A stretch of 63,798 nt of DNA from Pseudomonadota bacterium. Its GTDB lineage: Bacteria; Desulfobacterota; Binatia; Bin18. This document shows positions 1 through 63,798 of the stretch, piece after piece (within the stretch, counting starts at the first letter, position 1; each line of letters begins with the position of its first letter). A model generated the notes under the pieces. The model worked only from the letters and a program-made list of their open reading frames with translations. It did no database searches and was not told the origin of the DNA. The stretch is taken from assembly GCA_005804965.1 (NCBI GenBank), contig SYOC01000222.1:1-63798 (forward strand), in the 5' to 3' direction. The position numbers were made by a program, and so were the translations under genes.

Positions 1-132
1 GTGAGGGGTTGGGGATTGAGGATCGGCAAGCGTCACCTTTGGCTTGTCGAGTTGCGTCGTACACGAGGCGACCAGCAGTCCACAAAGAACCGTGAGCGTC
101 CAGAGACCGTTCAGCCAACCTGCAGCTTGCAT
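1..132 (-). CDS. lipoprotein, N-terminal fragment (gene runs off the left edge)
   Basis: ATG at 130-132 on the minus strand is preceded by GGGGAG. The translation MQAAGWLNGLWTLTVLCGLLVASCTTQLDKPK... has a signal peptide ending in a lipobox-like LVAS/C. The frame stays open to position 1. It is absent from the ORF track because it is edge-truncated. Confidence 0.4.
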   Translation of the reverse strand, partial: MQAAGWLNGLWTLTVLCGLLVASCTTQLDKPKVTLADPQSPTPH

Positions 133-245
133 GTCTCCCCTTTTGGTTCGGAAGCAAAGGAACGTTTGCTCCAATAGACAGGAACTCTAGTCGATCAAGG
201 TGTGCGGTGTCAAGGGAAAATTTTTCTCCGCCGCTTGCGCGACTG

Positions 246-460
246 CACAGAAACAAAATGCCTTACCCGCACCGCACTCCCTGGATTCCAGCTTGCGCTG
301 GAATGACGAAGACGACACGCCCGCCGTTCCAGGCGAGCACCGTACGCCCCGGAATCCATGGACGAAAACCTGGATTCTCGCAGGAGTTTATCCTGAGCGT
401 CCTTTGACTTCCCCTTCGACAAGCTCAGGGTACGCTCAGGATGAGCGGAAACGAAGGGTT
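246..460. repeat. cluster of REP/BIME-like palindromic units
   Basis: Contains ctggattccagcttgcgctggaatgacg (281-308) and cgttccaggcgagcaccgtacgccccggaatcc (325-358), plus ctcaggatgagcgg-type units. The same modules recur at 9731, 33820 and 61166. ORFs called here (200..505, 207..407, 210..524) are repeat translations. Confidence 0.6.
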
Positions 461-501
461 CGGGGGGACAATTCTGGTGTGCCAATCTCGTGTGGTTCAA
501 T

Positions 502-1659
502 TTAGGGGACAACAACCGACCCAAGGTCTTTGAGACGCGGATAGACTTCCTGAGCGAAGAGCTTCATCCCTTTGACGGTTTCGTCATGTTCGAGGAAGCC
601 GGCCTGCCCCATGAGCAGGATGTGTCCGAATCCGCCAACATGTTTGTACATGCGCATGATCTGGCGATAGACCGAGTCCGGGTTGCCAGCGAAGACCAGC
701 CCGTGTTCCATGAATGATTCGAGCGAAGGGTTTTGGAACATTTTGAAAATCCCCGACCCTGCGGCTCCTTTCATGGCATTCGCTGCCGCCGCAACTGGAT
801 GATAACCCGGCGGGTTGGTGAACTGGAGCGGCACTTTGTTCGACTCTACATACCACATGAGCTTCCGCGCACCGGCGTAGCCTTCTTCGTCAGTCTCTCC
901 CGTGTAGACGAGCGCGGCATAGGCAAAACGATCTGCTGCTGGTGCTGGCAGCCCGAGTTCGGCGCGACGTGTACGATAAGAGTTGAACACCGTCTTGGTC
1001 CCCTCAAAGCCGGTGAGGAAACACGCTGCTACGTAGCCGTGTTCTGCTACTTGGCGTGCGCTCTCAGGACTCAAGGCCGTGATCCACACTGGCGGATGCG
1101 GCTGTTGATACGGGCGCGGCCAGATGTTCACTTGCCGGTGTTGAAAGTATTTGCCTTCCCAATTGAACGGCCCGTCGTGACTGGTCCAGGCTTTGAGAAT
1201 GAGGTCGTGGGCCTCCCAGAACCGCTCCTGCATTTTGGTGGGGCGGTGATTCCCGGCGGAGAGTTCGTAGGGCACGCCACGCACGAAACCGCACTCCAAC
1301 CGGCCTCGGGCATAAACATCGACCATCGCCATTTCCTCGGCCACGCGCACCGGGTTGCGTCGGTTAGCAATGGGATTGCCGAGCAAGAGGAGCCGCGCGG
1401 TGGTGGTCTCACGGGCCAGGATGCCCATGATGATCGGCGCGGCAGGATTGAGGTTGGTCGCGGTCTGGTGGTGCTCGTTGACCATGATTTCCAAGCCGAG
1501 TTCTTCGGCGATCATCCACTCGTCAATGAAGCGATGATAGAGGTCGGCGCCGATTTTGGGGTCATAATAACGATTCGGCAACGTCACTCGGATCGAGTCG
1601 TACTCTTTGGCGTCAGGCAACAAGTGGTACGCATTTTCGCTGAAATGCCAAGCCTGCAT
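502..1659 (-). CDS. LLM-class (luciferase-like) flavin-dependent oxidoreductase
   Basis: 385-aa ORF with a typical LLM layout (MQAWHFSENAY..., EELGLEIMVNEHH, PHPPVWI). GAGG lies upstream of the ATG. It sits 19 nt downstream of the hydrolase gene on the same strand. Confidence 0.85.
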   Translation of the reverse strand: MQAWHFSENAYHLLPDAKEYDSIRVTLPNRYYDPKIGADLYHRFIDEWMIAEELGLEIMVNEHHQTATNLNPAAPIIMGILARETTTARLLLLGNPIANRRNPVRVAEEMAMVDVYARGRLECGFVRGVPYELSAGNHRPTKMQERFWEAHDLILKAWTSHDGPFNWEGKYFQHRQVNIWPRPYQQPHPPVWITALSPESARQVAEHGYVAACFLTGFEGTKTVFNSYRTRRAELGLPAPAADRFAYAALVYTGETDEEGYAGARKLMWYVESNKVPLQFTNPPGYHPVAAAANAMKGAAGSGIFKMFQNPSLESFMEHGLVFAGNPDSVYRQIMRMYKHVGGFGHILLMGQAGFLEHDETVKGMKLFAQEVYPRLKDLGSVVVP

Positions 1660-1678
1660 GGGATAACCTCGTTCTTCG

Positions 1679-2458
1679 TTAAGCGTTCAGAAACTGACGG
1701 ATGTGTTCGACACAGACCGCAGGCTGTTCAAGCTGAGGCAGATGTCCAGCCTGCTCGATGAGCGCAAGACGAGCACCGGGAATCGCGTCCCGATAGGCCG
1801 TGCCATAATACTCTGGCGTGACGAAGCGGTCGCTCGCACCCCAAAGCAAGAGGGTAGGGATGGAGACTCGATGCAAGCGCTGCCGCAATTTCGGATTATG
1901 GAAATAAGGCTCCCAAGCGTAGAGCGCCGTTGCCTCGCGGTTGCGGGCCACCACGGTGAGTTCATCATCGGAAAGCGTGGAGTAGTCGACCGCTGCGCGA
2001 GCTGGGTCATGATATTTGCGCCGCGCGATTTCCTCTGCCGAGAGCGCGAAGATATCAGGGATGTCGCGGGTCTCGCGGTCGCCCACTTTGATCCCCAGCG
2101 GCGCGACCAAAACGATCTGGGCGATGCGTTCGGTGTTTTTGACTGCGATCTCGGCGGCCAGCCAGCCGCCTAAAGAACAGCCAATCAACACCACATCGCG
2201 CAGATTGCGTTCAGCAAGCAGGTCTAAGTAGAGGTACGAAAGATCATCGACAGTGTCGATGGATTCGCCATCCGGAGAATGGCCGAAGCCTGGGTGGGAA
2301 GGAGCAATCACCTGCCCGAGCGTGGCCACATGATCGAGGAAAGGTGCGCACGAGCGTGGCCCGTCTTCGCCGTGCAGCACCACGATAGGCCGGCCGTGGC
2401 CGTGTTCGATGACTTCAAGCTGGGTTCCCTGGATAGTCCACCAAGCCGCTTCTGCCAT
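1679..2458 (-). CDS. alpha/beta-fold hydrolase (meta-cleavage-product hydrolase-like)
   Basis: 259 aa with HGxxG (VVLHGEDG), the nucleophile elbow GCSLGG and a C-terminal GHLPQLEQP. AGGAGG RBS upstream. Confidence 0.85.
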   Translation of the reverse strand: MAEAAWWTIQGTQLEVIEHGHGRPIVVLHGEDGPRSCAPFLDHVATLGQVIAPSHPGFGHSPDGESIDTVDDLSYLYLDLLAERNLRDVVLIGCSLGGWLAAEIAVKNTERIAQIVLVAPLGIKVGDRETRDIPDIFALSAEEIARRKYHDPARAAVDYSTLSDDELTVVARNREATALYAWEPYFHNPKLRQRLHRVSIPTLLLWGASDRFVTPEYYGTAYRDAIPGARLALIEQAGHLPQLEQPAVCVEHIRQFLNA

Positions 2459-2642
2459 GCGGTTTCCTCCTGTGGCTTCCAGCTACTAGCATGGGTCCTG
2501 TTCAAGGTCATCCCCGGAAACCAGCTCCTTCGTTGCTTGTGAACGAAGCCATATCCCTCTGCATGACCAGGGTTCAACACGGCCCCTGCCGTGTGCTAGG
2601 TTGCGAGGCCGAAATGAATTTGGCTGGCTGTGCAGCGGAGGC

Positions 2643-3350
2643 ATGATGTCGTGGTCCCCTTCTCCATCGGATTACCTGCTCCAGTTTTGCTCGCTCGTGC
2701 GCGACCCAATTTACTACGGTGCCGAGGCTCCGAAAGGGCAAGGCCAACCGATTCTCCTCATCCCAGGGTTCTTGGGCGGAGACTGGACTTTGCTGGTGCT
2801 GGCGGGCTGGTTGAACCGCTTAGGATATCGGTCGTATTTTTCTGGCATCAATTGGAACGTCGATTGTCCGAATCGCACGGGTGAACGTTTGCGCTGGCGG
2901 TTGGACGCCATTGGCAAGGAGACCAGCGAGCCGGTGACGGTGATTGGCCACAGTTTGGGTGGGACGCTCGCACGGTTTCTGGGCGCGAATTTTCCCGATC
3001 GGATTCAGCAAGTGATTACCTTGGGGTCGCCGCTGACGCCTGAGATGCGAGTACATCCGCTCGCGTCGTTGGCCTTTCAAGCGTTGCAACCACTCCGGCT
3101 TCTCGGCGGACGCACGGCTGCTGCGTGTGGAAGTGCGCAATGCTCGTGTCACTTCGCGCGGACTGTCTTTGCACCACTTCCCAAAGCCGTCCACTTCACG
3201 TCGATCTTCACCAAGCAGGACGAAATTGTCGATTGGCAGTCGAGTCTCGACCCAACTGGCGACAACCGCGAGGTCTCGGGCCGCCACATTGGCCTGATTG
3301 TGAATCGCGAGGTGTATCGTATTCTGGCGGAGAGGTTGGCGGTGGTGTGA
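2643..3350 (+). CDS. alpha/beta hydrolase, lipase/esterase-like
   Basis: GHSLGG nucleophile elbow and LIPGFLGGDW. I prefer the in-frame ATG at 2643, which has GGAGG 4 nt upstream, over the TTG at 2601 used in the ORF track. Confidence 0.7.
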   Translation: MMSWSPSPSDYLLQFCSLVRDPIYYGAEAPKGQGQPILLIPGFLGGDWTLLVLAGWLNRLGYRSYFSGINWNVDCPNRTGERLRWRLDAIGKETSEPVTVIGHSLGGTLARFLGANFPDRIQQVITLGSPLTPEMRVHPLASLAFQALQPLRLLGGRTAAACGSAQCSCHFARTVFAPLPKAVHFTSIFTKQDEIVDWQSSLDPTGDNREVSGRHIGLIVNREVYRILAERLAVV

Positions 3351-3464
3351 CGCCTGAAGAGTCCATAGGGACGAGGTAGCTTCTGGCGTACAATTTGATG
3401 CTCCGCAAAAAGCTCGACCATTTGGTCGAGAAGCAGCGAACATACAGACAACAAATAGTCTCTG

Positions 3465-3719
3465 ATGACAGCTAGGCATCGTAAAACGTTAACGGCCATT
3501 TTCGATAACCCGGTTCGAGCGAATATCACCTGGACTGATATTGAGAGTTTGCTGAGGGCCTGTGGAGCGGAAATCAGTGAGGGCCGGGGCTCTAGAGTGC
3601 GCATTGCTCTTCAAGGAGTACGCGCGGTGTTTCATCGTCCTCATCCACAAAAAGAGACAGACAAGGGTGCTGTGGTATCGATGCGTCGTTTCCTTACAGA
3701 AGCAGGAGTAACGCCATAA
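3465..3719 (+). CDS. hicA: HicA-family mRNA interferase toxin
   Basis: 84 aa reading KTLTAIFDNPVRANITWTDIESLLRACGAEISEGRGSRVRI, a HicA/YcfA-like pattern. Its stop overlaps the start of the next gene (TAATG). Confidence 0.8.
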   Translation: MTARHRKTLTAIFDNPVRANITWTDIESLLRACGAEISEGRGSRVRIALQGVRAVFHRPHPQKETDKGAVVSMRRFLTEAGVTP

Positions 3720-4066
3720 TGGAATACAAAGGGTATCTTGCTCATATCGCCTTCGATGCGCAGGCGAATCTCTTTCATGGCGAAGTTATCAACATCCGAG
3801 ATGTTGTGACGTTTCAAGGGCACTCAGTCGATGAACTCCGTCAGGCATTTATCGATTCTATCGAAGACTATCTATCGTTTTGTGCCGAGCGTGAGGAAGC
3901 ACCAGACCAGCCCTTCTCCGGGCGCTTCACTGTCCGCCTGTCGCCGGAGCAACATCGCAAGGTCATTGTTGCAGCCGAGAAAGCTGGCAAAGATATCGCC
4001 CAATGGGTCGCGGAGGCGCTAGAACAAGCCGTAGGGTCTAGTGGCCGTGAGGAAGTACGCGGTTAA
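3719..4066 (+). CDS. hicB: HicB-family antitoxin
   Basis: 115 aa reading MEYKGYLAHIAFDAQANLFHGEVINIRDVVTFQGHSVDELRQAF...FSGRFTVRLSPEQHRKV, a HicB N-domain plus an RHH-like tail. It is coupled to hicA. Confidence 0.8.
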   Translation: MEYKGYLAHIAFDAQANLFHGEVINIRDVVTFQGHSVDELRQAFIDSIEDYLSFCAEREEAPDQPFSGRFTVRLSPEQHRKVIVAAEKAGKDIAQWVAEALEQAVGSSGREEVRG

Positions 4067-4093
4067 CTTTACCAACGATTCCGAGGAGGTTGC

Positions 4094-4525
4094 ATGTGGT
4101 ATGGCGAGTGCCTGGCGCTCACATCGGCGGTGTTATGGGGAACCATCCCCATCTTCGTGCGGAAAGGCTTTGCCCATGCCGGGCCGTCAGTTGCCGTGGT
4201 CGTCGGGCTGTTGGCGGGCATTCCGTTGTTGGCCGGTGTGTTTCTCTTCCATCCCCGTCCGGTATGGCAAGCGGTTGCACCGCAAGCGGCGCTGTGGTTC
4301 GCAGCCGTCGGGGTGCTTGGTCCGTGTTTAGGACGGCTGTTTAACTACATTGGCGTGCAGCGACTGGGCGCGGCCCGCGCGACGCCGCTCATTAACTCCT
4401 CGCCACTCTTCACCTCTGCGCTGGCGCTGGTCTTTCTTCACGAACACGTCACCCTCAAAATCGCGCTCGGGGTACTCTGCATCGTCGGAGGGATTGCTTT
4501 GTTGACAGGACAGCGACGCCCATGA
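4094..4525 (+). CDS. EamA-domain half-size DMT transporter subunit
   Basis: 143 aa, multi-TM, single EamA-like repeat. GAGGAGG RBS upstream. ATGA overlap with the next gene. Confidence 0.7.
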   Translation: MWYGECLALTSAVLWGTIPIFVRKGFAHAGPSVAVVVGLLAGIPLLAGVFLFHPRPVWQAVAPQAALWFAAVGVLGPCLGRLFNYIGVQRLGAARATPLINSSPLFTSALALVFLHEHVTLKIALGVLCIVGGIALLTGQRRP

Positions 4526-4953
4526 CGTTCAGAGACCTTATCTTTCCCCTCCTCGCGGCGCTGTGTTACAGCACCAATCCCATTCTCATCAAATTTGGTC
4601 TCCGTATCAGCAACGAACCGCTCCTTGGCGCGTGCATCGGCATGACTGCGAGCACCGTGGCATACCTGGGATATTTTCTGCTCAGTGGACAAGTCCGCAG
4701 CCTGTTCGGGTTGCCGTTGTGGGTGAATGTGTATTTCGCGCTTGCCGGGGTGTGCTCTACCTTGGGCGTCTTCTCCTTCTTCGCTGCGCATGAGTACATT
4801 CCTGCTTCTGTGGTGGCACCGCTCACTGCGGCTGCTCCTTTGATCACCGTGGCGCTCAGCCATTTCACCCTCAAGGGAGAAGAGCGAGTATCCGTTGCCG
4901 ATGCCATCGGCACAGTGATGATCGTGCTTGGTGTGGTGCTGTTAGTGAGCTGA
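4522..4953 (+). CDS. EamA-domain half-size DMT transporter subunit (partner)
   Basis: 143 aa and the same architecture as the upstream gene. Translationally coupled to it. Confidence 0.7.
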   Translation: MTFRDLIFPLLAALCYSTNPILIKFGLRISNEPLLGACIGMTASTVAYLGYFLLSGQVRSLFGLPLWVNVYFALAGVCSTLGVFSFFAAHEYIPASVVAPLTAAAPLITVALSHFTLKGEERVSVADAIGTVMIVLGVVLLVS

Positions 4954-5062
4954 ATAATTGCATTGCGCATCATTGCCGACGAATGACAATCGTTTGACAA
5001 AGACTTGACCAGAAGAGTAGCATTTCCGCAGTCCAAAAATTTTGTCCGAAGGAGGAATGCGT

Positions 5063-5689
5063 ATGCTGCGATCTCATGTTCGACGGTTGTCCGCGACTCT
5101 TGGGCTTCTGGTAGCGAGTGGAATGCTCCCGAACCTTGTCCAGGCGCAAGCCGTCATCACCAAATTCAACGGCACAGCGACGGATATCGGCCTCCCACGC
5201 GGCCCAGGCCAAGTCGGCGGTGTGGAGTTTCGTGTTCACGGCAGCTTCGTCTACACAGGAAGCCTCAATCTTCCTACCTCCACCGCTACGGTTCATGATC
5301 TGCTTGCAGAACTCGGTCCAGGCGGTCGAGGCGAGCTGATCAAAATGACGGATGAAGTCTCGTTTCTTCCGATAACGCTTTCTCCACGAGCCACCGGCAA
5401 AACGAACGAAGCGGTGTATGACTCACCGAAGCAGTTCCGTCCACAGATCCGTTTTCAGGTCAACAAGCGCTATCCGGCGGCAGGCATTTACGAATTCGCG
5501 TTCCGTTTAGACAGAGGCTTGGCGCGGAAGCAACCCTTGCTGTGCGCCATTGATCCGCAAGACCGTCGCTCGAAAACATGGATGACCTTCAGCTTCGAGA
5601 TCAATGACGGCGTCAACCCACCGATGACCTTGTCTACCACACAGCCGTGGGAATGCGCCCTCGGCGGCTTCCAGATGCGGAGGAAGTAG
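5063..5689 (+). CDS. secreted hypothetical protein
   Basis: The ATG at 5063 lies 7 nt after AAGGAGGA. The signal peptide is MLRSHVRRLSATLGLLVASGMLPNLVQAQA. I recognise no domain. Confidence 0.5.
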   Translation: MLRSHVRRLSATLGLLVASGMLPNLVQAQAVITKFNGTATDIGLPRGPGQVGGVEFRVHGSFVYTGSLNLPTSTATVHDLLAELGPGGRGELIKMTDEVSFLPITLSPRATGKTNEAVYDSPKQFRPQIRFQVNKRYPAAGIYEFAFRLDRGLARKQPLLCAIDPQDRRSKTWMTFSFEINDGVNPPMTLSTTQPWECALGGFQMRRK

Positions 5690-5720
5690 GAACCGTTCTC
5701 TCCGAGGCGAGGAACTGGCA

Positions 5721-6797
5721 ATGCCCAACCTACAAGAACTCTGGCGACCGATTACCAACAACTTTTCCCCTGTCAAACAGGTGCGTGTGGAAGACGTTGA
5801 GCGCTTTTTCGTTGATCGTAATGAGGCTGACCCTGTACGAAGCCTGATTGCTTCCTGGAAACTCGAATGCCAACTGAGTATTGGACAACCGACGCCTTAC
5901 ACCGCGCTCTTGACCGGGCATATTGGTAGCGGAAAAAGCTCGGAGTTGCTGCGCTTGGGGTATGAATTGGCCAATGACTTTTTTGCGGTGTGGTTCGATG
6001 CAGAGGCGAGTTTATGGACAGAGACCACCAATCACTTCGACGTAATCTTGGCCATGGGAGTCGCGGTACACGCCGCTGCACAACGAGCCACTCTTCAACC
6101 CGACCCGCGCTTGCTTGAGACATTCATTAGGAGTCTGGCCAAACTGGTGCGCCGTTTCGAGGACCGCAAAGGCTATCGTCTGGAGGCGGCCCAGCTTCTT
6201 CGTCAGGTTTTTGCTGTAGTGCTCGTGACTGGCGCACTGGCGGCAGGAGGCTTACCCGCCGCGTTGCCAGCGGGTGCGTTCCTATATGGCGCAGAGAAAG
6301 TTGCCAAAACCGCTCGCGTGGAGCTGAATGTTCAGGATACGCATATACGAGAGCTTAGCTCGTTGCCGAATCGCGCTGAAGTCCTTGGAGCATTGAACGC
6401 GATCATTGCCGATATTGAACAGAAGGCCCAAAAGCCACTGCTCATCCTTGTCGATGGACTCGACAAAGTCCCTCCGAGCCGGGCCGAGTTGCTGTTCGTG
6501 AAGAACGACATCCTCGCTGCGCCTGCCTGCGCCTTAGTGTATGCGGCACCGATAGAGTTCTCTTATCGTTCTGCCAGCGAGCGCAGGCCGACGGATCTGT
6601 TCGGAGCGCAACGGATGCTTCCGAACCCGGCGGTCCACCAGCGTCCGCCCAGAGGAGAAGGCTGGAAGGCCTCACGCGACCCCAACGAAGCCGGGCTGAG
6701 CGTTATGAGAAAAGTCGCCGCGAAACGCATCGAAGCGAACGGGAGAACTACGGGGGAAGTCATCACTCCGATGCATTGGATTTACTGGCACGCATGA
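5721..6797 (+). CDS. KAP-like P-loop NTPase, N-terminal 358 codons (apparent frameshift at the 3' end)
   Basis: Walker A is LLTGHIGSGKSSELL and Walker B is LLILVDGLDKV. A 29-residue hydrophobic stretch (VFAVVLVTGALAAGGLPAALPAGAFLYGA, nt 6207-6293) is inserted between them. The frame ends in the implausible tail PMHWIYWHA. Confidence 0.65.
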   Translation: MPNLQELWRPITNNFSPVKQVRVEDVERFFVDRNEADPVRSLIASWKLECQLSIGQPTPYTALLTGHIGSGKSSELLRLGYELANDFFAVWFDAEASLWTETTNHFDVILAMGVAVHAAAQRATLQPDPRLLETFIRSLAKLVRRFEDRKGYRLEAAQLLRQVFAVVLVTGALAAGGLPAALPAGAFLYGAEKVAKTARVELNVQDTHIRELSSLPNRAEVLGALNAIIADIEQKAQKPLLILVDGLDKVPPSRAELLFVKNDILAAPACALVYAAPIEFSYRSASERRPTDLFGAQRMLPNPAVHQRPPRGEGWKASRDPNEAGLSVMRKVAAKRIEANGRTTGEVITPMHWIYWHA

Positions 6798-7108
6798 GTG
6801 GTGGGTTAATGCGAGATTTTGTTCGCTCTTTCCACGAAGCTGCGGTCGCGGCCCTTTCTGACAGGAAGGAACGCATTGATCTTGTGATTGCTCAAAAGGT
6901 CATGAACCAACATCGCGAAGCGCGCAATCTGGAACTCGACTTAAAACATCGGGAGGCCCTGCGCACGGTGCTAGAGCATGGATTTCTGACAGGACGGCAG
7001 CGTGAGGTCGAAGAAGCACTATTGCGGAGCACCTATTTGTTGGTCTACAGCGATGAAAGTAGTGGCTCGTGGTTCGATGCCCACCCCGAGGTCTTGCCGC
7101 TTCTTTAA
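6776..7108 (+). CDS. C-terminal (lid-like) part of the same NTPase, in the -1 frame
   Basis: Read from 6770, this frame gives DALDLLARMSGGLMRDFVRSF, a typical AAA-type lid motif that continues ...GEVITP of the upstream ORF. Confidence 0.55.
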   Translation: MDLLARMSGGLMRDFVRSFHEAAVAALSDRKERIDLVIAQKVMNQHREARNLELDLKHREALRTVLEHGFLTGRQREVEEALLRSTYLLVYSDESSGSWFDAHPEVLPLL

Positions 7109-7122
7109 CGTGTTGAGCGTGT

Positions 7123-9729
7123 ATGCCCTCCTTCGCTGACACCCTCGAACTGATGCGGATTGAGCTGGAGCAATGCGACGGGACGTTGCTGCTCGTCGGC
7201 GTGTGCGATGATACCAATCTGCGCGACTACGCGATCAAGCGCCTGCGTGACTGTGTGGCGTCGCAGATCAGCCTGCGTGACTTTCGTTACGATCCCGAGC
7301 ACCTCAGTTTCCTCGAAGCTGTGGCCGACTCCACGCAAACGGGGAACGGGCGCGTAGCGCTCTCCGTGACCGGGCTGGAAGAACTTCCTCACGATAAATG
7401 GAGCGAGGCCATCAAACTGCTCAATCTCCAGCGTAATCGCTTCGGCTACACTGGCGCAGCCGTCATCCTGTGGATCAATCGTGCAGCACTCGCGGAAATC
7501 GCTACCAAGTCAGCCGATTTTTTCTCTTGGCGCAGCGGTACGTTCATCATCGAACCACCACCAGGCTGGGACACGCTCGACAGTCAGCGGGAGAGCTACC
7601 TTCAAGCTCTGGTCAAGCAGAACGAGTTCGTCAATCTGCAGGGACTAACTCCTATGCGCGGTGGGCAGATCGTGCAGATGCGCATGGATGACATCTTCGT
7701 GCCGTTGCGTGCCGAGTATGAGGTCCTTGAGACAAAGCTCTTGCGTCTTCCCGCCGGTGTGATGGGGCCGGAAGAATCTGAGGTGCAAGTCATTCAAGAG
7801 GCTGATCTGAGTGTTTCCCTCCGAGGCATAAGATCTTCGCCGAGATCGCAAGTCATGGCGCTGCGGGTTTCGAAGCGTGTACTCGCTGACGAGGATCAAC
7901 AGGACATTCCACCTGAGCTACGAACCACGCTGCAACACTTTTTGGCGGAGGAGCGGCCACGGGTCGAGACCCGCCCGGTGGAAATTGCCGACATGCTCAA
8001 GGACCGTCATGCCGTCGTGCTAGGTGACCCGGGGGCCGGGAAAACGACGTTGCTGCGTTATTTGGTCTACATGCTGGCCAAAGCGCGACTTGGCCACCAA
8101 CCGTCGGCTGTTCTTGAGCAGCAGGCTGACCTCACCTCCTGCCTGCCGGTCTACCTGCGTATCGGCGAGTATGCTCAACACTGTCACTTCCATCCGGAAA
8201 CGACGATCACCGCTTTTGCTCTGACCAGTGCCCAAGCCCGGCAACTGCCGTTGTCCGAGGCGTTGCTCACGCATGAGCTGCAAGAAAATCGCGTCGTCTT
8301 CTTGCTCGATGGGCTCGACGAAATCACTGCTGCCAGTGATCGCCGCGATATGGCCCAGCGCATCGAAGAGTTCGTGCGTGCGCATCCTCAGCGGCGCGTT
8401 ATCATCACCTCGCGCCTGGTGGGTTATCGTGAGGTACCGCTTAGCCAAGAGTTTGCTCAGTTTACCATCCGCCCGTTCGAGCCGGATGATATCCGCCGGT
8501 TCATCGACCAATGGTATGCAGCGCTCCAAGAGCCAGAAAGCGCAGGGGAATTATGTAAGGCGATTGCAGACAGCCCGTCCGTGCGCCGGTTGGCGGCGAA
8601 TCCGCTGTTGCTGACGGTGATCGCCTTGATTCATCGCCGTCCGGCCAAGCTGCCACATCAACGAGCGACACTCTACAAGCTGGCCGCCGAGACGCTGGTC
8701 GATCAATGGATGACTCAGCGGCGCGTGATCCCGGAAGGTTGGGATGTGCAAGAAACCTTGCAGGTGCTGCTGCCGGCGGTGGCGTGGCATCTGCATGCGA
8801 CCACCTCCAGCGGTTTGATCGGTGAGCACGCGTTACACGACCTTCTCGTGAAAACGTTGCGCGAGCAAGACGACGCGTTGCGTGAAGATGAGGCCCAGCG
8901 CCGCGCGGCGCAGTTTCGTCGCAATGTCAGTGAGTTTAGCGGCATCTTTCTGGAACGTGGCCTCGATCAAGAGGGGCGTGGCCTCTACGGTTTTCTTCAC
9001 CTCACCTTCGAGGAGTATTTCGCTGCCGTGCAGTTAAACGACCAATGGGACCGCAAGGGGCCGGCTGCCTTCAAGCCGCTGCTGCATCAGCCGCGCTGGA
9101 CGGAGGTGATGCTCTTAACGGCCGGTCACCTCAGCGAGTCGGGTCGGTTCCGCACTACGGAGTTTGTCAAAGATATTCGCTCGGCACGAAGCCCATACGA
9201 GAAGATTTTGCATCGCGATTTGTTGCTGGCCGCGCGTTGTCTTGCCGACGACATAGGGATCGACGTCGGCCTGCGCCGTGAATTGGTGGCGAAGCTCGTC
9301 GAACATGCGTTTGCCTCCAGTTCGCCTTCTGCACTCCAAGGAGACCTGCGCCAGATGCTCGTTCGTTTCGCTGGAGTGGCCGCCGAAAAAGAGGCAGTGG
9401 CCGCGGTGCTGGGCATGTTGCAGGATAGGGAGGGGAACGTGCGCAGGGCCGCCGTCGCGACCTTGGGGCAGTGGGGGGGGAGTATCGCCACCGGGGAGAC
9501 GCTGAGCGCGGTGCTGGGCATGTTGCGGGATAGAGAGGAGTACGTGCGCAGGGCCGCCGTCGCGACCTTGGGGCAGTGGTCTAGCTTCATTCGCCTTGCG
9601 CAATGGTCGTACACACTAGACGACTTCGCTCGGCTCGCACGCAGTCAACAGGCCGAGAAAAAAGAAGCTGGTTATGTGTGTCTACGTAATGTGCTGGCGG
9701 GCGAGCAGGAAAGTGCTCTCGATGCGTAA
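7123..9729 (+). CDS. NACHT-family STAND NTPase with C-terminal HEAT (PBS-lyase-type) repeats
   Basis: 868 aa. Walker A is VLGDPGAGKTT (8023-8049) and Walker B is VVFLLDGLDEI. The C-terminus carries repeats of the form VRRAAVATLGQW. The N-terminal ~150 aa form an alpha/beta-looking domain without a P-loop. The start lies 14 nt after the previous stop. Confidence 0.85.
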   Translation: MPSFADTLELMRIELEQCDGTLLLVGVCDDTNLRDYAIKRLRDCVASQISLRDFRYDPEHLSFLEAVADSTQTGNGRVALSVTGLEELPHDKWSEAIKLLNLQRNRFGYTGAAVILWINRAALAEIATKSADFFSWRSGTFIIEPPPGWDTLDSQRESYLQALVKQNEFVNLQGLTPMRGGQIVQMRMDDIFVPLRAEYEVLETKLLRLPAGVMGPEESEVQVIQEADLSVSLRGIRSSPRSQVMALRVSKRVLADEDQQDIPPELRTTLQHFLAEERPRVETRPVEIADMLKDRHAVVLGDPGAGKTTLLRYLVYMLAKARLGHQPSAVLEQQADLTSCLPVYLRIGEYAQHCHFHPETTITAFALTSAQARQLPLSEALLTHELQENRVVFLLDGLDEITAASDRRDMAQRIEEFVRAHPQRRVIITSRLVGYREVPLSQEFAQFTIRPFEPDDIRRFIDQWYAALQEPESAGELCKAIADSPSVRRLAANPLLLTVIALIHRRPAKLPHQRATLYKLAAETLVDQWMTQRRVIPEGWDVQETLQVLLPAVAWHLHATTSSGLIGEHALHDLLVKTLREQDDALREDEAQRRAAQFRRNVSEFSGIFLERGLDQEGRGLYGFLHLTFEEYFAAVQLNDQWDRKGPAAFKPLLHQPRWTEVMLLTAGHLSESGRFRTTEFVKDIRSARSPYEKILHRDLLLAARCLADDIGIDVGLRRELVAKLVEHAFASSSPSALQGDLRQMLVRFAGVAAEKEAVAAVLGMLQDREGNVRRAAVATLGQWGGSIATGETLSAVLGMLRDREEYVRRAAVATLGQWSSFIRLAQWSYTLDDFARLARSQQAEKKEAGYVCLRNVLAGEQESALDA
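9403..9583 (+). repeat. 105-bp tandem duplication inside the HEAT region
   Basis: 9403-9474 and 9508-9579 differ at 4 of 72 nt. They encode AVLGMLQDREGNVRRAAVATLGQW and AVLGMLRDREEYVRRAAVATLGQW. Confidence 0.85.
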
Positions 9730-9730
9730 A

Positions 9731-9768
9731 CTGGATTCCGGGTCTCGCGTTGCTCGCCCGGAATGACG
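9731..9768. repeat. REP-like palindromic unit
   Basis: ctggattccgggtctcgcgttgctcgcccggaatgacg is the reverse complement of the unit at 33820-33857 and 61166-61203. It lies in a convergent intergenic gap. Confidence 0.6.
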
Positions 9769-9778
9769 CCCTCGCTGT

Positions 9779-11155
9779 TTAGCCCTTATCTCTACTGTCG
9801 CGGTCTACGAACGATGGCTCCCACCGAAAATCCAACACCGTCTCGCACCATTGCCCGGCGGCGATCAATTTATCTTCGCGGAAGGCGGCGCTCATCAGCT
9901 GGAGGCCGAAGGGAAGGCCGTCGGCACTGAGTCCCGAGGGCAGGTTGAGGCTGGGATGACCGCTGAAGCTGGCGGGTCCGTTGAAGGACGGGTCGCCGGT
10001 GGAGCCCAAACCTTTGGGTGCCGGTGCGGGTGTCGATGGCGTCAGCAGCACATCGACAGATTGACAGAGATTTTCCAAGTCGTGGCGAAAGCGTTGCTGG
10101 TGCCGACGCAGGGCGATGTACTCGGCGGTGGAGATGCGCCTTCCTTGTTCGATAAGATCCTGCATCTGTGGGCTGTACTGGTCTTTGTGCTGCGCGTAGC
10201 GCTCGGCATGTGAAACCGCAGCCTCGGCATACAGCATCTTGAAATGCGCTTCAGGTTCGCCGACGAAACTCTCCGGCAGTCGTACTTCTTTGATGGTCGC
10301 GCCGGCGCGGGCAAACTGCTCGGCGGCGGCCTCCACGTGTTGGCGAGTCGCAGGAGTTGCCTTCTCCAAGAAGAAATCGCGGACCAAGCCAATGCGTGGC
10401 GGCAAAGGGTGAAACGAAGCCGAGCGGTAGTCAGGTACGGGCAGCGAGGAACAAGCTGGGTCGTGCGGATCATCGCCAGCCAGCGCGAACAACAGAATCG
10501 CTGCGTCGCGTACCGTGCGTGTGAACAGCCCGACGTGATCGAGATTCCAACTCAACGCGAACACCCCGTAGGCACTGACCCGCCCGTAAGTGGGCTTGAG
10601 ACCGACACACCCACAGTAGGCCGCCGGGCGAATGGTAGAGCCGTAGGTCTGCGAGCCCAAAGCAGCCGGGCACATAGATGCTGCCACTGCCGCCGCTGAA
10701 CCGCTGCTCGATCCACCGGGCGTGTGCTCCAGGTTCCAGGGGTTATGTGTGGGCGAGGGTTTGAGGGCGGCGAACTCGGTGGTCTGCGCTTTTCCGAGAA
10801 TGACCGCTCCAGCCTCGCGCAGTTTCTGCACGACGGTCGCATCATAATCCGGCACGAAATCTGCACAGATCGGCGACCCTGCCGTGGTCTTCAGTCCTTT
10901 GGTGTAGAAGATATCTTTCAGCGCGATGGGAATGCCATGCAACGGGCCACAATACTGCCCGTTGCGAATCTCGGCTTCACTCTGACGCGCTGCCGCCATC
11001 GCCCCATCGCGGTCTACCGTCACCCAGGCGTGCAGGCGTGGCTCTAAGCGGTCAATACGCTCCAAGCACGAACGCATCAACTCGACGGGTGAGAGTTGAC
11101 CGGCTCGCAATTGTTCGGCGGCGTGGACGATGGATAACGCGGATGGTGCAGTCAT
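9779..11155 (-). CDS. amidase (amidase-signature family, GatA-like)
   Basis: Carries the GGSSSGSAAAVA signature and the KD..YTKGLKTTAGS motif. I place the start at the ATG at 11155 (MTAPSALSIV...). The track start at 11314 would overlap the upstream VOC gene. Confidence 0.85.
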   Translation of the reverse strand: MTAPSALSIVHAAEQLRAGQLSPVELMRSCLERIDRLEPRLHAWVTVDRDGAMAAARQSEAEIRNGQYCGPLHGIPIALKDIFYTKGLKTTAGSPICADFVPDYDATVVQKLREAGAVILGKAQTTEFAALKPSPTHNPWNLEHTPGGSSSGSAAAVAASMCPAALGSQTYGSTIRPAAYCGCVGLKPTYGRVSAYGVFALSWNLDHVGLFTRTVRDAAILLFALAGDDPHDPACSSLPVPDYRSASFHPLPPRIGLVRDFFLEKATPATRQHVEAAAEQFARAGATIKEVRLPESFVGEPEAHFKMLYAEAAVSHAERYAQHKDQYSPQMQDLIEQGRRISTAEYIALRRHQQRFRHDLENLCQSVDVLLTPSTPAPAPKGLGSTGDPSFNGPASFSGHPSLNLPSGLSADGLPFGLQLMSAAFREDKLIAAGQWCETVLDFRWEPSFVDRDSRDKG

Positions 11156-11240
11156 GGTGAGCCTCTGTCCTGAGTCGAATCGGAGAGCCGGTGAATCGGA
11201 GAGCCGGTGATTGGGGAAATTCTTCTCCGATTCAGGTCGC

Positions 11241-11696
11241 TCATTCAACAAGTTCGTCCAATTGGACAAGAATCCCATCGGGATCGACAACGAAGGCGCT
11301 GTTGAAGTTGCCATCAGCTGTCTTGGTGACGCTGGGCGGCACGACGAATTCCACGCCTTTGGCTTTCAGCTCTTCGTACACTCCCGGGAGGTTCTCTACC
11401 CAAAAGGCGAAGTGGTGAATACCAATCTGGTCGAGTTTAATCGCCTCGCCAGAAACCGGCTTGTCGTTATGTTCGGACAGGACGAGAAAAGCTTCTTCCT
11501 TGCCGCGCTTCCAGTACAGCGTCGCGACCCGTCGTTCTTCGTGCGCATCTTTATAGACAGCCGGCAGCACCGTGCCTTTGGTTTTTTGCACTTCGTCGCG
11601 CACGACCTGGAAGCCCAATTGGTCGCGGTAGAACGCGAGCGACTTGTCCATGCTGCGCACGCCAATCGCAATGTGAGAAACACCTTTAGTAATCAT
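11241..11696 (-). CDS. VOC-family (glyoxalase/bleomycin-resistance/dioxygenase) protein
   Basis: 151 aa with GVSHIAIGVRSMDKSLAFYRDQLGF and IGIHHFAFWVENL. Confidence 0.85.
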   Translation of the reverse strand: MITKGVSHIAIGVRSMDKSLAFYRDQLGFQVVRDEVQKTKGTVLPAVYKDAHEERRVATLYWKRGKEEAFLVLSEHNDKPVSGEAIKLDQIGIHHFAFWVENLPGVYEELKAKGVEFVVPPSVTKTADGNFNSAFVVDPDGILVQLDELVE

Positions 11697-11724
11697 TTGA
11701 GGACCCTCCTTTTGTTCTGTTCTT

Positions 11725-13050
11725 TCAAGATGATGCTTCCTGAACCGTGAGCGGTGACACCGTACTAGCTTCCCTCGCCAGCTTTGCCGCTCTGCTACGT
11801 TTCTCGTGGCCTCGGATCGGGATCTGCATTAATGCACCCAAGGCGGCGCTGACTCCGAGAGCAACGAATCCCCAGAAAAACGAGCCGGTTTGGTCGAACA
11901 AATACCCGAGCAGTAGCGGTCCGAGCACGCCGCCAAGCCCGCCACAGAACCCTCCGGCAATGCCAATCGCCGCGCCAAATAGGTGGCCGGGAATCAAATC
12001 AAAAACCAACACCGCAAATCCATTCACCGCTGCCGAGTTCAGAAACAGCGCCACGCTCATCAGGAGAATCGTCACTTCCACTCCGGCGTTTTGCGCCAGA
12101 CCTAAAAGTGCGGGAAACGTCAGCAAACCCGCGAACAAAGAGACGAGGCTACGGTTGCCAAAGCGGTCGCCGATGCTACCGCCAACCAGCATGCCAGCAA
12201 AGGCAGCGAGATAGGGGATCGTTAAATAGACACCACTATTCAAGATGGTGAAGCCACGTTCTTTGACCAGATATCCCGGCAACCAACTCATGGCAGTGAA
12301 ATAGACAAAGGTATTGAAGAACCCCGCGATACATAAAAACCAGAACACGCGCATCCGCGCCAACGCCGCCAGACGTTCACGCAACGGCATCGTCGTCGCC
12401 TCCTGCCCATGCAGTTCAGACGCCACTTGTCCTTGCGCGAGACCTTCACGAAAGCGGATTTTTTCTTCTGACGAGAGCCAGGGGTGCTCATGCGGATGAT
12501 CTCGCACGAACACCGAGAAGAGGACGACTTGGATCAGTGTGAGCGCCCCTACCGCCACAAACATCCAGCGCCAGTCCCATAGGGCGATCAGCCAGCCAAC
12601 GAACGGCATGCCAAACGCAATGCCTAAATAGGCGAACCCGATGAAAATGCCATAGGCTTTGCCGCGTTCGGCGGGCAGTAGCCAGTTATTCTGCAATTTA
12701 TGCGTCATATTGACGGTGGCACCTTCGGAAATGCCAAAGAGCAGACGGACGAGTACGAACTGCCACATGGCGGAGCAGGCTCCGGTCAAGGCCGTGAGCA
12801 CACTCCAGAGAAGGATCATCCAGGAATTCAGACTGCGGAGTCTGAGCTGGTCGCTGACCAAGCCGCTCGACACATGCCCAAGCAGATAGCCCCAGTAATA
12901 GATGCTGAGCACGAACCCCATTTGCGTGCCGTCAAACTGTAACTCATCCATGATGCGCGGCGCGGCTAAGGAAATGTTCACGCGGTCGAGCACCAGAAAA
13001 AAGGACCCAATCCACAGCACCCCCATGACGAGCAGACGAACGCCTTGCAT
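11725..13050 (-). CDS. MFS transporter
   Basis: About 12 TM segments with an MFS-like layout. The ATG at 13050 is directly preceded by AGGAGGAAGC. Confidence 0.85.
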   Translation of the reverse strand: MQGVRLLVMGVLWIGSFFLVLDRVNISLAAPRIMDELQFDGTQMGFVLSIYYWGYLLGHVSSGLVSDQLRLRSLNSWMILLWSVLTALTGACSAMWQFVLVRLLFGISEGATVNMTHKLQNNWLLPAERGKAYGIFIGFAYLGIAFGMPFVGWLIALWDWRWMFVAVGALTLIQVVLFSVFVRDHPHEHPWLSSEEKIRFREGLAQGQVASELHGQEATTMPLRERLAALARMRVFWFLCIAGFFNTFVYFTAMSWLPGYLVKERGFTILNSGVYLTIPYLAAFAGMLVGGSIGDRFGNRSLVSLFAGLLTFPALLGLAQNAGVEVTILLMSVALFLNSAAVNGFAVLVFDLIPGHLFGAAIGIAGGFCGGLGGVLGPLLLGYLFDQTGSFFWGFVALGVSAALGALMQIPIRGHEKRSRAAKLAREASTVSPLTVQEASS

Positions 13051-13208
13051 GCTTCCTCCTTTTGGTGTGGGGATTATCATGCGCAAGCCAGACCCGTGTC
13101 AATGGCAAGTCGCTCCCAAGTCGCTCCGTTAAACAGTTTGCGGACTTGACGACGGGTGGACGCTCACGCCATGCTGCACTGACGTGACTTTTGAAGGAGA
13201 CTCAGCAC

Positions 13209-14999
13209 ATGGACATCGCCGGGCACAAAGCCGAAGGCATTCAATGGAACCTCAACGAACTCTATGCCGGGACAGACGACCCACGTCTCGAAACCGACCT
13301 CGCCGAAGCCAAACGACAAGCTGAGGTGTTTGCCGCCCAATATCGCGGCAAGGTTGCCAGCGGCACGCTAGACGGGCATGCGCTGGCCGGCATCTTGGCG
13401 GAATATGAAGCGCTGGCCGAGCTGGAGCATCGGCCTTCGTTTTATGCGTCGCTGCTCTTCGCTGGCGATACGCAAAACCCTAAAGCCCAACGCCTCGCGC
13501 AACGCACCCGCGAAGCCGCGACGGAGATTGGCAATCTCTTGGTGTTCTTCTCGCTGGAGTTGATTGGCCTCGACGACCACTATACTGCCACGCTGCTAGC
13601 GGCACCGGAGATGGACCGCTACCGACACTACGTCGAAGCTGTGCGTCGCTTTAAGCCTTACACACTCAGCGAGCGCGAAGAGCAGCTGTTGAATCAAAAA
13701 GATCTCACCAGCAGCAGCGCGTTTCAGCAGCTCTACGAAGAGCTGACCGGTTCGCTCCGTTTTACCCTGACCATTGATGGAGAAGCCAAAGAGATGACCG
13801 ACGGCGAAGTGATGGCGTTGCTGCGTCATCCCGATCAAGGGCTACGCGAGCACGCTTTTACTACCTTTCTGGAAACGCATGCCAAGCATTCTCTCGTACT
13901 CACGTCGATCTTCAACAACATCTTCCTCGATCACAAGATCGACTGCGAGATGCGCCAGTATCCAGACGTGACGTTGCCGACGCACCTGTCGAACGAAATC
14001 GCACCAGAGACGGTCGAAGCTATGATGCAGGCCGTCGAGCGCCATTATCCACTCGCTCAGGAATATTTTCAGCTTAAAGCGCAGCTCTTGGGCGTTGAGA
14101 AGCTGAAGAATACCGATCTCTACGCGCCGATTGAAGCAGAAGTTGAGCAGGTAACTTTCCCTGAGGCGCAGGACCTGATTCTCACCGCTTTTGGTAGTTT
14201 CAACGAACAGTTTGCCGCACTCGCCGCCGACTTCTTCGACAAGCGATGGATCGATGCCGAAGTGCGGCCAGGGAAGCGGGGCGGTGCTTTTTGCGCGGCA
14301 CTGTCGCCGCATCACCATCCCTACGTGCTGTGTAGTTTCAACGGCACCGGGCGTGATGTTTCGACCATCGCTCACGAACTCGGCCATGGGATTCATTACT
14401 CGCTGGCGCGGCGTCAGACCTTGCTGAATTACGATGCCCCGCTGGTTTTGGCGGAAACCGCCTCGGTGTTTGCCGAAATCGTGTTGACCCGGCACCTGCT
14501 GGCTCGTGCGAAAAGTCCGGCGGCGCGGCGCGGCATTTTGTGTGAAACCATTGAGGAAATGTACGGCACGGTGTTTCGTCAGACTGCGCTGACACGCTTC
14601 GAGATGGCTGCGCATCAGCAACGGCGCGACGGGCAGTTATCCGCCGACGACATCGCCGCACTGTGGCTGCAAGAACAAGAGAAGGTGTTCGGCCCCAGTG
14701 TGGATATGATCCCCGCCTATCGCTGGGGGTGGACGTACATCGGTCATTTCATCCACAGTCGCTTCTACTGTTACTCTTACTCTTTCGGCGAGCTGCTGAC
14801 GCTGGCGTTGTATCAGCGCTATCTCGATGAAGGCGAGGCGTTCGTTCCCGGGTATCTTCGCCTGTTAGAAAGCGGCGGCTCGCAACGCCCTGAAGTCGCC
14901 CTTGCGCAGATTGGTATCGACATTAACCAGCCCGAGTTTTGGGATCGCGGGTTTCGGGTGATTGCCGGGCTGCTCGAGGATCTACGGGCGACGTTGTGA
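13209..14999 (+). CDS. pepF: M3-family oligoendopeptidase F
   Basis: Carries the HELGHGIH zinc motif and has PepF-like length. The ATG at 13209 follows GAAGGAGA. Confidence 0.85.
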   Translation: MDIAGHKAEGIQWNLNELYAGTDDPRLETDLAEAKRQAEVFAAQYRGKVASGTLDGHALAGILAEYEALAELEHRPSFYASLLFAGDTQNPKAQRLAQRTREAATEIGNLLVFFSLELIGLDDHYTATLLAAPEMDRYRHYVEAVRRFKPYTLSEREEQLLNQKDLTSSSAFQQLYEELTGSLRFTLTIDGEAKEMTDGEVMALLRHPDQGLREHAFTTFLETHAKHSLVLTSIFNNIFLDHKIDCEMRQYPDVTLPTHLSNEIAPETVEAMMQAVERHYPLAQEYFQLKAQLLGVEKLKNTDLYAPIEAEVEQVTFPEAQDLILTAFGSFNEQFAALAADFFDKRWIDAEVRPGKRGGAFCAALSPHHHPYVLCSFNGTGRDVSTIAHELGHGIHYSLARRQTLLNYDAPLVLAETASVFAEIVLTRHLLARAKSPAARRGILCETIEEMYGTVFRQTALTRFEMAAHQQRRDGQLSADDIAALWLQEQEKVFGPSVDMIPAYRWGWTYIGHFIHSRFYCYSYSFGELLTLALYQRYLDEGEAFVPGYLRLLESGGSQRPEVALAQIGIDINQPEFWDRGFRVIAGLLEDLRATL

Positions 15000-15049
15000 T
15001 AAGAGACCGGGCAGGCCGACGCCTGCCAGCGGTATGGTCAAGTGATGAG

Positions 15050-16117
15050 CTACGGTTGGCCACCTCGAACGGCACGTACCATGAGCTCAAAACGCGTAAC
15101 CCGCTCAAGGACCTCACCGCGACTGAAATCCACCAGCCATGCTGCGTAATCTGGTTGGTGTACGAAGAGAGTTGAAGTCCAGTAGTAGCCATCTCTCGTT
15201 GGACCAAACTCGGGGTCGATGCTTGGATGAAAGCGCGTATCATCGACGATGCGCTGAAGCTCCTGCCTCGTCGGCACCCGCCAGTCATTGTACCCGGCAA
15301 ATCCCGTTCCCCCTTCGGCATTGATGGCATTGATCCAGGTGCCGTTCGCCGTCTCCCAGTCGTAGGTGTTATTGGCATCGTGCAGGTTGTCGAAGTTCGG
15401 AAAGGCATCGAGATTCGTCTTCTTCTCCCACATGAGATTGGTTTCCGTATCCGTCACCGTCCCGTCGCCGTTGTCATGAAAACGTGCTGCCGGGACGGGC
15501 GGACCATCATTGATGCTATCTACGATGGTGAACGTTTGGGAGTTGCGTTGCCAGGCGAGTCGGAGATTGACCTCTTGGTCTTGTTGGGTTGCTTTATCAA
15601 TGGCATGAGCACCAGTGATCGCGATTTCTTGACTGGTGGTCATCGCAACCGTGGCCTGCGCGAGATTCAATTCATCGAGAAATTCAAACTCCCCTGGGCT
15701 GACGACGGTAATCTGATGGCTTTGCGTCATTTCACTGACACCATCGCTGACGCGGATAGCGATGGTATGATTGCCGGAGGACAGAGTGTTGAAATTATAG
15801 AGCTGGCCGAAGCCGCTTTGCAGTCCAAGCGGTCCATTTGCGTTCGCGACATCTTGACGCTCCCCACAGCAGGGAATGATAGTGGCAGGGTCGCTATCGA
15901 TCTGCATGCTCACAGTCACCGCCGTTCCGAGAGTCGAAAACGCCCACCCAGAGATCAGCCCGATCCCACTGACTTTTTGAAAGGTGGCAGGCACTTCAAA
16001 TACCATCTGGATGTCAGCACTTGCGGGTGGCCCCCCTCGTTCTACTAACAGCGAACCAAATACAGCCATGGCGAGTGTCCACACTACACCTCGCCCACCA
16101 CGAAACAGTCCTCGCAT
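15050..16117 (-). CDS. secreted DUF1566 (Lcl C-terminal domain) protein
   Basis: Has a signal peptide. The C-terminal region reads DNGDGTVTDTETNLMWEKK...YNDWRVPTRQELQRIV, typical of DUF1566. Confidence 0.7.
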   Translation of the reverse strand: MRGLFRGGRGVVWTLAMAVFGSLLVERGGPPASADIQMVFEVPATFQKVSGIGLISGWAFSTLGTAVTVSMQIDSDPATIIPCCGERQDVANANGPLGLQSGFGQLYNFNTLSSGNHTIAIRVSDGVSEMTQSHQITVVSPGEFEFLDELNLAQATVAMTTSQEIAITGAHAIDKATQQDQEVNLRLAWQRNSQTFTIVDSINDGPPVPAARFHDNGDGTVTDTETNLMWEKKTNLDAFPNFDNLHDANNTYDWETANGTWINAINAEGGTGFAGYNDWRVPTRQELQRIVDDTRFHPSIDPEFGPTRDGYYWTSTLFVHQPDYAAWLVDFSRGEVLERVTRFELMVRAVRGGQP

Positions 16118-16196
16118 AAATCATCTCTCCTGGTCGCAGATCCTAGCTCAGCTACGCACGTTCTCGGGCGGCTCGGCGAGCCGCCCTTACTTCACT

Positions 16197-16511
16197 TCAG
16201 CCTTTCCCCTCCACTACGATGTGTTCCTCCCCGAAGAGCACGACGATTTCACCGGAGCGACCGCTGGCGCTTTGTCGTGCGGTCTGTCCTTCCTGAGTGG
16301 CGAAGATCTTTTCCATGTCTTCTTTGCTGTCGAACCAGACCTCGGCCACGCCGTCGTAGCGTTGGTCGCCGCTGGTCATCAGGTTGACGGCGTATTTCTT
16401 GAGACCAGGGAAGCGCTTCACCAGCGTTGTATGCTCCTTCAGCCACCACTGGTGAAAGTCTTCCAAGCTCACGCCTTCCGGACGTTTGAGAATGCCGAAT
16501 AGCTTGTACAT
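16197..16511 (-). CDS. EthD-family protein
   Basis: 104 aa from the ATG at 16511, which is preceded by AAAGGAGGAG. It begins MYKLFGILKRPEGVSLEDFHQWWLKEHTTLVKRFPGLKKY. Confidence 0.7.
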   Translation of the reverse strand: MYKLFGILKRPEGVSLEDFHQWWLKEHTTLVKRFPGLKKYAVNLMTSGDQRYDGVAEVWFDSKEDMEKIFATQEGQTARQSASGRSGEIVVLFGEEHIVVEGKG

Positions 16512-16656
16512 ACTGCTCCTCCTTTTCCGCATGGGAAATACACGTGCGAGGGTATCTTGCCCTTGTTCGAACGACAAGAACGTTGCCTTCCCAGGCAATA
16601 TGGGGTAGGCATAACTGCGCTTTTCAAGGGAAGTCTCGTAAGGAGGAGTTTGAACT

Positions 16657-17907
16657 ATGGAGACCCGTCCGACATCGCTACTGCCTGAACAATTTGGACC
16701 GCTGCAAGGGGTACGTATTCTTTCGACCGGCAGCCTCATTGCCCAGCCTTACGCCGCTGCACTGGCAGCGGAAATGGGAGCTGAAGTCATTCAGCTCGAA
16801 CGTCCAGGTGAGGGCGACGCGGCTTGGCGACACCTTGGCCGGCAACTGCCCACGAAAGATGGCAAAGGGTTGGCGGCTACCACGTGGATTCAGGAACGGC
16901 GGAATTCGTTCTATGCCACGCTCGATTTCAGTCGCCCCGAAGGCCGCGAGGTCTTTCTTAAGCTGCTCAAGGGCTGTGATATGTGGATGGAAAGTTCGAA
17001 GCCCGGTTCGTACACCAAGTGGGACCTCACCGATGACGTGGTGCTGCAAGCCAACCCCAAAATTGTCATCGTCCATGTCTCCGGCTACGGACAGACCGGG
17101 CATCCCGATTATCTGGGCCGCGCTTCTTATGACATGATCGGTCAGGCGTTTGGTGGACTCATGTATCAGACTGGGTTTCCTGACCCGGAGCCGCCAATTC
17201 GTGCCAACCCCTGGACGGCGGATTATATTACCGCGCTGTTTTGCCTGTGGTCTGCGCTCTCCGGCTACATCTACGCCCAGCGTACCGGCAAAGGGCAGGT
17301 CATCGACGTTTCCCAGTTCGAGTCGATTCATCGCCTGCTATCGGGCACGATGGTGGAGTATTTCACTGATGGCTTCGTGCGCCAGCGCTCTGGCAACAAG
17401 GCTACGGCGTTTCAGCCCTACGATGCATTTCAAGCGAGCGACGGCTGGGTGGTGATTGGTGCAGTTGGTTATGCGGTGTTTTCGCGCGTCTGTCCTGTCA
17501 TCGGCCTCGACCCCAGTGAAGAAAAGTGGAAGATCGCGAGTTCCGATGTGAATTCCATCGAAGGGATCGAGTTCGACGCCATTTTGCGCGGTTGGGTGGC
17601 AGAGCACACCGCCCAGGAAGTGATCGAGGCGATGAACGCCGCGCAAGTTGCTTGCTGTCCGATCATGAACAGCCAGGACATGGCCGAGGACCCGCATTAT
17701 CAAGCGCGCGGCCTCCATGTGGAGTGGGAAGACGAGCAGGTCGGCAAAGTCAAAGGCACGGGGATAACGCCATCCTTCTCGCTGACTCCCGGGAAAATCT
17801 GGCGTGGCTCAGTCCCGGTCGGCCACGACAACGAGCAAGTCTACACCCATTTTGCCGGACTCTCTTCTGCTGATATCGCCCAGTTGAAAGAGAAAGGCGT
17901 TATCTAA
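16657..17907 (+). CDS. family III CoA-transferase (CaiB/BaiF-like)
   Basis: GPLQGVRILSTGSLIAQPYAAALAAEMGAEVIQLERP is typical. AAGGAGGAG RBS upstream. Confidence 0.85.
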   Translation: METRPTSLLPEQFGPLQGVRILSTGSLIAQPYAAALAAEMGAEVIQLERPGEGDAAWRHLGRQLPTKDGKGLAATTWIQERRNSFYATLDFSRPEGREVFLKLLKGCDMWMESSKPGSYTKWDLTDDVVLQANPKIVIVHVSGYGQTGHPDYLGRASYDMIGQAFGGLMYQTGFPDPEPPIRANPWTADYITALFCLWSALSGYIYAQRTGKGQVIDVSQFESIHRLLSGTMVEYFTDGFVRQRSGNKATAFQPYDAFQASDGWVVIGAVGYAVFSRVCPVIGLDPSEEKWKIASSDVNSIEGIEFDAILRGWVAEHTAQEVIEAMNAAQVACCPIMNSQDMAEDPHYQARGLHVEWEDEQVGKVKGTGITPSFSLTPGKIWRGSVPVGHDNEQVYTHFAGLSSADIAQLKEKGVI

Positions 17908-17908
17908 C

Positions 17909-17999
17909 GATGAATGCAGAATGATGAATGCAGAATTCAGAGACAACTAATTGTTCTTTCTTCTGTCTTCAATTCATAATTCATCATTCATAATTCATC
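17909..17999. repeat. AT-rich composite repeat: two 14-bp tandem doublets in inverted orientation
   Basis: (gatgaatgcagaat)x2 lies at 17909-17936 and (attcataattcatc)x2 at 17972-17999. The units are 11/14 complementary and are separated by 35 nt. Confidence 0.8.
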
Positions 18000-18008
18000 A
18001 TTTCTCCT

Positions 18009-18929
18009 ATGTCCCTGCTCGAAATTCACGACTTGCGCAAGCGCTACGGTGCGGTCGATGCCTTGAAAGGTGTTTCGCTTGCCGTCGAGCGCGGCGAGTT
18101 CTTTGGACTGCTGGGGCCAAACGGCGCCGGGAAATCCACCACCATCAATATCTTGCTGGGGCTGATCCTCGCCGATAGTGGCACCATCCGTATTTTCGGG
18201 GAGGACTTTGCCACGCGGCAGACGGCGATTCGTCGGCGTATGAACGTGGCCGCCGCGTTTACCAGCCTGAGCGGCGTGCTGACTGTGCGTGAGAACCTCA
18301 AAGTTTACGGCGGCATCTATGGCGTGAACAATCTCAACGCCAAGATTGATGAGCTGTTAGAGCGCTTCGAGATTACTGACCTCGCCAACCGCAAGCTCCA
18401 GTATTTGAGTTCCGGCCAACATACCCGGGTGACGCTGTGCAAAGGGCTGATTAACGACCCGGAGTTGCTCCTCTTGGATGAATGCACGCTGGGCTTAGAC
18501 CCGGACATCGCCGAGAAAACCCGCCGTGCGCTGCAAGAGTTTCAACGCGAGAAATTGACAACCATTATCTTCACCTCTCACAACATGAACGAAGTGGAAG
18601 AGCTGTGCGGGCGCATTGCTTTTCTGAGCAAAGGCGAGATTCTCCGCATAGACACCGCCGCACGCATCAAGGGCTTGATTCCGCAGCAGATTCTCGAAGT
18701 GCGGTTTCAGCCTGGGGAAGATCTTGAAGCGGTGCGACATCTCGACGGCGGATTCTCGCCACAGCACACCGGAGATTCAACCTTTCGTTTTGTGCTCGAC
18801 GAGCCGGAAACCCAGCTCGACGCGATTATGCAACGACTCGTGCAAACTGGTGCCCGCATCGCTGACCTCCAGATGACTCGCCCCACGTTGGAAGACGTGT
18901 TCATCAAAGTGGCGAGAGGGGAAATTTGA
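18009..18929 (+). CDS. ABC transporter ATP-binding protein
   Basis: Walker A is GPNGAGKST, the signature is LSSGQHTR and Walker B is LLLLDE. Confidence 0.9.
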   Translation: MSLLEIHDLRKRYGAVDALKGVSLAVERGEFFGLLGPNGAGKSTTINILLGLILADSGTIRIFGEDFATRQTAIRRRMNVAAAFTSLSGVLTVRENLKVYGGIYGVNNLNAKIDELLERFEITDLANRKLQYLSSGQHTRVTLCKGLINDPELLLLDECTLGLDPDIAEKTRRALQEFQREKLTTIIFTSHNMNEVEELCGRIAFLSKGEILRIDTAARIKGLIPQQILEVRFQPGEDLEAVRHLDGGFSPQHTGDSTFRFVLDEPETQLDAIMQRLVQTGARIADLQMTRPTLEDVFIKVARGEI

Positions 18930-18998
18930 AAATGGCTGATAGCTGTTAGCTATTAGCCAAAAACCAAGAACTAAAAGCCAAACGCTAAAAGCTATTTC

Positions 18999-19823
18999 AT
19001 GCGTTCTTCTCTCTTCCAAGAGCTAACCTGTTCTTCCTCAGCAATCTGGGGATTGGTGTACAAGTTCGTCTGCATTTGTTACCGCAGCCTGGATCGTATT
19101 TTTGACATCATCTATTGGCCGGTGATTTCCCTGATGTTGTGGGGGTTCACCAGCACGTTCGTCTCCGCCACGTCATCAGTTGCCGGAGTGATGGAATTTT
19201 TTCTTGGCGGTGCAGTGTTGTGGAGTTTGTTCTGGCGGGCGCAGACGGACGTGGGCACGTTCATCTTGGAGGATTTCTGGAGCCGCAACGTCTATAACAT
19301 GTTCGCGTCTCCCATCACGTCGCTAGAATTGTTCCTGGCGATTGCCATCATCGGGTTTCTCCGCTGCGTACTGAGTTTTGCTTTTCTCAGTTTGCTGGCG
19401 TGGTTGCTCTACGCTTTTAATATCTTCCACATCGGCGGGTTGGCACTGGGTGCGTTTACGACCGTGCTGCTCTTGTTTGGCTGGGTGATCGGGATTGTCA
19501 TTGCTGCGCTCATTTTCCGTTATGGCCTACGCATTCAGGTGTTGGCGTGGTCTGTCGGCTTTCTCATCCAGCCTTTCAGTTGTGTCTTCTATCCGTTGGA
19601 GAGTATGCCGCGCTGGGTGCAGGTGATTGCCGTCACTCTGCCCACGACCCACGTCTTTGAAGGGCTACGTCATGCCATCGCTACCGGGGAGCTGGCGGTC
19701 GCGCCGCTTCTCACTGCCCTCGGCCTCACCATACTCTTGCTCATCGCGTCCTTGCTCTATTTTCATTATGCGCTGTTGCAAGCGAAACGGCTGGGGTTGC
19801 TGACGCGCTTCGAGATGGCGTAG
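18999..19823 (+). CDS. ABC-2-type transporter permease
   Basis: 274 aa and about 6 TM segments. It lies downstream of the ATPase gene. Confidence 0.8.
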   Translation: MRSSLFQELTCSSSAIWGLVYKFVCICYRSLDRIFDIIYWPVISLMLWGFTSTFVSATSSVAGVMEFFLGGAVLWSLFWRAQTDVGTFILEDFWSRNVYNMFASPITSLELFLAIAIIGFLRCVLSFAFLSLLAWLLYAFNIFHIGGLALGAFTTVLLLFGWVIGIVIAALIFRYGLRIQVLAWSVGFLIQPFSCVFYPLESMPRWVQVIAVTLPTTHVFEGLRHAIATGELAVAPLLTALGLTILLLIASLLYFHYALLQAKRLGLLTRFEMA

Positions 19824-19877
19824 GACCGGCACCTCGCCTGTGGTACGTATGGCGCAACACCTAGCAGGAGAATTGTC

Positions 19878-20795
19878 ATGCGCTTTGGTTTTCATGCTCT
19901 GAACTTGGGGCCGATTGCTACTCTAGCGTCCATTCAGCACGTGCTCGCCGCGTGTGAGCACCACAAGATCGATTCGATCTGGACCGGCGATCACATCATC
20001 AACGCCGACCAGATTGGCTCCACCTATCCGTATAGCCCTACGGGAAAATTTCCGCTCCCGCCCGAAGAACCTATTTTAGAGCCGCTCACCTTCATGGGAT
20101 ACGCAGCGGCACGAACGACCACGGTGCAGATTGGCGTCAGCGTATTGATCGTTCCTTATCGCAATCCAGTAGTGACCGCTCGTGCGCTCACCACGTTGGA
20201 TTTTCTTTCTCAAGGACGCATCATTGTCGGAATCGGTAGCGGCTGGATGAAGGAAGAATTCGACGCTTTGGGCGTGCCGTTTGCTGAACGTGGTGCGCAG
20301 ACCGATGAGTTCATTCAGATCTTCAAAGCTATCTGGACCAATCCCCGGCCACAATTCTCCGGTAAGTATCATCAATTCTCCGGCATCACCGCCTATCCAC
20401 AGCCGGTCCAGCGTCCCTACCCGCCCATTTGGGTAGGCGGAAACAGCAAGCGGGCGATGCGCCGCGCACTTGAGCTGGGAGATGGCTGGCAGCCCGGCTG
20501 GTCGAAACCCGACCAGTTCGCCCAGGAGATGCAGGACTTTTATCGTATCGCCGACCGGCTTGGGCGCGATCCCAAGACCGTGGAGATTTCTTTGATTCGT
20601 CCTATGCAGATTCTTGACCGTGCGGATGCCCACCGTCCGCTCATTGGCACCCCCGAGCAAATCGCTGCAGACATCCGCGAATATCAGCGGCTTGGTGTTT
20701 CGCACCTTGTCTTTGCCTTCCGCACCAGCACGATGGCGGAAACCGTAGAGACCGTTGAACGCTTCGCCACGCAGGTTCGTCCGTTACTGCAATGA
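19878..20795 (+). CDS. LLM-class F420-dependent oxidoreductase
   Basis: 305 aa with a typical TIGR03619-like layout (GRIIVGIGSGWMKEEF, PPIWVGGNS). Confidence 0.85.
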   Translation: MRFGFHALNLGPIATLASIQHVLAACEHHKIDSIWTGDHIINADQIGSTYPYSPTGKFPLPPEEPILEPLTFMGYAAARTTTVQIGVSVLIVPYRNPVVTARALTTLDFLSQGRIIVGIGSGWMKEEFDALGVPFAERGAQTDEFIQIFKAIWTNPRPQFSGKYHQFSGITAYPQPVQRPYPPIWVGGNSKRAMRRALELGDGWQPGWSKPDQFAQEMQDFYRIADRLGRDPKTVEISLIRPMQILDRADAHRPLIGTPEQIAADIREYQRLGVSHLVFAFRTSTMAETVETVERFATQVRPLLQ

Positions 20796-20866
20796 CGATT
20801 GCCTCTGATGAACAGCAAGAGGTCTTCTCTTCATCGTTCTGCATTCCTCATTTCTCTGGAGGTGTC

Positions 20867-21286
20867 ATGCCAGGAAAGCTTGCCGCGTTTCACGAATTCC
20901 GTTCGCGCATGAATGAAAAGCTGCTCAGCAAGGGCAATTTGCAGCTTAAACGCTTCTTCAATCTCGATTCGCAAGTCTACACGGATGGAGCCTTGCCCGG
21001 CCGTACCAAGGAGTTGATGGGGTTGGTGGCGTCGGCAGTGCTGCGCTGCGATGACTGCATCACCTACCACATGATTCAATGTGCTGAGGCTGGTGTCAGC
21101 GACGAAGAATTTTTCGAGACGTTTAACGTCATTCTGATTGTCGGCGGTTCGATTACCATCCCGCATATCCGTCGCGCAGTCGAGACATTGGAAGAGTTGC
21201 GCGCAGGCCAGAGCGAACGCAGCGAAGCGGTGCCGACAGTGACCAAGAGAAAAGGCAAACAGCCCAAACAAGGAAAAGGAAGATGA
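20867..21286 (+). CDS. carboxymuconolactone decarboxylase-family (AhpD-like) protein
   Basis: CDDCITYH CxxC motif. The ATG at 20867 follows GGAGG. Confidence 0.8.
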   Translation: MPGKLAAFHEFRSRMNEKLLSKGNLQLKRFFNLDSQVYTDGALPGRTKELMGLVASAVLRCDDCITYHMIQCAEAGVSDEEFFETFNVILIVGGSITIPHIRRAVETLEELRAGQSERSEAVPTVTKRKGKQPKQGKGR

Positions 21287-22773
21287 GAGCAATGAACAAA
21301 CGTATCGTGCTGTGGAGCTTGTTGGTGGTCGCTTCTTCCTTCGGTGGGGACGCTCTCTCGCCTCCAGTCTTTGCCGTTGATCCAGCGCCACCGGCAGTGC
21401 CAGCTCCGCCGCGCGTCAGCACCCTGGATAACCAGACCAATGTGTCATTGACGATCTACAACTCGAATCTCGGTCTCGTCAAAGACGTGCGTGACATCGA
21501 CCTCGGCGAAGGCGAGCAAGAGCTACGTTTTATGGACGTGGCTTCCGAAGTGATTCCCACCACCGTGCATGTCAAATCGCTGACTGATGCCCGTGGCTTG
21601 CAAGTGCTCGAACAGAATTACGAGTACGATCTCATTAGTCCGGAAAAGCTGCTGGAGAAGTATGTCGGCAAAGAAGTGAAGATCCTCGACAAGAACTACT
21701 ACACCGGCCAAGATCAGCTCACGACGGCGACCCTGCTTTCTACCAACGGTTCCCCGGTTTATCAGACTGACAACGAGATTCATGTCGGCTTACCCGGTCG
21801 TGTGATTCTGCCCCAGCTTCCCGAGAATTTGCTGTCCAAGCCCACGCTGGTGTGGCTGCTGCGCGGGGGAAAAGCTGGCAAACATAAAATCGAGGCCTCT
21901 TATCTGACGAACCAAATTACATGGTCGGCGGATTATATCGTGGTGTTGAATGCCGAAGACACCCAAGCCGATCTTTCGGGCTGGGTGTCGATTGATAATA
22001 AATCTGGTGCCACCTACAAAAATGCGACTTTGAAATTGGTAGCTGGGGATGTCCATCGCGTGCAGCCGCAAGCCGCCATGTATCAGCGTGCCCTGACGAT
22101 GGCTGACGGCGCGGGGGCACCAGAAGCCAAGCAGTTCACCGAGGAAAGTTTCTTCGAGTATCACCTCTACACCCTCGACCGCCCCGCCACCGTCAAGAGC
22201 AATCAAACCAAGCAGATGACCTTGCTCTCAGCCGCCAACATCCCTGTCGTGAAACGGTTCACCTTGCAAGGGCAGCAAGGTTACTTCATGAATCCCTACA
22301 GCCCGACAGACGAACTGCCGCCGGAGAAGGTCAGCGTGACGTTGGAGATCGAAAACGCGCAGAAGAACAACCTGGGCATGCCTCTGCCCAAAGGAACGGT
22401 GCGCGTGTACAAGGCCGACAAGGAAGGCAGCCTGCAATTTACCGGAGAAGACAGCATTGACCACACAGCAAAAGATGAACTCGTGAAAGTCAAAATGGGC
22501 GATGCCTTCGATGTGACCGGCCGGCGGAAGCAGACCGATTTCAAGCAGATTGCCCGAGGTGTGACGGAAATTGCTTGGGAGATTACCTTACGTAATCACA
22601 AGCCAGAGGCGGTGACCGTACGTGTGAACGAGCCGCTCTTTGGCGATTGGGAAGTGCTCTCTTCCTCGTTCAAGCACGAAAAAGTCGATGCTCACACCCT
22701 GCGCTTCGATGCGCCAGTGCCGAAAGATGGGGAAACGAAGATCACCTACCGCGTGCGGGTGAAGACGATGTAG
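21283..22773 (+). CDS. secreted DUF4139-domain protein
   Basis: Has a signal peptide. The pattern VSLTIYNSNLGLVKDVRDIDLGEGEQELRFMDVA...VIPTTVHVKS is typical of DUF4139. ATGA overlap with the previous gene. Confidence 0.7.
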   Translation: MRAMNKRIVLWSLLVVASSFGGDALSPPVFAVDPAPPAVPAPPRVSTLDNQTNVSLTIYNSNLGLVKDVRDIDLGEGEQELRFMDVASEVIPTTVHVKSLTDARGLQVLEQNYEYDLISPEKLLEKYVGKEVKILDKNYYTGQDQLTTATLLSTNGSPVYQTDNEIHVGLPGRVILPQLPENLLSKPTLVWLLRGGKAGKHKIEASYLTNQITWSADYIVVLNAEDTQADLSGWVSIDNKSGATYKNATLKLVAGDVHRVQPQAAMYQRALTMADGAGAPEAKQFTEESFFEYHLYTLDRPATVKSNQTKQMTLLSAANIPVVKRFTLQGQQGYFMNPYSPTDELPPEKVSVTLEIENAQKNNLGMPLPKGTVRVYKADKEGSLQFTGEDSIDHTAKDELVKVKMGDAFDVTGRRKQTDFKQIARGVTEIAWEITLRNHKPEAVTVRVNEPLFGDWEVLSSSFKHEKVDAHTLRFDAPVPKDGETKITYRVRVKTM

Positions 22774-22832
22774 CAGCATGAAACTCAACACGCCACTTAT
22801 TGGGACTCCACGGCTGAGCAACTAGCAGACTG

Positions 22833-23843
22833 CTACGCCAGGACCTGAGGCTCGTGTGCTGCTAGCCAGTGTTCAAGGTCGGCAACGTTACTGAAGTCGA
22901 GCAACGCCTCGCCGAGGTTCTCCAACTGCGCAACGCTCAAACTCGCCACCTGCTTGACAAGAGCGGATGGCAATTCTCCACAACGTCTGCGTAGCAGGCG
23001 GAGAATCAAGACCGCTCCTTCTTCCTGTGCGCCTTCAGCGAATACATCTTGATAAAAACGGGTCTGCTTGAGAGTAATGTCCGTCAGTCCTAACATAGTC
23101 TGGATCCCCTGCCGACTCAGTTTCGGAAGTTTGTACACAAGGATGGCTTCTACCAGCTCTACTATGGCCGCCGTTTGTTCAGTGTCAACCGACTCCTGTC
23201 GCACCCGCGCCACGACAGCTTGCGCTTCAAGTATGGCTTGCCGAGGATCGGCCAAGATGACGGCCATGAGATGCTGGGTGAGAGTTTGTCGTGAGCGTGC
23301 CCATTCGTCCAGATACACGCGCGTAACCTGTCCACTCTTCAGGAGCGCCATGTAATGGGGATGCTCGCCCGAGTCCATGCCTCGAGAGGGGTAGATGACC
23401 ACGGCGTGCCAGGGTTGTGCCGGGCGATGCTGGTGCAGATAGAGAAAGATTTCGGCGAACAAACGGGCATAGAAATTGGGGTCAGGTTGAAACTGGACCT
23501 CAATGAAAAACAATGGCCAGTCGAGCTGGTCTTCCGGAGGGGCAAAAACACCATCGAGACGGAAAGCGGTAGTGGTTCAATTTGATTCATTCCCATGTCT
23601 TCGTAGGGGCGGCCCAGCGTGGCCGCCCGGCAAAAGGGCACCCACATAGAGGTGCCCCTACAAGACAAGACGAAACTGTACCACTACCCGGAAGGCGGTT
23701 TGCTTGAGTTCCACTGACGTGAAGCGATAGGCGTTAGCATGTTCCGCCGGCCGTCCGATGAAGTCGAACAGCAGGCGAGGCAAAGTCTGAAACAAGCGAT
23801 AAAAGAGTGTGTCGGTTTTCACGTGAACGGCTATTCCTAGCAA
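22833..23843 (-). pseudogene. Rpn-family recombination-promoting nuclease/putative transposase (DUF4351 C-terminus), interrupted by a MITE
   Basis: The N-terminal piece (23658..23843) reads TDTLFYRLFQTLPRLLFDFIG...YRFTSVELKQTAFR. The C-terminal piece (22833..23558) reads AFRLDGVFAPPEDQLDWPLFFIEVQFQPDPNFYARLFAEIF... The two fragments abut the 121-bp insert and join in frame once it is removed. Confidence 0.75.
23568..23688. mobile_element. MITE copy 1 (121 bp)
   Basis: Terminal inverted repeats GGTAGTGGTTCAATTTGAT and (reverse complement) GTAGTGGTACAGTTTCGT. It has internal GC-rich hairpins and is 114/120 identical to the copy at 33395. The flanking 9-mers are acggaaagc and ccggaaggc (7/9). 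Confidence 0.8.
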
Positions 23844-23902
23844 GCTAGCATACCATACGGCTGCATTCGTTATTGTCTACAGGAGGAGGAAATTTTCGTC
23901 AT

Positions 23903-24589
23903 ATGCCCACGAAGAAAAAGATCCCCACTGCGCCGGTGCGCATTGCCCACCCGGCCACCATTCGTGCGTTTCAGCGCCGCTTGATCGCGTGGTACAACCA
24001 ACACGGCCGCGATTTGCCGTGGCGGCGTACGCGTGATCCCTACGCCATTCTGGTCTCTGAAGTGATGCTTCAGCAGACGCAAGTGTCGCGGGCGATGCTC
24101 TACTATGAACGTTTCTTGGAACGCTACCCGACGGTGGAAGAGCTAGCGCGTGCTGATGAAGGCGAGGTGCGCGAGACCTGGGAAGGGCTGGGCTACTACC
24201 GGCGTGTACGCAATCTTCAGCGGGCCTCGCAGGAGATTGTCGAGAAGCATGAGAGCCAATTCCCCACTAGTCATGAAGAACTGACCGCATTGCCGGGGAT
24301 CGGCGACTACACTGCCGGAGCCGTGCGCAGTTTCGCGTTTCACCATGACGCTGCCATCTTGGATACCAATGCCGCTCGGGTGCTGACGCGACTGTTCGCG
24401 CTGCCGCCGGCTCAGCAAACTGATCGCTTCCTGTGGAGCGTGGCCCATGCCGTGACGCCCGCAGGTCAGGCCCCGGACTTTAATCAGGCGATCATGGACT
24501 TGGGAGCGACGATCTGTAATGCGCGAACGCCGCGTTGCGGTGAGTGCCCTGTCCGCACATTGTGTCGCAGCGCACCGTCACGACCTTGA
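23903..24589 (+). CDS. MutY-like HhH-GPD adenine DNA glycosylase, catalytic domain only
   Basis: Carries LPWRRTRDPYAILVSEVMLQQTQV, GLGYYRRVRNL, GIGDYTAG and the 4Fe-4S loop CNARTPRCGECPVRTLC. At only about 228 aa it has no C-terminal NUDIX-like domain. Confidence 0.75.
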   Translation: MPTKKKIPTAPVRIAHPATIRAFQRRLIAWYNQHGRDLPWRRTRDPYAILVSEVMLQQTQVSRAMLYYERFLERYPTVEELARADEGEVRETWEGLGYYRRVRNLQRASQEIVEKHESQFPTSHEELTALPGIGDYTAGAVRSFAFHHDAAILDTNAARVLTRLFALPPAQQTDRFLWSVAHAVTPAGQAPDFNQAIMDLGATICNARTPRCGECPVRTLCRSAPSRP

Positions 24590-24658
24590 CAAGCGGAAGC
24601 GAAGGTGATGACGCTGGATGCAGACTCGATAAAAGCGAAGAAAAAAGGAGGGCCTTTC

Positions 24659-26341
24659 ATGGCTTATGATCTGTTGATTAAGAATGGAACCGTGGTCGAT
24701 GGCACAGGCGCACCGCAGTATCGCGCCGATGTTGCCGTAGCCAACGGCAAGATTGCCGAGATCGGTAAAATTTCAGGCGGTGCCAAACAGACGATTGATG
24801 CCTCGGACTTGATCGTTGCTCCGGGGTTTATCGACCCGCACACGCACTATGATGCGCAGATTTGCTGGGACCCGTTGATGACTTCTTCTTCTTGGCACGG
24901 CGTAACCAGCCTCGTGATGGGCAACTGTGGCGTCGGCATCGCCCCGTGCAAGCCAGAAGTACGTGAAGTCGCGGCCTGGGATCTCGTCAACGTCGAAGCG
25001 ATTCCGTTTGACGTGCTGACCAAGGGGATTAAGTGGGAATGGGAAACCTTCCCGCAGTACATGGATGCCGCAGCCAAGCGCGGCTCTGGCATCAACCTGG
25101 GATTTCTCGCGCCGCTCACACCCTTTCGCCACTTTGTGATGGGCGAAGAGTCAATGGACCGTGCGGCCACGCCGGAAGAGACGGCGAAGATCAAAGCCCT
25201 GATTAAGGAAGCTGTCGCCGCTGGCGCGATGGGATTCACCACCAGCTTTATTGCGCAGCACATCGGCTACAAAGGCCGGCCCTTGGCCTGCCGACAAGCA
25301 GATTCCGCCGAGTTCAAAGCCTACAGCAATGCGCTGAAAGAACTCGGCAAAGGCAGCATTGAGCTAGCGCTGACCAACGACATTTCCGTGGTAGACGAGC
25401 GCGAATATGCTCTGCTCGACTTGCTGCTTACCGAGAGCGGACGCCCGGTCACGTGGCTGGCATTGCTCAATCGTGACGATAAGCCGAATGCTTGCCAAGA
25501 GACCTTGCGCACCACGGCGGCACTGTGTCAGAAGGGTGCTGTCCCGCAGGTGAGCTGCCGCCCGCTGATTATCCAAATTGACCTGCGCTCTCCTTTTATC
25601 TTCTCGAACATTCCGTGCTGGAGCCCGGCGTTCCAACGTCCGGTGGAAGAACAGAAACAGTTCTACCGTGATTCTTCGTTCCGTGCGGAGTTCCGTAAAG
25701 CCATGGAAACGCCGAAAGTCTTCTCCGGGCGCTGGGACCGCGCGGTCGTGCATGAAGTTGGTAGCCCAGCGATGCGCTCGTTGGTCGGCAAGAGCGTGGC
25801 GCAGATTGCCAAAGAGCGCGGCAAAGACGGACTCGACACCTTCTTGGATCTCGCCATCGAAGATGACTTGCAGTTGCAGTACACCTACGAACTCTTCAAC
25901 GCCACCGAAGAGCGCATTCCGGATCTCATCACCGATCCGCGCGTGATGGTCGGCTTGTCCGACGGTGGAGCGCATGTCGATATGCTGTGCGACGCTGGGT
26001 ATGCGACCTATCTGCTCGGCACTTGGGTGCGCGAAAAGAGCGTACTGACTCTAGAGCATGCGGTGAAACGGCTGACGACTGAGCCAGCAGCATTCTTTGG
26101 CATCACGCAGCGCGGCAAGATTCAGCAGGGGTTGGCCGCTGACTTTGCTATTTTTGACCTCAAGACGGTGGGGTCCAGAAAACGGGGCGAGATGCGCAAT
26201 GATCTGCCCGGCGGTGGCCGACGGTTGGTGATGCCAGCGCAAGGCGTAGAATACACCGTCGTCAACGGTGCGGTGCTCTACGAACACGGCAAGCACACCG
26301 GCACGATGCCGGGGCAAGTGCTACGCTCCGGGCAAGCGTAA
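24659..26341 (+). CDS. N-acyl-D-amino-acid deacylase-family amidohydrolase
   Basis: MAYDLLIKNGTVVDGTGAP...VAPGFIDPHTHYD is typical. The ATG at 24659 follows AAAGGAGGG. Confidence 0.85.
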   Translation: MAYDLLIKNGTVVDGTGAPQYRADVAVANGKIAEIGKISGGAKQTIDASDLIVAPGFIDPHTHYDAQICWDPLMTSSSWHGVTSLVMGNCGVGIAPCKPEVREVAAWDLVNVEAIPFDVLTKGIKWEWETFPQYMDAAAKRGSGINLGFLAPLTPFRHFVMGEESMDRAATPEETAKIKALIKEAVAAGAMGFTTSFIAQHIGYKGRPLACRQADSAEFKAYSNALKELGKGSIELALTNDISVVDEREYALLDLLLTESGRPVTWLALLNRDDKPNACQETLRTTAALCQKGAVPQVSCRPLIIQIDLRSPFIFSNIPCWSPAFQRPVEEQKQFYRDSSFRAEFRKAMETPKVFSGRWDRAVVHEVGSPAMRSLVGKSVAQIAKERGKDGLDTFLDLAIEDDLQLQYTYELFNATEERIPDLITDPRVMVGLSDGGAHVDMLCDAGYATYLLGTWVREKSVLTLEHAVKRLTTEPAAFFGITQRGKIQQGLAADFAIFDLKTVGSRKRGEMRNDLPGGGRRLVMPAQGVEYTVVNGAVLYEHGKHTGTMPGQVLRSGQA

Positions 26342-26381
26342 GATCTCTCTCAACCTCTTCAGTCATTTCCTAAAAAAGTAG

Positions 26382-26401
26382 GGACACGGAATGCCGTGTC
26401 C
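26382..26401 (+). terminator. stem-loop downstream of the amidohydrolase gene
   Basis: ggacacgg-aatg-ccgtgtcc forms an 8-bp stem. It has an A6 tract before it and only a weak T tract after it. Confidence 0.3.
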
Positions 26402-26472
26402 TTATGCCCTTACGTAAGATCAAACGCAAGCATACTTCTGTTTAGTTATACCAAACGATAGTATGCCGACTT

Positions 26473-27615
26473 ATGGTGAACCGTCATTTTTGGCTCGAAC
26501 GCATTGAACAACAGTGGTCCCGCCGCTCTGTCCTCTGGTTACGGGGGGTGCGCCGCGCGGGGAAGACTTCGTTGGCCCAATCGCTGCCTAACGTCGAGTA
26601 TTTCGACTGCGAATTGCCGCGCATCCGGCGAGCTATGGAAGACCCGGAAGCTTTCCTGCAAGGGCTGCGCGGCAAACGTGTGGTTCTCGACGAAGTGCAT
26701 CGCCTGCCCAACCCTTCGGAAGTGCTCAAGATCGCCGCCGATCACTTTCCCACAGTTCGCGTCCTGGCCACCGGCTCCTCGACATTGGGTGCGAGCAGCC
26801 GCTTTCGCGACACACTCGCCGGGCGCAAGACGGAACTCTGGCTCACCCCGATGATCGAAGCGGATCTAGCCGACTTTGACGACACCGATCTCTCCCATCG
26901 CTTGCTGCATGGTGGGCTGCCGCCCTTCTTCCTGTCGCCGGAACCGCCCGAGCGCGATTTCCAGGAATGGATGGATGCCTACTGGGCCAAGGACATTCAG
27001 GAACTCTTCCGCTTGGAGCGCCGCGCTTCCTTCCAGCGCTTCGTGGAACTGCTCATGGCCCAGAGTGGCGGCATTTTTGAGGCGACCAAATTCGCCGCGC
27101 CATGTGAAGTCAGCCGCACCACCATCACGAACTATCTCGCCGTCCTCGAAGCCACCTCCGTGGCCCTGGTGCTCCGACCGTTCAGTTCCCGCCGCAGCAA
27201 CGAAATCATCGCCGCCCCCAAAGTTTATGGCTTCGACACCGGCTTCGTCTGCGCCTATCGCGGCTGGACCAGCCTGCGGCCTGACGACCTGGGCCACCTC
27301 TGGGAACACTACGTCCTCAACGAACTCACCGCGCAGCTTCAGACCGCCGACCTGCGTTACTGGCGGGACAAGCAAGGTCACGAAGTGGACTTGATCTGGG
27401 TGTCGCGCGGGAAAAGCCCGGTGGCGATCGAATGTAAATGGTCCGCTCGTGACTTCAATCCGGCGAACCTACTGGTCTTCTCCCGCGCCTATCCCAAGGC
27501 AACATTGCTGGTGACGACCCCCGACGCCCGACCTGCTTTCACCCGAAAGTACAGCGGCATCGACGTCCAATTCCTGACCCTTGACCGTCTCGCCCCGTAC
27601 ATTGCTGGCAAGTGA
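26473..27615 (+). CDS. AAA+ ATPase with DUF4143 / PD-(D/E)xK C-terminal domain
   Basis: Walker A is GVRRAGKTS and Walker B is VVLDEVH. A wHTH-like segment reads VSRTTITNYLAVLE. The C-terminal region reads HEVDLIW...AIECKW. Confidence 0.85.
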   Translation: MVNRHFWLERIEQQWSRRSVLWLRGVRRAGKTSLAQSLPNVEYFDCELPRIRRAMEDPEAFLQGLRGKRVVLDEVHRLPNPSEVLKIAADHFPTVRVLATGSSTLGASSRFRDTLAGRKTELWLTPMIEADLADFDDTDLSHRLLHGGLPPFFLSPEPPERDFQEWMDAYWAKDIQELFRLERRASFQRFVELLMAQSGGIFEATKFAAPCEVSRTTITNYLAVLEATSVALVLRPFSSRRSNEIIAAPKVYGFDTGFVCAYRGWTSLRPDDLGHLWEHYVLNELTAQLQTADLRYWRDKQGHEVDLIWVSRGKSPVAIECKWSARDFNPANLLVFSRAYPKATLLVTTPDARPAFTRKYSGIDVQFLTLDRLAPYIAGK

Positions 27616-27728
27616 ACTAAAAAGAAGCCACGCTTGGCCAGTTCGACTTGCTGTGGGACGCCGGTTGATTGCTTCGCGTTCAACTGCTCATGCGTTGCGG
27701 AGGGGACGGAGCTTCTTCAGGGAGCGGG

Positions 27729-28859
27729 TCAGGCGCGCAGTTGTGTTGGCGTGCAAATTGTCACCGTCAAGTCTCCATAGCGTTTGTTGTAGGCGGGATC
27801 GCCGGAGGGTGTCACCAGATAGTTGCGTCCTTGTGGATAGTAGCTGCGAAAGAGCTTGAGAGCAGAGCTATCGAATGCACCCGGGTCCCACTTGCACTCG
27901 ATGGCGTCCACTTCATCACGCCGCTGCGCCAGTACGAAGTCCACTTCCCGCCCCGCTTTGTCGCGCCAGTAACGGACAGGGAGGTCTGGGAAAGAGGCAT
28001 GCAGGTGCTCCAGCACGAAGTGTTCCCAGAGCGCGCCGAAGTCTTCCAGACGCAGCGGATCCCAGCCACGCGCGAAGCTCACGAAGCCGGTGTCGAAGGC
28101 ATAGACCTTGGGCTGCTTGACGATTTCGTGCTGGCCACCGCCGTAGAAAGGGCGGACCAGCGTGAGCGCATGGGTGATTCCCAGCGCACTCAGATGGCTC
28201 TCCACGGTTGGCCGTGTGATCCCCAGGGCGGAAGCAGTCTTGGTCACTTCAAACTGTCCGCCGCTTTGGCGCATGAGGTACTCGAACAATGCGTCGAAGC
28301 GATTCATATCGCGGAAGCCGAACAGCCGCTGGATGTCGCGGGCGAAAAACGAATCCATCCACTCGCGGTAAAACGTGGGCCGTTTCGCCTCCGCCAGCAG
28401 TGCAGGCGGCAAACCGCCCTGAAACAGCCGCTGCGGCAGCGTGACCCCGAAAGCCGCCAGCTCATCCCAGAGCACAGGCGTCAGATGGACGAGGCGCTTG
28501 CGACCGGTCAGGGTGTCGCGAAACTTATTGCTGGCCGCGAGGGTCGAGGACCCGGTCGCCAGAATCTTCAGCTTGGGGAAAACATCGGCACCGATCTTGA
28601 GGAGTCGCGCAGGATCGCGGAGTTGGTGGATTTCGTCAAAGACCACGACCGGCTTCACACAGGAGCGGAAGAACACTTGGGGATCGCTGACCATGTCCTC
28701 GACCGTGGGCAGGTCGCAATTAACGTAGAAGATACGCTCGGTACCCAGGCTTTCGGCCAACGTTGTCTTGCCTGAGCGCCGGACGCCAGACAGCCAAACG
28801 ATGGGTGCCTCGCGCCAGGCCTCTTCGATGCGTTGCCGCCAGAAAGGTCGTTCAATCAT
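27729..28859 (-). CDS. AAA+ ATPase with DUF4143 / PD-(D/E)xK C-terminal domain (paralog)
   Basis: Starts at the ATG at 28859 (MIERPFWRQRIEEAW...). Carries GVRRSGKTT, VVFDEIH and REVDFVL...AIECKW. By eye it is roughly half identical to the 26473 gene. Confidence 0.85.
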   Translation of the reverse strand: MIERPFWRQRIEEAWREAPIVWLSGVRRSGKTTLAESLGTERIFYVNCDLPTVEDMVSDPQVFFRSCVKPVVVFDEIHQLRDPARLLKIGADVFPKLKILATGSSTLAASNKFRDTLTGRKRLVHLTPVLWDELAAFGVTLPQRLFQGGLPPALLAEAKRPTFYREWMDSFFARDIQRLFGFRDMNRFDALFEYLMRQSGGQFEVTKTASALGITRPTVESHLSALGITHALTLVRPFYGGGQHEIVKQPKVYAFDTGFVSFARGWDPLRLEDFGALWEHFVLEHLHASFPDLPVRYWRDKAGREVDFVLAQRRDEVDAIECKWDPGAFDSSALKLFRSYYPQGRNYLVTPSGDPAYNKRYGDLTVTICTPTQLRA

Positions 28860-29142
28860 GCCAGCGGAGTATGCGTTTGGTCTTACCAAATGTAAAGTAT
28901 GGTAGCGCAGACAATCCTGCCTCCGTGTCACTTTAGGTTGCGGAAGCGTGTGGGCAGGAGCGCGTCGTCGCCTTCCAGGCGCTTGCCGAAGAACTGCAAA
29001 GGATGGTGCCTCAGCGGATGGTGCCTCGCGCGGTGCGAGTTCGATGCAGATGGGTGGAGCTTCTCCAAGTCGCGGTGTGAGGGGGAGAGGAAAAGCTATG
29101 CGTTTCCGCTGCGGTCCTCGATTTGATTGGTAAGGATTCCGC

Positions 29143-29346
29143 TCATTCCTCGCCCCGCGTGAGGGCCATCACGTCCGCCGTCGTCACGTCAGGAAGAGCG
29201 GCACCCCGCGCCCGTTTCAGCCAGACCTCGGCAGCCAGCGACGCTGCCCGCCGCGCACGATGCGTTTCCAGCCAGCGGGCGAGTTCCTCCACTTGCGATG
29301 TCGGCAAACGCTCGATCACGGTTTCAATTTCAGCAATGATGTTCAT
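29143..29346 (-). CDS. putative type II antitoxin (VapB-like partner of PIN toxins), orphan
   Basis: 67 aa reading MNIIAEIETVIERLPTSQVEELARWLE...TTADVMALTRGEE. This pattern is one I associate with PIN-toxin partners. The ATGA-coupled downstream ORF is only 16 codons long. Confidence 0.4.
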   Translation of the reverse strand: MNIIAEIETVIERLPTSQVEELARWLETHRARRAASLAAEVWLKRARGAALPDVTTADVMALTRGEE

Positions 29347-29588
29347 GGTCGAAAGTCTAGCACTGCGTCGGAGAAACCGTCAATCTGCCGCTCAAAAACT
29401 CCAGGCGGGCGAGAATATCTCTCCCGCTCCAAGTCAGGGAACTCTGCTAACAAGTCCTCTACCGAATCGCCACCGGCCAGGTATTCCAGCATGGTTTCCA
29501 CCGGGTAACGTAAGCCGCGCAGGCAGGGCTTCCCATGGCAAATGTCTGGATCGACCGCGATGCGTGAAAGCAGATCCTCGTTCGCCAT
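29343..29588 (-). CDS. DUF433-domain protein (possibly frameshifted tail)
   Basis: IAVDPDICHGKPCLRGLRYPVETMLEYLAGGDSVEDLLAEFPDL is the DUF433 core. After ...DLERE the +1 frame reads DILARLEFLSGRL, which fits the family better than the annotated tail. Confidence 0.65.
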   Translation of the reverse strand: MANEDLLSRIAVDPDICHGKPCLRGLRYPVETMLEYLAGGDSVEDLLAEFPDLERERYSRPPGVFERQIDGFSDAVLDFRP

Positions 29589-29862
29589 GCTTGCATTTTA
29601 CACGCTCAACTTGCCGATGCCAAGTTGGTGTTTTCCTCGCGAGCGGGTTCGGGCAGGTCCGCATCGTTGGGGTTTTCTGCTTGTTGACCTCCTGTCGTGT
29701 CCGACATATTAAGCCTCCCGCGCCACACCTTGAAAACGTCGATAATGTCTACAGAGGGAAATACCTAAAATTCCTCTCCTCTTGCACTTTTAGCGGAAAA
29801 TGTTTTGTTGACTGCTAGTATAGAAGGTAGTGAGAAGAGCCAGAGTATTGAGCGAGGAAGTC

Positions 29863-30522
29863 ATGGCGATAAAAGTCTTCGTAAGTGCTGGGACCCCGGC
29901 TGACGACACGCAAATGTCTTTTCGCGATGCAATTGTAAATACCATTGAACTGGTGGGTTTCACGCCTCGACTCATGAGTGCAAAGGACTGGGACTATCGA
30001 AATCCTCTCCGGGGGGTGCGTCGAGCTATGGACGAGTGTGAAGGTGCTGTGGTGGTTGCCTATCCTCGCTACCGAATTGAGGCAGGGCGAGAGCTTCGTC
30101 GCGAAGGAGGAGATGCATTAAATTGTGCGGCCTTTCCCACAGCATGGAACCAGATTGAGGCAGCGATGGCATACGAGAAAGGCTTGCCTCTCCTGGTCGT
30201 GGCAGACACGAAGCTGCGCCGCGAGGCTATGCTTGATTCTGCCAACGATATTCGCCCGTTTTGGACGGACCTAGATTCCGCTATTGGTCATTCTGATGAG
30301 TTTCTTGGCTACCTGCAAAGCTGGAAGCAGGATGTTGAGCAGCGTGCAAAGGCGCAGCCAGCAAACACGAACGTCTCGCTTCGTGACCTGACCGCCACAC
30401 AGGTTCTTGGAGTACTACCTTGGTACGAGTTGATGGGAGTTGTGGGTGGCCTTATCAGTGCGCTATTCGCGGCAGCAACGATAGGCTACCGAATAGGCTG
30501 CGGGCAATGGCCGTTTGGTTGA
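29863..30522 (+). CDS. TIR-like / nucleoside 2-deoxyribosyltransferase-like domain protein with C-terminal TM helix
   Basis: The ATG at 29863 follows GAGGAAG. The layout is KVFVSAG...ECEGAVVVAY...PTAWNQIEAAMAYEKGLPLLVVAD, a flavodoxin-like beta-alpha pattern with a conserved Glu. The C-terminal hydrophobic helix is LGVLPWYELMGVVGGLISALFAAATIGY. The upstream region is AT-rich. Confidence 0.5.
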   Translation: MAIKVFVSAGTPADDTQMSFRDAIVNTIELVGFTPRLMSAKDWDYRNPLRGVRRAMDECEGAVVVAYPRYRIEAGRELRREGGDALNCAAFPTAWNQIEAAMAYEKGLPLLVVADTKLRREAMLDSANDIRPFWTDLDSAIGHSDEFLGYLQSWKQDVEQRAKAQPANTNVSLRDLTATQVLGVLPWYELMGVVGGLISALFAAATIGYRIGCGQWPFG

Positions 30523-30597
30523 TTGACAAGCGAAGCCGACCTGAGACTTCGGGTTGCCGTCTAATGTCAGGCGGTTCTTTTCACGAAGCCACCGCCA

Positions 30598-31389
30598 TTA
30601 CCTCCCTCGAAACTTCGGCGTGCGTTTTTCCGTCATCGCCGTGACACCTTCTTTAGCGTCTTCCGTCGTCCACGTGTAGGCCTGATATTCTGACTCGATG
30701 TCGATGGCCGCGTCGAGTAGGTCGGCGTCGTTCTTGTAGAGCGCTTTCTTAGCCAGACGTACGGCGATGGGTGCGTTGGCAGCGATCTCGCGGGCGAGCG
30801 ACATGGCTTCGTCTAGCGCTTTTCCCGTAGGCACGACACGGTTGACCAAGCCCAACGCGTAGGCTTCTTCTCCACTATACAACTTGCCGGTGAAAATCAC
30901 TTCGCAAGCTTTGGCCATGCCGACGATGCGCGGGGTGGTGTAGGTGCCAGCCATGCCGGGGTGAATGCCGAGACGCACGAAGTTCAAGCCCATCTTGGCG
31001 TCCGCCGCCGCAACGCGCATATCGCACGCCAAGGCGACGCAGAATCCGGCTCCGACCGCGTGCCCATTAATGGCAGCGATGGTGGGAATTTCGAGCTGTC
31101 GCAGTGAGAGGAAGCGGTTGTAAAAGACTTTCGGTGGCTCGGTGTTGCGGGTAGCATCGCCGGAGGTGCGACTTTGCAAATTACCTTTGGCACCGCCGGC
31201 GCAGAATGCACGCCCGGCTCCGGTAAGGATGAGCACTCGCGCCTCTTGATCCTGCTTGAGTTCTTGCACGAACTGCGCGAACTCGTCGCCCATGTCCACA
31301 GTCATCGCGTTAAGACTTTCCGGGCGGTTCAACGTGAGCGTGACAATGCCATCCTGCTTATCAATAAGAAGGTTGTGATAGGTGGTCAT
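30598..31389 (-). CDS. enoyl-CoA hydratase/isomerase family protein
   Basis: 263 aa with crotonase motifs (LTLNRPESLNA, FCAGG, INGHAVGAGFCVALACD). Confidence 0.9.
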   Translation of the reverse strand: MTTYHNLLIDKQDGIVTLTLNRPESLNAMTVDMGDEFAQFVQELKQDQEARVLILTGAGRAFCAGGAKGNLQSRTSGDATRNTEPPKVFYNRFLSLRQLEIPTIAAINGHAVGAGFCVALACDMRVAAADAKMGLNFVRLGIHPGMAGTYTTPRIVGMAKACEVIFTGKLYSGEEAYALGLVNRVVPTGKALDEAMSLAREIAANAPIAVRLAKKALYKNDADLLDAAIDIESEYQAYTWTTEDAKEGVTAMTEKRTPKFRGR

Positions 31390-31512
31390 GACAGATCCTT
31401 TGTGACGGGAAGAAAAAGGCGTAACGGCTCGTCACGCCCTTGGAGTGGAGGACTTACTCGCGCCGAAGCACTGCTGGACGAGTCGGCAGCGCCGCCTGAC
31501 GAGGGTGATGGA

Positions 31513-31773
31513 TTAACTTGCCGCGCGGCGGCGAACTGGGGCATTGATGACGACTTCCGGCAGCGAATGTTCGTGCTGAAAGTCGATTTTGACCCCTTCT
31601 GGGTCAATGGAGATGTGGCGGCTGATGGTTTCCATGATGTCTTTGCGCAGGGCATCCATCTGATCGGCCGAAAGGCCCAGTCGATCATACACCAAGACCA
31701 CTTGCAGGCGATTCTTTGCTTCCCCTTTACTGCCTTTTGCGCCGAATAGTTTTTGTACGAACGTCCATGCCAT
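31513..31773 (-). CDS. minE: cell division topological specificity factor MinE
   Basis: Runs from the ATG at 31773 and begins MAWTFVQKLFGAKGSKGEAKNRLQVVLVYDRLGLSADQMDALRKDIMETI. It starts 4 nt after the minD stop. Confidence 0.85.
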   Translation of the reverse strand: MAWTFVQKLFGAKGSKGEAKNRLQVVLVYDRLGLSADQMDALRKDIMETISRHISIDPEGVKIDFQHEHSLPEVVINAPVRRRAAS

Positions 31774-31777
31774 GACC

Positions 31778-32572
31778 TTATCTCCCAAAGAAGAGTTTGC
31801 CGAGCCGCTGAATGAAGCCGACATTGCCATTGAGTTCGGGAATCGGTACGTCTTCGCCAAGAATGCGTTGTACGATTCGTCGATACGCTTGTCCTGAACG
31901 TGAGCGCTCGTTCAATACGACGGGCGCGCCAGAGTTCCCGGCAATCACTACCTCTTCGTCCTCTGGTACGATGCCGAGTAACGGAACGGCGAGAATTTCC
32001 AAAACGTCGCTCTGATTGAGCATCTGTTCTTTCTTCACCATCTCGGGGTTCATGCGATTGATGATGAGGCGCGGGTCGCCTATAGATTGCTGCAACAAGC
32101 CAATCACTCGGTCTGCGTCGCGGACCGGAGAAACTTCTGGAGTGGTGATGAGGATTGCCTCGTTGGCCCCAGCGATGGCGTTACGAAATCCTTGTTCGAT
32201 CCCAGCCGGGCAATCGATCAACACGAAATCGAAATCTTCTTTCAATTGCGCGGTCAGATCACGCATCTGCTCGGGGCTGATGTCTTCCTTCTGGTCCACC
32301 TGCGAGGCCGGAAGTAAGGAAAGATTAGGAAAGCGTTTATCTTTGATGAGGGCCTGACGCACTTGGCAGCGTCCGCGCACCACATCCAGCAGATGATAGA
32401 CAATGCGGTTTTCTAACCCCATGATGAGATCGAGATTGCGCAGACCGATGTCCCCGTCGATCATGACAACTTTGCGATCTTCTCTGGCGAGACCAAGACC
32501 AAGGTTCGCCGTTGCGGTAGTTTTTCCAACACCTCCTTTACCTGAGGTGACAACGATTGCTCGTCCGCCCAT
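31778..32572 (-). CDS. minD: septum site-determining ATPase MinD
   Basis: Contains GRAIVVTSGKGGVGKTT, the deviant Walker A. The ATG at 32572 follows AGGAGG. Confidence 0.95.
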   Translation of the reverse strand: MGGRAIVVTSGKGGVGKTTATANLGLGLAREDRKVVMIDGDIGLRNLDLIMGLENRIVYHLLDVVRGRCQVRQALIKDKRFPNLSLLPASQVDQKEDISPEQMRDLTAQLKEDFDFVLIDCPAGIEQGFRNAIAGANEAILITTPEVSPVRDADRVIGLLQQSIGDPRLIINRMNPEMVKKEQMLNQSDVLEILAVPLLGIVPEDEEVVIAGNSGAPVVLNERSRSGQAYRRIVQRILGEDVPIPELNGNVGFIQRLGKLFFGR

Positions 32573-32585
32573 AGCTCCGAGCCTC

Positions 32586-33323
32586 CTATAGCTTTCCTTG
32601 ATAGGGTTCAATCATGATGTGGTCATCTTTGACTCGTGCGATTTCCGGACGCGAGACGCGCCGGTTGTTCTGATCGTCATCTGCTCTAGCGATCATGGGG
32701 CCGATGCGAAGCTGCAACGGGGTGAGATTCAGCGCGACGACCACTGCGTCTTTATTGTCTGGATAGCCAGCATGAACCATACCTCGAAGCGTTCCCACCA
32801 CCACCACGTCGCCGCCTGCGAGAATTTCTGCTCCCTGATTCACATCTCCCATTACGATCACGTCGCCCTCGCAGATCTCTTTTTGCCCACCGCGCAAACC
32901 GCGCCGCAGATACGAAGTGTCCGTATTTTTCTGTGCGGCGGCTGGTGCTGTTTTCTGCTCCACAACCGACGCGACTAAGCTATCGCGTACCGGCAAACCT
33001 TCTTTGTAGAGCAGCTCGCGGCTTACGGGCGACGTGGCCACGGCATAGCGCAGCAAGAGCCCTTCGCCTAGCAAGAGTTCCTTGAGTTTCCACCATTCTT
33101 CTTTTTGTAGAAGGCGGTCGCCGAAAAATAGCACGACCGGCGAATCACGAAAGAAACCTTGGGCGCGCGCAAGTTCGTCCGTCACGGCTTGCAGCACGTC
33201 ATGAAAAGGCGCCTGGTCATGAAACAAGAAGGTCGGCCCGGCTTTGAGCCCTTTGATGGTGAACAGTTCCACTCCTCCCCCGACAGCGATGGCGCGATCT
33301 CTTGTGCTGGGAACTGAGATCAT
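32586..33323 (-). CDS. minC: septum site-determining protein MinC
   Basis: The C-terminal beta-helix region reads GDVNQGAEILAGGDVVVVGTLRGMVHAG. It lies upstream of minDE. I use the ATG at 33323. Confidence 0.8.
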   Translation of the reverse strand: MISVPSTRDRAIAVGGGVELFTIKGLKAGPTFLFHDQAPFHDVLQAVTDELARAQGFFRDSPVVLFFGDRLLQKEEWWKLKELLLGEGLLLRYAVATSPVSRELLYKEGLPVRDSLVASVVEQKTAPAAAQKNTDTSYLRRGLRGGQKEICEGDVIVMGDVNQGAEILAGGDVVVVGTLRGMVHAGYPDNKDAVVVALNLTPLQLRIGPMIARADDDQNNRRVSRPEIARVKDDHIMIEPYQGKL

Positions 33324-33394
33324 GCTTGAGTACCACGCCCTGTAGCAGAAAAATACAGGCTCCACAATGTCTAAGAACGCCCGTCTGCACGCTT

Positions 33395-33514
33395 GGTAGT
33401 GGTTCAATTTGATTCATTCCTATGTCTTCGTAGGGGCGGCCCTGCGTGGCCGCCCAGCAAAAGGGTACCCACATAGGGGTGCCCCTACAAGACAAAACGA
33501 AACTGTACCACTAC
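33395..33514. mobile_element. MITE copy 2 (120 bp) with perfect 9-bp target-site duplication
   Basis: Same element as at 23568. It is flanked by tgcacgctt at 33386-33394 and again at 33515-33523. Confidence 0.85.
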
Positions 33515-33530
33515 TGCACGCTTCCCCCGG

Positions 33531-33558
33531 TTGCGAGGATAGCAAAGCACGCTATAAA
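33531..33558 (+). promoter_or_regulatory. sigma70-like promoter candidate (TTGCGA-16 nt-TATAAA)
   Basis: The -35 element is at 33531-33536 and the -10 at 33553-33558. It lies about 55 nt upstream of the small ORF. Confidence 0.35.
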
Positions 33559-33611
33559 AGCTTGTCTCGTAACGAAGAGTCGTCACGAACGCAGAAGGGA
33601 GGTGAACTCGG

Positions 33612-33716
33612 GTGCATAGAGAACGAGAGAAAGAGATCCGCCGCCGCCGGAAACGGCGCGAGAAGAGTCTGAAACGTCGCGTTAAAGAAATGAAAGCACA
33701 GGCGAAAAAAGGGTAG
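33612..33716 (+). CDS. small Arg/Lys-rich protein (34 aa), unannotated
   Basis: GGGAGGTG lies 7 nt before the GTG at 33612, and an in-frame TGA lies 9 nt upstream. The translation is (M)HREREKEIRRRRKRREKSLKRRVKEMKAQAKKG. It falls below the ORF-track length cutoff. Confidence 0.35.
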   Translation: MHREREKEIRRRRKRREKSLKRRVKEMKAQAKKG

Positions 33717-33819
33717 CCGAAACTCTGGAATCTGAAGGCCTATCCAGATTTACTCCAGCGGGGTCAAGCAAGATTCTTCGCTGTGCTGCTCAGAAACAAA
33801 ATCTTCGACTATGGCAGCC

Positions 33820-33895
33820 CGTCATTCCGGGCGAGCACCGCGAGACCCGGAATCCAGAAGCAAAAAGCTGGAGTCCCGCCTGCGCGGGAATGACG
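33820..33895. repeat. REP/BIME-like palindromic units
   Basis: Contains cgtcattccgggcgagcaccgcgagacccggaatccag (33820-33857) and ctggagtcccgcctgcgcgggaatgacg (33868-33895). The upstream cagaaacaaaat module is shared with 246-262. Confidence 0.6.
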
Positions 33896-34001
33896 TTCCT
33901 TTTGCTTCTGCACATGCACTTAGCGCCTGCGCTATGAGCGGCTCAGAATGACATTCCTGGAAGGGTCCATCGTAAAGTGTACGAATGTCACGCACTCTGG
34001 T

Positions 34002-34919
34002 TTAGCGCACGGGCAGCATCAGCCGTGCTTCTCCTGATTGCAACTCCACACCATCTTTCTGGATCGACACGACTTTGTAGCCTCCGATAGTATCGCCCTC
34101 GTGGGCCATGGTCAGAGGTCCGCCGTTCACTCGAATAAACGCGATCCGCTTCTCCGGATCGCTTGACCATTGCAACATACTGAGCGTTGTCTCGGTTGCC
34201 GAAGACGGGTCGCCCGTAGGGACTTCTTTCGTGTCTGGCGGTGCGGTGCGGGCCGGCGACGGTTGTTGGTGGCGCTGGCGCCATTCGCGTACGGTGGCAG
34301 ATTCGGTTGCCGGAGGCTCATCAGCTGAGACGGCTCCAACCATAACCCGTGGTCTGGCCGCAGCCTCTTTCGGTGGTGTCGGGAGCGGTGGCGGGGTGAA
34401 GGGCGAGCGTTGTACTGCCGACCCGGGAGGGGGACTGGGTGGTGGCGTTGCCTCTGGTGTGGGAAGGGTGGCGACCGGGATGGGTGGTAGATGCTCTTGA
34501 ACAAGGGTCGCGGCGGAGGGCCGCGGACTTGTCTGCTGTTGCGGCGGTGGGACTGGCGCGACCGGTGGTGTGACGGCTGCTGCCCGAGGCGTGGGGTCTG
34601 CTTTCGCTGGGACGCTGGGTGAGGCTGTTGGCGCAGGCGTTCGTGCGGTCGTTGTTGGGCGAGGCATGCTGCTGCGAGCAGGAGGGGCAACGTCCGGCTG
34701 CGACGGCCAAAAGAGGAAACTGGCTCCGGCAACGCCGCCCACCAGGAGACATCCCAGGAGGAGGGGGAACGCGAGACGTGTCTTTCGTTGCGCTTGCGGC
34801 AGTTGTGAAGGCAAGGTTGTTTTGAACGGAGATGAGAGCAGTAAACGCGACCGTACATCGGCGGTGCGCGAACGGCGCTCTTCCTCGATTTTGCGGAGGG
34901 CGTCAAGAATTGTGCTCAT
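34002..34919 (-). CDS. GspB/ExeB-like type II secretion accessory protein
   Basis: From the ATG at 34919 it begins MSTILDALRKIEEERRSR. It then has one TM segment, a long Pro-rich linker and a C-terminal region reading VNGGPLTMAHEGDTIGGYKVVSIQKDGVELQ. Confidence 0.65.
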   Translation of the reverse strand: MSTILDALRKIEEERRSRTADVRSRLLLSSPFKTTLPSQLPQAQRKTRLAFPLLLGCLLVGGVAGASFLFWPSQPDVAPPARSSMPRPTTTARTPAPTASPSVPAKADPTPRAAAVTPPVAPVPPPQQQTSPRPSAATLVQEHLPPIPVATLPTPEATPPPSPPPGSAVQRSPFTPPPLPTPPKEAAARPRVMVGAVSADEPPATESATVREWRQRHQQPSPARTAPPDTKEVPTGDPSSATETTLSMLQWSSDPEKRIAFIRVNGGPLTMAHEGDTIGGYKVVSIQKDGVELQSGEARLMLPVR

Positions 34920-36858
34920 GAGCGTGTTCCTGGCTAGGACTTTGGGCATCTTGTGATGTGGGTGGCGTGGTCTCGGGACTCGGGGAAGAAGAGGACGAGA
35001 CCGTCAGGCTCGGGCGCGTATAGCTACTCACGGCATTGTACAAGGAGATCATCGTCTGTGGCCCGACAACGCCATCAGGAGTAAGGCGGCGGCTCTTCTG
35101 AAACCGCGCCACGAGGTCCTCTGTCTTACGGCTGTACGTATCCAATCGCATATCTGGTGAGATCTGGACGTTGGCGTCTGGTGTCTGAGAAAGCAACTGA
35201 TAGAGCCGTTTCACCTGTTGCCCGACGCTCCCCACGCCGAGCGGAGCCCCGACATTCTCAAAATCTTTCCAAAAGAGGTGAGCTTTCCCGAACCAGTGAT
35301 CGGTGAGGACTGACACTGGCACATCCCACTCACGATCTAAGAGAAACCGGCAGCGGCCCTCGCTAATACCCACCAGCAGGGCAAAGCGAGGCTCGTGACT
35401 CGCGGGTGTCGTGAGTTCCAAGATGGCCGGGAGATCGAGCAAGGAGAGCAAATTGAACGCACTGTTGAGCGGCAGGTATTCTAAGCGTCGAGTTCGAGCA
35501 ATGGCGCTCAAGTCCATCGTGCCGCCACGCCATTCTTCGTTCTGCAGTGCTTTGACGTGCCAAGCGCGAAGCAAGGCGGCTGTGGATTGAACAGCACTCG
35601 CGACTGCTGTTTTCTGTTGAAGCGTTTGGAAGAATTCCTGATCTTTATCATTCTGTTCAGGCGAAGACGCCTGAGCTGCTGCGCCCAGTGGCAAGGCTGG
35701 CGGCGGTAACGCTTCTGCTAATAGTGTCGTTCCTGACGAAGGTGGGGGAGGGACATCGGGCGGTTGAGCAGATGGGGCGGCGTTGGTATTCACTGCGATG
35801 GATGAGGTTGCTGCCGGTGCGGGCGGCTGTGGGCCCGAGTTCGCTGGCGTGAGAGCCGGCGGTGCCGGTGCAACCATTGGCGCGGGTGGAGCTTCGGAGA
35901 CCACGACCGGTGGTTGTTTCATTTGCGAGCGCGGGAAGAACCACCCATGCGTGGAGGCAAAGGCGAGCATCGCTGCGACGAGCAGGACGAGGCCCCCAAC
36001 CACTGCCGGGGACGAAAGAAAGCTGGGAAGGCGGGACGCAAAACTCGGTTCCTCACGGCCCAATTCTTTAGCGGCTTGGAGAATGGCGTCACGTTCGATC
36101 CGCCGTTCTTCTCGGGTATAGCCAATCAGCAGTGCGCGATGGCAAAGAATGTTCACGAGCCGGGGAATGCCGTGCGAGATGCGATAGACCGTCGTGAGCG
36201 CGTCGGCAGAAAAATGCACCAGTTCCCGACCGTCGGCCGCCACACGTACTCGGTGGCGAACATATGACTTGGTCTCGTCCTCGTTGAGTGGACCGAGATG
36301 CCAGCGCAGCGTGACTCGTTGGTCGAGCTGCGCGAGGTCGGGGCGAGCGAGAATGTCGCGTAGCTCGGGTTGGCCGACCAACATGATTTGCAGCAGCTTG
36401 GCTCGCTCGGTTTCGAGATTCGACAAGAGCCGAAGCTGCTCCAAGACACTGGGCTCAAGGTCCTGTGCTTCATCGACAATCACGACGACGCGGCGACCCT
36501 CGGCTTGCTGGTCGAGCAAGAAGCGATTCAGCGCTTCAATCAGCTCCTTCTTGCTCGTCGAAGAAGAAGGAATCCCAAGGTCGGCATTAATAGTCTGGAG
36601 CAGCTCCACCGCCGACAGCGCGGGGTTGAAGATGTAGGCGACGATAGTGCTGCTGTCGAGATTACGGACAAGCGTGCGCAGGAGCATCGTCTTACCGGCA
36701 CCGATCTCGCCGGTGATGACCACGACTCCGCTGCCTTCTCTGACGCCGAACAGCAGATGGCCCAACGCCTCTTGGTGATTGGTGCTGAGAAAAAGATAGT
36801 CAGGGTCCGGGGTTAATCGGAAGGGATTGTCGCGGAACCCGTAAAATTCCTCGTACAT
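34903..36858 (-). CDS. ExeA/GspA-like AAA ATPase with C-terminal peptidoglycan-binding domain
   Basis: From the ATG at 36858 it begins MYEEFYGFRDNPFRLTPDPDYLF. Walker A is GEIGAGKT. It has a TM segment, a Pro-rich linker and a PG_binding_1-like tail (LTPDGVVGPQTMISL). Confidence 0.85.
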   Translation of the reverse strand: MYEEFYGFRDNPFRLTPDPDYLFLSTNHQEALGHLLFGVREGSGVVVITGEIGAGKTMLLRTLVRNLDSSTIVAYIFNPALSAVELLQTINADLGIPSSSTSKKELIEALNRFLLDQQAEGRRVVVIVDEAQDLEPSVLEQLRLLSNLETERAKLLQIMLVGQPELRDILARPDLAQLDQRVTLRWHLGPLNEDETKSYVRHRVRVAADGRELVHFSADALTTVYRISHGIPRLVNILCHRALLIGYTREERRIERDAILQAAKELGREEPSFASRLPSFLSSPAVVGGLVLLVAAMLAFASTHGWFFPRSQMKQPPVVVSEAPPAPMVAPAPPALTPANSGPQPPAPAATSSIAVNTNAAPSAQPPDVPPPPSSGTTLLAEALPPPALPLGAAAQASSPEQNDKDQEFFQTLQQKTAVASAVQSTAALLRAWHVKALQNEEWRGGTMDLSAIARTRRLEYLPLNSAFNLLSLLDLPAILELTTPASHEPRFALLVGISEGRCRFLLDREWDVPVSVLTDHWFGKAHLFWKDFENVGAPLGVGSVGQQVKRLYQLLSQTPDANVQISPDMRLDTYSRKTEDLVARFQKSRRLTPDGVVGPQTMISLYNAVSSYTRPSLTVSSSSSPSPETTPPTSQDAQSPSQEHAHEHNS

Positions 36859-37096
36859 AGCGTGAATACGACGGAAAGCCTTCAAGGTAAATTCATCGTG
36901 CCCTCGGGCAGAAGGGATCTGTCTTGCCCGCATGGACGATGTTGCTGGCCATCATGGACCGGCACGATAGAAGGAGTCAAGGTGCATGCCGTTGCTTCAC
37001 TCGGGCAAGAATCTTGGCTTTTGCAAGAAAATACCTTACAGGTAGGGACGCGAGATGTCGCATCCCGGCGGTCGGGGAGAATGGAGAAAGATACTC

Positions 37097-37459
37097 ATGC
37101 GCGATTTGTTGGCGCTCAATCGAGAGTCTTTAGTAGAAGTCACCGTGATCGGACGAAAGAGCGGGAAGCCGCACAGCGTGAAGATTTGGTTCGCTGCCGA
37201 CAGTGAAAAAGTCTACGTCACCTCTGGACGCGGGCTAGGTGCGCAGTGGATCAAGAATCTACAAAAGAATCCGCAGGTAACGCTACGCATTGGTGCGACG
37301 ATCTTGAAAGGCACCGCCGCATGGCGCGAAGGTCCAGAAGTTCGAGCGAACATCTTCCCTTTATTCTTCAAGAAATATTTTTCGGCGCGTCTCTTTAGCT
37401 GGATTTTGGGATGGTATAAACAAGAATTCGCGTTTGAGATTACACCCGACGCAGAGTAA
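37097..37459 (+). CDS. DUF385 deazaflavin-dependent nitroreductase-family protein
   Basis: VTVIGRKSGKPHSVKIWFAADSEKVYVTSGRGLGAQWIKNLQKNPQVTL is typical. Confidence 0.75.
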   Translation: MRDLLALNRESLVEVTVIGRKSGKPHSVKIWFAADSEKVYVTSGRGLGAQWIKNLQKNPQVTLRIGATILKGTAAWREGPEVRANIFPLFFKKYFSARLFSWILGWYKQEFAFEITPDAE

Positions 37460-37471
37460 AGGAAGACGACC

Positions 37472-38095
37472 ATGGTTGCTGTTCCTTCGCAAATTCCCGT
37501 GCCTCCCAGCGAAAACATCGGCGTGTCGATTGACTATCTCTGGCGTTGCAGCGTCGAGCAGTACCACGCCATGATCCAAGCCGGCATCCTCACTGAGGAT
37601 GACCCGGTCGAACTGCTCGAAGGATGGGTGGTCACGAAAATGCCAAAGAACCCAAGACATAGTGCGGTGACGCATATCATCCAGGGGACTTTTGCTCGCA
37701 TCTTGCCCACAGACTGGCATGCGCGAGTGCAAGAGCCGATCACGACAATAACGAGCGAACCCGAACCAGACGTGGTCATTGCCCGAGGGAACTTGCGCCA
37801 GTATTTCGACCGCCACCCCGGCCCTCAAGATCTGGCACTGGTTGTCGAAGTCGCGGATTCGTCATTACGGCGCGACCGTATGTTGAAGAAGCGGCTCTAC
37901 GCTGCTGCTGGCATCCCGGTGTACTGGGTGGTGAATCTCACCGACGCTTGCATCGAAAGCTACAGCGAGCCTTCCGGCGCAGCGGAACAGCCCGACTATC
38001 GGCGTCAGCAGGTATACAGCTTGGCAGAAGAGATTGCGGTCACGCTTGACGGCAAAGAAGTCGCCCGCCTCTCCGTGCAGGAATTGCTGACCTGA
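37472..38095 (+). CDS. Uma2-family (DUF820) PD-(D/E)xK endonuclease
   Basis: Carries VELLEGWVVTKMPKNPRH, PEPDVVI and LVVEVADSSLRRDR..K..YA.AGIPVYWVVNL. Confidence 0.85.
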   Translation: MVAVPSQIPVPPSENIGVSIDYLWRCSVEQYHAMIQAGILTEDDPVELLEGWVVTKMPKNPRHSAVTHIIQGTFARILPTDWHARVQEPITTITSEPEPDVVIARGNLRQYFDRHPGPQDLALVVEVADSSLRRDRMLKKRLYAAAGIPVYWVVNLTDACIESYSEPSGAAEQPDYRRQQVYSLAEEIAVTLDGKEVARLSVQELLT

Positions 38096-38179
38096 GACAC
38101 GGCGACCCGCTGGAGCGCGACCTTCCGAAATGGCCCGACTCAGTGATCGGCCACTGTGGGATATCCAGTTGGCGGAGTA

Positions 38180-38260
38180 GGTGGAGAAGCAGAATGTCTA
38201 CGGCTCGGTGGAGAAGCAGAATGTCTACGGCTCGGTGGAGAAGCAGAATGTCTACGGCTC
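38180..38260. repeat. perfect tandem repeat, 3 x 27 bp
   Basis: GGTGGAGAAGCAGAATGTCTACGGCTC occurs three times with no mismatch and no spacers. The rightmost copy supplies the last codons and the TAG of the 132-aa ORF on the minus strand. Confidence 0.95.
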
Positions 38261-38650
38261 GGCTCTAGCAAGAAGAGAGATCGGTTGGTCTTCCAGGATC
38301 GTGCGCACGTGATCCGAGGCGGCCAAAGCAGAGATGCCGGCAAGTGTCGTTTCGACTGGGATACTACCTAGAGCATTTACGTCAGCCAGTCTTTTTCCGC
38401 CGAAGCGTTCGAGAATACGGTCGATAGCGTCGAGTGCCTGACCGGAAGATTGACGAATAAGCGTGATGGCTTCCTGGCGAGCATGTCGTGAGCGCACTCT
38501 CTCGGCAGCGGATTGCAGTCCTCCATGCGATTGCAAGAGAAGAATGGCGCGGATTTTTTGCCCCGATTTGAGGCGTCCGAGTCGGGCGGCAAATTCCTGG
38601 CTGATCTTCGACTGCGGAGCAGTCACAATTCCACGCGACATGTCGGTCAC
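38252..38650 (-). CDS. free-standing subtilase pro-domain (I9-inhibitor-like) protein
   Basis: 132 aa with no signal peptide. SIPVETTLAGISALAASDHVRTILEDQPISLL aligns by eye with IAKVEVTSKTLTTLAEQPNVIAILPNQKIQLL at the end of the N-terminal extension of the adjacent S8 protease. It starts 18 nt after the S8 stop. Confidence 0.5.
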   Translation of the reverse strand: MTDMSRGIVTAPQSKISQEFAARLGRLKSGQKIRAILLLQSHGGLQSAAERVRSRHARQEAITLIRQSSGQALDAIDRILERFGGKRLADVNALGSIPVETTLAGISALAASDHVRTILEDQPISLLARAEP

Positions 38651-38668
38651 TATACGCTTCTCTCTTCC

Positions 38669-40024
38669 TCATGAAAGAGCTTTGAGCGCTTCGAGTGGGC
38701 GGATGGCACCGTATCCCCAGCGATTATCGGGGCGGCGTTCATTGCCTGCTGGATGCTTGGCTGTCTCTTTCATCGCTTGCATGATTGCACTGACTGGAGC
38801 CTCCGGTTTTGCTGCCATCAACAACGCAGCAACCCCGGCAGCATGCGGCGTCGCCATCGAAGTACCGTCCATGTAGGTATACTCGAAGACGGAGCCGCCA
38901 TTTTTTTCGGGAGGAATACAGGAAAAAACTTGTACCCCAGGCGCGACAACGTCCGGCTTTGTGACTAACGCAGGTTCGGACCCGGGAAAGGCGAGACTTG
39001 CACCACTGCTGAAAGAAGCTACCGTCGTTTTTCCGCCGCTAACTTTTTCTAGTGCTCCGATGGAGAAAGCATTGTGAGCATTGCCGGGGGAACTGGTATT
39101 GCCGTGGTTTTCGTTACCAATGGCCACGACGGGTAAGATGCCGTACTGATCGAAAAGAACGGCAAACACCTCGGCGAAGAGCGGTTCATAATGAGGAAAG
39201 CCAAGGGACATGCTAATAATGTCCGCCCCTTTTTCGACCGCCCAAGACAAACCTTCCATGAGCGTCTGAACAGTTGCATCTCCGATGAGCACCCCGGCGA
39301 CTAGGAGGGCGGCTTCTGGCGCAACACCAATCGCCACCCCTTGGTCTGTCGTTCCTCCGGCGATAGTGCCGCAGACATGCGTGCCATGCTGCCCGCTATC
39401 GAAGGTCGGCGTGGCAGTGATACGCCTGCCCAACGGATCAACAAGGAGAAAATCTTTGACTTTCCCGTTGAGTACAGGGTGTTCGCCGTGGACGCCGGTG
39501 TCGAGGACCGCGACGTTGATGTCTTTTCCCTTCGTCGCCGCCCATAATTCTGGGATACCGAGTTGCTTGAGACCCCAGGTCATTTTGTCTTTTGCCTCTT
39601 GCCTGAGCAACGCGTTGTAGTCCACTGCTTTTGGTTGCAAGAGCTGGATCTTCTGGTTGGGGAGAATCGCGATGACATTGGGTTGCTCGGCCAGGGTTGT
39701 GAGAGTTTTAGATGTGACTTCCACTTTGGCGATGGGCAGCGCGTTATTCCCAATACCGGTTGTAGCGAGTGGTTGGCGAGTGGCGAAATGTTTTGCGCCT
39801 GCCTTTTGATAGTCTTCGAACAGCTTCGCCTGAATGGGCTGCTGGAGAGCGGCTTTTCTTTTGATGGAGTCGAGGCGCTGCTTCAATACACGCAGACGGC
39901 CACGGACTCGAGGCTCTTCGTTGCTTGGTGTACGATAAATCACGATCGCATCGCGCTTGTCGTTAGGGCCGCTGCCCGCGAGAAACGGCGCGAACGCCGG
40001 TGAAATTCTGCTCTCTACAGTCAT
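38669..40024 (-). CDS. S8-family subtilisin-like serine protease, no signal peptide
   Basis: Triad motifs are VAVLDTGV (Asp), HGTHVCGTIAG (His) and GTSMATPHAAG (Ser). There is an N-terminal ~125-aa pro-domain-like extension. The start overlaps the NACHT gene stop (ATGA at 40021-40024). Confidence 0.9.
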   Translation of the reverse strand: MTVESRISPAFAPFLAGSGPNDKRDAIVIYRTPSNEEPRVRGRLRVLKQRLDSIKRKAALQQPIQAKLFEDYQKAGAKHFATRQPLATTGIGNNALPIAKVEVTSKTLTTLAEQPNVIAILPNQKIQLLQPKAVDYNALLRQEAKDKMTWGLKQLGIPELWAATKGKDINVAVLDTGVHGEHPVLNGKVKDFLLVDPLGRRITATPTFDSGQHGTHVCGTIAGGTTDQGVAIGVAPEAALLVAGVLIGDATVQTLMEGLSWAVEKGADIISMSLGFPHYEPLFAEVFAVLFDQYGILPVVAIGNENHGNTSSPGNAHNAFSIGALEKVSGGKTTVASFSSGASLAFPGSEPALVTKPDVVAPGVQVFSCIPPEKNGGSVFEYTYMDGTSMATPHAAGVAALLMAAKPEAPVSAIMQAMKETAKHPAGNERRPDNRWGYGAIRPLEALKALS

Positions 40025-42882
40025 GTTCGGGTCCCTCCGTCATGAACCTTTCGAGTACGTTTTTTGCCGGGAGTTTTCGTTGCCGCTCGCTTGCTTCTCT
40101 CGTTGGCAATTGCTTGCTCCAAGGAATCCGCCCACGAGGTTAGGGCTTGAATAGCGCGGTCTAGCCTTCTGTTACTTGTTCCCTCGGGTTTGTGCTGCCA
40201 GGTTTCGCGCAACCGTTTTGCTAACTCGCGCGTGAGTGAGGCAAATTCTGGCCAAGTCGTCTTGTCGAGAGGAAGTTGGCTTTTGCTGCGGTCTGTAAAA
40301 AACTCAGCCCCATTAAAGTTCCACAGCTTGATAGTATTCTCTTCGATAACAAGAGTACGCAAGATCTGGAGTAAGGCAGCATCAAGACCGGGAGAAACTC
40401 TCAAACCTGTCGATTCTTGACGAGAACGAACAGATCGCTCTGACAGCCCAGCCAACGCAACCAGGGCTTGTGATTCGTAATGCGCCTCATTCGCAAATCG
40501 AGGTCCTGGAGCGGCGTACATTGCGTCGTCGTGAGCAAGAACGGTGAGTTCGATATCCGAGCCGAAAGCATGTAAAAGATGGATTAGCTCTCCGAGCGCA
40601 AATGGGTTTAAGTGGTGCCAATTCTTGGTTCGCTCTGCGATGTTTCTTAGGTTCAATTGGTCTGGGTGGTCCTGTAACCAATGATGAGATTCGCTGATAC
40701 TCAGGTTGCTGTTTATCGTGCCGATTCGCGAATTTGCGATAGGAGCGACTTCTTCAGGGGCAAAACGTACAAGGGAACAGGTTCCATCCTCTGGTGCAAT
40801 GGCAATTCGTTCCAACACCGTCCGACGGAAAGGGGTGTCTTGCGACAACTCAGGACCAGCCGACAGATACGCCTCTGCTAGTACGGCAGCGAGTTCACGG
40901 GAGTCTGGTTGGGCAATCAGTTGCTCGATCATCTCTTTTGCTGCTGGTGTCGAGGCCAAGCCGCAATAGAGGGCAATGACTTCTTTCCAACGACCATCGG
41001 CATGTTCGCGGGCCAAGCGAGCAACGTCACCGCCGAGTCTATTACCTTCGTAAATAGCCCGCGCTGCCAAATACTCCTGAAAGGTGAGGTGGGCGAAGGC
41101 GAAAATTCCTGGGCGACGTTCCAGCAGCAAACCTGTGCGATAGCGAATGTGTTCGAGGAGGAGCTTCGCCCGGGCAGGATCTTGCAACACGAGGGCGAAG
41201 ACTTGCTGCACTTTGTCGGCTTCGTACTCTGCACGGTCTTCAGCCTGCATGGCCAAGGCGACCTCGCGACAAATCCGTAGCTTTTCCTCTAGGGTAAATT
41301 CGGAATGGATACCGCGTCGCTGGTCCCAATGGTGCAATAAACCCTCGACGCACAGTCGATACAGGACGGCCCGATCTTTCGGGAGTTCACCTCCTTCAAA
41401 GTAGTTCACCAAGCAAATGGCCGAGAGCATCAATGGGTTCCGCGCCAAGTTGCGAATATAGGGGTGGGCGCTGAAGCCTTGAACGATCCGCTCCCCATCG
41501 TTAGCGCCTTCGCGACGGGCTTCTTCTTCCGGCTCATTACGAGCAAGGCGGACGGACGTACACCAATGGCGGCAATACTCGCTTATCTCGGCATCGTCGA
41601 AATCTTGCAGGTCACATTCGACAAATCCGGCAGCTGTGAGTGCTCCGGGTGGATATCCGACCGGGCGAGAAGAAATCAGATAGCAGCAATGTGGATATTC
41701 CCGGCAGAGATCGTGGAGCCAGGGGAGAATATAGCGGTCGCGTAAGTCTGGTTCGGTTTCATCAAGGCCGTCGAGCATGAGAAGCACGCGGCCTTCCGCC
41801 ATTTGTCGATCAAGCCAGCCGGGAGGCATGCGGGTGACACGATCTTGGCTGGCCGTTGCCTTCTCGACTAATGCTGCTCCGCGCGGAAGATTGCGAGGAT
41901 CGAGCTGACGAATGCGCAACAGCAACGGGATTGCCTGTTGGCCGGACAGGACGAATTCTTCTTCTCCCGATGCGAGCCGCAGTTGTAACCATTCGAGGAA
42001 CGTGGATTTCCCACTGCCTGGGATGCCCACGATAATGTTGCGGGAGTGGTCTTTCATCTGCTGGAGAGCAGACGTGCCTTCTGGCTTGGCTTTCTCGTTC
42101 TCCGAGGTGCGTCTTGATTCATGAAAGCTGCCAAAAAACTCGCGGGCAACTGCCAGATTCATGAGGGTGTCTGCCTCGGTAGCATTGGTTTTAGGACCTT
42201 TGCTTGTCGGTGGTCGCACGCGTAACCGAGGCGTGACGAAAAGTTCGCGGAGATCAACGTTGAGATTCGTCGTCATCCGTACAGTCCCGGCCTCAATCCG
42301 ATGGAACCGTTGGAGCAGGTAGTCGCGATACGAGAGTTCGTAGCCTCCGTCTGCCGCAGTTTGGCCAGCGTGGCCCAAAGCCGCAAGCTGTTCGCTAATT
42401 TGATTCAGGTTGTTGACGATGCGGTTGGGCAGTTCATAGGTGACCGAGAAGTTCAGCTTTTGCCATTCGGTCATGACCGGACCAACCAGCATCAACACCT
42501 GCATGATGGAATGCAAAGAGAGTCGATAGATTACATCCTGTCCTTCTTGCTGAACCGACGCAGGGCAAGGCAAGTGTTGCAGTAGGGTCTCGACGATAGT
42601 CTCGGGGGCGATATTGGGGTTCGTGATATCGTCCAGCTTGATCCGGGTGGTCAACCCAGCGAATCCAGACAAGAGACGAGCGACTTGCTGCTCAGTGAGC
42701 TGCTCGTTGAGGTAATAGCGAGTAAGCGACTGAGAAGCGGCGTCGGCGGCTCCATCAACTTGACGGAGTACCGCTTTCTGCTTGAGGCGGTCATTGATTC
42801 GTAGCTGGAACGGACGGGAAAAAATGTGATCGAAAAGCCCGGAGTAAAAATCGATGACTTGATCGGCGATTGCAGATGTCAT
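40021..42882 (-). CDS. NACHT-family STAND NTPase with helical N-terminal domain and non-repeat C-terminal domain
   Basis: 953 aa. Walker A is GIPGSGKST (42001-42027) and Walker B is VLLMLDGLDE. The downstream NACHT-like helical region reads NPLMLSAICLV. I recognise no TPR/WD/HEAT/LRR repeats in the last ~330 aa. Confidence 0.85.
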   Translation of the reverse strand: MTSAIADQVIDFYSGLFDHIFSRPFQLRINDRLKQKAVLRQVDGAADAASQSLTRYYLNEQLTEQQVARLLSGFAGLTTRIKLDDITNPNIAPETIVETLLQHLPCPASVQQEGQDVIYRLSLHSIMQVLMLVGPVMTEWQKLNFSVTYELPNRIVNNLNQISEQLAALGHAGQTAADGGYELSYRDYLLQRFHRIEAGTVRMTTNLNVDLRELFVTPRLRVRPPTSKGPKTNATEADTLMNLAVAREFFGSFHESRRTSENEKAKPEGTSALQQMKDHSRNIIVGIPGSGKSTFLEWLQLRLASGEEEFVLSGQQAIPLLLRIRQLDPRNLPRGAALVEKATASQDRVTRMPPGWLDRQMAEGRVLLMLDGLDETEPDLRDRYILPWLHDLCREYPHCCYLISSRPVGYPPGALTAAGFVECDLQDFDDAEISEYCRHWCTSVRLARNEPEEEARREGANDGERIVQGFSAHPYIRNLARNPLMLSAICLVNYFEGGELPKDRAVLYRLCVEGLLHHWDQRRGIHSEFTLEEKLRICREVALAMQAEDRAEYEADKVQQVFALVLQDPARAKLLLEHIRYRTGLLLERRPGIFAFAHLTFQEYLAARAIYEGNRLGGDVARLAREHADGRWKEVIALYCGLASTPAAKEMIEQLIAQPDSRELAAVLAEAYLSAGPELSQDTPFRRTVLERIAIAPEDGTCSLVRFAPEEVAPIANSRIGTINSNLSISESHHWLQDHPDQLNLRNIAERTKNWHHLNPFALGELIHLLHAFGSDIELTVLAHDDAMYAAPGPRFANEAHYESQALVALAGLSERSVRSRQESTGLRVSPGLDAALLQILRTLVIEENTIKLWNFNGAEFFTDRSKSQLPLDKTTWPEFASLTRELAKRLRETWQHKPEGTSNRRLDRAIQALTSWADSLEQAIANERSKRAATKTPGKKRTRKVHDGGTRT

Positions 42883-42888
42883 GCTCAG

Positions 42889-42918
42889 TTTTTAGCGAGG
42901 TTCGGCGCGGAATGTCAA
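42889..42918 (-). promoter_or_regulatory. promoter candidate TTGACA-18 nt-TAAAAA ending 6 nt before the NACHT ATG (leaderless mRNA?)
   Basis: The -35 element is at 42913-42918 and the -10 at 42889-42894, both on the minus strand. There is no Shine-Dalgarno between the -10 and the ATG at 42882. Confidence 0.35.
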
Positions 42919-43038
42919 GAAAAAGGAGAATAGAGTAATGAGGTACGGGTTTCCCCCGGCTCGCGCCGTGGGCTATCATCTAGCACTCCCGAGGAGCAAC
43001 CGGAGCAACGGAGTTTGAGCAGGAAGGAGAACGCATTT

Positions 43039-43476
43039 ATGGCCCACGACCACCCCCACATCGACACCATCAAACGTTACTACCACGGCTGCAATACCGC
43101 CGATGCCGAGTTGATCACCTCCACGTTCACCGACGATGTCGTGCATTATTTCACCCATCACAAGCCGATTCGTGGCGCTGGTGCGCTGGCGGAATACTGG
43201 GTGAAGATGCAGCCGCGCGTCAACGGTTTCTGGGCGGTGGATCACGCCCTGGTGCAAGGTGAGGAAGCCGTCATCGAGTGGACGATGCGCTGGACGCCAT
43301 CTGGACAGCCGAAGCCGCAATTGGTGCGCGGCTCGGAGTGGTATGTGTTTCGCGATGGGCTGATTGCGGAGATCCGTGCGTATTATCTCAACCCGCGCTT
43401 GCCCTATCTGTTTACCAATTTTGAGCTGGAAGGATTCTCGTATAAGCAACGAGAGTTTTATCTGCTCAAAGATTGA
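43039..43476 (+). CDS. SnoaL-like / NTF2-fold protein
   Basis: IDTIKRYYHGCNTADAELITSTFTDDVVHY is a typical SnoaL-like N-terminus. I use the ATG at 43039. Confidence 0.7.
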   Translation: MAHDHPHIDTIKRYYHGCNTADAELITSTFTDDVVHYFTHHKPIRGAGALAEYWVKMQPRVNGFWAVDHALVQGEEAVIEWTMRWTPSGQPKPQLVRGSEWYVFRDGLIAEIRAYYLNPRLPYLFTNFELEGFSYKQREFYLLKD

Positions 43477-43578
43477 CAACTCGGTGAATGTTGACGGATG
43501 AAGGGCTAGTGCGTGCAGATGAGGAATGGGCTGGCCCCTGCTGAGGTGGTGCAGAGGCCGAGTCGGAGCAACGACTGG

Positions 43579-43788
43579 TTACAGCGATGCCGCTTTGATG
43601 ACTTTGGTGGCTTGCAAGCCTTTCTGGCCGTTGGCGAGATCGAATTCAACCTCTTCCCCGGCATTGAGGCTGCGATAGCCTTCCTGTTGAATCACGGAGT
43701 AATGGACGAAGATATCTTCGCCACTCTCTTGAGCGATAAAGCCGTAGCCTTTCGCGTTGTTAAACCACTTCACTTTTCCCCTTGCCAT
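43579..43788 (-). CDS. cspA: cold-shock protein (CspA family)
   Basis: Begins MARGKVKWFNNAKGYGFIAQESGEDIFVHYSVI, carrying the RNP1 and RNP2 motifs. GGAGG lies before the ATG at 43788. Confidence 0.95.
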   Translation of the reverse strand: MARGKVKWFNNAKGYGFIAQESGEDIFVHYSVIQQEGYRSLNAGEEVEFDLANGQKGLQATKVIKAASL

Positions 43789-43859
43789 GCCTCCAAACCT
43801 CCTCCTCCTCCTCGGTCTCCCAAACCGAGGGCCGGTAGTGTCCGAACCTTGCTCGGGCA

Positions 43860-43888
43860 ACAGTAGAGAGCATCTGGCAATTTGTCAA
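43860..43888 (-). promoter_or_regulatory. sigma70-like promoter candidate for cspA (TTGACA-17 nt-TACTGT)
   Basis: The -35 element is at 43883-43888 and the -10 at 43860-43865 on the minus strand. This leaves a purine-rich leader of about 65 nt. Confidence 0.5.
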
Positions 43889-43932
43889 GAAAACCATCTA
43901 TGTAGCGGTGACGGGCAACTCACTATCAGAGA

Positions 43933-45291
43933 TTAGTCTTGGCGCAAAGGAATGGGCACTTGATACAACTGCTGGTCGCGCACGATGGAGAGGAGCAGGC
44001 TCTGACTGAGACGAGAGTCGATCATCTTGCGACGAAATTCTCCCAGCGTCTTTGTCTGTACGCCTGAGAGCCCGATGATGAGATCGGCGCGTTCTACGCC
44101 GATCGTGGCCGCTGGGCTGCCGGGGCGAAGCTTCATGACCGCGAGTCCGTCTTCGCTTTCGGCAACGGCAATGCCCAGGAGCTTCCAGGCTAAATCGTCT
44201 GCCTTTTCCAGCGGAAAGCGCGACACGGTGATGGAGATATTTTCTGCTTTCCGTTCACGCAACACGCCGAGCTTCATGGCTTCGCCGCTGCCGAATTCGC
44301 GTTCGCGTTGTAGATATTCTTCCGCGAAGCGTAGCGGGCGACCATTCAGACTCGTCAGTACGTCACCACGCTGGAGACCAGCTTTTGCTGCCGGACTGTC
44401 CGACTCAACCTCGCGCACGAGCACGCCTTGCTTTTCTTTCAAGGCGAAGTGATAAGCGAGTTCCGGGGTAAGCGTTTGCACCACGAGACCGACCCACGGT
44501 GCTTCCACTGCCCCGTGGCTGATGAGCGATTCGACGATGCGTTTGGCACGAGTGATGGGAATGGCAAAGCCAATGCCTTGGGCTTTGCCGTAAATGGCGG
44601 TGTTAATGCCGATCAATTCGCCTTTGATGTTGAGCAAGGGGCCGCCGGAGTTGCCAGGGTTAATCGATGCATCAGTCTGGATAAAGTCGTAGTAGGTGCG
44701 TCCGTCCGTATTAAGTGAACGATTGAGAGCGCTGACTACGCCGGTCGTCACGGTATGCGACAGTCCAAACGGATTGCCAATGGCAATGACAGTTTCGCCG
44801 ATCATCAGATCGTCGGAACTCCCTAGCGGGAGAGAAGGGAAGGCTTGCTTATCTTCGATCTTCAACACGGCGAGATCCGAATCTGAATCCGCACCAATGA
44901 GCCGTGCCGGCAATTTGCGATCATCGGCAAGTTGCACGAAGATTTTTTCGGCTTGGACAACGACATGCTCGTTGGTCAGCACGTAACCGTCAGGGCGGAT
45001 CACCACGCCAGAGCCTAAACTTTGTTCGGTTTGCCGTCGTTGAAAGGGCGCGAAGAAGTCTTGAAAGAAATCCTCGAACAATGGGTTCCCACCGAACGGA
45101 TTCCTCTGCCGCTCCATCACTTGTGCGGCAATGATACTGACGACGGTCGGGCTCGCTTTCTCGGTGGCAAGGACGATCGGACTCCGGCGACTCGTGTCTT
45201 GTGCAGGCGAAGCGGCAGGAAAGAGGAAAAGGCTCAAGCTGAGGAAGAGGACGACACTGGTCTGACTCAGAGATGAGCTGCCTCGTGTCAT
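43933..45291 (-). CDS. degP: DegP/HtrA-family periplasmic serine endoprotease (trypsin-like domain plus 2 PDZ)
   Basis: Carries TNEHVV, DSDLAVLKI and GNSGGPLLN, followed by two PDZ-like segments. The signal peptide begins at the ATG at 45291. Confidence 0.9.
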   Translation of the reverse strand: MTRGSSSLSQTSVVLFLSLSLFLFPAASPAQDTSRRSPIVLATEKASPTVVSIIAAQVMERQRNPFGGNPLFEDFFQDFFAPFQRRQTEQSLGSGVVIRPDGYVLTNEHVVVQAEKIFVQLADDRKLPARLIGADSDSDLAVLKIEDKQAFPSLPLGSSDDLMIGETVIAIGNPFGLSHTVTTGVVSALNRSLNTDGRTYYDFIQTDASINPGNSGGPLLNIKGELIGINTAIYGKAQGIGFAIPITRAKRIVESLISHGAVEAPWVGLVVQTLTPELAYHFALKEKQGVLVREVESDSPAAKAGLQRGDVLTSLNGRPLRFAEEYLQREREFGSGEAMKLGVLRERKAENISITVSRFPLEKADDLAWKLLGIAVAESEDGLAVMKLRPGSPAATIGVERADLIIGLSGVQTKTLGEFRRKMIDSRLSQSLLLSIVRDQQLYQVPIPLRQD

Positions 45292-45336
45292 CTTCAGGTG
45301 GAGAAGCTGATGGGACATCTTTGCTTGCATAGCGAT

Positions 45337-46401
45337 TCAAGTAATGGCCGGTTGTTGTTGCGTGATGCAGTGGATAGCTCCAAGCCCCCAAACAAGGTCG
45401 GTGCAGGGAATGCCGACCACCTGCCGCGAGGGGAAGAGGTCTTGGAGAATGGCGAGTGCGCGTTGATCGTTGCGACAATTGTACGTGGGCACCAGGACGA
45501 GCTGGTTGGCGAGGTAAAAATTGGCGTAACTCGCAGGCAAACGGTTGCCATCATACTCGACGGGGCTTGGCATCGGGAGTGCAACGATGCGGAGCTGGCG
45601 ACCATGTTGGTCGGTCAGCCCTTGCAACCGCTGCCAGTTATCTTGCAGCAGCGCGTAATTCACATCAGCAGGATCGTCTTCAACAACGCACACGACGGTG
45701 GTCGGATCGACGAACCGCGCCAAGTCGTCGATATGCCCGTCGGTGTCGTCTCCAACGATACCGTCTCCCAGCCACAAGATTTTTTGCACGCCGAAATACT
45801 CGCGGACATACGTCTCAATTTCCGACTTGGTCAGCGATGGATTGCGATTGGGATTGAGCAAGCAGGCTTCTGTCGTGAGAAGCGTCCCTTGTCCGTTCAC
45901 GTCAATAGAGCCGCCTTCCATGACGATACCCGGCGTGAACATCGGCACCTGCAAACGCGCGGCAATCTGTTGGGGCACGACATCATCCAAATCCCAAGGG
46001 CCGTATTTTTGCCCCCATGAATTAAAGATCCAATCGGTGATGGCAAGTTCCTTATGGTCGCCGTGCTGCCGAGTAAGAAAGATCGGGCCGTGGTCACGTG
46101 CCCAGGTGTCGTTGGTCGGAATCTGAACCAAGGAGACCCGAGGCAGATTGACGCCAGCGGCGGTGAGTAAGTGGCGAACCTGTTCTGCCATATCGACATC
46201 ATTCACGCAGATGTTGACCTGCTCATGCAGCGCGAGCGCTCGCACCATGGCGACATAAATAGCTGGCACCGGAGCGAACTTCCCTGGCCAAGTGTTGAGG
46301 TTATGCGGCCATGCCAGCCAAGTTGCGGCGTGTGGTTCCCACTCTGCCGGCATGCGATAGCCTAGGCTCGCTGGGCTGGAGACTGCGGGCGGGTTAGTCA
46401 A
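45337..46401 (-). CDS. aguA: agmatine deiminase
   Basis: Carries YRMPAEWEPH near the N-terminus and the C-terminal catalytic region GAIHCITQQ. It has a TTG start. Confidence 0.9.
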   Translation of the reverse strand: MTNPPAVSSPASLGYRMPAEWEPHAATWLAWPHNLNTWPGKFAPVPAIYVAMVRALALHEQVNICVNDVDMAEQVRHLLTAAGVNLPRVSLVQIPTNDTWARDHGPIFLTRQHGDHKELAITDWIFNSWGQKYGPWDLDDVVPQQIAARLQVPMFTPGIVMEGGSIDVNGQGTLLTTEACLLNPNRNPSLTKSEIETYVREYFGVQKILWLGDGIVGDDTDGHIDDLARFVDPTTVVCVVEDDPADVNYALLQDNWQRLQGLTDQHGRQLRIVALPMPSPVEYDGNRLPASYANFYLANQLVLVPTYNCRNDQRALAILQDLFPSRQVVGIPCTDLVWGLGAIHCITQQQPAIT

Positions 46402-47278
46402 GATAGCGCCTTGTCAAATTGTCGTAGGCGTCAATACGGCGATCACGAAGAAACGGCCAGTTCTGCCGCACGGTGTCGAGCCGTGTGAGGTCGCATGAGA
46501 CGATGAGCGTCTCTTCCGCGTCATGACTAGCCTGGGCTACTAACCCGCCAAATGGATCGCTCACGAACGACGCCCCCCAGAACTGAAGCCCGCCCTCTTG
46601 GCCGACGCGGTTGACTGCTGCGACGTAGACGCCGTTAGCCACGGCATGACTGCGTTGAATGATCTCCCAGGCTTGGTGCTGAGCTCTGCGTTCCTCTGGA
46701 GCTTCGGCGAGATGCCAACCAATTGCTGTGGGATAGAAAAGAATCTGTGCGCCGCTCAGTGCTGTCAACCGTGCGGCTTCTGGAAACCATTGGTCCCAAC
46801 AGACCAGTACGCCAATGTTGGCATAACGAGTGCGGAAGGTACGGAAGCCGAGGTCGCCAGGCGTGAAGTCGAATTTTTCGTAAGAGAGCGGGTCGTCTGG
46901 GATGTGCATCTTGCGGTACTTACCCAAGAGCGTGCCATCAGCATCGAACACGACTGCGGTGTTATGAAAGAGTCCTTCGGCGCGTTGCTCGAAGAGCGAC
47001 GCCACCACGACAATCTCAAGCTCGGCAGCCACGCGGCTGAGAGTGTCGGTTGTGGCGCTGGGGATGGGTTCTGCCAGACGAAAGAGGCTGGTGTCCTCAC
47101 GTTGGCAAAAGTACTGCGAGCGAAAGAGTTCTTGCAGGCAGATAATCTGCGCACCCCGACCAGCAGCGAAGCGAATCCGCTCGATGGCGGTGGCGAGATT
47201 CTCCTCTGGCTGCTCACCACAGGACATCTGCACGAGCCCCAACGCGACCTGGCGTGACGGCGATGTGTCTGTTTTCAC
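46394..47278 (-). CDS. aguB: N-carbamoylputrescine amidase (CN-hydrolase family)
   Basis: Carries VALGLVQMSCGE, CLQELF, LVCWDQWFPE and FYPTAIGW. The start is uncertain. I use the GTG at 47278 to give a protein of typical length (~294 aa). Confidence 0.8.
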   Translation of the reverse strand: MKTDTSPSRQVALGLVQMSCGEQPEENLATAIERIRFAAGRGAQIICLQELFRSQYFCQREDTSLFRLAEPIPSATTDTLSRVAAELEIVVVASLFEQRAEGLFHNTAVVFDADGTLLGKYRKMHIPDDPLSYEKFDFTPGDLGFRTFRTRYANIGVLVCWDQWFPEAARLTALSGAQILFYPTAIGWHLAEAPEERRAQHQAWEIIQRSHAVANGVYVAAVNRVGQEGGLQFWGASFVSDPFGGLVAQASHDAEETLIVSCDLTRLDTVRQNWPFLRDRRIDAYDNLTRRYLD

Positions 47279-47351
47279 GGCCCGAAATTGTAAGGCATCA
47301 CTGGCGCGGGTCAATGGCGTCGTTGGTGCGTGGGGAAAAATTTTCTGAATC

Positions 47352-47380
47352 TTTACAGGGGAGGGGAAAGACTCTATATA
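47352..47380 (+). promoter_or_regulatory. sigma70-like promoter candidate (TTTACA-17 nt-TATATA) far upstream of speA
   Basis: The -35 element is at 47352-47357 and the -10 at 47375-47380. This implies a leader of about 245 nt before the speA ATG. Confidence 0.4.
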
Positions 47381-47631
47381 AGGACACAATTTTCTCACGC
47401 TACCGAGCAAGCGGAATCTAGAGCATCGCTGCCAGATGTGGCGGCCACTGCTAGTGGCTGCGCTTTCCGGAGCGCCGGGCAACAACTGACGACCTGCGTG
47501 AGTTGCCGTCTCCGAGCTGGCGCATCGGCAGCCGATCTGTCCCGTGAACTAAAGGGCCTGCGGAACGACGTGTTCCGCCCATGGACGCAACGAGGAGCAG
47601 TCCTCGCAACCGAGAGGGGGCTTGTGTATCA

Positions 47632-49629
47632 ATGAAAGCTTTGAAGGACAACGTGCGGTTCGCGAAGGTGTCGCGTCTGACGACGAATTCCTCGGAGAAG
47701 CCGAAACGTTTGAGCGCAGTGCGGGCGAGTAACTCCCGTAATGCGCTCGAAGAGACCATCGATTTATATGGCGTCCGCAACTGGGGCGGTGAGTATTTCG
47801 ATGTGAATCCGAACGGTGAAGTCGTGCTCGCTTTTGAAGCAACACGCGGCACACCGGTGTCCCTCAAAAGCATTGTCGATGAGCTGCGCAAACGCGGCAT
47901 CTCGACGCCAGTTGTCTTGCGGTTTCCGCAACTGCTCGATTATCAAATTAAGAAGCTTGCCGGTGCGTTTAAGTCCGCTATCCAAGAATTCGACTACCAG
48001 CGCGAATACACGCCGGTCTATCCGATCAAAGTCAATCAGAAGAAAGAAATCGTTCAGGAGATCCTCGACTTCGGCGAGCGCTACAATTTGGGGATCGAGG
48101 TCGGGAGCAAGGCCGAGCTGACCGTCGCTATGGCGCTCTCGAAGAACCCCGAGTCCCCGATCATTTGCAACGGCGTGAAGGACGACGCCTACCTCCGGTT
48201 GGCCTTACTGAGTCGGCATATGGGTAGAAGGGTGTTCGTCGTCTTGGAAAGCTTGTTCGAGCTGCGCCTCCTGCTCGACCTGAGTAAAAAATTAAAAGTC
48301 CGTCCTATGATTGGCCTACGCTTGAAACTCTCGGCGCGGGGCAGCGGCAAGTGGGAAAAATCCAGCGGTGATCTGTCCAAGTTTGGGTTCACGACGACGG
48401 ATCTGCTCAAGTGCATTGAGATCCTTAGCGGAGAAGGGTTAAGCGATTGCCTCGCCTTGCTCCACTTTCACATCGGTTCGCAGGTGACCGACATCAAGCG
48501 CGTGAAATACGCCGTGAAAGAAGCGGCCCGGACCTACGCGAAGCTGCGGAAAATGTGCCCGAGCCTGGACTACCTCGACGTTGGTGGGGGCTTGGGACTC
48601 GACTATGACGGTTCCAAAACCGCCTCAGAGTCGAGCGTCAACTATTCCGTGCAGGAGTACGCCAACGATATCGTCTACTCGATCAAAGAAGTGTGCGAGA
48701 ACGAAGACGTGCGCGAGCCGATCATCATCACCGAGAACGGTCGTATGGTGGCTGGGCCGCATGCCGTCCTCCTCTTCAATGTCGTGAACGAACTGTCGCT
48801 GTCGAACGGCCAAATTCGCGTTTCTAACATCGAAACCAAGCCGCAAGTCATCCAAGAAATGCACGATCTGTACACGCGGATCAACGGCAAGAATTATCGA
48901 GAGTATTATCACGACGTCGTGGATCAGCGCGATGAAATGTTTTCGCTGTTTAATCTCGGATATCTTTCGCTGGAAGACCGTGGCCTGGGACAAGAACTGT
49001 TCTGGGGCGTATGTGAGCGCGCCATTAAGTACGCCAAGATGGCCAAGCATATGCCCGAGGAGTTCGAGGATTTGGAACGACGCTTGTCGCGCAAGTTCAT
49101 CTGTAACTTTTCTGTCTTTCAGTCGATTCCCGACTCGTGGGCGATTGACCAACTCTTCCCGATTGTGCCGATTCACCGCTTGGATGAAGCGCCGGATCGC
49201 ACCGGGTATCTCGCTGACCTCACGTGCGACTCTGACGGCAAGGTCGATAATTTCATCGACCTGCGTGATGTGAAGGAATCGCTTGAACTGCATGCCTTAA
49301 ACGGTGAGCCATATTATCTTGGCGTGTTTTTCACCGGTGCTTATCAGGATGTTATGGGCGATTACCATAACTTGTTTGGTCAGGTACACGACGCCTTCGT
49401 CGTGGTCGATGGCAAAGGCAATTGCCTGATTACCAAGATCATTCCTGGTCACAAAATCGAAGGGGTGCTGAAGGTGTTCGGCTACGAGCGCGATGAACTC
49501 TTGTCTGAGTTTCGCGGGCGGGTAGGTGAGGGTGTCTCGCGCGAAGGTCTCAAACCTGAATGGGGAAGCCACCTCATGCGCGAGTATGAAGCCGCGCTTG
49601 GCAGCTATACCTATCTGACGTTGGAGTAA
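47632..49629 (+). CDS. speA: biosynthetic arginine decarboxylase
   Basis: About 665 aa from the ATG at 47632. YGVRNWGGEYFDVNPNGEV, YPIKVNQ and HFHIGSQ are typical of SpeA. Confidence 0.9.
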   Translation: MKALKDNVRFAKVSRLTTNSSEKPKRLSAVRASNSRNALEETIDLYGVRNWGGEYFDVNPNGEVVLAFEATRGTPVSLKSIVDELRKRGISTPVVLRFPQLLDYQIKKLAGAFKSAIQEFDYQREYTPVYPIKVNQKKEIVQEILDFGERYNLGIEVGSKAELTVAMALSKNPESPIICNGVKDDAYLRLALLSRHMGRRVFVVLESLFELRLLLDLSKKLKVRPMIGLRLKLSARGSGKWEKSSGDLSKFGFTTTDLLKCIEILSGEGLSDCLALLHFHIGSQVTDIKRVKYAVKEAARTYAKLRKMCPSLDYLDVGGGLGLDYDGSKTASESSVNYSVQEYANDIVYSIKEVCENEDVREPIIITENGRMVAGPHAVLLFNVVNELSLSNGQIRVSNIETKPQVIQEMHDLYTRINGKNYREYYHDVVDQRDEMFSLFNLGYLSLEDRGLGQELFWGVCERAIKYAKMAKHMPEEFEDLERRLSRKFICNFSVFQSIPDSWAIDQLFPIVPIHRLDEAPDRTGYLADLTCDSDGKVDNFIDLRDVKESLELHALNGEPYYLGVFFTGAYQDVMGDYHNLFGQVHDAFVVVDGKGNCLITKIIPGHKIEGVLKVFGYERDELLSEFRGRVGEGVSREGLKPEWGSHLMREYEAALGSYTYLTLE

Positions 49630-49688
49630 GGCCCCAGGCAAAGGCAGCGTTCTGTCGTGCGCTCGTCTTTGCTCCAGGCTATCCCGGC

Positions 49689-50666
49689 ATGGCCACAATT
49701 CTCGACGGTTCCGATCCCCACGTGATCGCAGTCGCTGCCACCGCGCTGCGTGCTGGCGAACTGGTGGCGTTTCCTACGGAGACCGTGTACGGCTTGGGCG
49801 CGGATGCGCTGAATGAGCAGGCAGTCGCGCAAGTCTTTGCCGTAAAAAATCGGCCTTTCTTCGACCCCCTGATTGTACATGTGCCAGACGCGGCCACTGC
49901 CGCGCTTTATGCTGTGGCGATTCCTCCGCGAGCAGCGGCATTGATGGAGCACTTCTGGCCGGGGCCACTCACCGTCGTGCTGCCGAAGCATCCGCGTATT
50001 CCCGATATTGTGACGGCGGGGCTCGATTCTGTGGCGCTGCGCGTGCCATCTCATCCGGTAGCATTAGCGTTATTGCAGGCCGTGGCCCGACCGATTGCTG
50101 CACCAAGCGCGAACCCCTTTGGCTATATTAGCCCGACCACCGCTGCACACGTGCAAGATCTGTTAGGCGAGGCGATCCCATTGATCGTTGATGGTGGACC
50201 CTGTGCCGTTGGCGTCGAGTCCACAGTGTGTGCGTTTCTTGACGACGACGCGGTGATTTTGCGTCCTGGCGGGGTGACAAGTGAAGCTATCGAGGCGGTG
50301 ATCGGCCCGGTGCAATTCAGTGCGAGTGATCGTGCCGATCTGCGTTCCCCCGGCACCTTGCCGCGCCATTATTCGCCGCATGTCAATTTGCAACTCACCG
50401 CCCTAGGCGATCCGCTGCCGCTACCGCTGTCGGGTGAGAGAGTCGGCGTGCTGCTCTTTACCGAGCAACGTCTTACTCAAGGCTATGTTGAGGTCGTGAT
50501 GCTGTCGCGTGACGGCAACCTCACCGAGGCTGCTCCGCGCCTCTTCGCCGCGTTACGATGGCTGGACTGCTTGGGTCTTGATCGAGTCCTGGTCGAGTCG
50601 GTTCCGGAACACGGGCTGGGGCGGGCGATTATGGATCGCTTGCGCCGTGCTGCTGCGCGTGACTGA
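49689..50666 (+). CDS. tsaC: L-threonylcarbamoyladenylate synthase (YrdC domain plus Sua5 C-terminal domain)
   Basis: Carries GELVAFPTETVYGLGADA, KNRPFFDPLIVHV and SANPFG, with a Sua5-type C-terminal extension. Confidence 0.9.
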   Translation: MATILDGSDPHVIAVAATALRAGELVAFPTETVYGLGADALNEQAVAQVFAVKNRPFFDPLIVHVPDAATAALYAVAIPPRAAALMEHFWPGPLTVVLPKHPRIPDIVTAGLDSVALRVPSHPVALALLQAVARPIAAPSANPFGYISPTTAAHVQDLLGEAIPLIVDGGPCAVGVESTVCAFLDDDAVILRPGGVTSEAIEAVIGPVQFSASDRADLRSPGTLPRHYSPHVNLQLTALGDPLPLPLSGERVGVLLFTEQRLTQGYVEVVMLSRDGNLTEAAPRLFAALRWLDCLGLDRVLVESVPEHGLGRAIMDRLRRAAARD

Positions 50667-50676
50667 AGATGTTTGT

Positions 50677-51060
50677 TTACAAAGCACGACCGAGAAGGAA
50701 TCCCAGCCACGCACCGATGATGCCCAACGCGGCGCTGCCGACGGTGTAACACATCGCATGCAATAGACGACCCTGCTGGAGCAGTTGCAACGACTCGAAC
50801 GAAAAAGTGGAAAAGGTCGTGTAGGCACCGAGAAAACCGACGGCAAAGAACAAGCGGAGGTGGTGGTGTGACGGGTAGCGAGCCATGAGGGCCATGAAAA
50901 TTCCAATCACCACGCTGCCGCTCAGATTGATGAGAAAGGTGCCGTAGGGAAATCCTGTACCCAACTGCCGCATCGCCCAATCTGTGACCAGATAACGAGC
51001 ATTGGCCCCGAGAATCCCGCCGAGTCCAATAAGAAGATATTCCACAGATGCTCTCCTCAC
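50677..51060 (-). CDS. crcB: fluoride efflux channel CrcB/FluC
   Basis: 127 aa and 4 TM segments, with GGILGANARY and GFLGAYTTFSTF. Confidence 0.9.
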   Translation of the reverse strand: MRRASVEYLLIGLGGILGANARYLVTDWAMRQLGTGFPYGTFLINLSGSVVIGIFMALMARYPSHHHLRLFFAVGFLGAYTTFSTFSFESLQLLQQGRLLHAMCYTVGSAALGIIGAWLGFLLGRAL

Positions 51061-51078
51061 TCTCTCGTCTTACTGGCG

Positions 51079-52098
51079 TTACTGGCGGGCCGCGAATGCT
51101 GTTGCGTGTTGCCAGCCGGTCGTCATCCACTGACGACCCGAGGCTTCGTTCAGCAATCCTTCGACTTCAGGGAGATGTTCGAGGAGAGCGATGCCTTCCT
51201 TCTCTCCCAAGATCAACAGTGCCTTGCTGAGGGCTTCGGCTTGGGTAGCGCTCGGGGCGATGACGCAGGCGAGGAGGTCGCGTTGGAGTGGCTGCCCGTT
51301 GCGTGGATCGAGGATGTGGCCGTAGCGCCGGCCTTGGATGGTGAACTGCTGACTGAAACTCGCGGAAATCGAAAGGGCTTGGTCACGGATGGCAACCACT
51401 CCGACTTCGTGACCATCCGGTCGTTGGACTAGGAGCCGCCAGTGTGGGGCATCATCTGGCTGGCCGAGCGCCCAGATGCTGCTCTGACCGAAGTCCAATA
51501 AGGCGTTTGTCACGCCATGAGCTTTGAACTCGCGTGCGGCTAGATCGAGAGCATAGCCTTTGCCAATCCCGCCAAGATCCAGTGCCATGCCAGCTGTGGC
51601 GAGCGCCACGCGCCCATTGGCAAGGATGGTGATCTTGTCGCTGCCGACCTTGGTCTTCAAGCGACGAAGAACGGTGGGCGAGGGGAGAACTTGTGTCGTC
51701 CCTGCACTGCTCCAGGCTTGCAACAGCGGGCCAACCGTGATGTCAAACGTGCCGCCGGTGAGGTGCCAATACTGTCGGGACTGGGTGAGGAGATCGGAGA
51801 CTTCCGTCGGGACCGAGCGTGGGTCTTGCCCGGCGTGGGTATTGAGCTGGCTCACCGCGCTGTCCGGGGAAAACGTCGAAATTTGGGCTTCTAGCCGAGC
51901 AACCGAGGCAAACACGTGCTCCATCACCTGCTGCGGCGTGTTGCCGGCATGGTTGCAGAGTGTCACCTCGAACACTGTGCCCATCAGGTAACGGCCGTCG
52001 CTGTTGCATGCCTGGGAGTGAGAGGTCCAGACCAGAACGAAAATCAATGCGCCCACGATACGTAGACGCCAAGTTGACCGTTGCCGGGCGTTGTTCAC
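51079..52098 (-). CDS. apbE: FAD:protein FMN transferase (ApbE family)
   Basis: Carries LMGTVFEVT, GGTFDITVGPL and LDLGGIGKGYALD, plus a signal peptide. Confidence 0.9.
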   Translation of the reverse strand: MNNARQRSTWRLRIVGALIFVLVWTSHSQACNSDGRYLMGTVFEVTLCNHAGNTPQQVMEHVFASVARLEAQISTFSPDSAVSQLNTHAGQDPRSVPTEVSDLLTQSRQYWHLTGGTFDITVGPLLQAWSSAGTTQVLPSPTVLRRLKTKVGSDKITILANGRVALATAGMALDLGGIGKGYALDLAAREFKAHGVTNALLDFGQSSIWALGQPDDAPHWRLLVQRPDGHEVGVVAIRDQALSISASFSQQFTIQGRRYGHILDPRNGQPLQRDLLACVIAPSATQAEALSKALLILGEKEGIALLEHLPEVEGLLNEASGRQWMTTGWQHATAFAARQ

Positions 52099-52106
52099 GC
52101 TGGACT

Positions 52107-52649
52107 CTAATCTTTTCGGGAAGGTGGAGACCCGGAGGACGAAGCTGAGGAGCCGTTGTCTCGATAGGCATCTTGCGTACCGGTAAAGACTGCCCAGAGG
52201 CTGACGACAACTAAGACGGCAAGACTTCCTTCGAGTGCCACGAAGCCAAAAATCTTGACGTAGGCAAAACTAGGATGCACGAAACGCACGAGCCAGCCGC
52301 CTCCTTCATCAAGCAGCGCCGAAGCGAAAGGGATAACGATGAACCACGGTTTGAGCTCTGGGCGTAGTGGGACAAACAGCATCAGATGTGTGAGCGTGAG
52401 CAGTAGCAGCCCCATGGCGAAGAAATGAAAATGTGAGATTTCTAGCATGCCTTGATAACTACGTGGCTGAAGAAATTTCTCCTCTGAGCCGAGGTAATAC
52501 TCTGTCACTGACGCGTAGGTCAGCCCCATCTTCTGGAAATATAACAGGGCGTTGGTCAGCCAGAGCGCGGCAATATAGACAATAAAGCAGAGAATAATGA
52601 GCTGGAGGAGGCGATTTTTTGACCATTCCCCGGTAATGACAAAACGCAT
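52107..52649 (-). CDS. 4-TM membrane protein with conserved-looking His residues (function unknown)
   Basis: 180 aa. The TM2 segment reads EISHFHFFAMGLLLLTLTHLMLF. It lies inside the FMN-binding/ApbE operon. Confidence 0.5.
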   Translation of the reverse strand: MRFVITGEWSKNRLLQLIILCFIVYIAALWLTNALLYFQKMGLTYASVTEYYLGSEEKFLQPRSYQGMLEISHFHFFAMGLLLLTLTHLMLFVPLRPELKPWFIVIPFASALLDEGGGWLVRFVHPSFAYVKIFGFVALEGSLAVLVVVSLWAVFTGTQDAYRDNGSSASSSGSPPSRKD

Positions 52650-52654
52650 GCGAA

Positions 52655-53221
52655 CTATTTTCTTTCTTGAATCAAGACTTGAAAAAGTGCCAGGACTTTA
52701 CGCACGCCGTTGGTAATGGCCCGAGACGTGAGCGTAGCTCCAGCGACGCCATGGATATCTCGTCGTATTTGTAACTCCGGGCCTAGAGCTTTCTGATCGA
52801 ACTGCTGAAGCCAACGATCAGAAGGGAGATACTCTTCAGGTTCGTAAAACGCAAGGACGAACAGTTTTTGCACGACACCCGAAGGGCTCAGGAGGATGAG
52901 GAAAGCCTCAGGAAGGGTTCGCACTAAGTGAGTTTCGATGAACGCATAGCCAACAATTTGATCGGCTTTATAGCCGACGTAAAATGTCGCGAGCTTGGAA
53001 TCGACGGGAGCGGTGGCCAGAGTAGCGACGCGCTGGACCTCCTCCTCTGAGAGAAAGAAGGTGGTGCTATCCTGGCGATCGGCACCTGCAAACGCGAGCG
53101 CCAGCGCCTCTTCCCGAGAATGGAAGACTTTGGCCTGGGCTTGTTGCGATGAACACCACACGCCCAGGTAGACGGAGCAGAGCACAATCGCAGCGGATTT
53201 AGAAAGCGAAGCCCACACCAA
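52655..53221 (-). CDS. periplasmic FMN-binding-domain protein (flavinylation substrate)
   Basis: Has a signal peptide. The C-terminal DIHGVAGATLTSRAITNGV resembles the (S/T)GAT flavinylation motif of NqrC/RnfG-type FMN_bind domains. Confidence 0.7.
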   Translation of the reverse strand: MVWASLSKSAAIVLCSVYLGVWCSSQQAQAKVFHSREEALALAFAGADRQDSTTFFLSEEEVQRVATLATAPVDSKLATFYVGYKADQIVGYAFIETHLVRTLPEAFLILLSPSGVVQKLFVLAFYEPEEYLPSDRWLQQFDQKALGPELQIRRDIHGVAGATLTSRAITNGVRKVLALFQVLIQERK

Positions 53222-54617
53222 AATTCACCTCGTCGGCACGTTTCCCACGGATTGGCGAGAAATCGCGATAATCAAGTTTGAGCACAACATTGGGATGAGG
53301 CTTGTAACTCACGCCGGTGACCCAGAGGCGCACAGCCTTCGATTTGTCGCGACGGAAACCCGCCGGAGTCTGGTCGTGTGTGTCGAAGTATTCGAAGCGC
53401 ACGAACGGTGCGAAATACTGCTCGGTATTGGGCTGCAACAGCGGGAAGAGATCGTAGGCAATTTCTCCGTAAGTGCCGAGCATGCGGCTGCCGATTGTTT
53501 CGCTGGTGCCAATGTCCCTGGTTTTCCGTAGCGCCAAGGTCAGTTCGCGTGCGTCGCCGAGATGCGCTAGCGTAAAAAGACCGCGCAACTCGAGCCCGTG
53601 GGAGCGATATTGCCCGTGTGCTTCCCAGAGCGTCAGGTGAGCGTCTGGAAGCTTTGTGCCACTGACAGTTTGATTATTGCCTTGGTCACCGGTGTAGAAA
53701 GACCCGCCGAGGAGTAGACTTGGGTGGGGGGTGTAATCAATGCGCCCGACGACAGAAATATCTTCGGCCAGCGTACGGTTCCCTTTTTGTCTTCCGCCGC
53801 GCAAGCCGCTTGAGGAAATCCCCCGTGCATTGAGTCCATTCACGGCATAGAGGCGGTACTGCACATCCGGTCCAAGCCTGCCGAAGAGTCCGACTCCGTT
53901 CTCTCGCCAGGTGGTTGGAATGATGACTGTTTCGACTTCCGTGCGGCCGACCCCGTGATAGGTGTTGGGTTCATGCATTTCGTTGACAAAGCCCATGGGG
54001 ACGAGCAGGAGGCCGATGCGGCCATTGGCGTATTCCGAGAAAAAGAAGTCGAGATACGCGAACTCTACCGAAACTTCCCCGCTACTGCTCGTTTTGGTCG
54101 AGGCGGTAGAAGCATGTTCGAATTCGATCTCGGAATTGAAAATGATCCAGTCGTTAAACTTATACCCAAAGTACAAGACCCCGCGCAGGTAATCGGCCGT
54201 GTCTCGGTTGTCTTTCGTCTTGTCGCCGACGAATTTCCGATAGAAGCCTTCACCGTAGCCACCGATAGAAAGGCCACGTTGGGTATTATAAATTTTTGAG
54301 GCGGCGGGCCCCATACCATAGAGACTTTTGTATTCGGCTTTCTCCGGCACTGTGAGATTGGTTCTGAGCTTTTCGAACTCCTCTGCCAACACGTTGGTTC
54401 TCTTTGCGTGCTCCTCCTGTTTGGTCTTTTCTTTCTCTGCTTGCTGTCGTTGTTCTTCCCGCAGAGATTGTAATTCTTTCTGCATCTCGAGCATTTGTTG
54501 CTGAAGACCTTCGATCTTCTCTTCTAATGTCGCTTTTCCTGCTGGCTGAGCGATGGCCGATGTCGCTCCCAAAAGGAGCAGGAGGGCTGCTACCATCCTC
54601 TTTCGTGTCCATACCAT
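53199..54617 (-). CDS. outer-membrane porin-like beta-barrel with N-terminal coiled coil
   Basis: The signal peptide starts at the ATG at 54617 and is followed by a heptad-like region (LEEKIEGLQQQMLEMQKELQSLREEQRQQAEKEK). The body has alternating beta-strand patterns and a C-terminal aromatic residue (VNFGVGFAF). Confidence 0.55.
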   Translation of the reverse strand: MVWTRKRMVAALLLLLGATSAIAQPAGKATLEEKIEGLQQQMLEMQKELQSLREEQRQQAEKEKTKQEEHAKRTNVLAEEFEKLRTNLTVPEKAEYKSLYGMGPAASKIYNTQRGLSIGGYGEGFYRKFVGDKTKDNRDTADYLRGVLYFGYKFNDWIIFNSEIEFEHASTASTKTSSSGEVSVEFAYLDFFFSEYANGRIGLLLVPMGFVNEMHEPNTYHGVGRTEVETVIIPTTWRENGVGLFGRLGPDVQYRLYAVNGLNARGISSSGLRGGRQKGNRTLAEDISVVGRIDYTPHPSLLLGGSFYTGDQGNNQTVSGTKLPDAHLTLWEAHGQYRSHGLELRGLFTLAHLGDARELTLALRKTRDIGTSETIGSRMLGTYGEIAYDLFPLLQPNTEQYFAPFVRFEYFDTHDQTPAGFRRDKSKAVRLWVTGVSYKPHPNVVLKLDYRDFSPIRGKRADEVNFGVGFAF

Positions 54618-54644
54618 CAGAACAAACTCCTCTTTTGTTTTTGA

Positions 54645-54673
54645 TTGAAATTGAGAATCATTTTCAATTTCAA
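54645..54673. promoter_or_regulatory. Fur-box-like palindromic operator overlapping a TTGACA promoter
   Basis: The 29-nt near-perfect palindrome is ttgaaattgagaatcattttcaatttcaa. Its core TGAGAATCATTTTCA (54652-54666) matches the 7-1-7 Fur box TGATAATnATTATCA at 13/15 positions. A TTGACA on the minus strand lies at 54675-54680. Confidence 0.45.
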
Positions 54674-54784
54674 CTGTCAAGGGCCTCTGCTATTTCTCGT
54701 CTGTGCGTGGAAGGGCGCTCGCCTTGCTCGTCGTTGCACGAGGGAAAAGGAAACGCTAGTATCTGAAGCCGTTCTATTCCGTAG

Positions 54785-54874
54785 GGGGAGGTGGCCGAGT
54801 GGTCGAAGGCGCTCGCCTGCTAAGCGAGTGTACGGCTAATCACCGTACCGCGGGTTCAAATCCCGCCCTCTCCG
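54785..54874 (+). tRNA. tRNA-Ser (anticodon GCU)
   Basis: I folded it by hand. The acceptor is GGGGAGG/CCTCTCC with one G-U pair. The anticodon stem is CTCGC/GCGAG with loop CTGCTAA. It has a long variable arm and a T-arm GCGGG-TTCAAAT-CCCGC. No CCA is encoded. Confidence 0.9.
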
Positions 54875-55299
54875 TACCGTATTCCAGCTTCCCCACCTTT
54901 CAGTTTTTGACCACCGCTGTGATGTTCACTGATGTCTGCGTCGTGTAAGGGACAAGTGTATCCCGCTCTTCTCTCTCGACCCTCCTTCACCACTTCGACC
55001 TCCGCAGTTTTTGCTTCTGTAACAACAGGAGGCGATAAGAGAACGCGTTGCTGATGGAGCAATCGACCTTCTCTTTTTTTGTGATATTCCTGTCTCGTAT
55101 CTAGTCGAGAAAATTTTCTTCCTCTCAGTTTTTTCTCTTGACTACGAAGGTAAAACGTCTTAGTCTGTCGCCCGTGTAAAGAAGGAAGTGGAGAGAAAAT
55201 ATCAATCCACGAAAACACCTTTCTTCTTTTATCGTTGCTTACGAGATTCGTTTGTAGAGCGAAGTTGTAGGAAATTTTTGTGGAAAGGATGGTGGAGTT

Positions 55300-55614
55300 A
55301 TGGCGGCAGCAAGTGTAAAGAAGAAACCGGCAGCAGCAGCGGCACCGAAAAAAAAGGTAGCCAGCAGCGCGAGTGCGAGCAGTGGCGGCAATGGCAGCAA
55401 GGTGGCCCTTCCCGATGTGATGACGATGGGGCAAGCGGCGGCAACCCTTGGGGTGAGCCGACAAGCGATCTGGCACGCGGTGAATCGCGGCCGACTGCGT
55501 GCATTGCGCTTTCAGCACGTGGTCTTGATTCCTAAAGGTGCACTTGACGAATATCAACGCACGAAAAGTAAAGGTGGTCGCCCCAAGAAAAAACCCGAAG
55601 GGCGCACCCGCTAG
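55300..55614 (+). CDS. excisionase-family helix-turn-helix DNA-binding protein with Lys/Ala-rich N-terminus
   Basis: MTMGQAAATLGVSRQAIWHAVNRGRLRALRFQHVVLIPKGALDEY is an HTH_17/excisionase-like pattern. The N- and C-terminal tails are K/A/P-rich. Confidence 0.6.
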   Translation: MAAASVKKKPAAAAAPKKKVASSASASSGGNGSKVALPDVMTMGQAAATLGVSRQAIWHAVNRGRLRALRFQHVVLIPKGALDEYQRTKSKGGRPKKKPEGRTR

Positions 55615-55929
55615 CTGTAGATAGCCTATAGAGCCGGTCGGCACCTTGACGGTGTAGCTGGCTCCTTCTCTTCTGCGTTCGCGACATGCAGTATTTGGGC
55701 TGAGAACATGTCCCGTCTTCATGCCCGGTCGCGAACTGAAAGCTACGACAATGCTACGGCGCGTAGCCTTGTGCCTACGTAACACCATGATCCTCTGTTG
55801 TGGCGGTGGAGGGAGTTGCTGTTGCCCTCCCGCTTATGCTAGAGAATGGTTCCCGTTGCGGCACTTCCTCTGCTCATGCTTGAAAAAGCTAGCATCCTGG
55901 GAGTGCTCAGATAGCGGTTTTCCTCTCGT

Positions 55930-56003
55930 GCGCCCTTAGCTCAGCTGGATAGAGCGGCAGGCTACGAACCTGTAGGTCGTGTGTTCGAATCACGCAGGGC
56001 GCA
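55930..56003 (+). tRNA. tRNA-Arg (anticodon ACG)
   Basis: I folded it by hand. The acceptor is GCGCCCT/AGGGCGC and the D-arm is GCTC-AGCTGGATA-GAGC. The anticodon loop is CTACGAA and the T-arm is GTGTG-TTCGAAT-CACGC. No CCA is encoded. Confidence 0.9.
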
Positions 56004-56042
56004 TCTCTCCCCCCTCATCGTTGATCAATAGTATCGGAGAAC

Positions 56043-56900
56043 ATGCCGATGAACCGGGCTGAACGACGGCGACAGGGGAAAGCATCTGCTAAGCAACCCT
56101 CTGCCCTGCAGCACGCTCCGTTACCCTTCGACATTGCGGCCATCAAGTCGCAACTCCAACAGGCCGTTACTCCCGAAGCCGTTCGACGTTTAATCGCTGA
56201 TCTCGTTGCGCAAGGGATTCCTGCAGCGGCTGGCGAAGAACTGACGGCCTATGCCGCGCAGTATCACGAAACGAGGGTTGCGCTAGATACTGGAGAGAAT
56301 GCACCGCAGCAGGTAGCTGCTCTGGTCACTGATGCCCATGCCTGGGCCGATGCCATGATCGACCGTTCTCCGCAGCGGGATCGCCGCGCTTGTCATGCCG
56401 GCTGCGCATTTTGTTGCTATGTGCCTACCGTGTTGGCTTCTGCCGCTGAAGTTGTCCAGCTCGCTGCGTGGCTGCGGGAACATTGTCAGCCTGATGATCT
56501 TGCTGCTGTGCGCCAGCGTTTAGCCGCACGACTTGCGCAAAAAGCGGCAACTTCCTCGGCGGCACAGGAAAAGGGACCATTGCCCTGCGCCTTGCTGCAT
56601 GAGAATCGTTGCCTTGCCTACGACGTGCGGCCTTTCAAATGTCGCGGGTGGACGTCGCTGCGCCGAGAAGTTTGCGAACAATCCTACGGTCATGGCCAGT
56701 CGTCGGAGTCGATTCCGGCGGACGCTTATGCGTTTGTCATGGGCAATGCGGTGCTTAACGGCTTCAGCGACGGGGTGAAACAGGCAGGTTTGGACGGAGG
56801 TTCGTACGACCTGAGCGCTGCACTTATGCGAGTGCTCGATCTCCCAGACGCCGTGCAGCGGTGGCGTGCTGGTGAACGCTTGTTTGATGTCGGACGGTAA
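56043..56900 (+). CDS. YkgJ-family Cys-cluster (UPF0153) protein
   Basis: Carries CHAGCAFCCY and CALLHENRCLAYDVRPFKCR. Confidence 0.7.
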   Translation: MPMNRAERRRQGKASAKQPSALQHAPLPFDIAAIKSQLQQAVTPEAVRRLIADLVAQGIPAAAGEELTAYAAQYHETRVALDTGENAPQQVAALVTDAHAWADAMIDRSPQRDRRACHAGCAFCCYVPTVLASAAEVVQLAAWLREHCQPDDLAAVRQRLAARLAQKAATSSAAQEKGPLPCALLHENRCLAYDVRPFKCRGWTSLRREVCEQSYGHGQSSESIPADAYAFVMGNAVLNGFSDGVKQAGLDGGSYDLSAALMRVLDLPDAVQRWRAGERLFDVGR

Positions 56901-57022
56901 GGCGGATTGCTCGGCTGGCGTGTTCGTTGCCTTGACGTTCCCATCCGAGGAGGGGGAGTAGTGGAAGCCTGCACGAGACGATATGACACGCCTTTTACTG
57001 TGCTGGAAGTAAGGAGGAGTAG

Positions 57023-58969
57023 ATGTTGAAAGACAATCGTAACGGTCAGTGGGGCCATTGGTTCGCGGGGACACTGCGTACCATGACAAAGACTATGGCC
57101 TTTTCCATGGGTGCTTTTTTCTGTGGCATGCTTGGCACGGCGGGAGCCGCTCCATTGGATTCGCCGCATGCTGCGCCTGGCGTCGATGGCGCAAAAGTCT
57201 ATGAACAAAAGTGTGCCAGTTGTCACAACGGCACTGTCCAACGTGCGCCGCAACTGGCGGTGATGAAACAGAAGAGTCCAGAAGACGTTCTCGATGCTCT
57301 CCTTACCGGTCCTATGGTGTTTCTGGGAATGGGTATGGGTGATGCCGAGCGCAGAGCCGTTGCTGAGTTCATCACTGGGAAGCAATTGGGTGAAGCCCAA
57401 CTCCAGGCGACTGCTGCGAACATGTGCGCGTCGCCCGGCGAGTTCGCCCCAGAGAAAGGCTCGCAATGGAACGGTTGGGGTGTGACGCTTGCCAACTCGC
57501 GTGTCCAGTCTGCTGAACACGCCGGCCTGACTGCTGAACAGGTGCCGAATCTGAAAGTTAAATGGGCATTCGGCTATCCTGAAGGAACGGTGGCATCGCA
57601 GCCGACTGTTGTTGGTGGCCGCATTTTCGTTGGCACGTTGCGCGGGCAAATCTATTCGATTGACGCCAAGACCGGTTGTCTCTATTGGGCGATCAAGAAT
57701 CCTACCGGTATACGTTCGGCCATCAGTATTGAGCGTCTCCCGAACTCGAATCCTGCAAAATATGTCGCCTTTTTCGGCGATCTGTCGGCGAACGTGCATG
57801 CCCTCGACGCACGAACCGGCGAGAAAATTTGGACAACGAAGGTCGATCCGCACCCGATCACGCGTGTGACCGGATCGCCGAAGTTCCACGACGGTCGTCT
57901 CTATGTGCCTGTGACCTCGCTTGAAGAAGCCTCGGCTGCCGACGCCCGGTACGAATGCTGCACCTTCCGTGGAAACTTGGTGGCGCTTGACGCCGCCACC
58001 GGCAAGCAAATTTGGAAGACCTACACCATCGTCGAGGAAGTGAAGCCTACGCGCAAGAAAAAGAACGGCGTGCAAATGTATGGTCCATCGGGAGCTTCGA
58101 TCTGGTCATCGCCGACGATTGACCCTGAAGGCGGGAAGATTTATGTCACGACTGGAGATAACTATTCCGATCCGGCTTCGAAAACCAGTGACGCCATCAT
58201 TGCGTTCGATCTGAAAACCGGCAAGTTCCTGTGGTCGGAGCAATTTCTTGCGAACGATGCGTGGAACGTGGCCTGCGACTCGCAAGATGAAACCAATTGT
58301 CCCGAAGCTCGCGGTCCTGATCTGGATTTTGGTTCGTCTTCCATCTTACAGAAATTGTCAAATGGGAAGCGGGTGTTAGTCGCTGGGCAAAAGTCTGGCA
58401 TGGTGTACGGGATTGATCCTGACGCGAACGGGAAGCGCTTGTGGGAGCAGCGCGCTGGCAAAGGTGGCATTGCTGGTGGCGTGCAGTGGGGACCGGCGGC
58501 CGATAACGAACTGATGTATGTGGCCGTGTCGGATATCGGCATGACACCAACCAACGATCCCGAGAGAGGGACGGTGCCCATGCTCGACTCCAAGGTCGGT
58601 GGTGGAATCCATGCATTTCGTTTAGCGACTGGTGAGAAGGTGTGGTCGGTGTCGCCGCCGGGGTGTGGCGAGCGTAAAAACTGTAGCCCAGCGCAATCGG
58701 CAGCGATTTCCGCTATGCCTGGTGTTGTGTTCTCGGGCGCGGTCGATAGCTATCTACGAGCCTATTCTACGAAAGATGGAAAAGTCCTTTGGGAACACAA
58801 CGCGGCGCAGGAGTACAAGACCATCAACGGCGTCAAAGCCAATGGCGGATCGTTCGACTCCTCGGGGCCGACCATCGTGGACGGCATTGTGTACGTAAAC
58901 TCTGGCTATGCGCAGTTTGGCGGGCTAGGGGGCAATGTCTTGTTAGCGTTCTCGGTGGATGGAAAGTGA
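57023..58969 (+). CDS. PQQ-dependent quinohemoprotein dehydrogenase (N-terminal cytochrome c plus beta-propeller; PVA-dehydrogenase-like)
   Basis: The heme motif is CASCHNG. Repeated PQQ-propeller W-motifs follow (GKIWTTK, GKQIWKTY, GKFLWSEQ, GEKVWSV, GKVLWEH). The true start may be the ATG at 57083, just before the signal peptide. Confidence 0.85.
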   Translation: MLKDNRNGQWGHWFAGTLRTMTKTMAFSMGAFFCGMLGTAGAAPLDSPHAAPGVDGAKVYEQKCASCHNGTVQRAPQLAVMKQKSPEDVLDALLTGPMVFLGMGMGDAERRAVAEFITGKQLGEAQLQATAANMCASPGEFAPEKGSQWNGWGVTLANSRVQSAEHAGLTAEQVPNLKVKWAFGYPEGTVASQPTVVGGRIFVGTLRGQIYSIDAKTGCLYWAIKNPTGIRSAISIERLPNSNPAKYVAFFGDLSANVHALDARTGEKIWTTKVDPHPITRVTGSPKFHDGRLYVPVTSLEEASAADARYECCTFRGNLVALDAATGKQIWKTYTIVEEVKPTRKKKNGVQMYGPSGASIWSSPTIDPEGGKIYVTTGDNYSDPASKTSDAIIAFDLKTGKFLWSEQFLANDAWNVACDSQDETNCPEARGPDLDFGSSSILQKLSNGKRVLVAGQKSGMVYGIDPDANGKRLWEQRAGKGGIAGGVQWGPAADNELMYVAVSDIGMTPTNDPERGTVPMLDSKVGGGIHAFRLATGEKVWSVSPPGCGERKNCSPAQSAAISAMPGVVFSGAVDSYLRAYSTKDGKVLWEHNAAQEYKTINGVKANGGSFDSSGPTIVDGIVYVNSGYAQFGGLGGNVLLAFSVDGK

Positions 58970-59048
58970 GATAGAGACAGAGATAGCGAAGGGTGATGTG
59001 GTCTCTATCTCTGTCTTTTTCAGTGGTGGTCTCTCGCTATTCCCTGCC

Positions 59049-60326
59049 TTAGTGTCTGCCAACCAACTCCTGCAACTTAAACACCCGCGCCGCGTTGAGC
59101 CCGAGCACTTTGGCGCGGCTGGTTTCCGAGAGGCAACCCATTTGCCGTTCAATGCTCTCGGCTGAGTGTGGCCAACTGCCCTCATGATGGGGATAGTCAT
59201 TGGACCACATCAGGTTATCGACAATGCCGAGTTCTTCAGCGCGTGGCAGGGTGACATGGTCTTCCATGAAAGCCGAAAAGCAATTGCGCCGATAGTAGAA
59301 ACTCGGCAGTTCCGGCATCACCGGACGCACCCACATGTGATGCGCTTGGAACGAGTAGTCCATCGCCTCGATCATCCACGGCACCCAACCAATCCCGCCT
59401 TCAATCGACCCGGCCTTCAGCGTAGGGTGACGCTCGAAAACTCCCGAGCTAATCAGGTTGACCAGTGGCTCCATGACCGTTGGCATGGAGTGGCAGACAT
59501 AGTTGATGACTGCTCCACCGAGGCCAGTCACACCGCGCGGATCGCGTCCGGTGGAGACGTGAAACGTGATCGGCAAATCTACTTCCGCGATCAACGACCA
59601 CAGTGTGTCGAAATGCTTGTCGTTGTACTGCAACTCGCCCGGTTTGATCGGACCAAAGATCGGCTTGTTCGGCAGTGCCAATCCTCTGAAGCCTTGCTCC
59701 GCCGCCCATTTGACTTCGGCCATCGCACCTGAGAGATCGCCGGGAGCGATGACCGCCATCGGCATAAGGCGGTCCCAATAGTCGGCAAAGTTCTCCCTGG
59801 CCCAACGGTTCCACACGCGGAACATCGCCTGCTGAAACACTGGGTCAGGCGTAGCGAAGCACAACAGACCTTTATTGGGGAAGATGATTTCGGCATCGAC
59901 ACCGTCGGCATCAGCATCGCGCACGCGTTGCTCGAGGTCGGCTCCTGCGCGGTAGCGAAGACGATCCTCCGGCTCCATGCGGCCAGTGTAGGGCTGAAAA
60001 AAGTCCGGCTCTTCATAGGCTTCGCGCTCGATGAGATGCTTGACGACATCGCGCCCCGGCATGATGAGGCTGGGCTGCATGCCTTCGGAGATCATCCACT
60101 GAGCACCGTCTTCATCGACGCTGAGGCGCGGAATCCGGTCGCGGTACTGCGGCTCGATCCGTGAGGAGAGAAAATCGACCGGCTCAATGCCGTGGGTATC
60201 AACCGAGATCATGACATACTTGTCGGGATCGCCAGCACGTGCCGTGCGCTTCCAGCTTGCCTGTCCAGGCGTAGCCTGACGCCAAGCGTTGCGGGGGGAG
60301 TCGGTAGGTGAAGAGACTGCCGCCAT
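59049..60326 (-). CDS. amidohydrolase-2 (ACMSD-like metal-dependent hydrolase) family protein
   Basis: Carries ISVDTHG near the N-terminus and WSNDYPHHEGSWPHS near the C-terminus. The start is uncertain. Confidence 0.8.
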   Translation of the reverse strand: MAAVSSPTDSPRNAWRQATPGQASWKRTARAGDPDKYVMISVDTHGIEPVDFLSSRIEPQYRDRIPRLSVDEDGAQWMISEGMQPSLIMPGRDVVKHLIEREAYEEPDFFQPYTGRMEPEDRLRYRAGADLEQRVRDADADGVDAEIIFPNKGLLCFATPDPVFQQAMFRVWNRWARENFADYWDRLMPMAVIAPGDLSGAMAEVKWAAEQGFRGLALPNKPIFGPIKPGELQYNDKHFDTLWSLIAEVDLPITFHVSTGRDPRGVTGLGGAVINYVCHSMPTVMEPLVNLISSGVFERHPTLKAGSIEGGIGWVPWMIEAMDYSFQAHHMWVRPVMPELPSFYYRRNCFSAFMEDHVTLPRAEELGIVDNLMWSNDYPHHEGSWPHSAESIERQMGCLSETSRAKVLGLNAARVFKLQELVGRH

Positions 60327-60351
60327 TATGTCGCTCCTTTGTAGATAGAGG

Positions 60352-61014
60352 TTATTGCCAAGTTGTTACAAGATTGGGAAGCTCGGCCAGCGTGCGGATT
60401 TCCGTGTCCGGAGTCGCCCCCAGTTCATCGAGCGGTAGATTGGTACGGTTGACCCAGCAGACCGTAAATCCAAATGCTTTCGCACCAGCCACGTCGAACC
60501 CATTGGCCGAGAGAAAAACGACCTCACGTGCTGCGCAGCCAAGCTGTCGTGTTGCCAGCTCGTAGACTTGTGGTACCGGTTTATAGCGACGCACGGCCTC
60601 CACACTCAAGACCGCATCGAAGGCGCTAGCGAGGGCAGTATTCTCCAGCAACTGATTGAGCATATGTAGGCTGCCGTTCGAGAGAATCAGGCGCGGATAA
60701 TGACTGAGCCGTTGCAACGTCTCTGATACTTCAGGAAACGGTTGCAGCGTCAGCCACGCCTGCATGAGCTGGGCTTTTTGCTCATCTGTGGCGGTGAGCC
60801 CCAGACGTTTGAGGGTGTAGTGCAGCGCATCGGCAGTGACCTGCCAAAAATCCCGGTACTGACCCATCAGCGTGCGGAGAAACGTATATTCCAACTGCTT
60901 GGCACGCCACAGTGCGACGAACGGCTCGGGCGTGGCTGTGACCGTTCCGCAAGCCGAAGTGACCGAGGCGACATCGAACAACGTGCCGTAGGCGTCAAAA
61001 ACCAGTGCGCGCAT
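60352..61014 (-). CDS. haloacid dehalogenase type II (HAD superfamily)
   Basis: From the ATG at 61014 it begins MRALVFDAYGTLFDV. It also carries LSNGS and SANGFDVAGAKAFG. Confidence 0.85.
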   Translation of the reverse strand: MRALVFDAYGTLFDVASVTSACGTVTATPEPFVALWRAKQLEYTFLRTLMGQYRDFWQVTADALHYTLKRLGLTATDEQKAQLMQAWLTLQPFPEVSETLQRLSHYPRLILSNGSLHMLNQLLENTALASAFDAVLSVEAVRRYKPVPQVYELATRQLGCAAREVVFLSANGFDVAGAKAFGFTVCWVNRTNLPLDELGATPDTEIRTLAELPNLVTTWQ

Positions 61015-61081
61015 AGCTCCCTCTCTCATTGCTTGGGCAAGCTATCATCGTCTGCGACCGTTGGTCCAGCGGTGAGGGGAT

Positions 61082-61240
61082 GGCGAAAGGGCGAAAGGAC
61101 GAAGAGGCGAAAGGGGAAAAAGAAGTCAGAAGCCAGGAGTCAGAAGGGAAGATGGAGGCAAGGATCGTCATTCCGGGCAAGCGGAGCGCGACTCGGAATC
61201 CAGAAAAAGACCTGAATTCCTGCTTGCGTTTGAAAACGCG
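61082..61240. repeat. simple-sequence motifs followed by REP-like palindromic units
   Basis: The ggcgaaagg motif occurs three times (61082-61114, the middle copy lacking its first g) and agtcagaag twice (61124-61146). These are followed by cgtcattccgggcaagcggagcgcgactcggaatccag (61166-61203) and cctgaattcctgcttgcgtttgaaaacgcg (61211-61240). Confidence 0.6.
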
Positions 61241-61445
61241 TTCATGAAGCATTCTCCTGGGTCTTCTGCCTTCGCCATCGTCAGAAACTCTTGCTCAACC
61301 GCGAAGACATTGAATCGCCGGTTCATTTCTCGTGGCCGATTTTCTTGCCGATCTCCAGCGAGAAGATACGCTGACCTATTCTGTCATCTTCCCAATGACG
61401 GGGTGGGAAAGAGCAGGCGAGTACGCAGGGGTGAAACGGGCAGGG

Positions 61446-62621
61446 TCAGGGGTCGTGTTTGCGAGGCAAGGTCAGGACAAATTCGCTGCCTTGCTGATGG
61501 AACGTAGGCTCCTGTTGGGTGCGTTGGCGGACGAGGCGAATGATACGAGGAATGCCGCTACCCACATCGGTGACTAAGCCCACGCGCAGTAACATACTGT
61601 AGATCATCGGGTTGCGCAGGACGTGGATGCCAAAGGGAAGGCTTGCTAATGTGACGGTGTTGGGGAGGGTCCCGGGAGTGCGAATCTCGATCCGATCATC
61701 AAAAACCACAAGGCGGATCGGTGCAGAGATGGTATAGTCGCGGTGCGCCAGCGCGTTGACAAGCGCCTCTCTCAAGACTTCTCCTGGCAATTCCGCCGTC
61801 ACCTCGGGTTCCAGACCACGAATGGTGTGAGGACGGCGAAGATGAATGTCGAGAAACCTTTTGGCATCTTCGAGCACGCTCAACAGCCGACCGACAATTT
61901 GTTTCTGATCGGACGGGGCGATACTGATATCGCTGCCGGGAATGCTTACTGCGGAGACGTAAGCCGTCGGCAGCCAGCGCTGGGGCTGCCGCGCGAGAAA
62001 TAACGCTCCGGCCACGGTCAAATACGTCTGCTCTGTACCTCGTGCTAAGAGTTTCCAGTTCACCAACAACTGGTGCGGGTCTATTGTGGCCACATCCAAA
62101 CCGCGCTGCGCTGCTAGTTCGAACACGTCTGATTGCGCTTGGGCTTCGAGATCAAGCGACGAGGTCGCCAGCAGTGGCGTTTCGTCGTAGTAGAGACTCT
62201 CCGTCGCTTGAAATAACCGTAATAGCTCTTCTCGCGAAGCCTGCCGGCGACCCGACGCGGTGCGGATGTAATAGATGCCACGATTCGTGCGATATGGACG
62301 CTGGCTGCCTTTGGGGACTTGGACCACCAGTACGACCCGTCCCTCGTTGTCTTTCACTGTTTCCAGGACCACGGTGGCTGGTGGTTGAATGTTGTGGAAC
62401 GCGACGTTCTCCACGGCTTGCGCTACCCGGTTGCGGTCGGCGTCTGCAATTCCGACGACTTGTCCGGCATCGTCCACTCCTAAAAAGACGTTGCCGCCAT
62501 CGGTATTGGCGAAGGCAGCAATGGCAGTGGCGAGATCGTCCGGGCGCAGTGGCCACTGCTTGAACTCGCTATGCAGGCTTTCTCCTTGCGTAAGCAAGGT
62601 CCTCAGTTCGTCGGGCGTCAT
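61446..62621 (-). CDS. AlbA_2 (Schlafen-like) plus HATPase_c_4 domain protein
   Basis: From the ATG at 62621 it begins MTPDELRTLLTQGESLHSEFKQ...IAAFANTDGGNVFLGVDDAGQVVGI, followed by EALVNALAHRDY. The longer track start would overlap the upstream gene. Confidence 0.75.
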   Translation of the reverse strand: MTPDELRTLLTQGESLHSEFKQWPLRPDDLATAIAAFANTDGGNVFLGVDDAGQVVGIADADRNRVAQAVENVAFHNIQPPATVVLETVKDNEGRVVLVVQVPKGSQRPYRTNRGIYYIRTASGRRQASREELLRLFQATESLYYDETPLLATSSLDLEAQAQSDVFELAAQRGLDVATIDPHQLLVNWKLLARGTEQTYLTVAGALFLARQPQRWLPTAYVSAVSIPGSDISIAPSDQKQIVGRLLSVLEDAKRFLDIHLRRPHTIRGLEPEVTAELPGEVLREALVNALAHRDYTISAPIRLVVFDDRIEIRTPGTLPNTVTLASLPFGIHVLRNPMIYSMLLRVGLVTDVGSGIPRIIRLVRQRTQQEPTFHQQGSEFVLTLPRKHDP

Positions 62622-62658
62622 CTGTTGCTCTGATGTCTCGGAAGGGTTTGTGTACAGC

Positions 62659-63654
62659 TCACGGTTTGCACGCTCGCAAGGTATCCATGACTTGATGTTT
62701 GGCGTTGGCACCGCTGCCGATGGGGAAGATGATGGGTAGTGCGATGCCGGAGTGTCGGTACGCTTCGATGCGTTCGCGACATTGGGCGGGCGTCCCGGCA
62801 ACACCGAGGGCTTCGATAAGCGCGTCGGGCACTAATTTTGCCGCACCTTCACGGTCACCTTTTTGCCACGCCTCACGAATCGCTTGCGCAGCATCTGGAA
62901 ACCCGCTTTCTGCCATGAGGCGGTTGTAGCGTGGGAAAAATCCTGCATAAAACGCTGCCCCTGGGCGCAGGCGCTCGAACGCTTCTTGGCGATTCTCCGA
63001 CATGCTGCATGACAACAACGAAACGATGTCGATATCTTTGGGATTACGGCCAGCTCGCTGCGCACCGGTGGCGATATGCTCAGCGGCTTTGCGTCCCGAT
63101 TCCTGGTTGCTCCACACCATGATCGTCCCTTGGGCGATTTCGCCACAGGTCTCCAGCATTTGCGGAAATACCGCTGAGACATAAATGGGAAACTCGCGCC
63201 GAATCGGTGTGAACCACAAATCGAACCGTTCGAGGTTGATAGTCTCGCCGTGATGCGACGCCACCCCATCGCGCACCAGGGCGCGGATGATGGCCACGGT
63301 GTCTTTGATGCGCTGCACGGGTTTGCCATAGGGAATCCCATGTTCTGGCTCGACTTGCACTTTGTGGCTCGACCCCAGTCCGAGAATCATGCGCTGGTTG
63401 GAAAAGTAATCCACGCAGGCTGCGGCCATGGCGATGGTCGGGGCACTGCGCACGAACACGCTGCTGATGGCGGTGCCCAGCAAAATTTTCTTGGTTTGTA
63501 CGGCGCATGCTGTCAGGATGGAAAACTGATCGCCGCCGTGGCCTTCGACCACCCAGGCTGACTCGTAGCCGAGTTCTTCGGCCAGTTTCACGCAATCGAC
63601 GATCTCTATCGGAGAGAGACCACCGCCGCCTAATGCCACGCCTAATCGCGCCAT
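62659..63654 (-). CDS. LLM-class F420/flavin-dependent oxidoreductase
   Basis: From the ATG at 63654 it begins MARLGVALGGGGLSPIEIVDCVKLAEELGYESAWVVEGHGGD, a typical LLM N-terminus. Confidence 0.85.
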   Translation of the reverse strand: MARLGVALGGGGLSPIEIVDCVKLAEELGYESAWVVEGHGGDQFSILTACAVQTKKILLGTAISSVFVRSAPTIAMAAACVDYFSNQRMILGLGSSHKVQVEPEHGIPYGKPVQRIKDTVAIIRALVRDGVASHHGETINLERFDLWFTPIRREFPIYVSAVFPQMLETCGEIAQGTIMVWSNQESGRKAAEHIATGAQRAGRNPKDIDIVSLLSCSMSENRQEAFERLRPGAAFYAGFFPRYNRLMAESGFPDAAQAIREAWQKGDREGAAKLVPDALIEALGVAGTPAQCRERIEAYRHSGIALPIIFPIGSGANAKHQVMDTLRACKP

Positions 63655-63798
63655 CGTTGTTATCCCCTTTTGCGGTGAGAGTGCGACCAGCATTCTCGAC
63701 TGCACGGCATGACCCGTCAACTCCAGCCTCGTGACGGGCGGAAACTGCGCCGCCGGGTTGCGTATTAGTGAGAAGCATGTCATGCGTTGACGTAGAAA

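Follow-up and report, generated by a model that had tools for sequence, protein, structure and literature searches.

The locus lies on the forward strand of a Binatia contig of 63,798 nucleotides (SYOC01000222.1), which as a whole constitutes the window analysed here, and all features described below are encoded on that strand. Gene A (5721-7108) encodes a P-loop ATPase of about 462 aa once a frameshift is repaired; it is split into an ORF from 5721 to 6797 and a second frame that continues to 7108. After a gap of 14 nt it is followed by gene B (7123-9729), an ORF of 868 aa which according to ORF and Pfam analysis comprises an N-terminal domain (N-dom), a linker, a NACHT domain and a short HEAT array. 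This layout agrees with the original prediction, which was made from the sequence of the region. A further gene for a 208-aa protein with a signal-peptide-like N-terminus (5063-5689) is located directly upstream, with a gap of 31 nt to the ATPase gene. The tight spacing that had been reported for this gene is real, but it does not belong to the conserved unit and is lineage-specific: the protein has no Pfam, PADLOC or NCBIfam match, a tblastn search of 93 loci found it solely in a sister contig (L001, 93% identity), and in the syntenic locus L008 it is absent between the EamA gene and the ATPase gene.

Motif searches located the Walker A motif GHIGSGKS (5916-5939) and the Walker B motif DGLDK (6453-6467) of gene A, both intact and separated by the 29-residue hydrophobic stretch, where the original prediction had placed them. 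The Walker B motif resembles the NACHT signature D[GAS]hDE, with K replacing E. In the alignment of gene A homologues (A3) the residues G66, G69, G71 and K72 of Walker A as well as D245, G246, L247 and D248 of Walker B are invariant, and GHxGxGK[ST] is retained in nearly all of the 80 genome loci. Two further motifs are encoded 3' of the frameshift. The lid/sensor-2-type motif SGGLMR (6797-6814; general form SGGxxR) contains the invariant residues G362 and R365 and belongs to a lid region that matches the RFC small subunit, while WFDAHP (7070-7087) marks the end of the winged-helix domain and takes the form WYD.HP or WFDVNP in distant homologues.

The frame break is due to a 1-nt deletion at 6769-6770, which was located by DNA alignment with the orthologue loci L001 and L013. 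The repaired product of 462 aa aligns over 100% of its length with homologues of 450-465 aa, and the 67 homologues mostly show a coverage of 96-100%. The same truncated ATPase of 358 aa recurs in at least two further assemblies, which differ by one residue, and a one-off sequencing error can therefore be excluded. Gene A is under purifying selection (dN/dS about 0.1-0.2).

The product of gene A had been assigned to the KAP-like NTPases, of which a subthreshold Pfam similarity remains. KAP, nSTAND5 and AAA_16 each score below threshold, and the assignment of gene A to KAP is weak, as PF07693 reaches 16.1 bits against a cutoff of 20 and is no better than AAA_16 and nSTAND5. In favor of KAP, 16 of the 38 family members touch the KAP_NTPase model at all, though weakly (best E 9e-8), and in NCBI records two homologues bear the name 'P-loop NTPase fold protein' and one from a plasmid that of a 'KAP family NTPase'. 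The AF2 model of the gene A orthologue P0001 (pLDDT 87.7), however, is laid out as an AAA+ core, a lid and a winged helix, with a helical insert of about 140 aa between beta2 and Walker B, and its top Foldseek matches are Cdc6/Orc1 (2qby_A, E 1e-6), TnsC, ORC and RuvB. Judged by this model, gene A encodes a sensor-less Orc/Cdc6-STAND-like P-loop ATPase with a weak KAP likeness.

The hydrophobic stretch itself (aa 163-191; 6207-6293) comprises 29 aa rich in Gly, Ala and Pro, which are inserted after strand beta2 and before Walker B. Its Kyte-Doolittle 19-residue mean of 2.02 exceeds the classical threshold of 1.6, and its placement between the Walker motifs is like that in membrane-inserted P-loop NTPases. 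However, at 29-33 aa and with GGxP in its centre the insert cannot accommodate two complete transmembrane helices, and in the model of P0001 it is predicted without helices at a pLDDT below 50. Its length varies across the homologues in alignment A3, it is missing in P0060 and missing or short in several close homologues, and it is confined to a clade of Binatia, Acidobacteria and Chloroflexi, being absent from all cyanobacterial, archaeal and actinobacterial homologues. The insert can thus not be regarded as the hallmark of KAP proteins that it had been taken for. Since the gene pair persists where the insert is missing, the latter cannot be the general output device of the family, and membrane perturbation as the effector, which had been considered before, is speculative because the segment is variable, clade-limited and modelled without helices.

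Gene B encodes a NACHT domain that looks active at aa 297-465 (8011-8517; Pfam 2.9e-14, 53.7 bits against a cutoff of 26.7) with the motifs GDPGAGKT (Walker A, 8023-8046) and DGLDE (Walker B, 8308-8322), both found by motif search. Pfam HEAT and HEAT_2 detect two repeats at aa 741-821 (9343-9585), which represent a contracted array: gene B lacks some 250 aa of HEAT repeats relative to the 1153-aa orthologue P0094, with which it otherwise aligns, and the orthologues carry about 8 more HEAT units, so that an array of about 10-11 repeats is reduced to 2. The length of 868 aa is identical in three assemblies, and the gene is intact and under purifying selection.

The N-dom (aa 1-156; 7123-7590) is, according to AF2 and Foldseek, a degenerate AAA+-like alpha/beta domain. 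The N-terminal 165 aa of gene B are modelled as a five-stranded beta-alpha-beta fold (pLDDT 94.2, pTM 0.88), whose best PDB matches are all AAA+ cores, namely MuB, the Avs4 NTPase, FtsH, ORC and clamp-loader delta (E 2e-4 to 1e-3, TM about 0.5). The N-dom has no Walker A motif, and the NTPase-like domain without a P-loop that had been suspected here is borne out by the model. The suggestion that it mirrors gene A holds for the fold class, but not for a closer relationship, as the profile-profile probability is 0.8%. At E<=1e-3, 600 representative clusters match the N-dom family. Neither Pfam, NCBIfam nor PADLOC contains a model that covers it. Within an alignment of 194 N-dom sequences R104 (7432-7434), part of an LN.xR motif, is invariant (194/194), and in the DFFSW motif of the alpha4-beta5 loop (7516-7530; family consensus APDFxSWR) D132 is conserved in 98%, F133 in 84% and W136 in 77%.

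The genome neighbourhoods were surveyed for co-occurrence of both families, as the original prediction had called for. Among 80 genome loci revealed by the ATPase profile search, an N-dom gene is located directly downstream of gene A in 62, starting after 5-213 nt on the same strand. Three more loci have an N-dom ORF at a distance of 0.5-0.6 kb, and in four others the contig leaves no room for one. The 80 loci are spread over about 10 phyla and two archaeal groups, from cyanobacteria to archaea, and because the adjacency recurs in 62 of these independent loci it is far beyond chance. The pair was also kept in all six of the first contexts tested (6/6), the flanks of which are unrelated. In the reverse direction, an ATPase of about 440-457 aa is encoded directly upstream of three distant N-dom proteins (P0112, P0159 and P0151). 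Exceptions are P0184, an N-dom protein with an N-terminal kinase and without an adjacent ATPase, and a Calothrix subgroup in which gene A-type ATPases have no N-dom partner. What follows the N-dom in gene B varies between NACHT-HEAT, NACHT-TPR, STAND-WD40 and TPR alone. The conserved partnership is that of the ATPase and the N-dom, not of the ATPase and NACHT, and the N-dom is the sole constant part of gene B. The predicted two-NTPase module is therefore genuine and conserved, but NACHT-HEAT is one of several interchangeable downstream architectures. No recurrent third gene occurs among 69 neighbours in 18 loci, and the absence of a recognisable enzymatic effector at the locus is upheld. As had been supposed, the pairing is new as a system as far as PADLOC, Pfam, NCBIfam and the searched literature are concerned, in which no description of it was found.

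We consider it rather probable that the locus is a partly degraded local copy of a widespread two-gene STAND/AAA+-type module, in which the N-dom docks to the ATPase and probably regulates it. The N-dom would be the docking site for the gene A ATPase, and both would form an active/inactive AAA+ pair, which may be likened to clamp-loader gamma/delta-prime, ORC or nSTAND2 gene pairs. In AAA+ assemblies the alpha-to-beta loops face the nucleotide site of the neighbouring subunit. The conserved residues N101, R104, D132, F133 and W136 of the N-dom are located on such loops, and the domain may therefore act on gene A by completing or gating its ATP hydrolysis. R104 is positioned before beta4, whereas the canonical arginine-finger site is after beta4; we infer the trans-facing position of these residues from the geometry of the modelled secondary structure. 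A ligand would be bound by the repeat sensor of gene B, the NACHT module, if present, would oligomerise and thereby cluster the N-doms, and the gene A ATPase would then be recruited or switched and carry the output. Candidate output devices are the winged helix, by nucleic-acid binding, and, in the Binatia/Acidobacteria/Chloroflexi clade only, the hydrophobic loop, by membrane association.

The fixed deletion that splits the ATPase and the reduction of the HEAT array to two repeats suggest that the local system, and in particular the local ATPase copy, is probably impaired. Somewhat short of an even chance is given to the more far-reaching view that the locus is a decaying relic without current function, whatever the family does elsewhere. 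The frameshift, present in three assemblies, leaves the sensor-2 motif, the winged helix and part of the lid cut off from the NTPase core, and the loss of HEAT repeats points in the same direction. However, the frameshift is the sole lesion; apart from it both frames of the ATPase are open and conserved (dN/dS 0.19 for the portion 3' of the shift), and purifying selection acts on the intact NACHT gene. The split protein could still assemble, and downstream of the break there are a TTG (6776) and an ATG (6794) in frame.

Rather unlikely is a non-immune regulatory or assembly switch, comparable to STAND regulators of the MalT/AfsR type or AAA+ loaders, in which an endogenous ligand or client is detected by the repeat protein and the winged-helix ATPase passes the signal on, for example to DNA. 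The flanks in Binatia and Acidobacteria are chromosomal, metabolic and syntenic, with the pair between EamA and amidase genes in the former and following M28-4HBT-ADH in the latter (43-55% protein identity). The lack of an effector domain and the Orc/Cdc6-like architecture including the winged helix also fit such a switch, as does the match of just 6-7 of the 69 neighbours to PADLOC models, mostly of candidate families. Moreover, 391 of 589 STAND clades are not classed as defence-associated (PMC13581612). On the other hand, cyanobacterial genomes contain multiple paralogous copies, and the module occurs in lineages typical for conflict systems (filamentous cyanobacteria, actinobacteria, cable bacteria and myxobacteria). 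A copy on a cyanobacterial conjugative plasmid lies between toxin-antitoxin modules, with an integrase gene and a further NACHT gene as neighbours. The module has also been fused into a ternary-type system with MoxR, alleles are replaced in the ATPase alone and the HEAT repeat number is in flux. Improbable is that gene A encodes a KAP membrane NTPase whose insert forms a transmembrane hairpin, a PifA-like effector of abortive infection triggered by the NACHT-HEAT protein, since apart from the points given above, and in spite of HicAB nearby, PADLOC found no Tmn, PifA or KAP match, no phage-encoded copy was found, and PifA itself is without transmembrane helices (PMC13001434).

The two-gene STAND/AAA+-type module that we favor shares features with several known systems. 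With KAP proteins (PifA, Kidins220) and YobI/Tmn it has in common additional hydrophobic-containing material between Walker A and B and the subthreshold Pfam similarity to KAP, but gene A stays below the cutoff and has no YobI match, the segment is short, not predicted to be helical and limited to one clade, and the fold matches are Orc/Cdc6 and TnsC. The three-domain layout of gene A resembles Orc1/Cdc6, and the structure of the N-dom is similar to that of inactive AAA+ subunits, among them clamp-loader delta and Rif2. In contrast to these, there is no replication context, the identity is about 10-14%, and gene A contains the helical insert of about 140 aa. A homologue of gene A (profile E 1e-81) constitutes the C-terminal half of a protein with a SAV_2336 N-terminal domain, which relates the module to the MoxR-vWA-VMAP/iSTAND ternary conflict systems (Kaur et al. 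2020, PMC7159879); the gene for this SAV_2336/VMAP-like fusion immediately follows that of a MoxR ATPase on a plasmid of Nostoc and has no N-dom partner. The gene A/B locus, however, is without a MoxR, vWA or VMAP-like gene, and the two-gene arrangement with the N-dom is separate.

Gene B shares with bNACHT and Avs proteins a bona fide NACHT domain with the DGLDE signature and C-terminal repeat sensors. Those systems, however, typically consist of one gene whose product starts with an enzymatic or adaptor effector, while gene B starts with a pseudo-ATPase and is obligatorily linked to a second ATPase gene. PADLOC gave matches at the P-loop level only, and the NCBIfam EruA match reaches 45.8 bits against a cutoff of 1000. 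A precedent for pairs of active and inactive STAND proteins are the nSTAND2 two-gene systems (Kaur, Burroughs, Iyer, Aravind 2021, eLife; PMC8195603). No match of Pfam nSTAND1 or nSTAND3 covers gene A or the N-dom. Like the module described here, nSTAND2 systems are operons that combine an active STAND/AAA+-type module with another whose NTP-binding motifs are eroded, and the two are predicted to form a hetero-oligomer. In nSTAND2, however, each partner is a complete STAND module, and a GT4 or HEPN effector is attached to the inactive member. The inactive partner of the present pair is only a core domain of about 150 aa, which heads a range of sensor proteins (NACHT-HEAT, TPR, WD40), and the locus encodes no effector.

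Three ORFs share the plus strand at this locus: an ORF for a 208-aa secreted protein (5063-5689), followed after a gap of 31 nt by the ATPase gene (gene A, 5721-6797 and then in another frame to 7108) and after a further 14 nt by the gene of an 868-aa NACHT protein (gene B, 7123-9729). The gene layout and its spacing, the motifs, the hydrophobic insert, the NACHT-HEAT architecture and the P-loop-less N-terminus, all read from the sequence in the original prediction, were confirmed at their coordinates. When the two frames of gene A are joined, the product of 462 aa aligns end to end with homologues of 450-465 aa, and gene A is therefore a single ATPase gene split by a frameshift. An alignment of the DNA with two orthologues locates a deletion of 1 nt between positions 6769 and 6770. 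Programmed -1 frameshifting was rejected, as the site contains no X XXY YYZ slippery heptamer and the orthologues are unshifted in their DNA; judged from the sequence, a plain deletion fits better, and the ATPase copy of the window is probably impaired. The same 358-aa frameshifted product is encoded in three assemblies (contigs of 11.8, 63.8 and 131.8 kb), with I11M as a one-residue difference. The 868-aa product of gene B is likewise present in the two further assemblies, where the copies of genes A and B differ by 1-3 residues. Since the same gene A product recurs there, the lesion is fixed in the population and not a random read error. The gene of the 208-aa secreted protein was found solely in L001, the sister contig of the window, and due to this restriction it was dismissed as a third component of the module.

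Gene A encodes a Walker A motif (GHIGSGKS, 5916-5939), a Walker B motif (DGLDK, 6453-6467), a lid motif (SGGLMR, 6797-6814) and a C-terminal motif (WFDAHP, 7070-7087), all on the plus strand. Because the patterns GHxGxGK[ST], hhhhDGLD[KER] and SGGxxR are retained throughout the family, gene A looks catalytically competent. The AlphaFold2 model of an intact orthologue, P0001 (pLDDT 87.7, pTM 0.88), comprises an AAA+ core, a helical insertion of ~140 aa between beta2 and the Walker B strand, a lid and a C-terminal winged helix; core, lid and winged helix are arranged as in Orc1/Cdc6-type proteins. Its best structural matches found by Foldseek are archaeal Cdc6/Orc1, TnsC, ORC and RuvB, with 2qby_A, 1fnn_A, 1w5t_A and 2v1u_A at the top (E 1e-6 to 5e-5). 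A search of PDB sequences with the gene A profile, which was built from its homologues, returned a match of the lid to the RFC small subunit and nothing else, and no replication genes occur in the neighbourhoods of the gene A homologues examined. What the model shows is a predicted resemblance in fold to Orc1/Cdc6, not orthology.

None of the Pfam families reaches its gathering cutoff with gene A of the window: AAA_16 (PF13191) scores 23.3 bits (cutoff 32.6, E 1e-4), nSTAND_NTPase5 (PF25199) 20.5 bits (cutoff 34, E 5e-4) and KAP_NTPase (PF07693) 16.1 bits (cutoff 20, E 7e-3). Among 38 relatives, weak matches to nSTAND5 and to AAA_16 were each obtained for 31, and matches to KAP_NTPase at E<0.01 for 16 (best 9e-8). 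With these values the KAP-like character of gene A, as originally proposed, is weak. It had been built on a hydrophobic stretch between the Walker motifs, and KAP NTPases, as described by Aravind et al. in 2004, reportedly have transmembrane helices, either in association with the NTPase domain or as insertions into it. The stretch of 29 aa (6207-6293, plus strand) is real, but not as a feature of the family: in the AlphaFold2 model it has a pLDDT below 50 and forms no helix, its length differs among close homologues, of which one lacks it, and the cyanobacterial, archaeal and actinobacterial members do not contain it. It is also too short for a full transmembrane hairpin. The description as a KAP-like protein with a transmembrane insert can therefore at most apply to one clade and is not the identity of the family. 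The idea of a KAP-type or membrane effector is weak, and to read gene A as a membrane NTPase of the KAP family is a tempting misassignment, which is hereby corrected.

The NACHT domain of gene B (PF05729, aa 297-465) scores 53.7 bits, well above the gathering cutoff of 26.7, and contains Walker A (GDPGAGKT, aa 301-308) and Walker B (DGLDE, aa 396-400). Both signatures by which the bNACHT paper defines NACHT, GxxxxGK[ST] for Walker A and D[GAS]hDE for Walker B, are thus present. Residues 466-700 are conserved with the orthologues, Pfam recognizes HEAT repeats at aa 741-821, and aa 1-290 have no Pfam match. In comparison to a 1153-aa orthologue (P0094) both ends are collinear and ~250 aa of the HEAT array are missing. 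Two near-identical units are left (9343-9585, plus strand; VRRAAVATLGQW is present twice), versus about 10-11 in the orthologues. As the C-terminal tail is conserved, the loss is an internal contraction; a collapse during assembly is unlikely, because the length of 868 aa is found in three assemblies and no tandem repeat is detectable in the DNA. The N-terminus of gene B encodes no enzymatic effector such as a nuclease, TIR, SIR2 or protease domain and is occupied by a pseudo-AAA+ domain instead (N-dom, aa 1-156).

N-dom, modelled as aa 1-165 from an alignment of 46 sequences, is predicted by AlphaFold2 with a pLDDT of 94.2 and a pTM of 0.88 as a five-stranded beta-alpha-beta domain. The best structural matches in the PDB are AAA+ cores throughout, naturally inactive ones among them; they include MuB, the Avs4 NTPase, FtsH, ORC, clamp-loader delta and Rif2 (E 2e-4 to 2e-3, TM about 0.5). 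Walker A is absent from all 194 aligned sequences. Together with the model and the AAA+ matches this bears out the proposed alpha/beta NTPase-like fold that lacks a P-loop. The further suggestion that the domain specifically resembles the upstream ATPase failed, the hhalign probability being 0.8%; since the GLE.L and DGLDK strands alone align, the idea that N-dom arose by a recent duplication of the gene A core was rejected as well. No match was obtained in a PDB sequence search with the N-dom profile, and neither Pfam nor NCBIfam has a model covering the domain. The most conserved positions in the 194 sequences are R104 (100%), D132 (98%), G84 (93%), N101 (91%), W117 (90%) and F133 (84%). The alpha3-beta4 loop contains N101 and R104, the alpha4-beta5 loop D132-R137. 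Loops of this kind, leading from helix to strand, form the face of AAA+ folds that lies against the nucleotide site of the neighbouring subunit. The conserved loops of N-dom may be placed on this trans-subunit face, a position derived from secondary structure and not from measured geometry.

Word-indexed protein searches with N-dom gave short and close fragments only, so that an exhaustive search of representatives was needed; in it the profile matched at least 600 representative clusters (50% identity) from bacteria and archaea. The domain is almost always N-terminal in these 600 clusters, in architectures with NACHT-HEAT, with NACHT alone, with TPR and no NTPase, or with a kinase preceding it.

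In each of six neighbourhoods, taken from gene A homologues with identities down to 31%, a protein with N-dom is encoded downstream, although the flanks differ. Scanning 185,579 species-representative genomes with the gene A profile led to 80 loci, distributed over Binatia, Acidobacteria, Chloroflexi, many Cyanobacteria, Actinobacteria, Planctomycetes and Deinococcota, and further over Gallionella, methanotrophs, cable bacteria, Nannocystaceae, Halobacteria and Methanophagaceae (ANME-type). At 62 of the 80 loci the same strand has an N-dom ORF beginning 5-213 nt downstream, and at three more the ORF lies 0.5-0.6 kb downstream; at four the contig offers no room behind the gene A homologue. On the basis of this survey a chance adjacency of the two genes was rejected. 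The association also holds from the side of N-dom: three distant proteins with ~21-25% identity to the N-dom of the window (P0112, P0159 and P0151) are directly preceded by ATPases of ~440-457 aa, which match the gene A profile with E-values of 6e-89, 8e-39 and 3e-92, respectively. The partners in the 80 loci are of the types N-dom-NACHT-TPR, N-dom-nSTAND1-WD40, N-dom-(other)-WD40 and N-dom-TPR only, the last occurring in archaea, Deinococcota, Gallionella and Planctomycetes. As N-dom is kept despite these varying architectures, the constant partnership is that of ATPase and N-dom. No effector domain was found in any of the N-dom partners examined, nor a recurrent third gene or effector among the 69 nearest neighbours at 18 loci, in agreement with the original statement that a recognisable enzymatic effector is lacking. 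The original interpretation is partly supported: the two-gene module is genuine, the KAP or membrane effector is weak, and the unit, a widespread one, is defined by N-dom and thus broader than first assumed.

Several loci deviate individually. In the most divergent close pair (L007 1376-4792, ATPase 31% identical) the partner retains N-dom and HEAT repeats, the NACHT Walker A has decayed to GEGRSR and the NACHT domain is no longer detected by Pfam. A Ser/Thr kinase is fused before N-dom-NACHT in P0184 (L091 904-4167); no ATPase of the family is adjacent to it, the upstream gene being ParE-like. In a Calothrix and Dulcicalothrix subgroup (L060, L062, L063, L065, L070 and L076) the gene A-like region is embedded in an open frame, which reaches up to ~960 aa and has the P-loop GQRRIGK[ST] (GHIGCGKS in L070). 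It is not followed by an N-dom gene; in L062 and L070 the ORFs located downstream are of low complexity and rich in N/Q/G, with a signal-peptide-like N-terminus. Two loci about 280 kb apart on scaffold KB217480.1 of Calothrix sp. PCC 7103 (L046 and L047) have identical gene-pair coordinates and scores, which implies that a large segment was recently duplicated or that the module is carried by a repeated element. In the window itself, a 676-aa ORF on the minus strand (34903-36933) has a very weak match to the gene A profile at the level of the P-loop (E 0.009). This ORF probably corresponds to the other STAND-type locus alluded to in the original prediction and is not a second copy of the gene A/N-dom module.

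For the local evolution of the module, dS and protein identity were computed between the window and L001, in which 5271-6659 was compared with the gene A ORF. The flanking genes show a dS of 0.25-0.43 at 92-98% protein identity and the 208-aa gene 0.33-0.46 at 93%. Gene B (90% identity) is mostly at 0.2-0.3, with 0.52-0.59 in three of ten segments. For the ATPase ORF dS rises to 0.95-1.9 at 76% identity, with a dN/dS of about 0.1-0.2. Because the boundaries of this jump are the ends of the gene A ORF, the values suggest that one lineage may have replaced the ATPase allele alone through recombination. Together with this suggested allele swap, the contraction of the HEAT repeats and the fixed frameshift show that evolution at the locus has been restless here.

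Regarding its biological role, we lean towards a conflict or signalling system. In favour of a conflict role are lineage-specific expansions of the module in filamentous and in multicellular prokaryotes and a copy on the conjugative Acaryochloris plasmid pREB2, which lies between HicAB and RelE/ParE modules with an integrase and another NACHT gene close by. A further plasmid copy is found on p057_J of Nostoc sp. C057 (L094 4369-7293), where a MoxR ATPase gene is immediately followed by that of a 974-aa protein. A SAV_2336 N-terminal (VMAP-like) domain (NF041121, 1e-161) makes up the N-terminal half of this protein and a full, motif-intact gene A module (profile E 1e-81) the C-terminal half, and there is no N-dom partner behind it. 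The window has a HicA toxin (3465-3716) and a HicB antitoxin (3719-4066) 1.6 kb upstream; this pair, 3465-4066, is also present in L001. On pREB2 (L095) HicA/HicB are set directly upstream of the homologous gene pair. Against a conflict role count the metabolic flanks with conserved synteny in Binatia and Acidobacteria, and the absence of phage copies, no gene A homologue having been found in phage genomes. Furthermore, neither PADLOC nor NCBIfam recognizes gene A or gene B: for gene B, PADLOC returned nothing beyond P-loop or HEAT fragments, and the NCBIfam models EruA and DS8 remained far under their cutoffs. PADLOC matches at E<=1e-10 among the neighbours amount to a raw count of 6-7 of 69, mostly candidate PDC families.

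In the simplest model N-dom would dock to the gene A ATPase to form a heteromeric AAA+ pair and would perhaps complete or gate its active site. With TPR-only partners gene A would be the sole NTPase switch, which could be termed a "split STAND", and the version in the window would add the NACHT switch in series. As a tentative and rather doubtful generalization, this might be a widespread, unrecognised arrangement in which a pseudo-AAA+ N-dom with an invariant arginine, attached to repeat-sensor proteins, captures and gates a free-standing Orc/Cdc6-like ATPase, with the NACHT versions as two NTPase switches in series and the small ATPase as the output. If true, it would add a new logic to NLR-like signalling or immunity. 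A heteromeric ATPase would offer a testable trans-regulation between an NLR-like sensor and a second NTPase, and a role for hundreds of proteins annotated as "TPR/HEAT/WD40 repeat protein" or "P-loop NTPase fold protein".

The pair of ATPase and N-dom is not described in the bNACHT paper, in the 2026 STAND survey or in the Aravind-lab conflict-system papers and supplements within the open-access literature. Open-access publications found by keyword on nSTAND5, KAP+NACHT operons and inactive P-loop N-terminal domains do not mention it either. The original remark that this pairing had not been reported as a system is thus supported, also by the missing Pfam and NCBIfam models for N-dom. Compared with bNACHT and Avs systems, gene B has no N-terminal effector domain and no match to a catalogued defence model. 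Prokaryotic STAND and NLR-like proteins are usually read as a single chain of effector, NTPase and sensor; the locus points to a large family in which a dead AAA+ domain occupies the N-terminal "effector" position and the adjacent gene encodes a live ATPase as a separate protein. Precedents for heteromeric AAA+ pairs of active and inactive subunits are clamp-loader delta-prime and ORC. For active and inactive STAND partners the precedent is given by the nSTAND2 gene pairs of Kaur et al. (PMC8195603), with which the present pair shares adjacent genes and the combination of intact motifs (gene A) with eroded ones (N-dom). The inactive module of nSTAND2 pairs carries a GT4 or HEPN effector, which is absent here. 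Conceptually, the pair of ATPase and N-dom fits this known theme of active and inactive STAND partners and is not categorically new.

Follow-up and report, generated by a model that had tools for sequence, protein, structure and literature searches.

A NACHT NTPase gene linked to a cytoplasmic subtilase and a free copy of its pro-domain: a candidate sensor-protease-inhibitor module

Does a NACHT NTPase whose gene runs into that of a subtilase control this protease, and could the small protein encoded just downstream be the protease's inhibitor? The question is raised by a locus in a 63,798-nucleotide stretch of bacterial DNA (contig SYOC01000222.1, hereafter the window), which the initial annotation had proposed to be a conflict system made up of these three components.

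Layout of the locus and the NACHT protein

An ORF check located all three annotated genes, co-directional on the minus strand: an NNH1-NACHT NTPase gene encoding a putative sensor or switch (40021-42882, 953 aa), a gene for a cytoplasmic S8 pro-subtilase (38669-40024, 451 aa) and a gene for a small protein (38252-38650). The stop codon of the NACHT gene and the start codon of the S8 gene share an ATGA at 40021-40024, as originally read. The small ORF was also found, but neither its length of 132 aa (from a GTG) nor the 18 nt gap preceding it was retained: the alignment of homologs and the gene callers prefer the ATG at 38641, which gives 129 aa, and with this start the gap to the S8 gene is 27 nt. 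The tandem repeat noticed on this side of the locus (38180-38262, minus strand; perfect, 27 bp x 3.1 by TRF) begins within the final codons of the small gene, whose stop codon is repeated along with it. Three exact copies of the 27-bp unit were counted vs none expected; the ENA assembly of this locus has two copies only, and the repeat is absent from every other locus compared.

Direct reading of the sequence 5' of the NACHT gene revealed a divergent intergenic region of 132 nt (42883-43014), in which TTGACA (42913-42918) stands 18 nt before TAAAAA (42889-42894). This region is all that is seen of the divergent promoter described earlier; a consensus promoter scan did not call the pair in 42883-43014 as a promoter. 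Use of the candidate promoter would place the transcript start at or beside the NACHT ATG. A lower GC content of the locus had also been reported; its value of 0.546 compares with 0.565 ± 0.014 for same-size windows, 6% of which are lower, and the dip is marginal and inside normal variation.

The NACHT core (Pfam PF05729, 4.7e-17; residues 283-441, 41560-42036) has an intact Walker A motif, GIPGSGKS, at residue 286 (Lys292) and, at residue 367, a Walker B motif, LLMLDGLDE, which fits the NACHT signature D[GAS]hDE. The helical NNH1 domain (residues ~27-162, 42397-42804) exceeds the Pfam cut-off of 27 bits in four of 10 orthologs, which score 29-36, but at 21.2 bits the window protein falls short of it. 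Among 18 full-length orthologs, all adjoining S8 genes in other genomes, identity to the window protein is 59-69% in the NACHT core, 69-81% in the following HD/WH region and only 26-42% in the C-terminal region (residues 621-953, 40024-41022), where it is lowest after residue ~810. In these ~330 residues no repeat or other domain and no Pfam or PDB match was detected, in agreement with the first reading, and several orthologs have this region truncated or missing. Such a conservation profile (59-81% in the core, 26-42% at the C-terminus) makes the protein a candidate sensor and its variable C-terminal region the candidate ligand-sensing part. No signal-peptide-like or transmembrane hydrophobic stretch was seen in any of the three proteins.

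The S8 protease and a free-standing relative of its pro-domain

The catalytic domain of the S8 protein (Pfam Peptidase_S8, 3.8e-48; residues 166-439, 38708-39529) contains the motifs LDTG (Asp175), HGTHV (His213), GNENH (Asn304) and GTSMA (Ser389), and the catalytic triad Asp175/His213/Ser389 as well as the oxyanion Asn304 are invariant across the family. More than 100 full-length homologs have 66-74% identity. Among solved structures the catalytic domain is closest to Vpr (8jmw) and to intracellular serine proteases (7y6m, 7xr8). Relatives are annotated at JGI as 'AprX' or 'subtilisin family serine protease'. The catalytic domain is preceded by a pro-domain of predicted I9-type fold (residues ~1-130, 39635-40024), which is conserved family-wide and whose last strand aligns in sequence with the final pro-domain strand of Bacillus Vpr; the junction between the two domains carries a near-invariant motif, AILPNQKIxLIxP..V.Y. 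Docking of the pro-domain in cis is not visible in the full-length S8 model, since this model is poor (mean pLDDT 54).

The parallel between the small ORF and this pro-domain, noticed at first by eye, was borne out by profile comparison: the small-protein profile aligned with the ~130 N-terminal S8 residues over 118 columns (hhalign 97.7%, E 2.2e-12), whereas reversed-profile controls reached E 0.07-0.47 across 9-24 columns. Pairwise BLASTP gave a weak but colinear match (E 0.28), and an HMM built from a clean set of 45 small-ORF sequences matched the first ~130 S8 residues end-to-end, at E 1e-5 to 1e-10, in almost every one of the 83 loci. By these alignments the likeness between the small protein and the S8 pro-domain reflects true paralogy, not chance. 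Word search found 45 homologs of the small protein; the family forms 473 clusters at 50% identity, and among the best 150 of the 473 almost all members are free-standing proteins of ~105-140 aa.

An AF2 model of the small protein (mean pLDDT 79.5) has a beta-alpha-beta-beta-alpha-beta core, with the same order of elements as the AF2 N-domain of S8, and its best Foldseek matches were the pro-peptides of subtilisin, Tk-subtilisin and PCSK9 as well as POIA1, a free inhibitor. The E-values were modest (4e-3 to 0.1), many proteins share the ferredoxin-like alpha/beta fold, and ACT-like and S6 matches were obtained too; the Pfam I9 model matched neither pro-domain copy, and PDB profile searches yielded nothing significant. 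Taking the model and the homology together, the small protein has the predicted fold of an I9-type subtilase pro-peptide, as had been surmised. The two copies are most similar in the beta3-alpha2-beta4-tail half, the half of I9 pro-peptides that touches the enzyme in subtilisin-propeptide complexes (1SCJ, 1SPB), and the C-terminal motif ...EDQxIxx of the small protein matches the S8 junction motif. From homology and fold we infer that the small protein may bind the S8 catalytic domain.

Conservation of the cassette and the place of the NACHT gene

The expected conservation of the triad was confirmed, with synteny of the three genes in numerous genomes from several phyla. The 80 genome loci (58-73% identity) come from Acidobacteriota, Cyanobacteria, Chloroflexota, Planctomycetota, Myxococcota, Methylomirabilota, Actinomycetota and Gammaproteobacteria, and most of the hosts are bacteria with large genomes and complex development. 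In 76-77 of 83 loci, from at least eight phyla, the small gene closely follows the S8 gene, with a median gap of 22 nt; the Oscillatoriales clade has the S8 gene without the small gene. A NACHT gene adjoins the S8 gene in 33 of the 70 loci that could be judged, mostly at a distance of 24 nt or less, and the -4 overlap (ATGA) occurs in 11 loci (the window and 10 others). NACHT-positive loci are scattered on the S8 tree, and the patchy distribution does not follow taxonomy; this scatter, together with the spread across phyla, supports horizontal transfer. No cassette member was detected on IMG/VR viral contigs or on PLSDB plasmids.

In the explanation that we consider moderately probable, the three genes are a self-contained, horizontally mobile module, in which the NACHT NTPase controls a cytoplasmic subtilase silenced by two I9-type pro-domain copies. 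Its strongest competitor, which we regard as fairly unlikely, is that the S8 protein and the I9-like protein are an autonomous protease-inhibitor pair, in the manner of Bacillus ISP and its inhibitor or of yeast proteinase B and PBI2, which serves either as a toxin-antitoxin-like addiction unit or for regulated intracellular proteolysis in proteostasis, stationary phase or development, and that the NACHT protein is an inessential add-on with no immune function. Since 37 of the 70 judged loci, with whole clades among them (Blastocatellia, heterocystous cyanobacteria, Anaerolineae), have no NACHT, the pair can evidently live without it, and the NACHT gene is often found split, truncated or as a remnant where the S8 and small genes are still intact. 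The type of host and the intracellular proteases among the nearest structures fit this alternative as well, and so do the high conservation of S8, unusual for a defence effector, and the mostly housekeeping genes in the flanks, both of which count against a NACHT-controlled module. However, the NACHT gene, where found, is translationally coupled to S8 and has been kept alongside it at 50-80% identity across phyla, and the patchy spread is that of an accessory rather than a housekeeping function. As about half of the pairs lack it, NACHT appears to be a facultative controller and not an obligate part; persistence of the pair after NACHT loss fits a direct protease-inhibitor relation independent of NACHT.

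Hard to explain for an autonomous pair is an independent class of gene fusions in related systems. In a cyanobacterial NACHT-NCH2 family the N-terminal ~140 aa are homologs of the small protein, with 121 colinear columns aligned by hhalign at 85% and E 6e-6. The S8 gene lies immediately upstream in every evaluable fusion (L059, L084, L085/86 = L137/138, L087/88, L089 and L135/136), a free small gene was found at none of the fusion loci, and a NACHT relative without the I9-like domain has no S8 neighbour. Because the fusions carry the I9-like domain and adjoin S8, the NACHT protein, the I9-like domain and the protease can be viewed as one functional unit; the fusion class would then build the inhibitor or coupler into the sensor itself.

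Possible mode of action and relation to known systems

The best reading of the I9-like domain is that of a trans-inhibitor and coupler of an NLR-controlled cytoplasmic protease. Subtilase pro-peptides act as both chaperones and inhibitors, and pro-domain degradation is the autocatalytic, rate-limiting step in subtilase activation. Free inhibitors of subtilases include POIA1, yeast PBI2 and the Plasmodium SUB1 pro-peptide-like protein, and the small protein may act on S8 as these do on their enzymes. S8 would fold with its cis pro-domain and process itself at the conserved ...NQKIxL(I/L)|xPK junction, after which the free I9-like protein, a tight, antitoxin-like trans-inhibitor, would sit on the same surface of the mature enzyme and in its substrate cleft. 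A trigger bound by the variable C-terminal region of NACHT might cause NTP-dependent oligomerisation, the oligomer would concentrate or strip S8-I9 complexes so that the inhibitor is degraded in trans, and the ensuing burst of cytoplasmic proteolysis would lead to cell arrest or death. It counts against this model that a NACHT protein of the NNH1 type has no I9-like domain of its own by which to reach the S8-I9 pair, NNH1 having proved unrelated to that domain (hhalign E 0.2-0.4).

The same architecture could be read differently, with the I9-like fold as a CARD-type recruitment domain that brings S8 to the NACHT oligomer through I9-I9 or I9-NNH1 contacts, and the free small protein as a threshold-setting decoy like CARD-only proteins, without inhibition at the active site. 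S8 indeed has an N-terminal domain with a free copy, NACHT has the helical NNH1, and in the fusion class both partners bear an I9-like domain, which is the classical homotypic-adaptor layout. Precedents exist in CARD-NLR systems, where the protease meets the NLR-like ATPase by way of its own N-terminal adaptor and the helical N-domain of its partner (PMC13236601) and where a free phage CARD-like protein shuts such a system off (10.1101/2023.05.28.542683). We nevertheless hold this version to be improbable: the small gene is kept in nearly all NACHT-less loci, where a decoy would be functionless, and the best-conserved half of the domain is the enzyme-binding half of known pro-peptide complexes. 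Moreover, self-association is not known of I9 domains.

It is very unlikely that the small protein is instead a positive factor, an intermolecular chaperone for the S8 catalytic domain. Its fold, its homology to the cis pro-domain and its tight co-translation with S8 would suit a foldase, pro-peptides have this second activity, and isolated subtilisin pro-peptides can aid folding or refolding in vitro; but S8 retains a full-length, well-conserved cis pro-domain, which makes a second foldase redundant, the Oscillatoriales clade manages without the small gene, and a foldase tethered to a sensor, as in the fusions, makes little sense. That S8 is an ordinary exported or unrelated protease, with the NACHT gene and an ORF of hypothetical product as chance neighbours, is scarcely credible, for although S8 proteases are usually secreted and the JGI labels would suit this, a signal peptide is present neither in the window protein, as the initial annotation had said, nor in any of 25 aligned homologs (which are also free of transmembrane stretches), the overlapping-gene adjacency recurs in many phyla, and the supposedly hypothetical product is paralogous to the pro-domain of this very protease.

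The weakest step in the NACHT-controlled protease model is its biological role, most likely conflict or abortive infection by analogy with other bacterial NACHT proteins, which are antiphage (10.1101/2022.07.19.500537). The anticipated enrichment near defence genes was seen neither in the window nor at 32 other loci, and no recurrent substrate gene, gasdermin included, accompanies the cassette, as had been observed for the window. IetAS, the ATPase and S8 protease pair to which the locus had been likened, was rejected as its class: IetS scored 43.8 bits where the cut-off is 900, and an IetA-like partner is absent.

Operons of an NLR-like ATPase and a protease act in antiphage defence or cell lysis (10.1101/2023.05.28.542683; PMC13236601). 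A description of the present cassette was not found in the searched literature, and the cassette and its fusions suggest a previously undescribed wiring of an immune-type sensor to a protease. While this arrangement is itself new to that literature, in its logic the cassette belongs with the known NLR-protease systems.

The triad and its small I9-like protein

The triad consists of a NACHT gene (40021-42882, 953-aa ORF), an S8 subtilase gene (38669-40024, 451-aa ORF) and a small gene (38252-38650, 132-aa ORF), all on the minus strand. The initial annotation of these three same-strand ORFs was confirmed, including the ATGA by which the NACHT and S8 ORFs overlap and the NACHT and S8 motifs quoted there. 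For the small gene the ORF stood as read, but homologs and gene callers preferred the ATG at 38641 as start, which gives a product of 129 instead of 132 aa and an S8-small gene gap of 27 instead of 18 nt.

In the NACHT protein, Pfam recognized a NACHT domain at residues 283-441 (PF05729, E 4.7e-17, 62.7 bits against a cut-off of 26.7). The Walker A motif is GIPGSGKS (residues 286-293), and the Walker B motif LLMLDGLDE (D371-G-L-D-E375) fits the D[GAS]hDE signature. The NNH1 match at residues 27-162 was weak (21.2 bits, Pfam cut-off 27); in four of ten NACHT orthologs the same region scored above the threshold (29-36 bits). No Pfam match was found for the last ~330 residues, which agrees with the initial description of a C-terminal region devoid of recognisable repeats, and the protein matched no solved structure by sequence. 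PADLOC models, those for Avs included, gave no significant match; what they produced was at P-loop level only (PDC-S68, 0.0045; AriA; PtuA). When the protein was compared with 18 full-length orthologs, identity was 48-64% in the N-domain, 59-69% in the NTPase core, 69-81% in the helical/winged-helix region and 26-42% in the C-terminal 330 residues, the last ~140 being the lowest. Judged by these identities, the protein is conserved in the way reported for bacterial NACHT sensors whose C-termini are short, non-repeat and diversifying (10.1101/2022.07.19.500537).

Residues 166-439 of the S8 protein were assigned to Peptidase_S8 (PF00082, E 3.8e-48). Asp175, His213, the oxyanion Asn304 and Ser389 follow the subtilisin order and were invariant in 25 homologs. 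No hydrophobic stretch of the signal-peptide or membrane-spanning type was found in any of the three triad proteins, and the hydrophilic N-terminus MxxxxKISPAFEPFLA... was common to all 25 aligned S8 homologs; the lack of a signal peptide noted earlier for the window protein thus extends to these homologs, none of which looked secreted. The solved structures closest to the catalytic domain include the intracellular serine proteases 7y6m and 7xr8. The 18-chain entry 8jmw was rejected as a special relative: it represents Bacillus Vpr fibrils and is a generic relative.

The parallel drawn earlier between the small ORF and the N-terminal extension of the protease proved to be homology. Pairwise BLASTP of the two gave a weak match, colinear across 115 residues. 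An HMM built solely from 45 small-protein homologs detected the small gene downstream of S8 in other genomes and, in nearly every locus, also matched the first ~130 residues of S8 itself, end-to-end, with E-values of 1e-5 to 1e-10. Profile-profile comparison of the small family with the S8 pro-domain family yielded a probability of 97.7% and E 2.2e-12 over 118 columns, against E 0.07-0.47 over 9-24 columns for reversed-profile nulls. The cis copy thus occupies S8 residues ~1-130, directly N-terminal to the catalytic domain. The block best conserved between the two copies lies in the C-terminal half, and their shared motif reads AILPNQKIxLIxP in S8 and (A/I)(V/I)LEDQxIxx in the small protein, and the small proteins end 1-38 variable residues (median 8) after it.

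Pfam I9 had no match to the small protein or to the S8 N-terminus at E ≤ 1, nothing significant was found for the small ORF in Pfam, NCBIfam or PADLOC, and PDB profile searches with the small-protein and S8 pro-domain alignments returned nothing significant. As these sequence-only links to known pro-peptides failed, it was fold comparison alone that gave the link. The AlphaFold2 model of the small protein, made from the family alignment (mean pLDDT 79.5), has the element order helix, beta, long alpha, beta-beta, alpha, beta. The same order was seen in the N-domain of the full-length S8 model, which is otherwise poor (mean pLDDT 54, shallow alignment), too poor for reading the docking of the pro-domain. 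In the PDB, the best Foldseek matches of the small-protein model were 3afg, 2z58_B, 3whi, 1scj_B, 1spb_P, 2w2n_P and 1v5i_B (probability 0.93-1.0 and TM(target) 0.64-0.77, with E merely 4e-3 to 0.1). They comprise ProN-Tk-SP, the Tk-subtilisin pro-peptide, the prosegments of subtilisin E and BPN' and the PCSK9 pro-domain, and the free-standing fungal inhibitor POIA1 was also among the matches. With HMMER, the final strand of the pro-domain in Bacillus Vpr aligned to the S8 strand NVIAILPNQKI. By profile and model, the small protein is a paralog of the protease pro-domain, with a predicted I9 fold. The I9-like nature suspected earlier was thus borne out by the fold and not by the Pfam I9 sequence profile; since the latter found no match, we describe the fold as I9-type and the family as a divergent one of pro-domains, and refrain from calling it a Pfam I9 member.

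Conservation of the S8-I9 pair and its NACHT partner

The S8 family is strikingly uniform, with more than 100 full-length homologs of 66-74% identity. In one-genome-per-species data, the best 80 of up to 477 S8 matches were 58-73% identical and came from Acidobacteriota, Cyanobacteria, Chloroflexota, Planctomycetota, Myxococcota (Polyangium), Methylomirabilota, Actinomycetota, Rhodothermaceae and Methylobacter. The small-protein family forms 473 clusters at 50% identity; the best 150 of these are nearly all free-standing proteins of ~105-140 aa, about ten measuring 154-244 aa.

Synteny of the triad was found in other genomes (loci fetched from them carry L numbers). Of 83 fetched loci, 76-77 had the small gene next after S8 (median gap 22 nt), and a homolog of the window NACHT lay directly upstream of S8 in 33 of the 70 loci with sufficient sequence for judging its presence. 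The NACHT/S8 overlap was -4 in 11 loci, and most gaps were ≤24 nt. Absence of the small gene was confined to a single clade (Planktothrix/Oscillatoriales, Obscuribacterales, Synechococcales). Six loci of this clade (L073, L074, L075, L077, L080 and L081) were without NACHT as well; S8 in the clade is ~59-61% identical to the window S8 and is adjoined by a divergent MFS transporter gene. This subclade is a natural 'inhibitor-less' variant.

NACHT-positive loci were scattered across the entire S8 tree. Decayed NACHT genes next to intact S8 and small genes were found in several loci, being split by transposons in L002 (1174-5109) and L008 (DDE transposases), frame-split in L007 and L046, and reduced to remnants of 79-184 aa in L011 and L019. 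In L052, S8 was interrupted besides the broken NACHT. The gene upstream of S8 in NACHT-less loci was unrelated (ABC ATPases, an esterase-TPR protein, an amidase, a transposase, a glycosyltransferase). From the synteny counts, the spread over the tree and the decayed copies we conclude that the core of the system is the S8 + I9-like pair and that NACHT has been lost repeatedly; the triad is a common and probably old and mobile configuration.

In 20 loci of heterocystous cyanobacteria (L027, 5782-6588; L033, L034, L044, L061 and others), a conserved protein of ~240-285 aa is encoded 250-700 nt upstream of S8. These are NACHT-less loci of Scytonema, Calothrix, Brasilonema, Rhizonema and Iningainema. 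The N-part of the protein is helical and its C-part resembles a coiled coil, and it contains one or two hydrophobic segments; Pfam gave spurious coiled-coil matches only. The protein may act as a membrane partner or be a substrate, or its position may reflect mere clade synteny.

The strongest evidence that NACHT, protease and I9-like element work together was provided by cyanobacterial NACHT-NCH2 proteins carrying an I9-like domain at their N-terminus. One contig of an uncultured bacterium (L059) encodes a window-type S8 and a free small protein at 7001-8764 (plus strand) and, at 9708-13280 (minus strand), a second, divergent S8 followed by a 761-aa I9-like-NACHT-NCH2 fusion; it holds both system types within ~1 kb of each other (S8a end-to-end, ~5 kb). 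The 761-aa protein is one of a large family of cyanobacterial NACHT + NCH2 proteins. Its N-terminus gave a weak match in single-sequence hhalign (E 0.003), and a 35-sequence profile of the N-terminal ~150 residues matched the small-protein profile end-to-end over 121 columns (85% probability, E 6e-6). The match of the same N-domain profile to the S8 pro-domain profile was colinear and weaker, and reversed controls were negative.

All placed members of the fusion class have an S8 gene (381-408 aa) directly upstream, overlapping or within ~290 nt. This was seen in L059, L084 (Nostoc), L089, L135/136 (Scytonema hofmannii), L085/86 and the syntenic L137/138 (Dolichospermum-like); in L087/88 the contig end keeps the S8 C-terminus with the GTSMATP motif. 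P0241, a family member without the N-domain, has no S8 neighbour. The free small protein is encoded in none of the fusion loci, the fusion-class S8 retains its own pro-domain (motif ILxDQPIELIQP), and the number of I9-like copies per protease is two in both classes. The fusion loci suggest that one component exists in two alternative forms, as a free I9-like protein or as a domain fused to NACHT.

Genomic surroundings

The immediate neighbours of the window triad are housekeeping or generic genes, coding on one side for a SnoaL-like protein, a cold-shock protein, HtrA, agmatine deiminase and N-carbamoylputrescine amidase, and on the other for Uma2, a member of the F420H2-dependent quinone reductase family (Pfam F420H2_quin_red), an ExeA-like ATPase and MinCDE. 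The host's MinD falls into one cluster (≥90% identity) with a MinD from a 'Deltaproteobacteria bacterium' MAG. PADLOC-model matches occur elsewhere in the window, none adjoining the triad: two paralogous AAA_14/DUF4143 ATPases match the candidate system PDC-S01 (best 1.4e-55), and for one protein the match was to a model for type II nicking endonucleases (2.6e-37). A 452-aa protein encoded ~19 kb from the triad (61449-62804, minus strand) gave partial PADLOC matches to pAgo (1e-19) and Aga SIR2-PNTD; these matches probably reflect a shared nuclease-like N-terminal domain (Pfam finds DUF2887 once in the window), not an Argonaute. A DUF2887 gene also adjoins the fusion-type NACHT in L087/L088. 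Around 32 NACHT-positive loci, ~5 of 112 flanking genes matched defence models (PADLOC, 1e-10), without any pattern: DRT-like, UvrD/GajB-like, a type IIG restriction enzyme, mad3 and PDC-S17, one each. Enrichment near defence genes was thus not found, either in the window or at these 32 loci. One of the few clear defence neighbours is a Type ISP restriction-enzyme-like gene (Eco57I / Type_ISP_C) in Aminicenantes CP070627 (L003, 9807-11135), 46 nt after the small gene.

The initial annotation had remarked on the absence of a gasdermin or other obvious substrate gene, and no recurrent fourth gene and no bGSDM match were found across the 32 NACHT-positive loci or in the window. Among candidates for a fourth gene, recurring VWA matches and downstream genes of ~1.4 kb were rejected as lineage-specific (e.g. 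xseA in Pyrinomonadaceae), and the upstream helical/TM ORF of heterocystous cyanobacteria as clade-restricted. No family member was present in IMG/VR (best match 38% identity) or in PLSDB. The GC content of the triad, initially read as lower than that of its neighbours, is 0.546 against 0.565 ± 0.014, an unremarkable dip. Low GC, island context and IetAS likeness (see below) fail as supporting arguments, and the earlier interpretation is supported in part: the architecture and its testable predictions are supported, an immune role is not shown.

As to the flanking features reported earlier, the Uma2 gene and the tandem repeat were found and a divergent consensus promoter was not. The Uma2-family (restriction-endonuclease-like) gene at 37472-38095 (plus strand) adjoins the triad, and a second one (L084, 9984-10565) lies 2.5 kb from the Nostoc fusion-type S8-NACHT pair; as Uma2 genes are abundant, their proximity to both system types is probably coincidence. 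The repeat (38180-38262) is a perfect 27 bp x 3.1 array of GAGCCGTAGACATTCTGCTTCTCCACC on the minus strand; it starts within the final codons of the small gene, so that every unit repeats the GAG-CCG-TAG end. Its copy number varies, the window having three copies and this locus as assembled in ENA (L001, 9765-9818) only two, and it was not found in the other fetched loci. The divergent intergenic region upstream of the NACHT gene (132 nt) contains a perfect TTGACA 18 nt upstream of TAAAAA (42889-42918), the latter ending 6 nt before the NACHT ATG; a consensus promoter scan of this region called none. Were these elements the promoter, the operon would be transcribed into a leaderless or nearly leaderless mRNA. 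At 34002-36933 (minus strand), the gene of the 676-aa ExeA-like AAA ATPase, which has a peptidoglycan-binding C-terminus, overlaps by 47 nt a gene whose 315-aa product is extremely rich in proline; nowhere else in the window are GC (0.629) and GC skew (0.21) as high as in this region.

Proposed mechanism and comparison with known systems

A subtilase pro-domain folds its enzyme and, once auto-cleavage has taken place, remains attached to it, the C-terminal tail occupying the active site; activity is set free when the pro-domain is degraded, which is slow and autocatalytic. POIA1 and yeast PBI2 are free I9-type proteins that inhibit tightly. A Plasmodium SUB1 pro-peptide-like protein is reported to be a tight inhibitor as well (PMC6993865). 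Bacterial NLR-like sensors are known to act through nucleases, NADases, pore-formers and caspase- or trypsin-like proteases. Our data show the parts of the triad and their linkage. In the proposed mechanism, S8 would be synthesised as a cytoplasmic zymogen, and the co-translated free paralog would re-cap mature S8, as a safety catch or antitoxin. The NACHT protein would bind a trigger through its variable C-terminus and oligomerise, and the I9 cap would then be lost, either by crowded S8-I9 complexes degrading each other's inhibitor or by I9 being pulled off. In the fusion class the cap would be built into the sensor. We further propose, tentatively and as something short of an even chance, that the I9 fold was co-opted as a coupling element of a widespread bacterial NLR-protease pathway: an I9-only protein (window type) or a NACHT-fused I9-like domain (cyanobacterial type) would silence a cytoplasmic subtilase and pass its control to NACHT, as a functional counterpart of CARD/caspase recruitment. 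The pathway would then be a new NLR-protease system of immunity or cell death that operates independently of gasdermin and occurs in at least eight phyla.

S8-I9 pairs persist without NACHT, defence-island context is absent and S8 is highly conserved, all of which would fit an autonomous protease-inhibitor unit, toxin-antitoxin-like or housekeeping, with a role other than immunity; we consider this unlikely, the fusion loci being on the side of joint action with NACHT. The same persistence argues, from gene content, that the small I9-like protein would act on the protease rather than on NACHT, and on this ground the inhibitor model was ranked above one in which it serves as a CARD-like adaptor or decoy.

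If I9-based coupling is true, a protease inhibitor would take the place of a death-fold in it, and it would be a second, independent way of silencing a lethal cytoplasmic protease and releasing it on command, in which the protease's own pro-domain was duplicated and then left free or welded to the sensor. A subtilase arm with built-in zymogen logic for NLR-like sensors would be new relative to the searched literature. The fused and unfused forms offer a natural experiment on how NACHT oligomerisation is converted to proteolysis, and the NACHT-less S8-I9 pair may represent a novel type of toxin-antitoxin-like pair. With three genes in 4.6 kb the system is small, K292A, S389A and small-gene deletion are clear mutants, and among the hosts with orthologs are cultivable ones (Polyangium, Nostoc, Scytonema, Calothrix, Phormidium), so that the hypothesis lends itself to direct testing.

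The resemblance to IetAS noted initially does not amount to membership. An NTPase gene beside an S8 gene is common to both, and the S8 catalytic domain gave weak, partial IetS matches. However, the score with NCBIfam NF042956 was 43.8 bits against a cut-off of 900, the PADLOC IetS match was partial (8.9e-12), and the NACHT protein had no IetA match in PADLOC at E ≤ 1; IetS is ~750-800 aa long, and the triad S8 matches its generic catalytic core only. Bacillus ISPs are likewise cytoplasmic subtilisins with N-terminal inhibitory segments, and count among the solved relatives closest to the catalytic domain (7y6m, 7xr8). Unlike the triad protease they are without a NACHT partner; they are reported to use a short N-terminal peptide, not a folded I9 domain (PMC6220982), and the reported ISP inhibitor, IPI, is of Ig-like fold (PMC3901451).

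Known I9 pro-peptides share with the triad domain the fold, as matched by Foldseek, and the position of one copy N-terminal to the catalytic domain, and a stand-alone paralog is encoded separately, as with POIA1 and the Plasmodium SUB1 pro-peptide-like inhibitor. In contrast to the classical pro-peptides of ~70-80 aa, the triad domain is ~125 aa long and has an additional helix at its N-terminus and a far longer alpha1; unlike in known I9 systems, all components are cytoplasmic, the free copy is operonic with enzyme and NACHT, and a NACHT-fused version exists.

Fungal HET-Q2-like S8 proteases and NLR-S8 fusions, which act in regulated cell death, resemble the triad in being signal-less cytoplasmic subtilases tied to NLR-type proteins (PMC8851545). 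HET-Q2 is explicitly described as devoid of the I9 pro-peptide domain and targets the clustered gasdermin HET-Q1 (PMC8851545), whereas the triad has two I9-like copies, no gasdermin, and NLR and protease as separate genes; a HET-Q2-type assignment was therefore rejected.

In bNACHT systems, effectors are mostly fused N-terminal domains, and the peptidases among them are caspase, trypsin, transglutaminase-like and SMT4, with no subtilases (Kibby et al., 10.1101/2022.07.19.500537). The same work defined the D[GAS]hDE Walker B signature and described the C-terminus of the bNACHT01 clade as 'rapidly diversifying' (10.1101/2022.07.19.500537). The window protein shares that signature and a poorly conserved, non-repeat C-terminal region, has a helical N-domain with a sub-threshold NNH1 match, and with PF05729, Walker A and D[GAS]hDE it passes, on sequence criteria, as a bNACHT clade member. 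Unlike in bNACHT, the putative effector is a separate, translationally coupled S8 gene, joined by a separate inhibitor-like gene.

CARD-NLR gasdermin-type operons are known in Lysobacter, Pedobacter and Azospirillum (10.1101/2023.05.28.542683). In these and in Caulobacter LypABC, an NLR-like ATPase with a helical N-domain is combined with one or more proteases whose non-catalytic N-terminal domain is required for coupling, the N-terminal adaptor of the protease contacts the helical N-domain of the ATPase, and misregulation or over-activation is toxic (10.1101/2023.05.28.542683; PMC13236601). The triad is likewise an operon of an NLR-like ATPase and a protease with an N-terminal non-catalytic domain, and by analogy it may work like the sensor, protease and cell death/lysis logic of CARD-NLR systems. 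Membership was rejected: CARD-NLR and LypABC have trypsin-like proteases, an all-alpha death-fold CARD and a dedicated effector (gasdermin, phospholipase/nuclease), whereas the triad has an S8 protease, an alpha/beta I9-type accessory domain in place of a death-fold, a free copy of that domain and no effector gene. No description of the triad or of the I9-NACHT fusion was found in the searched literature, including a 2026 STAND survey. Compared with known pairs of NLR-type sensor and protease, the distinctive feature is the duplicated subtilase pro-domain, either free or fused to the sensor.
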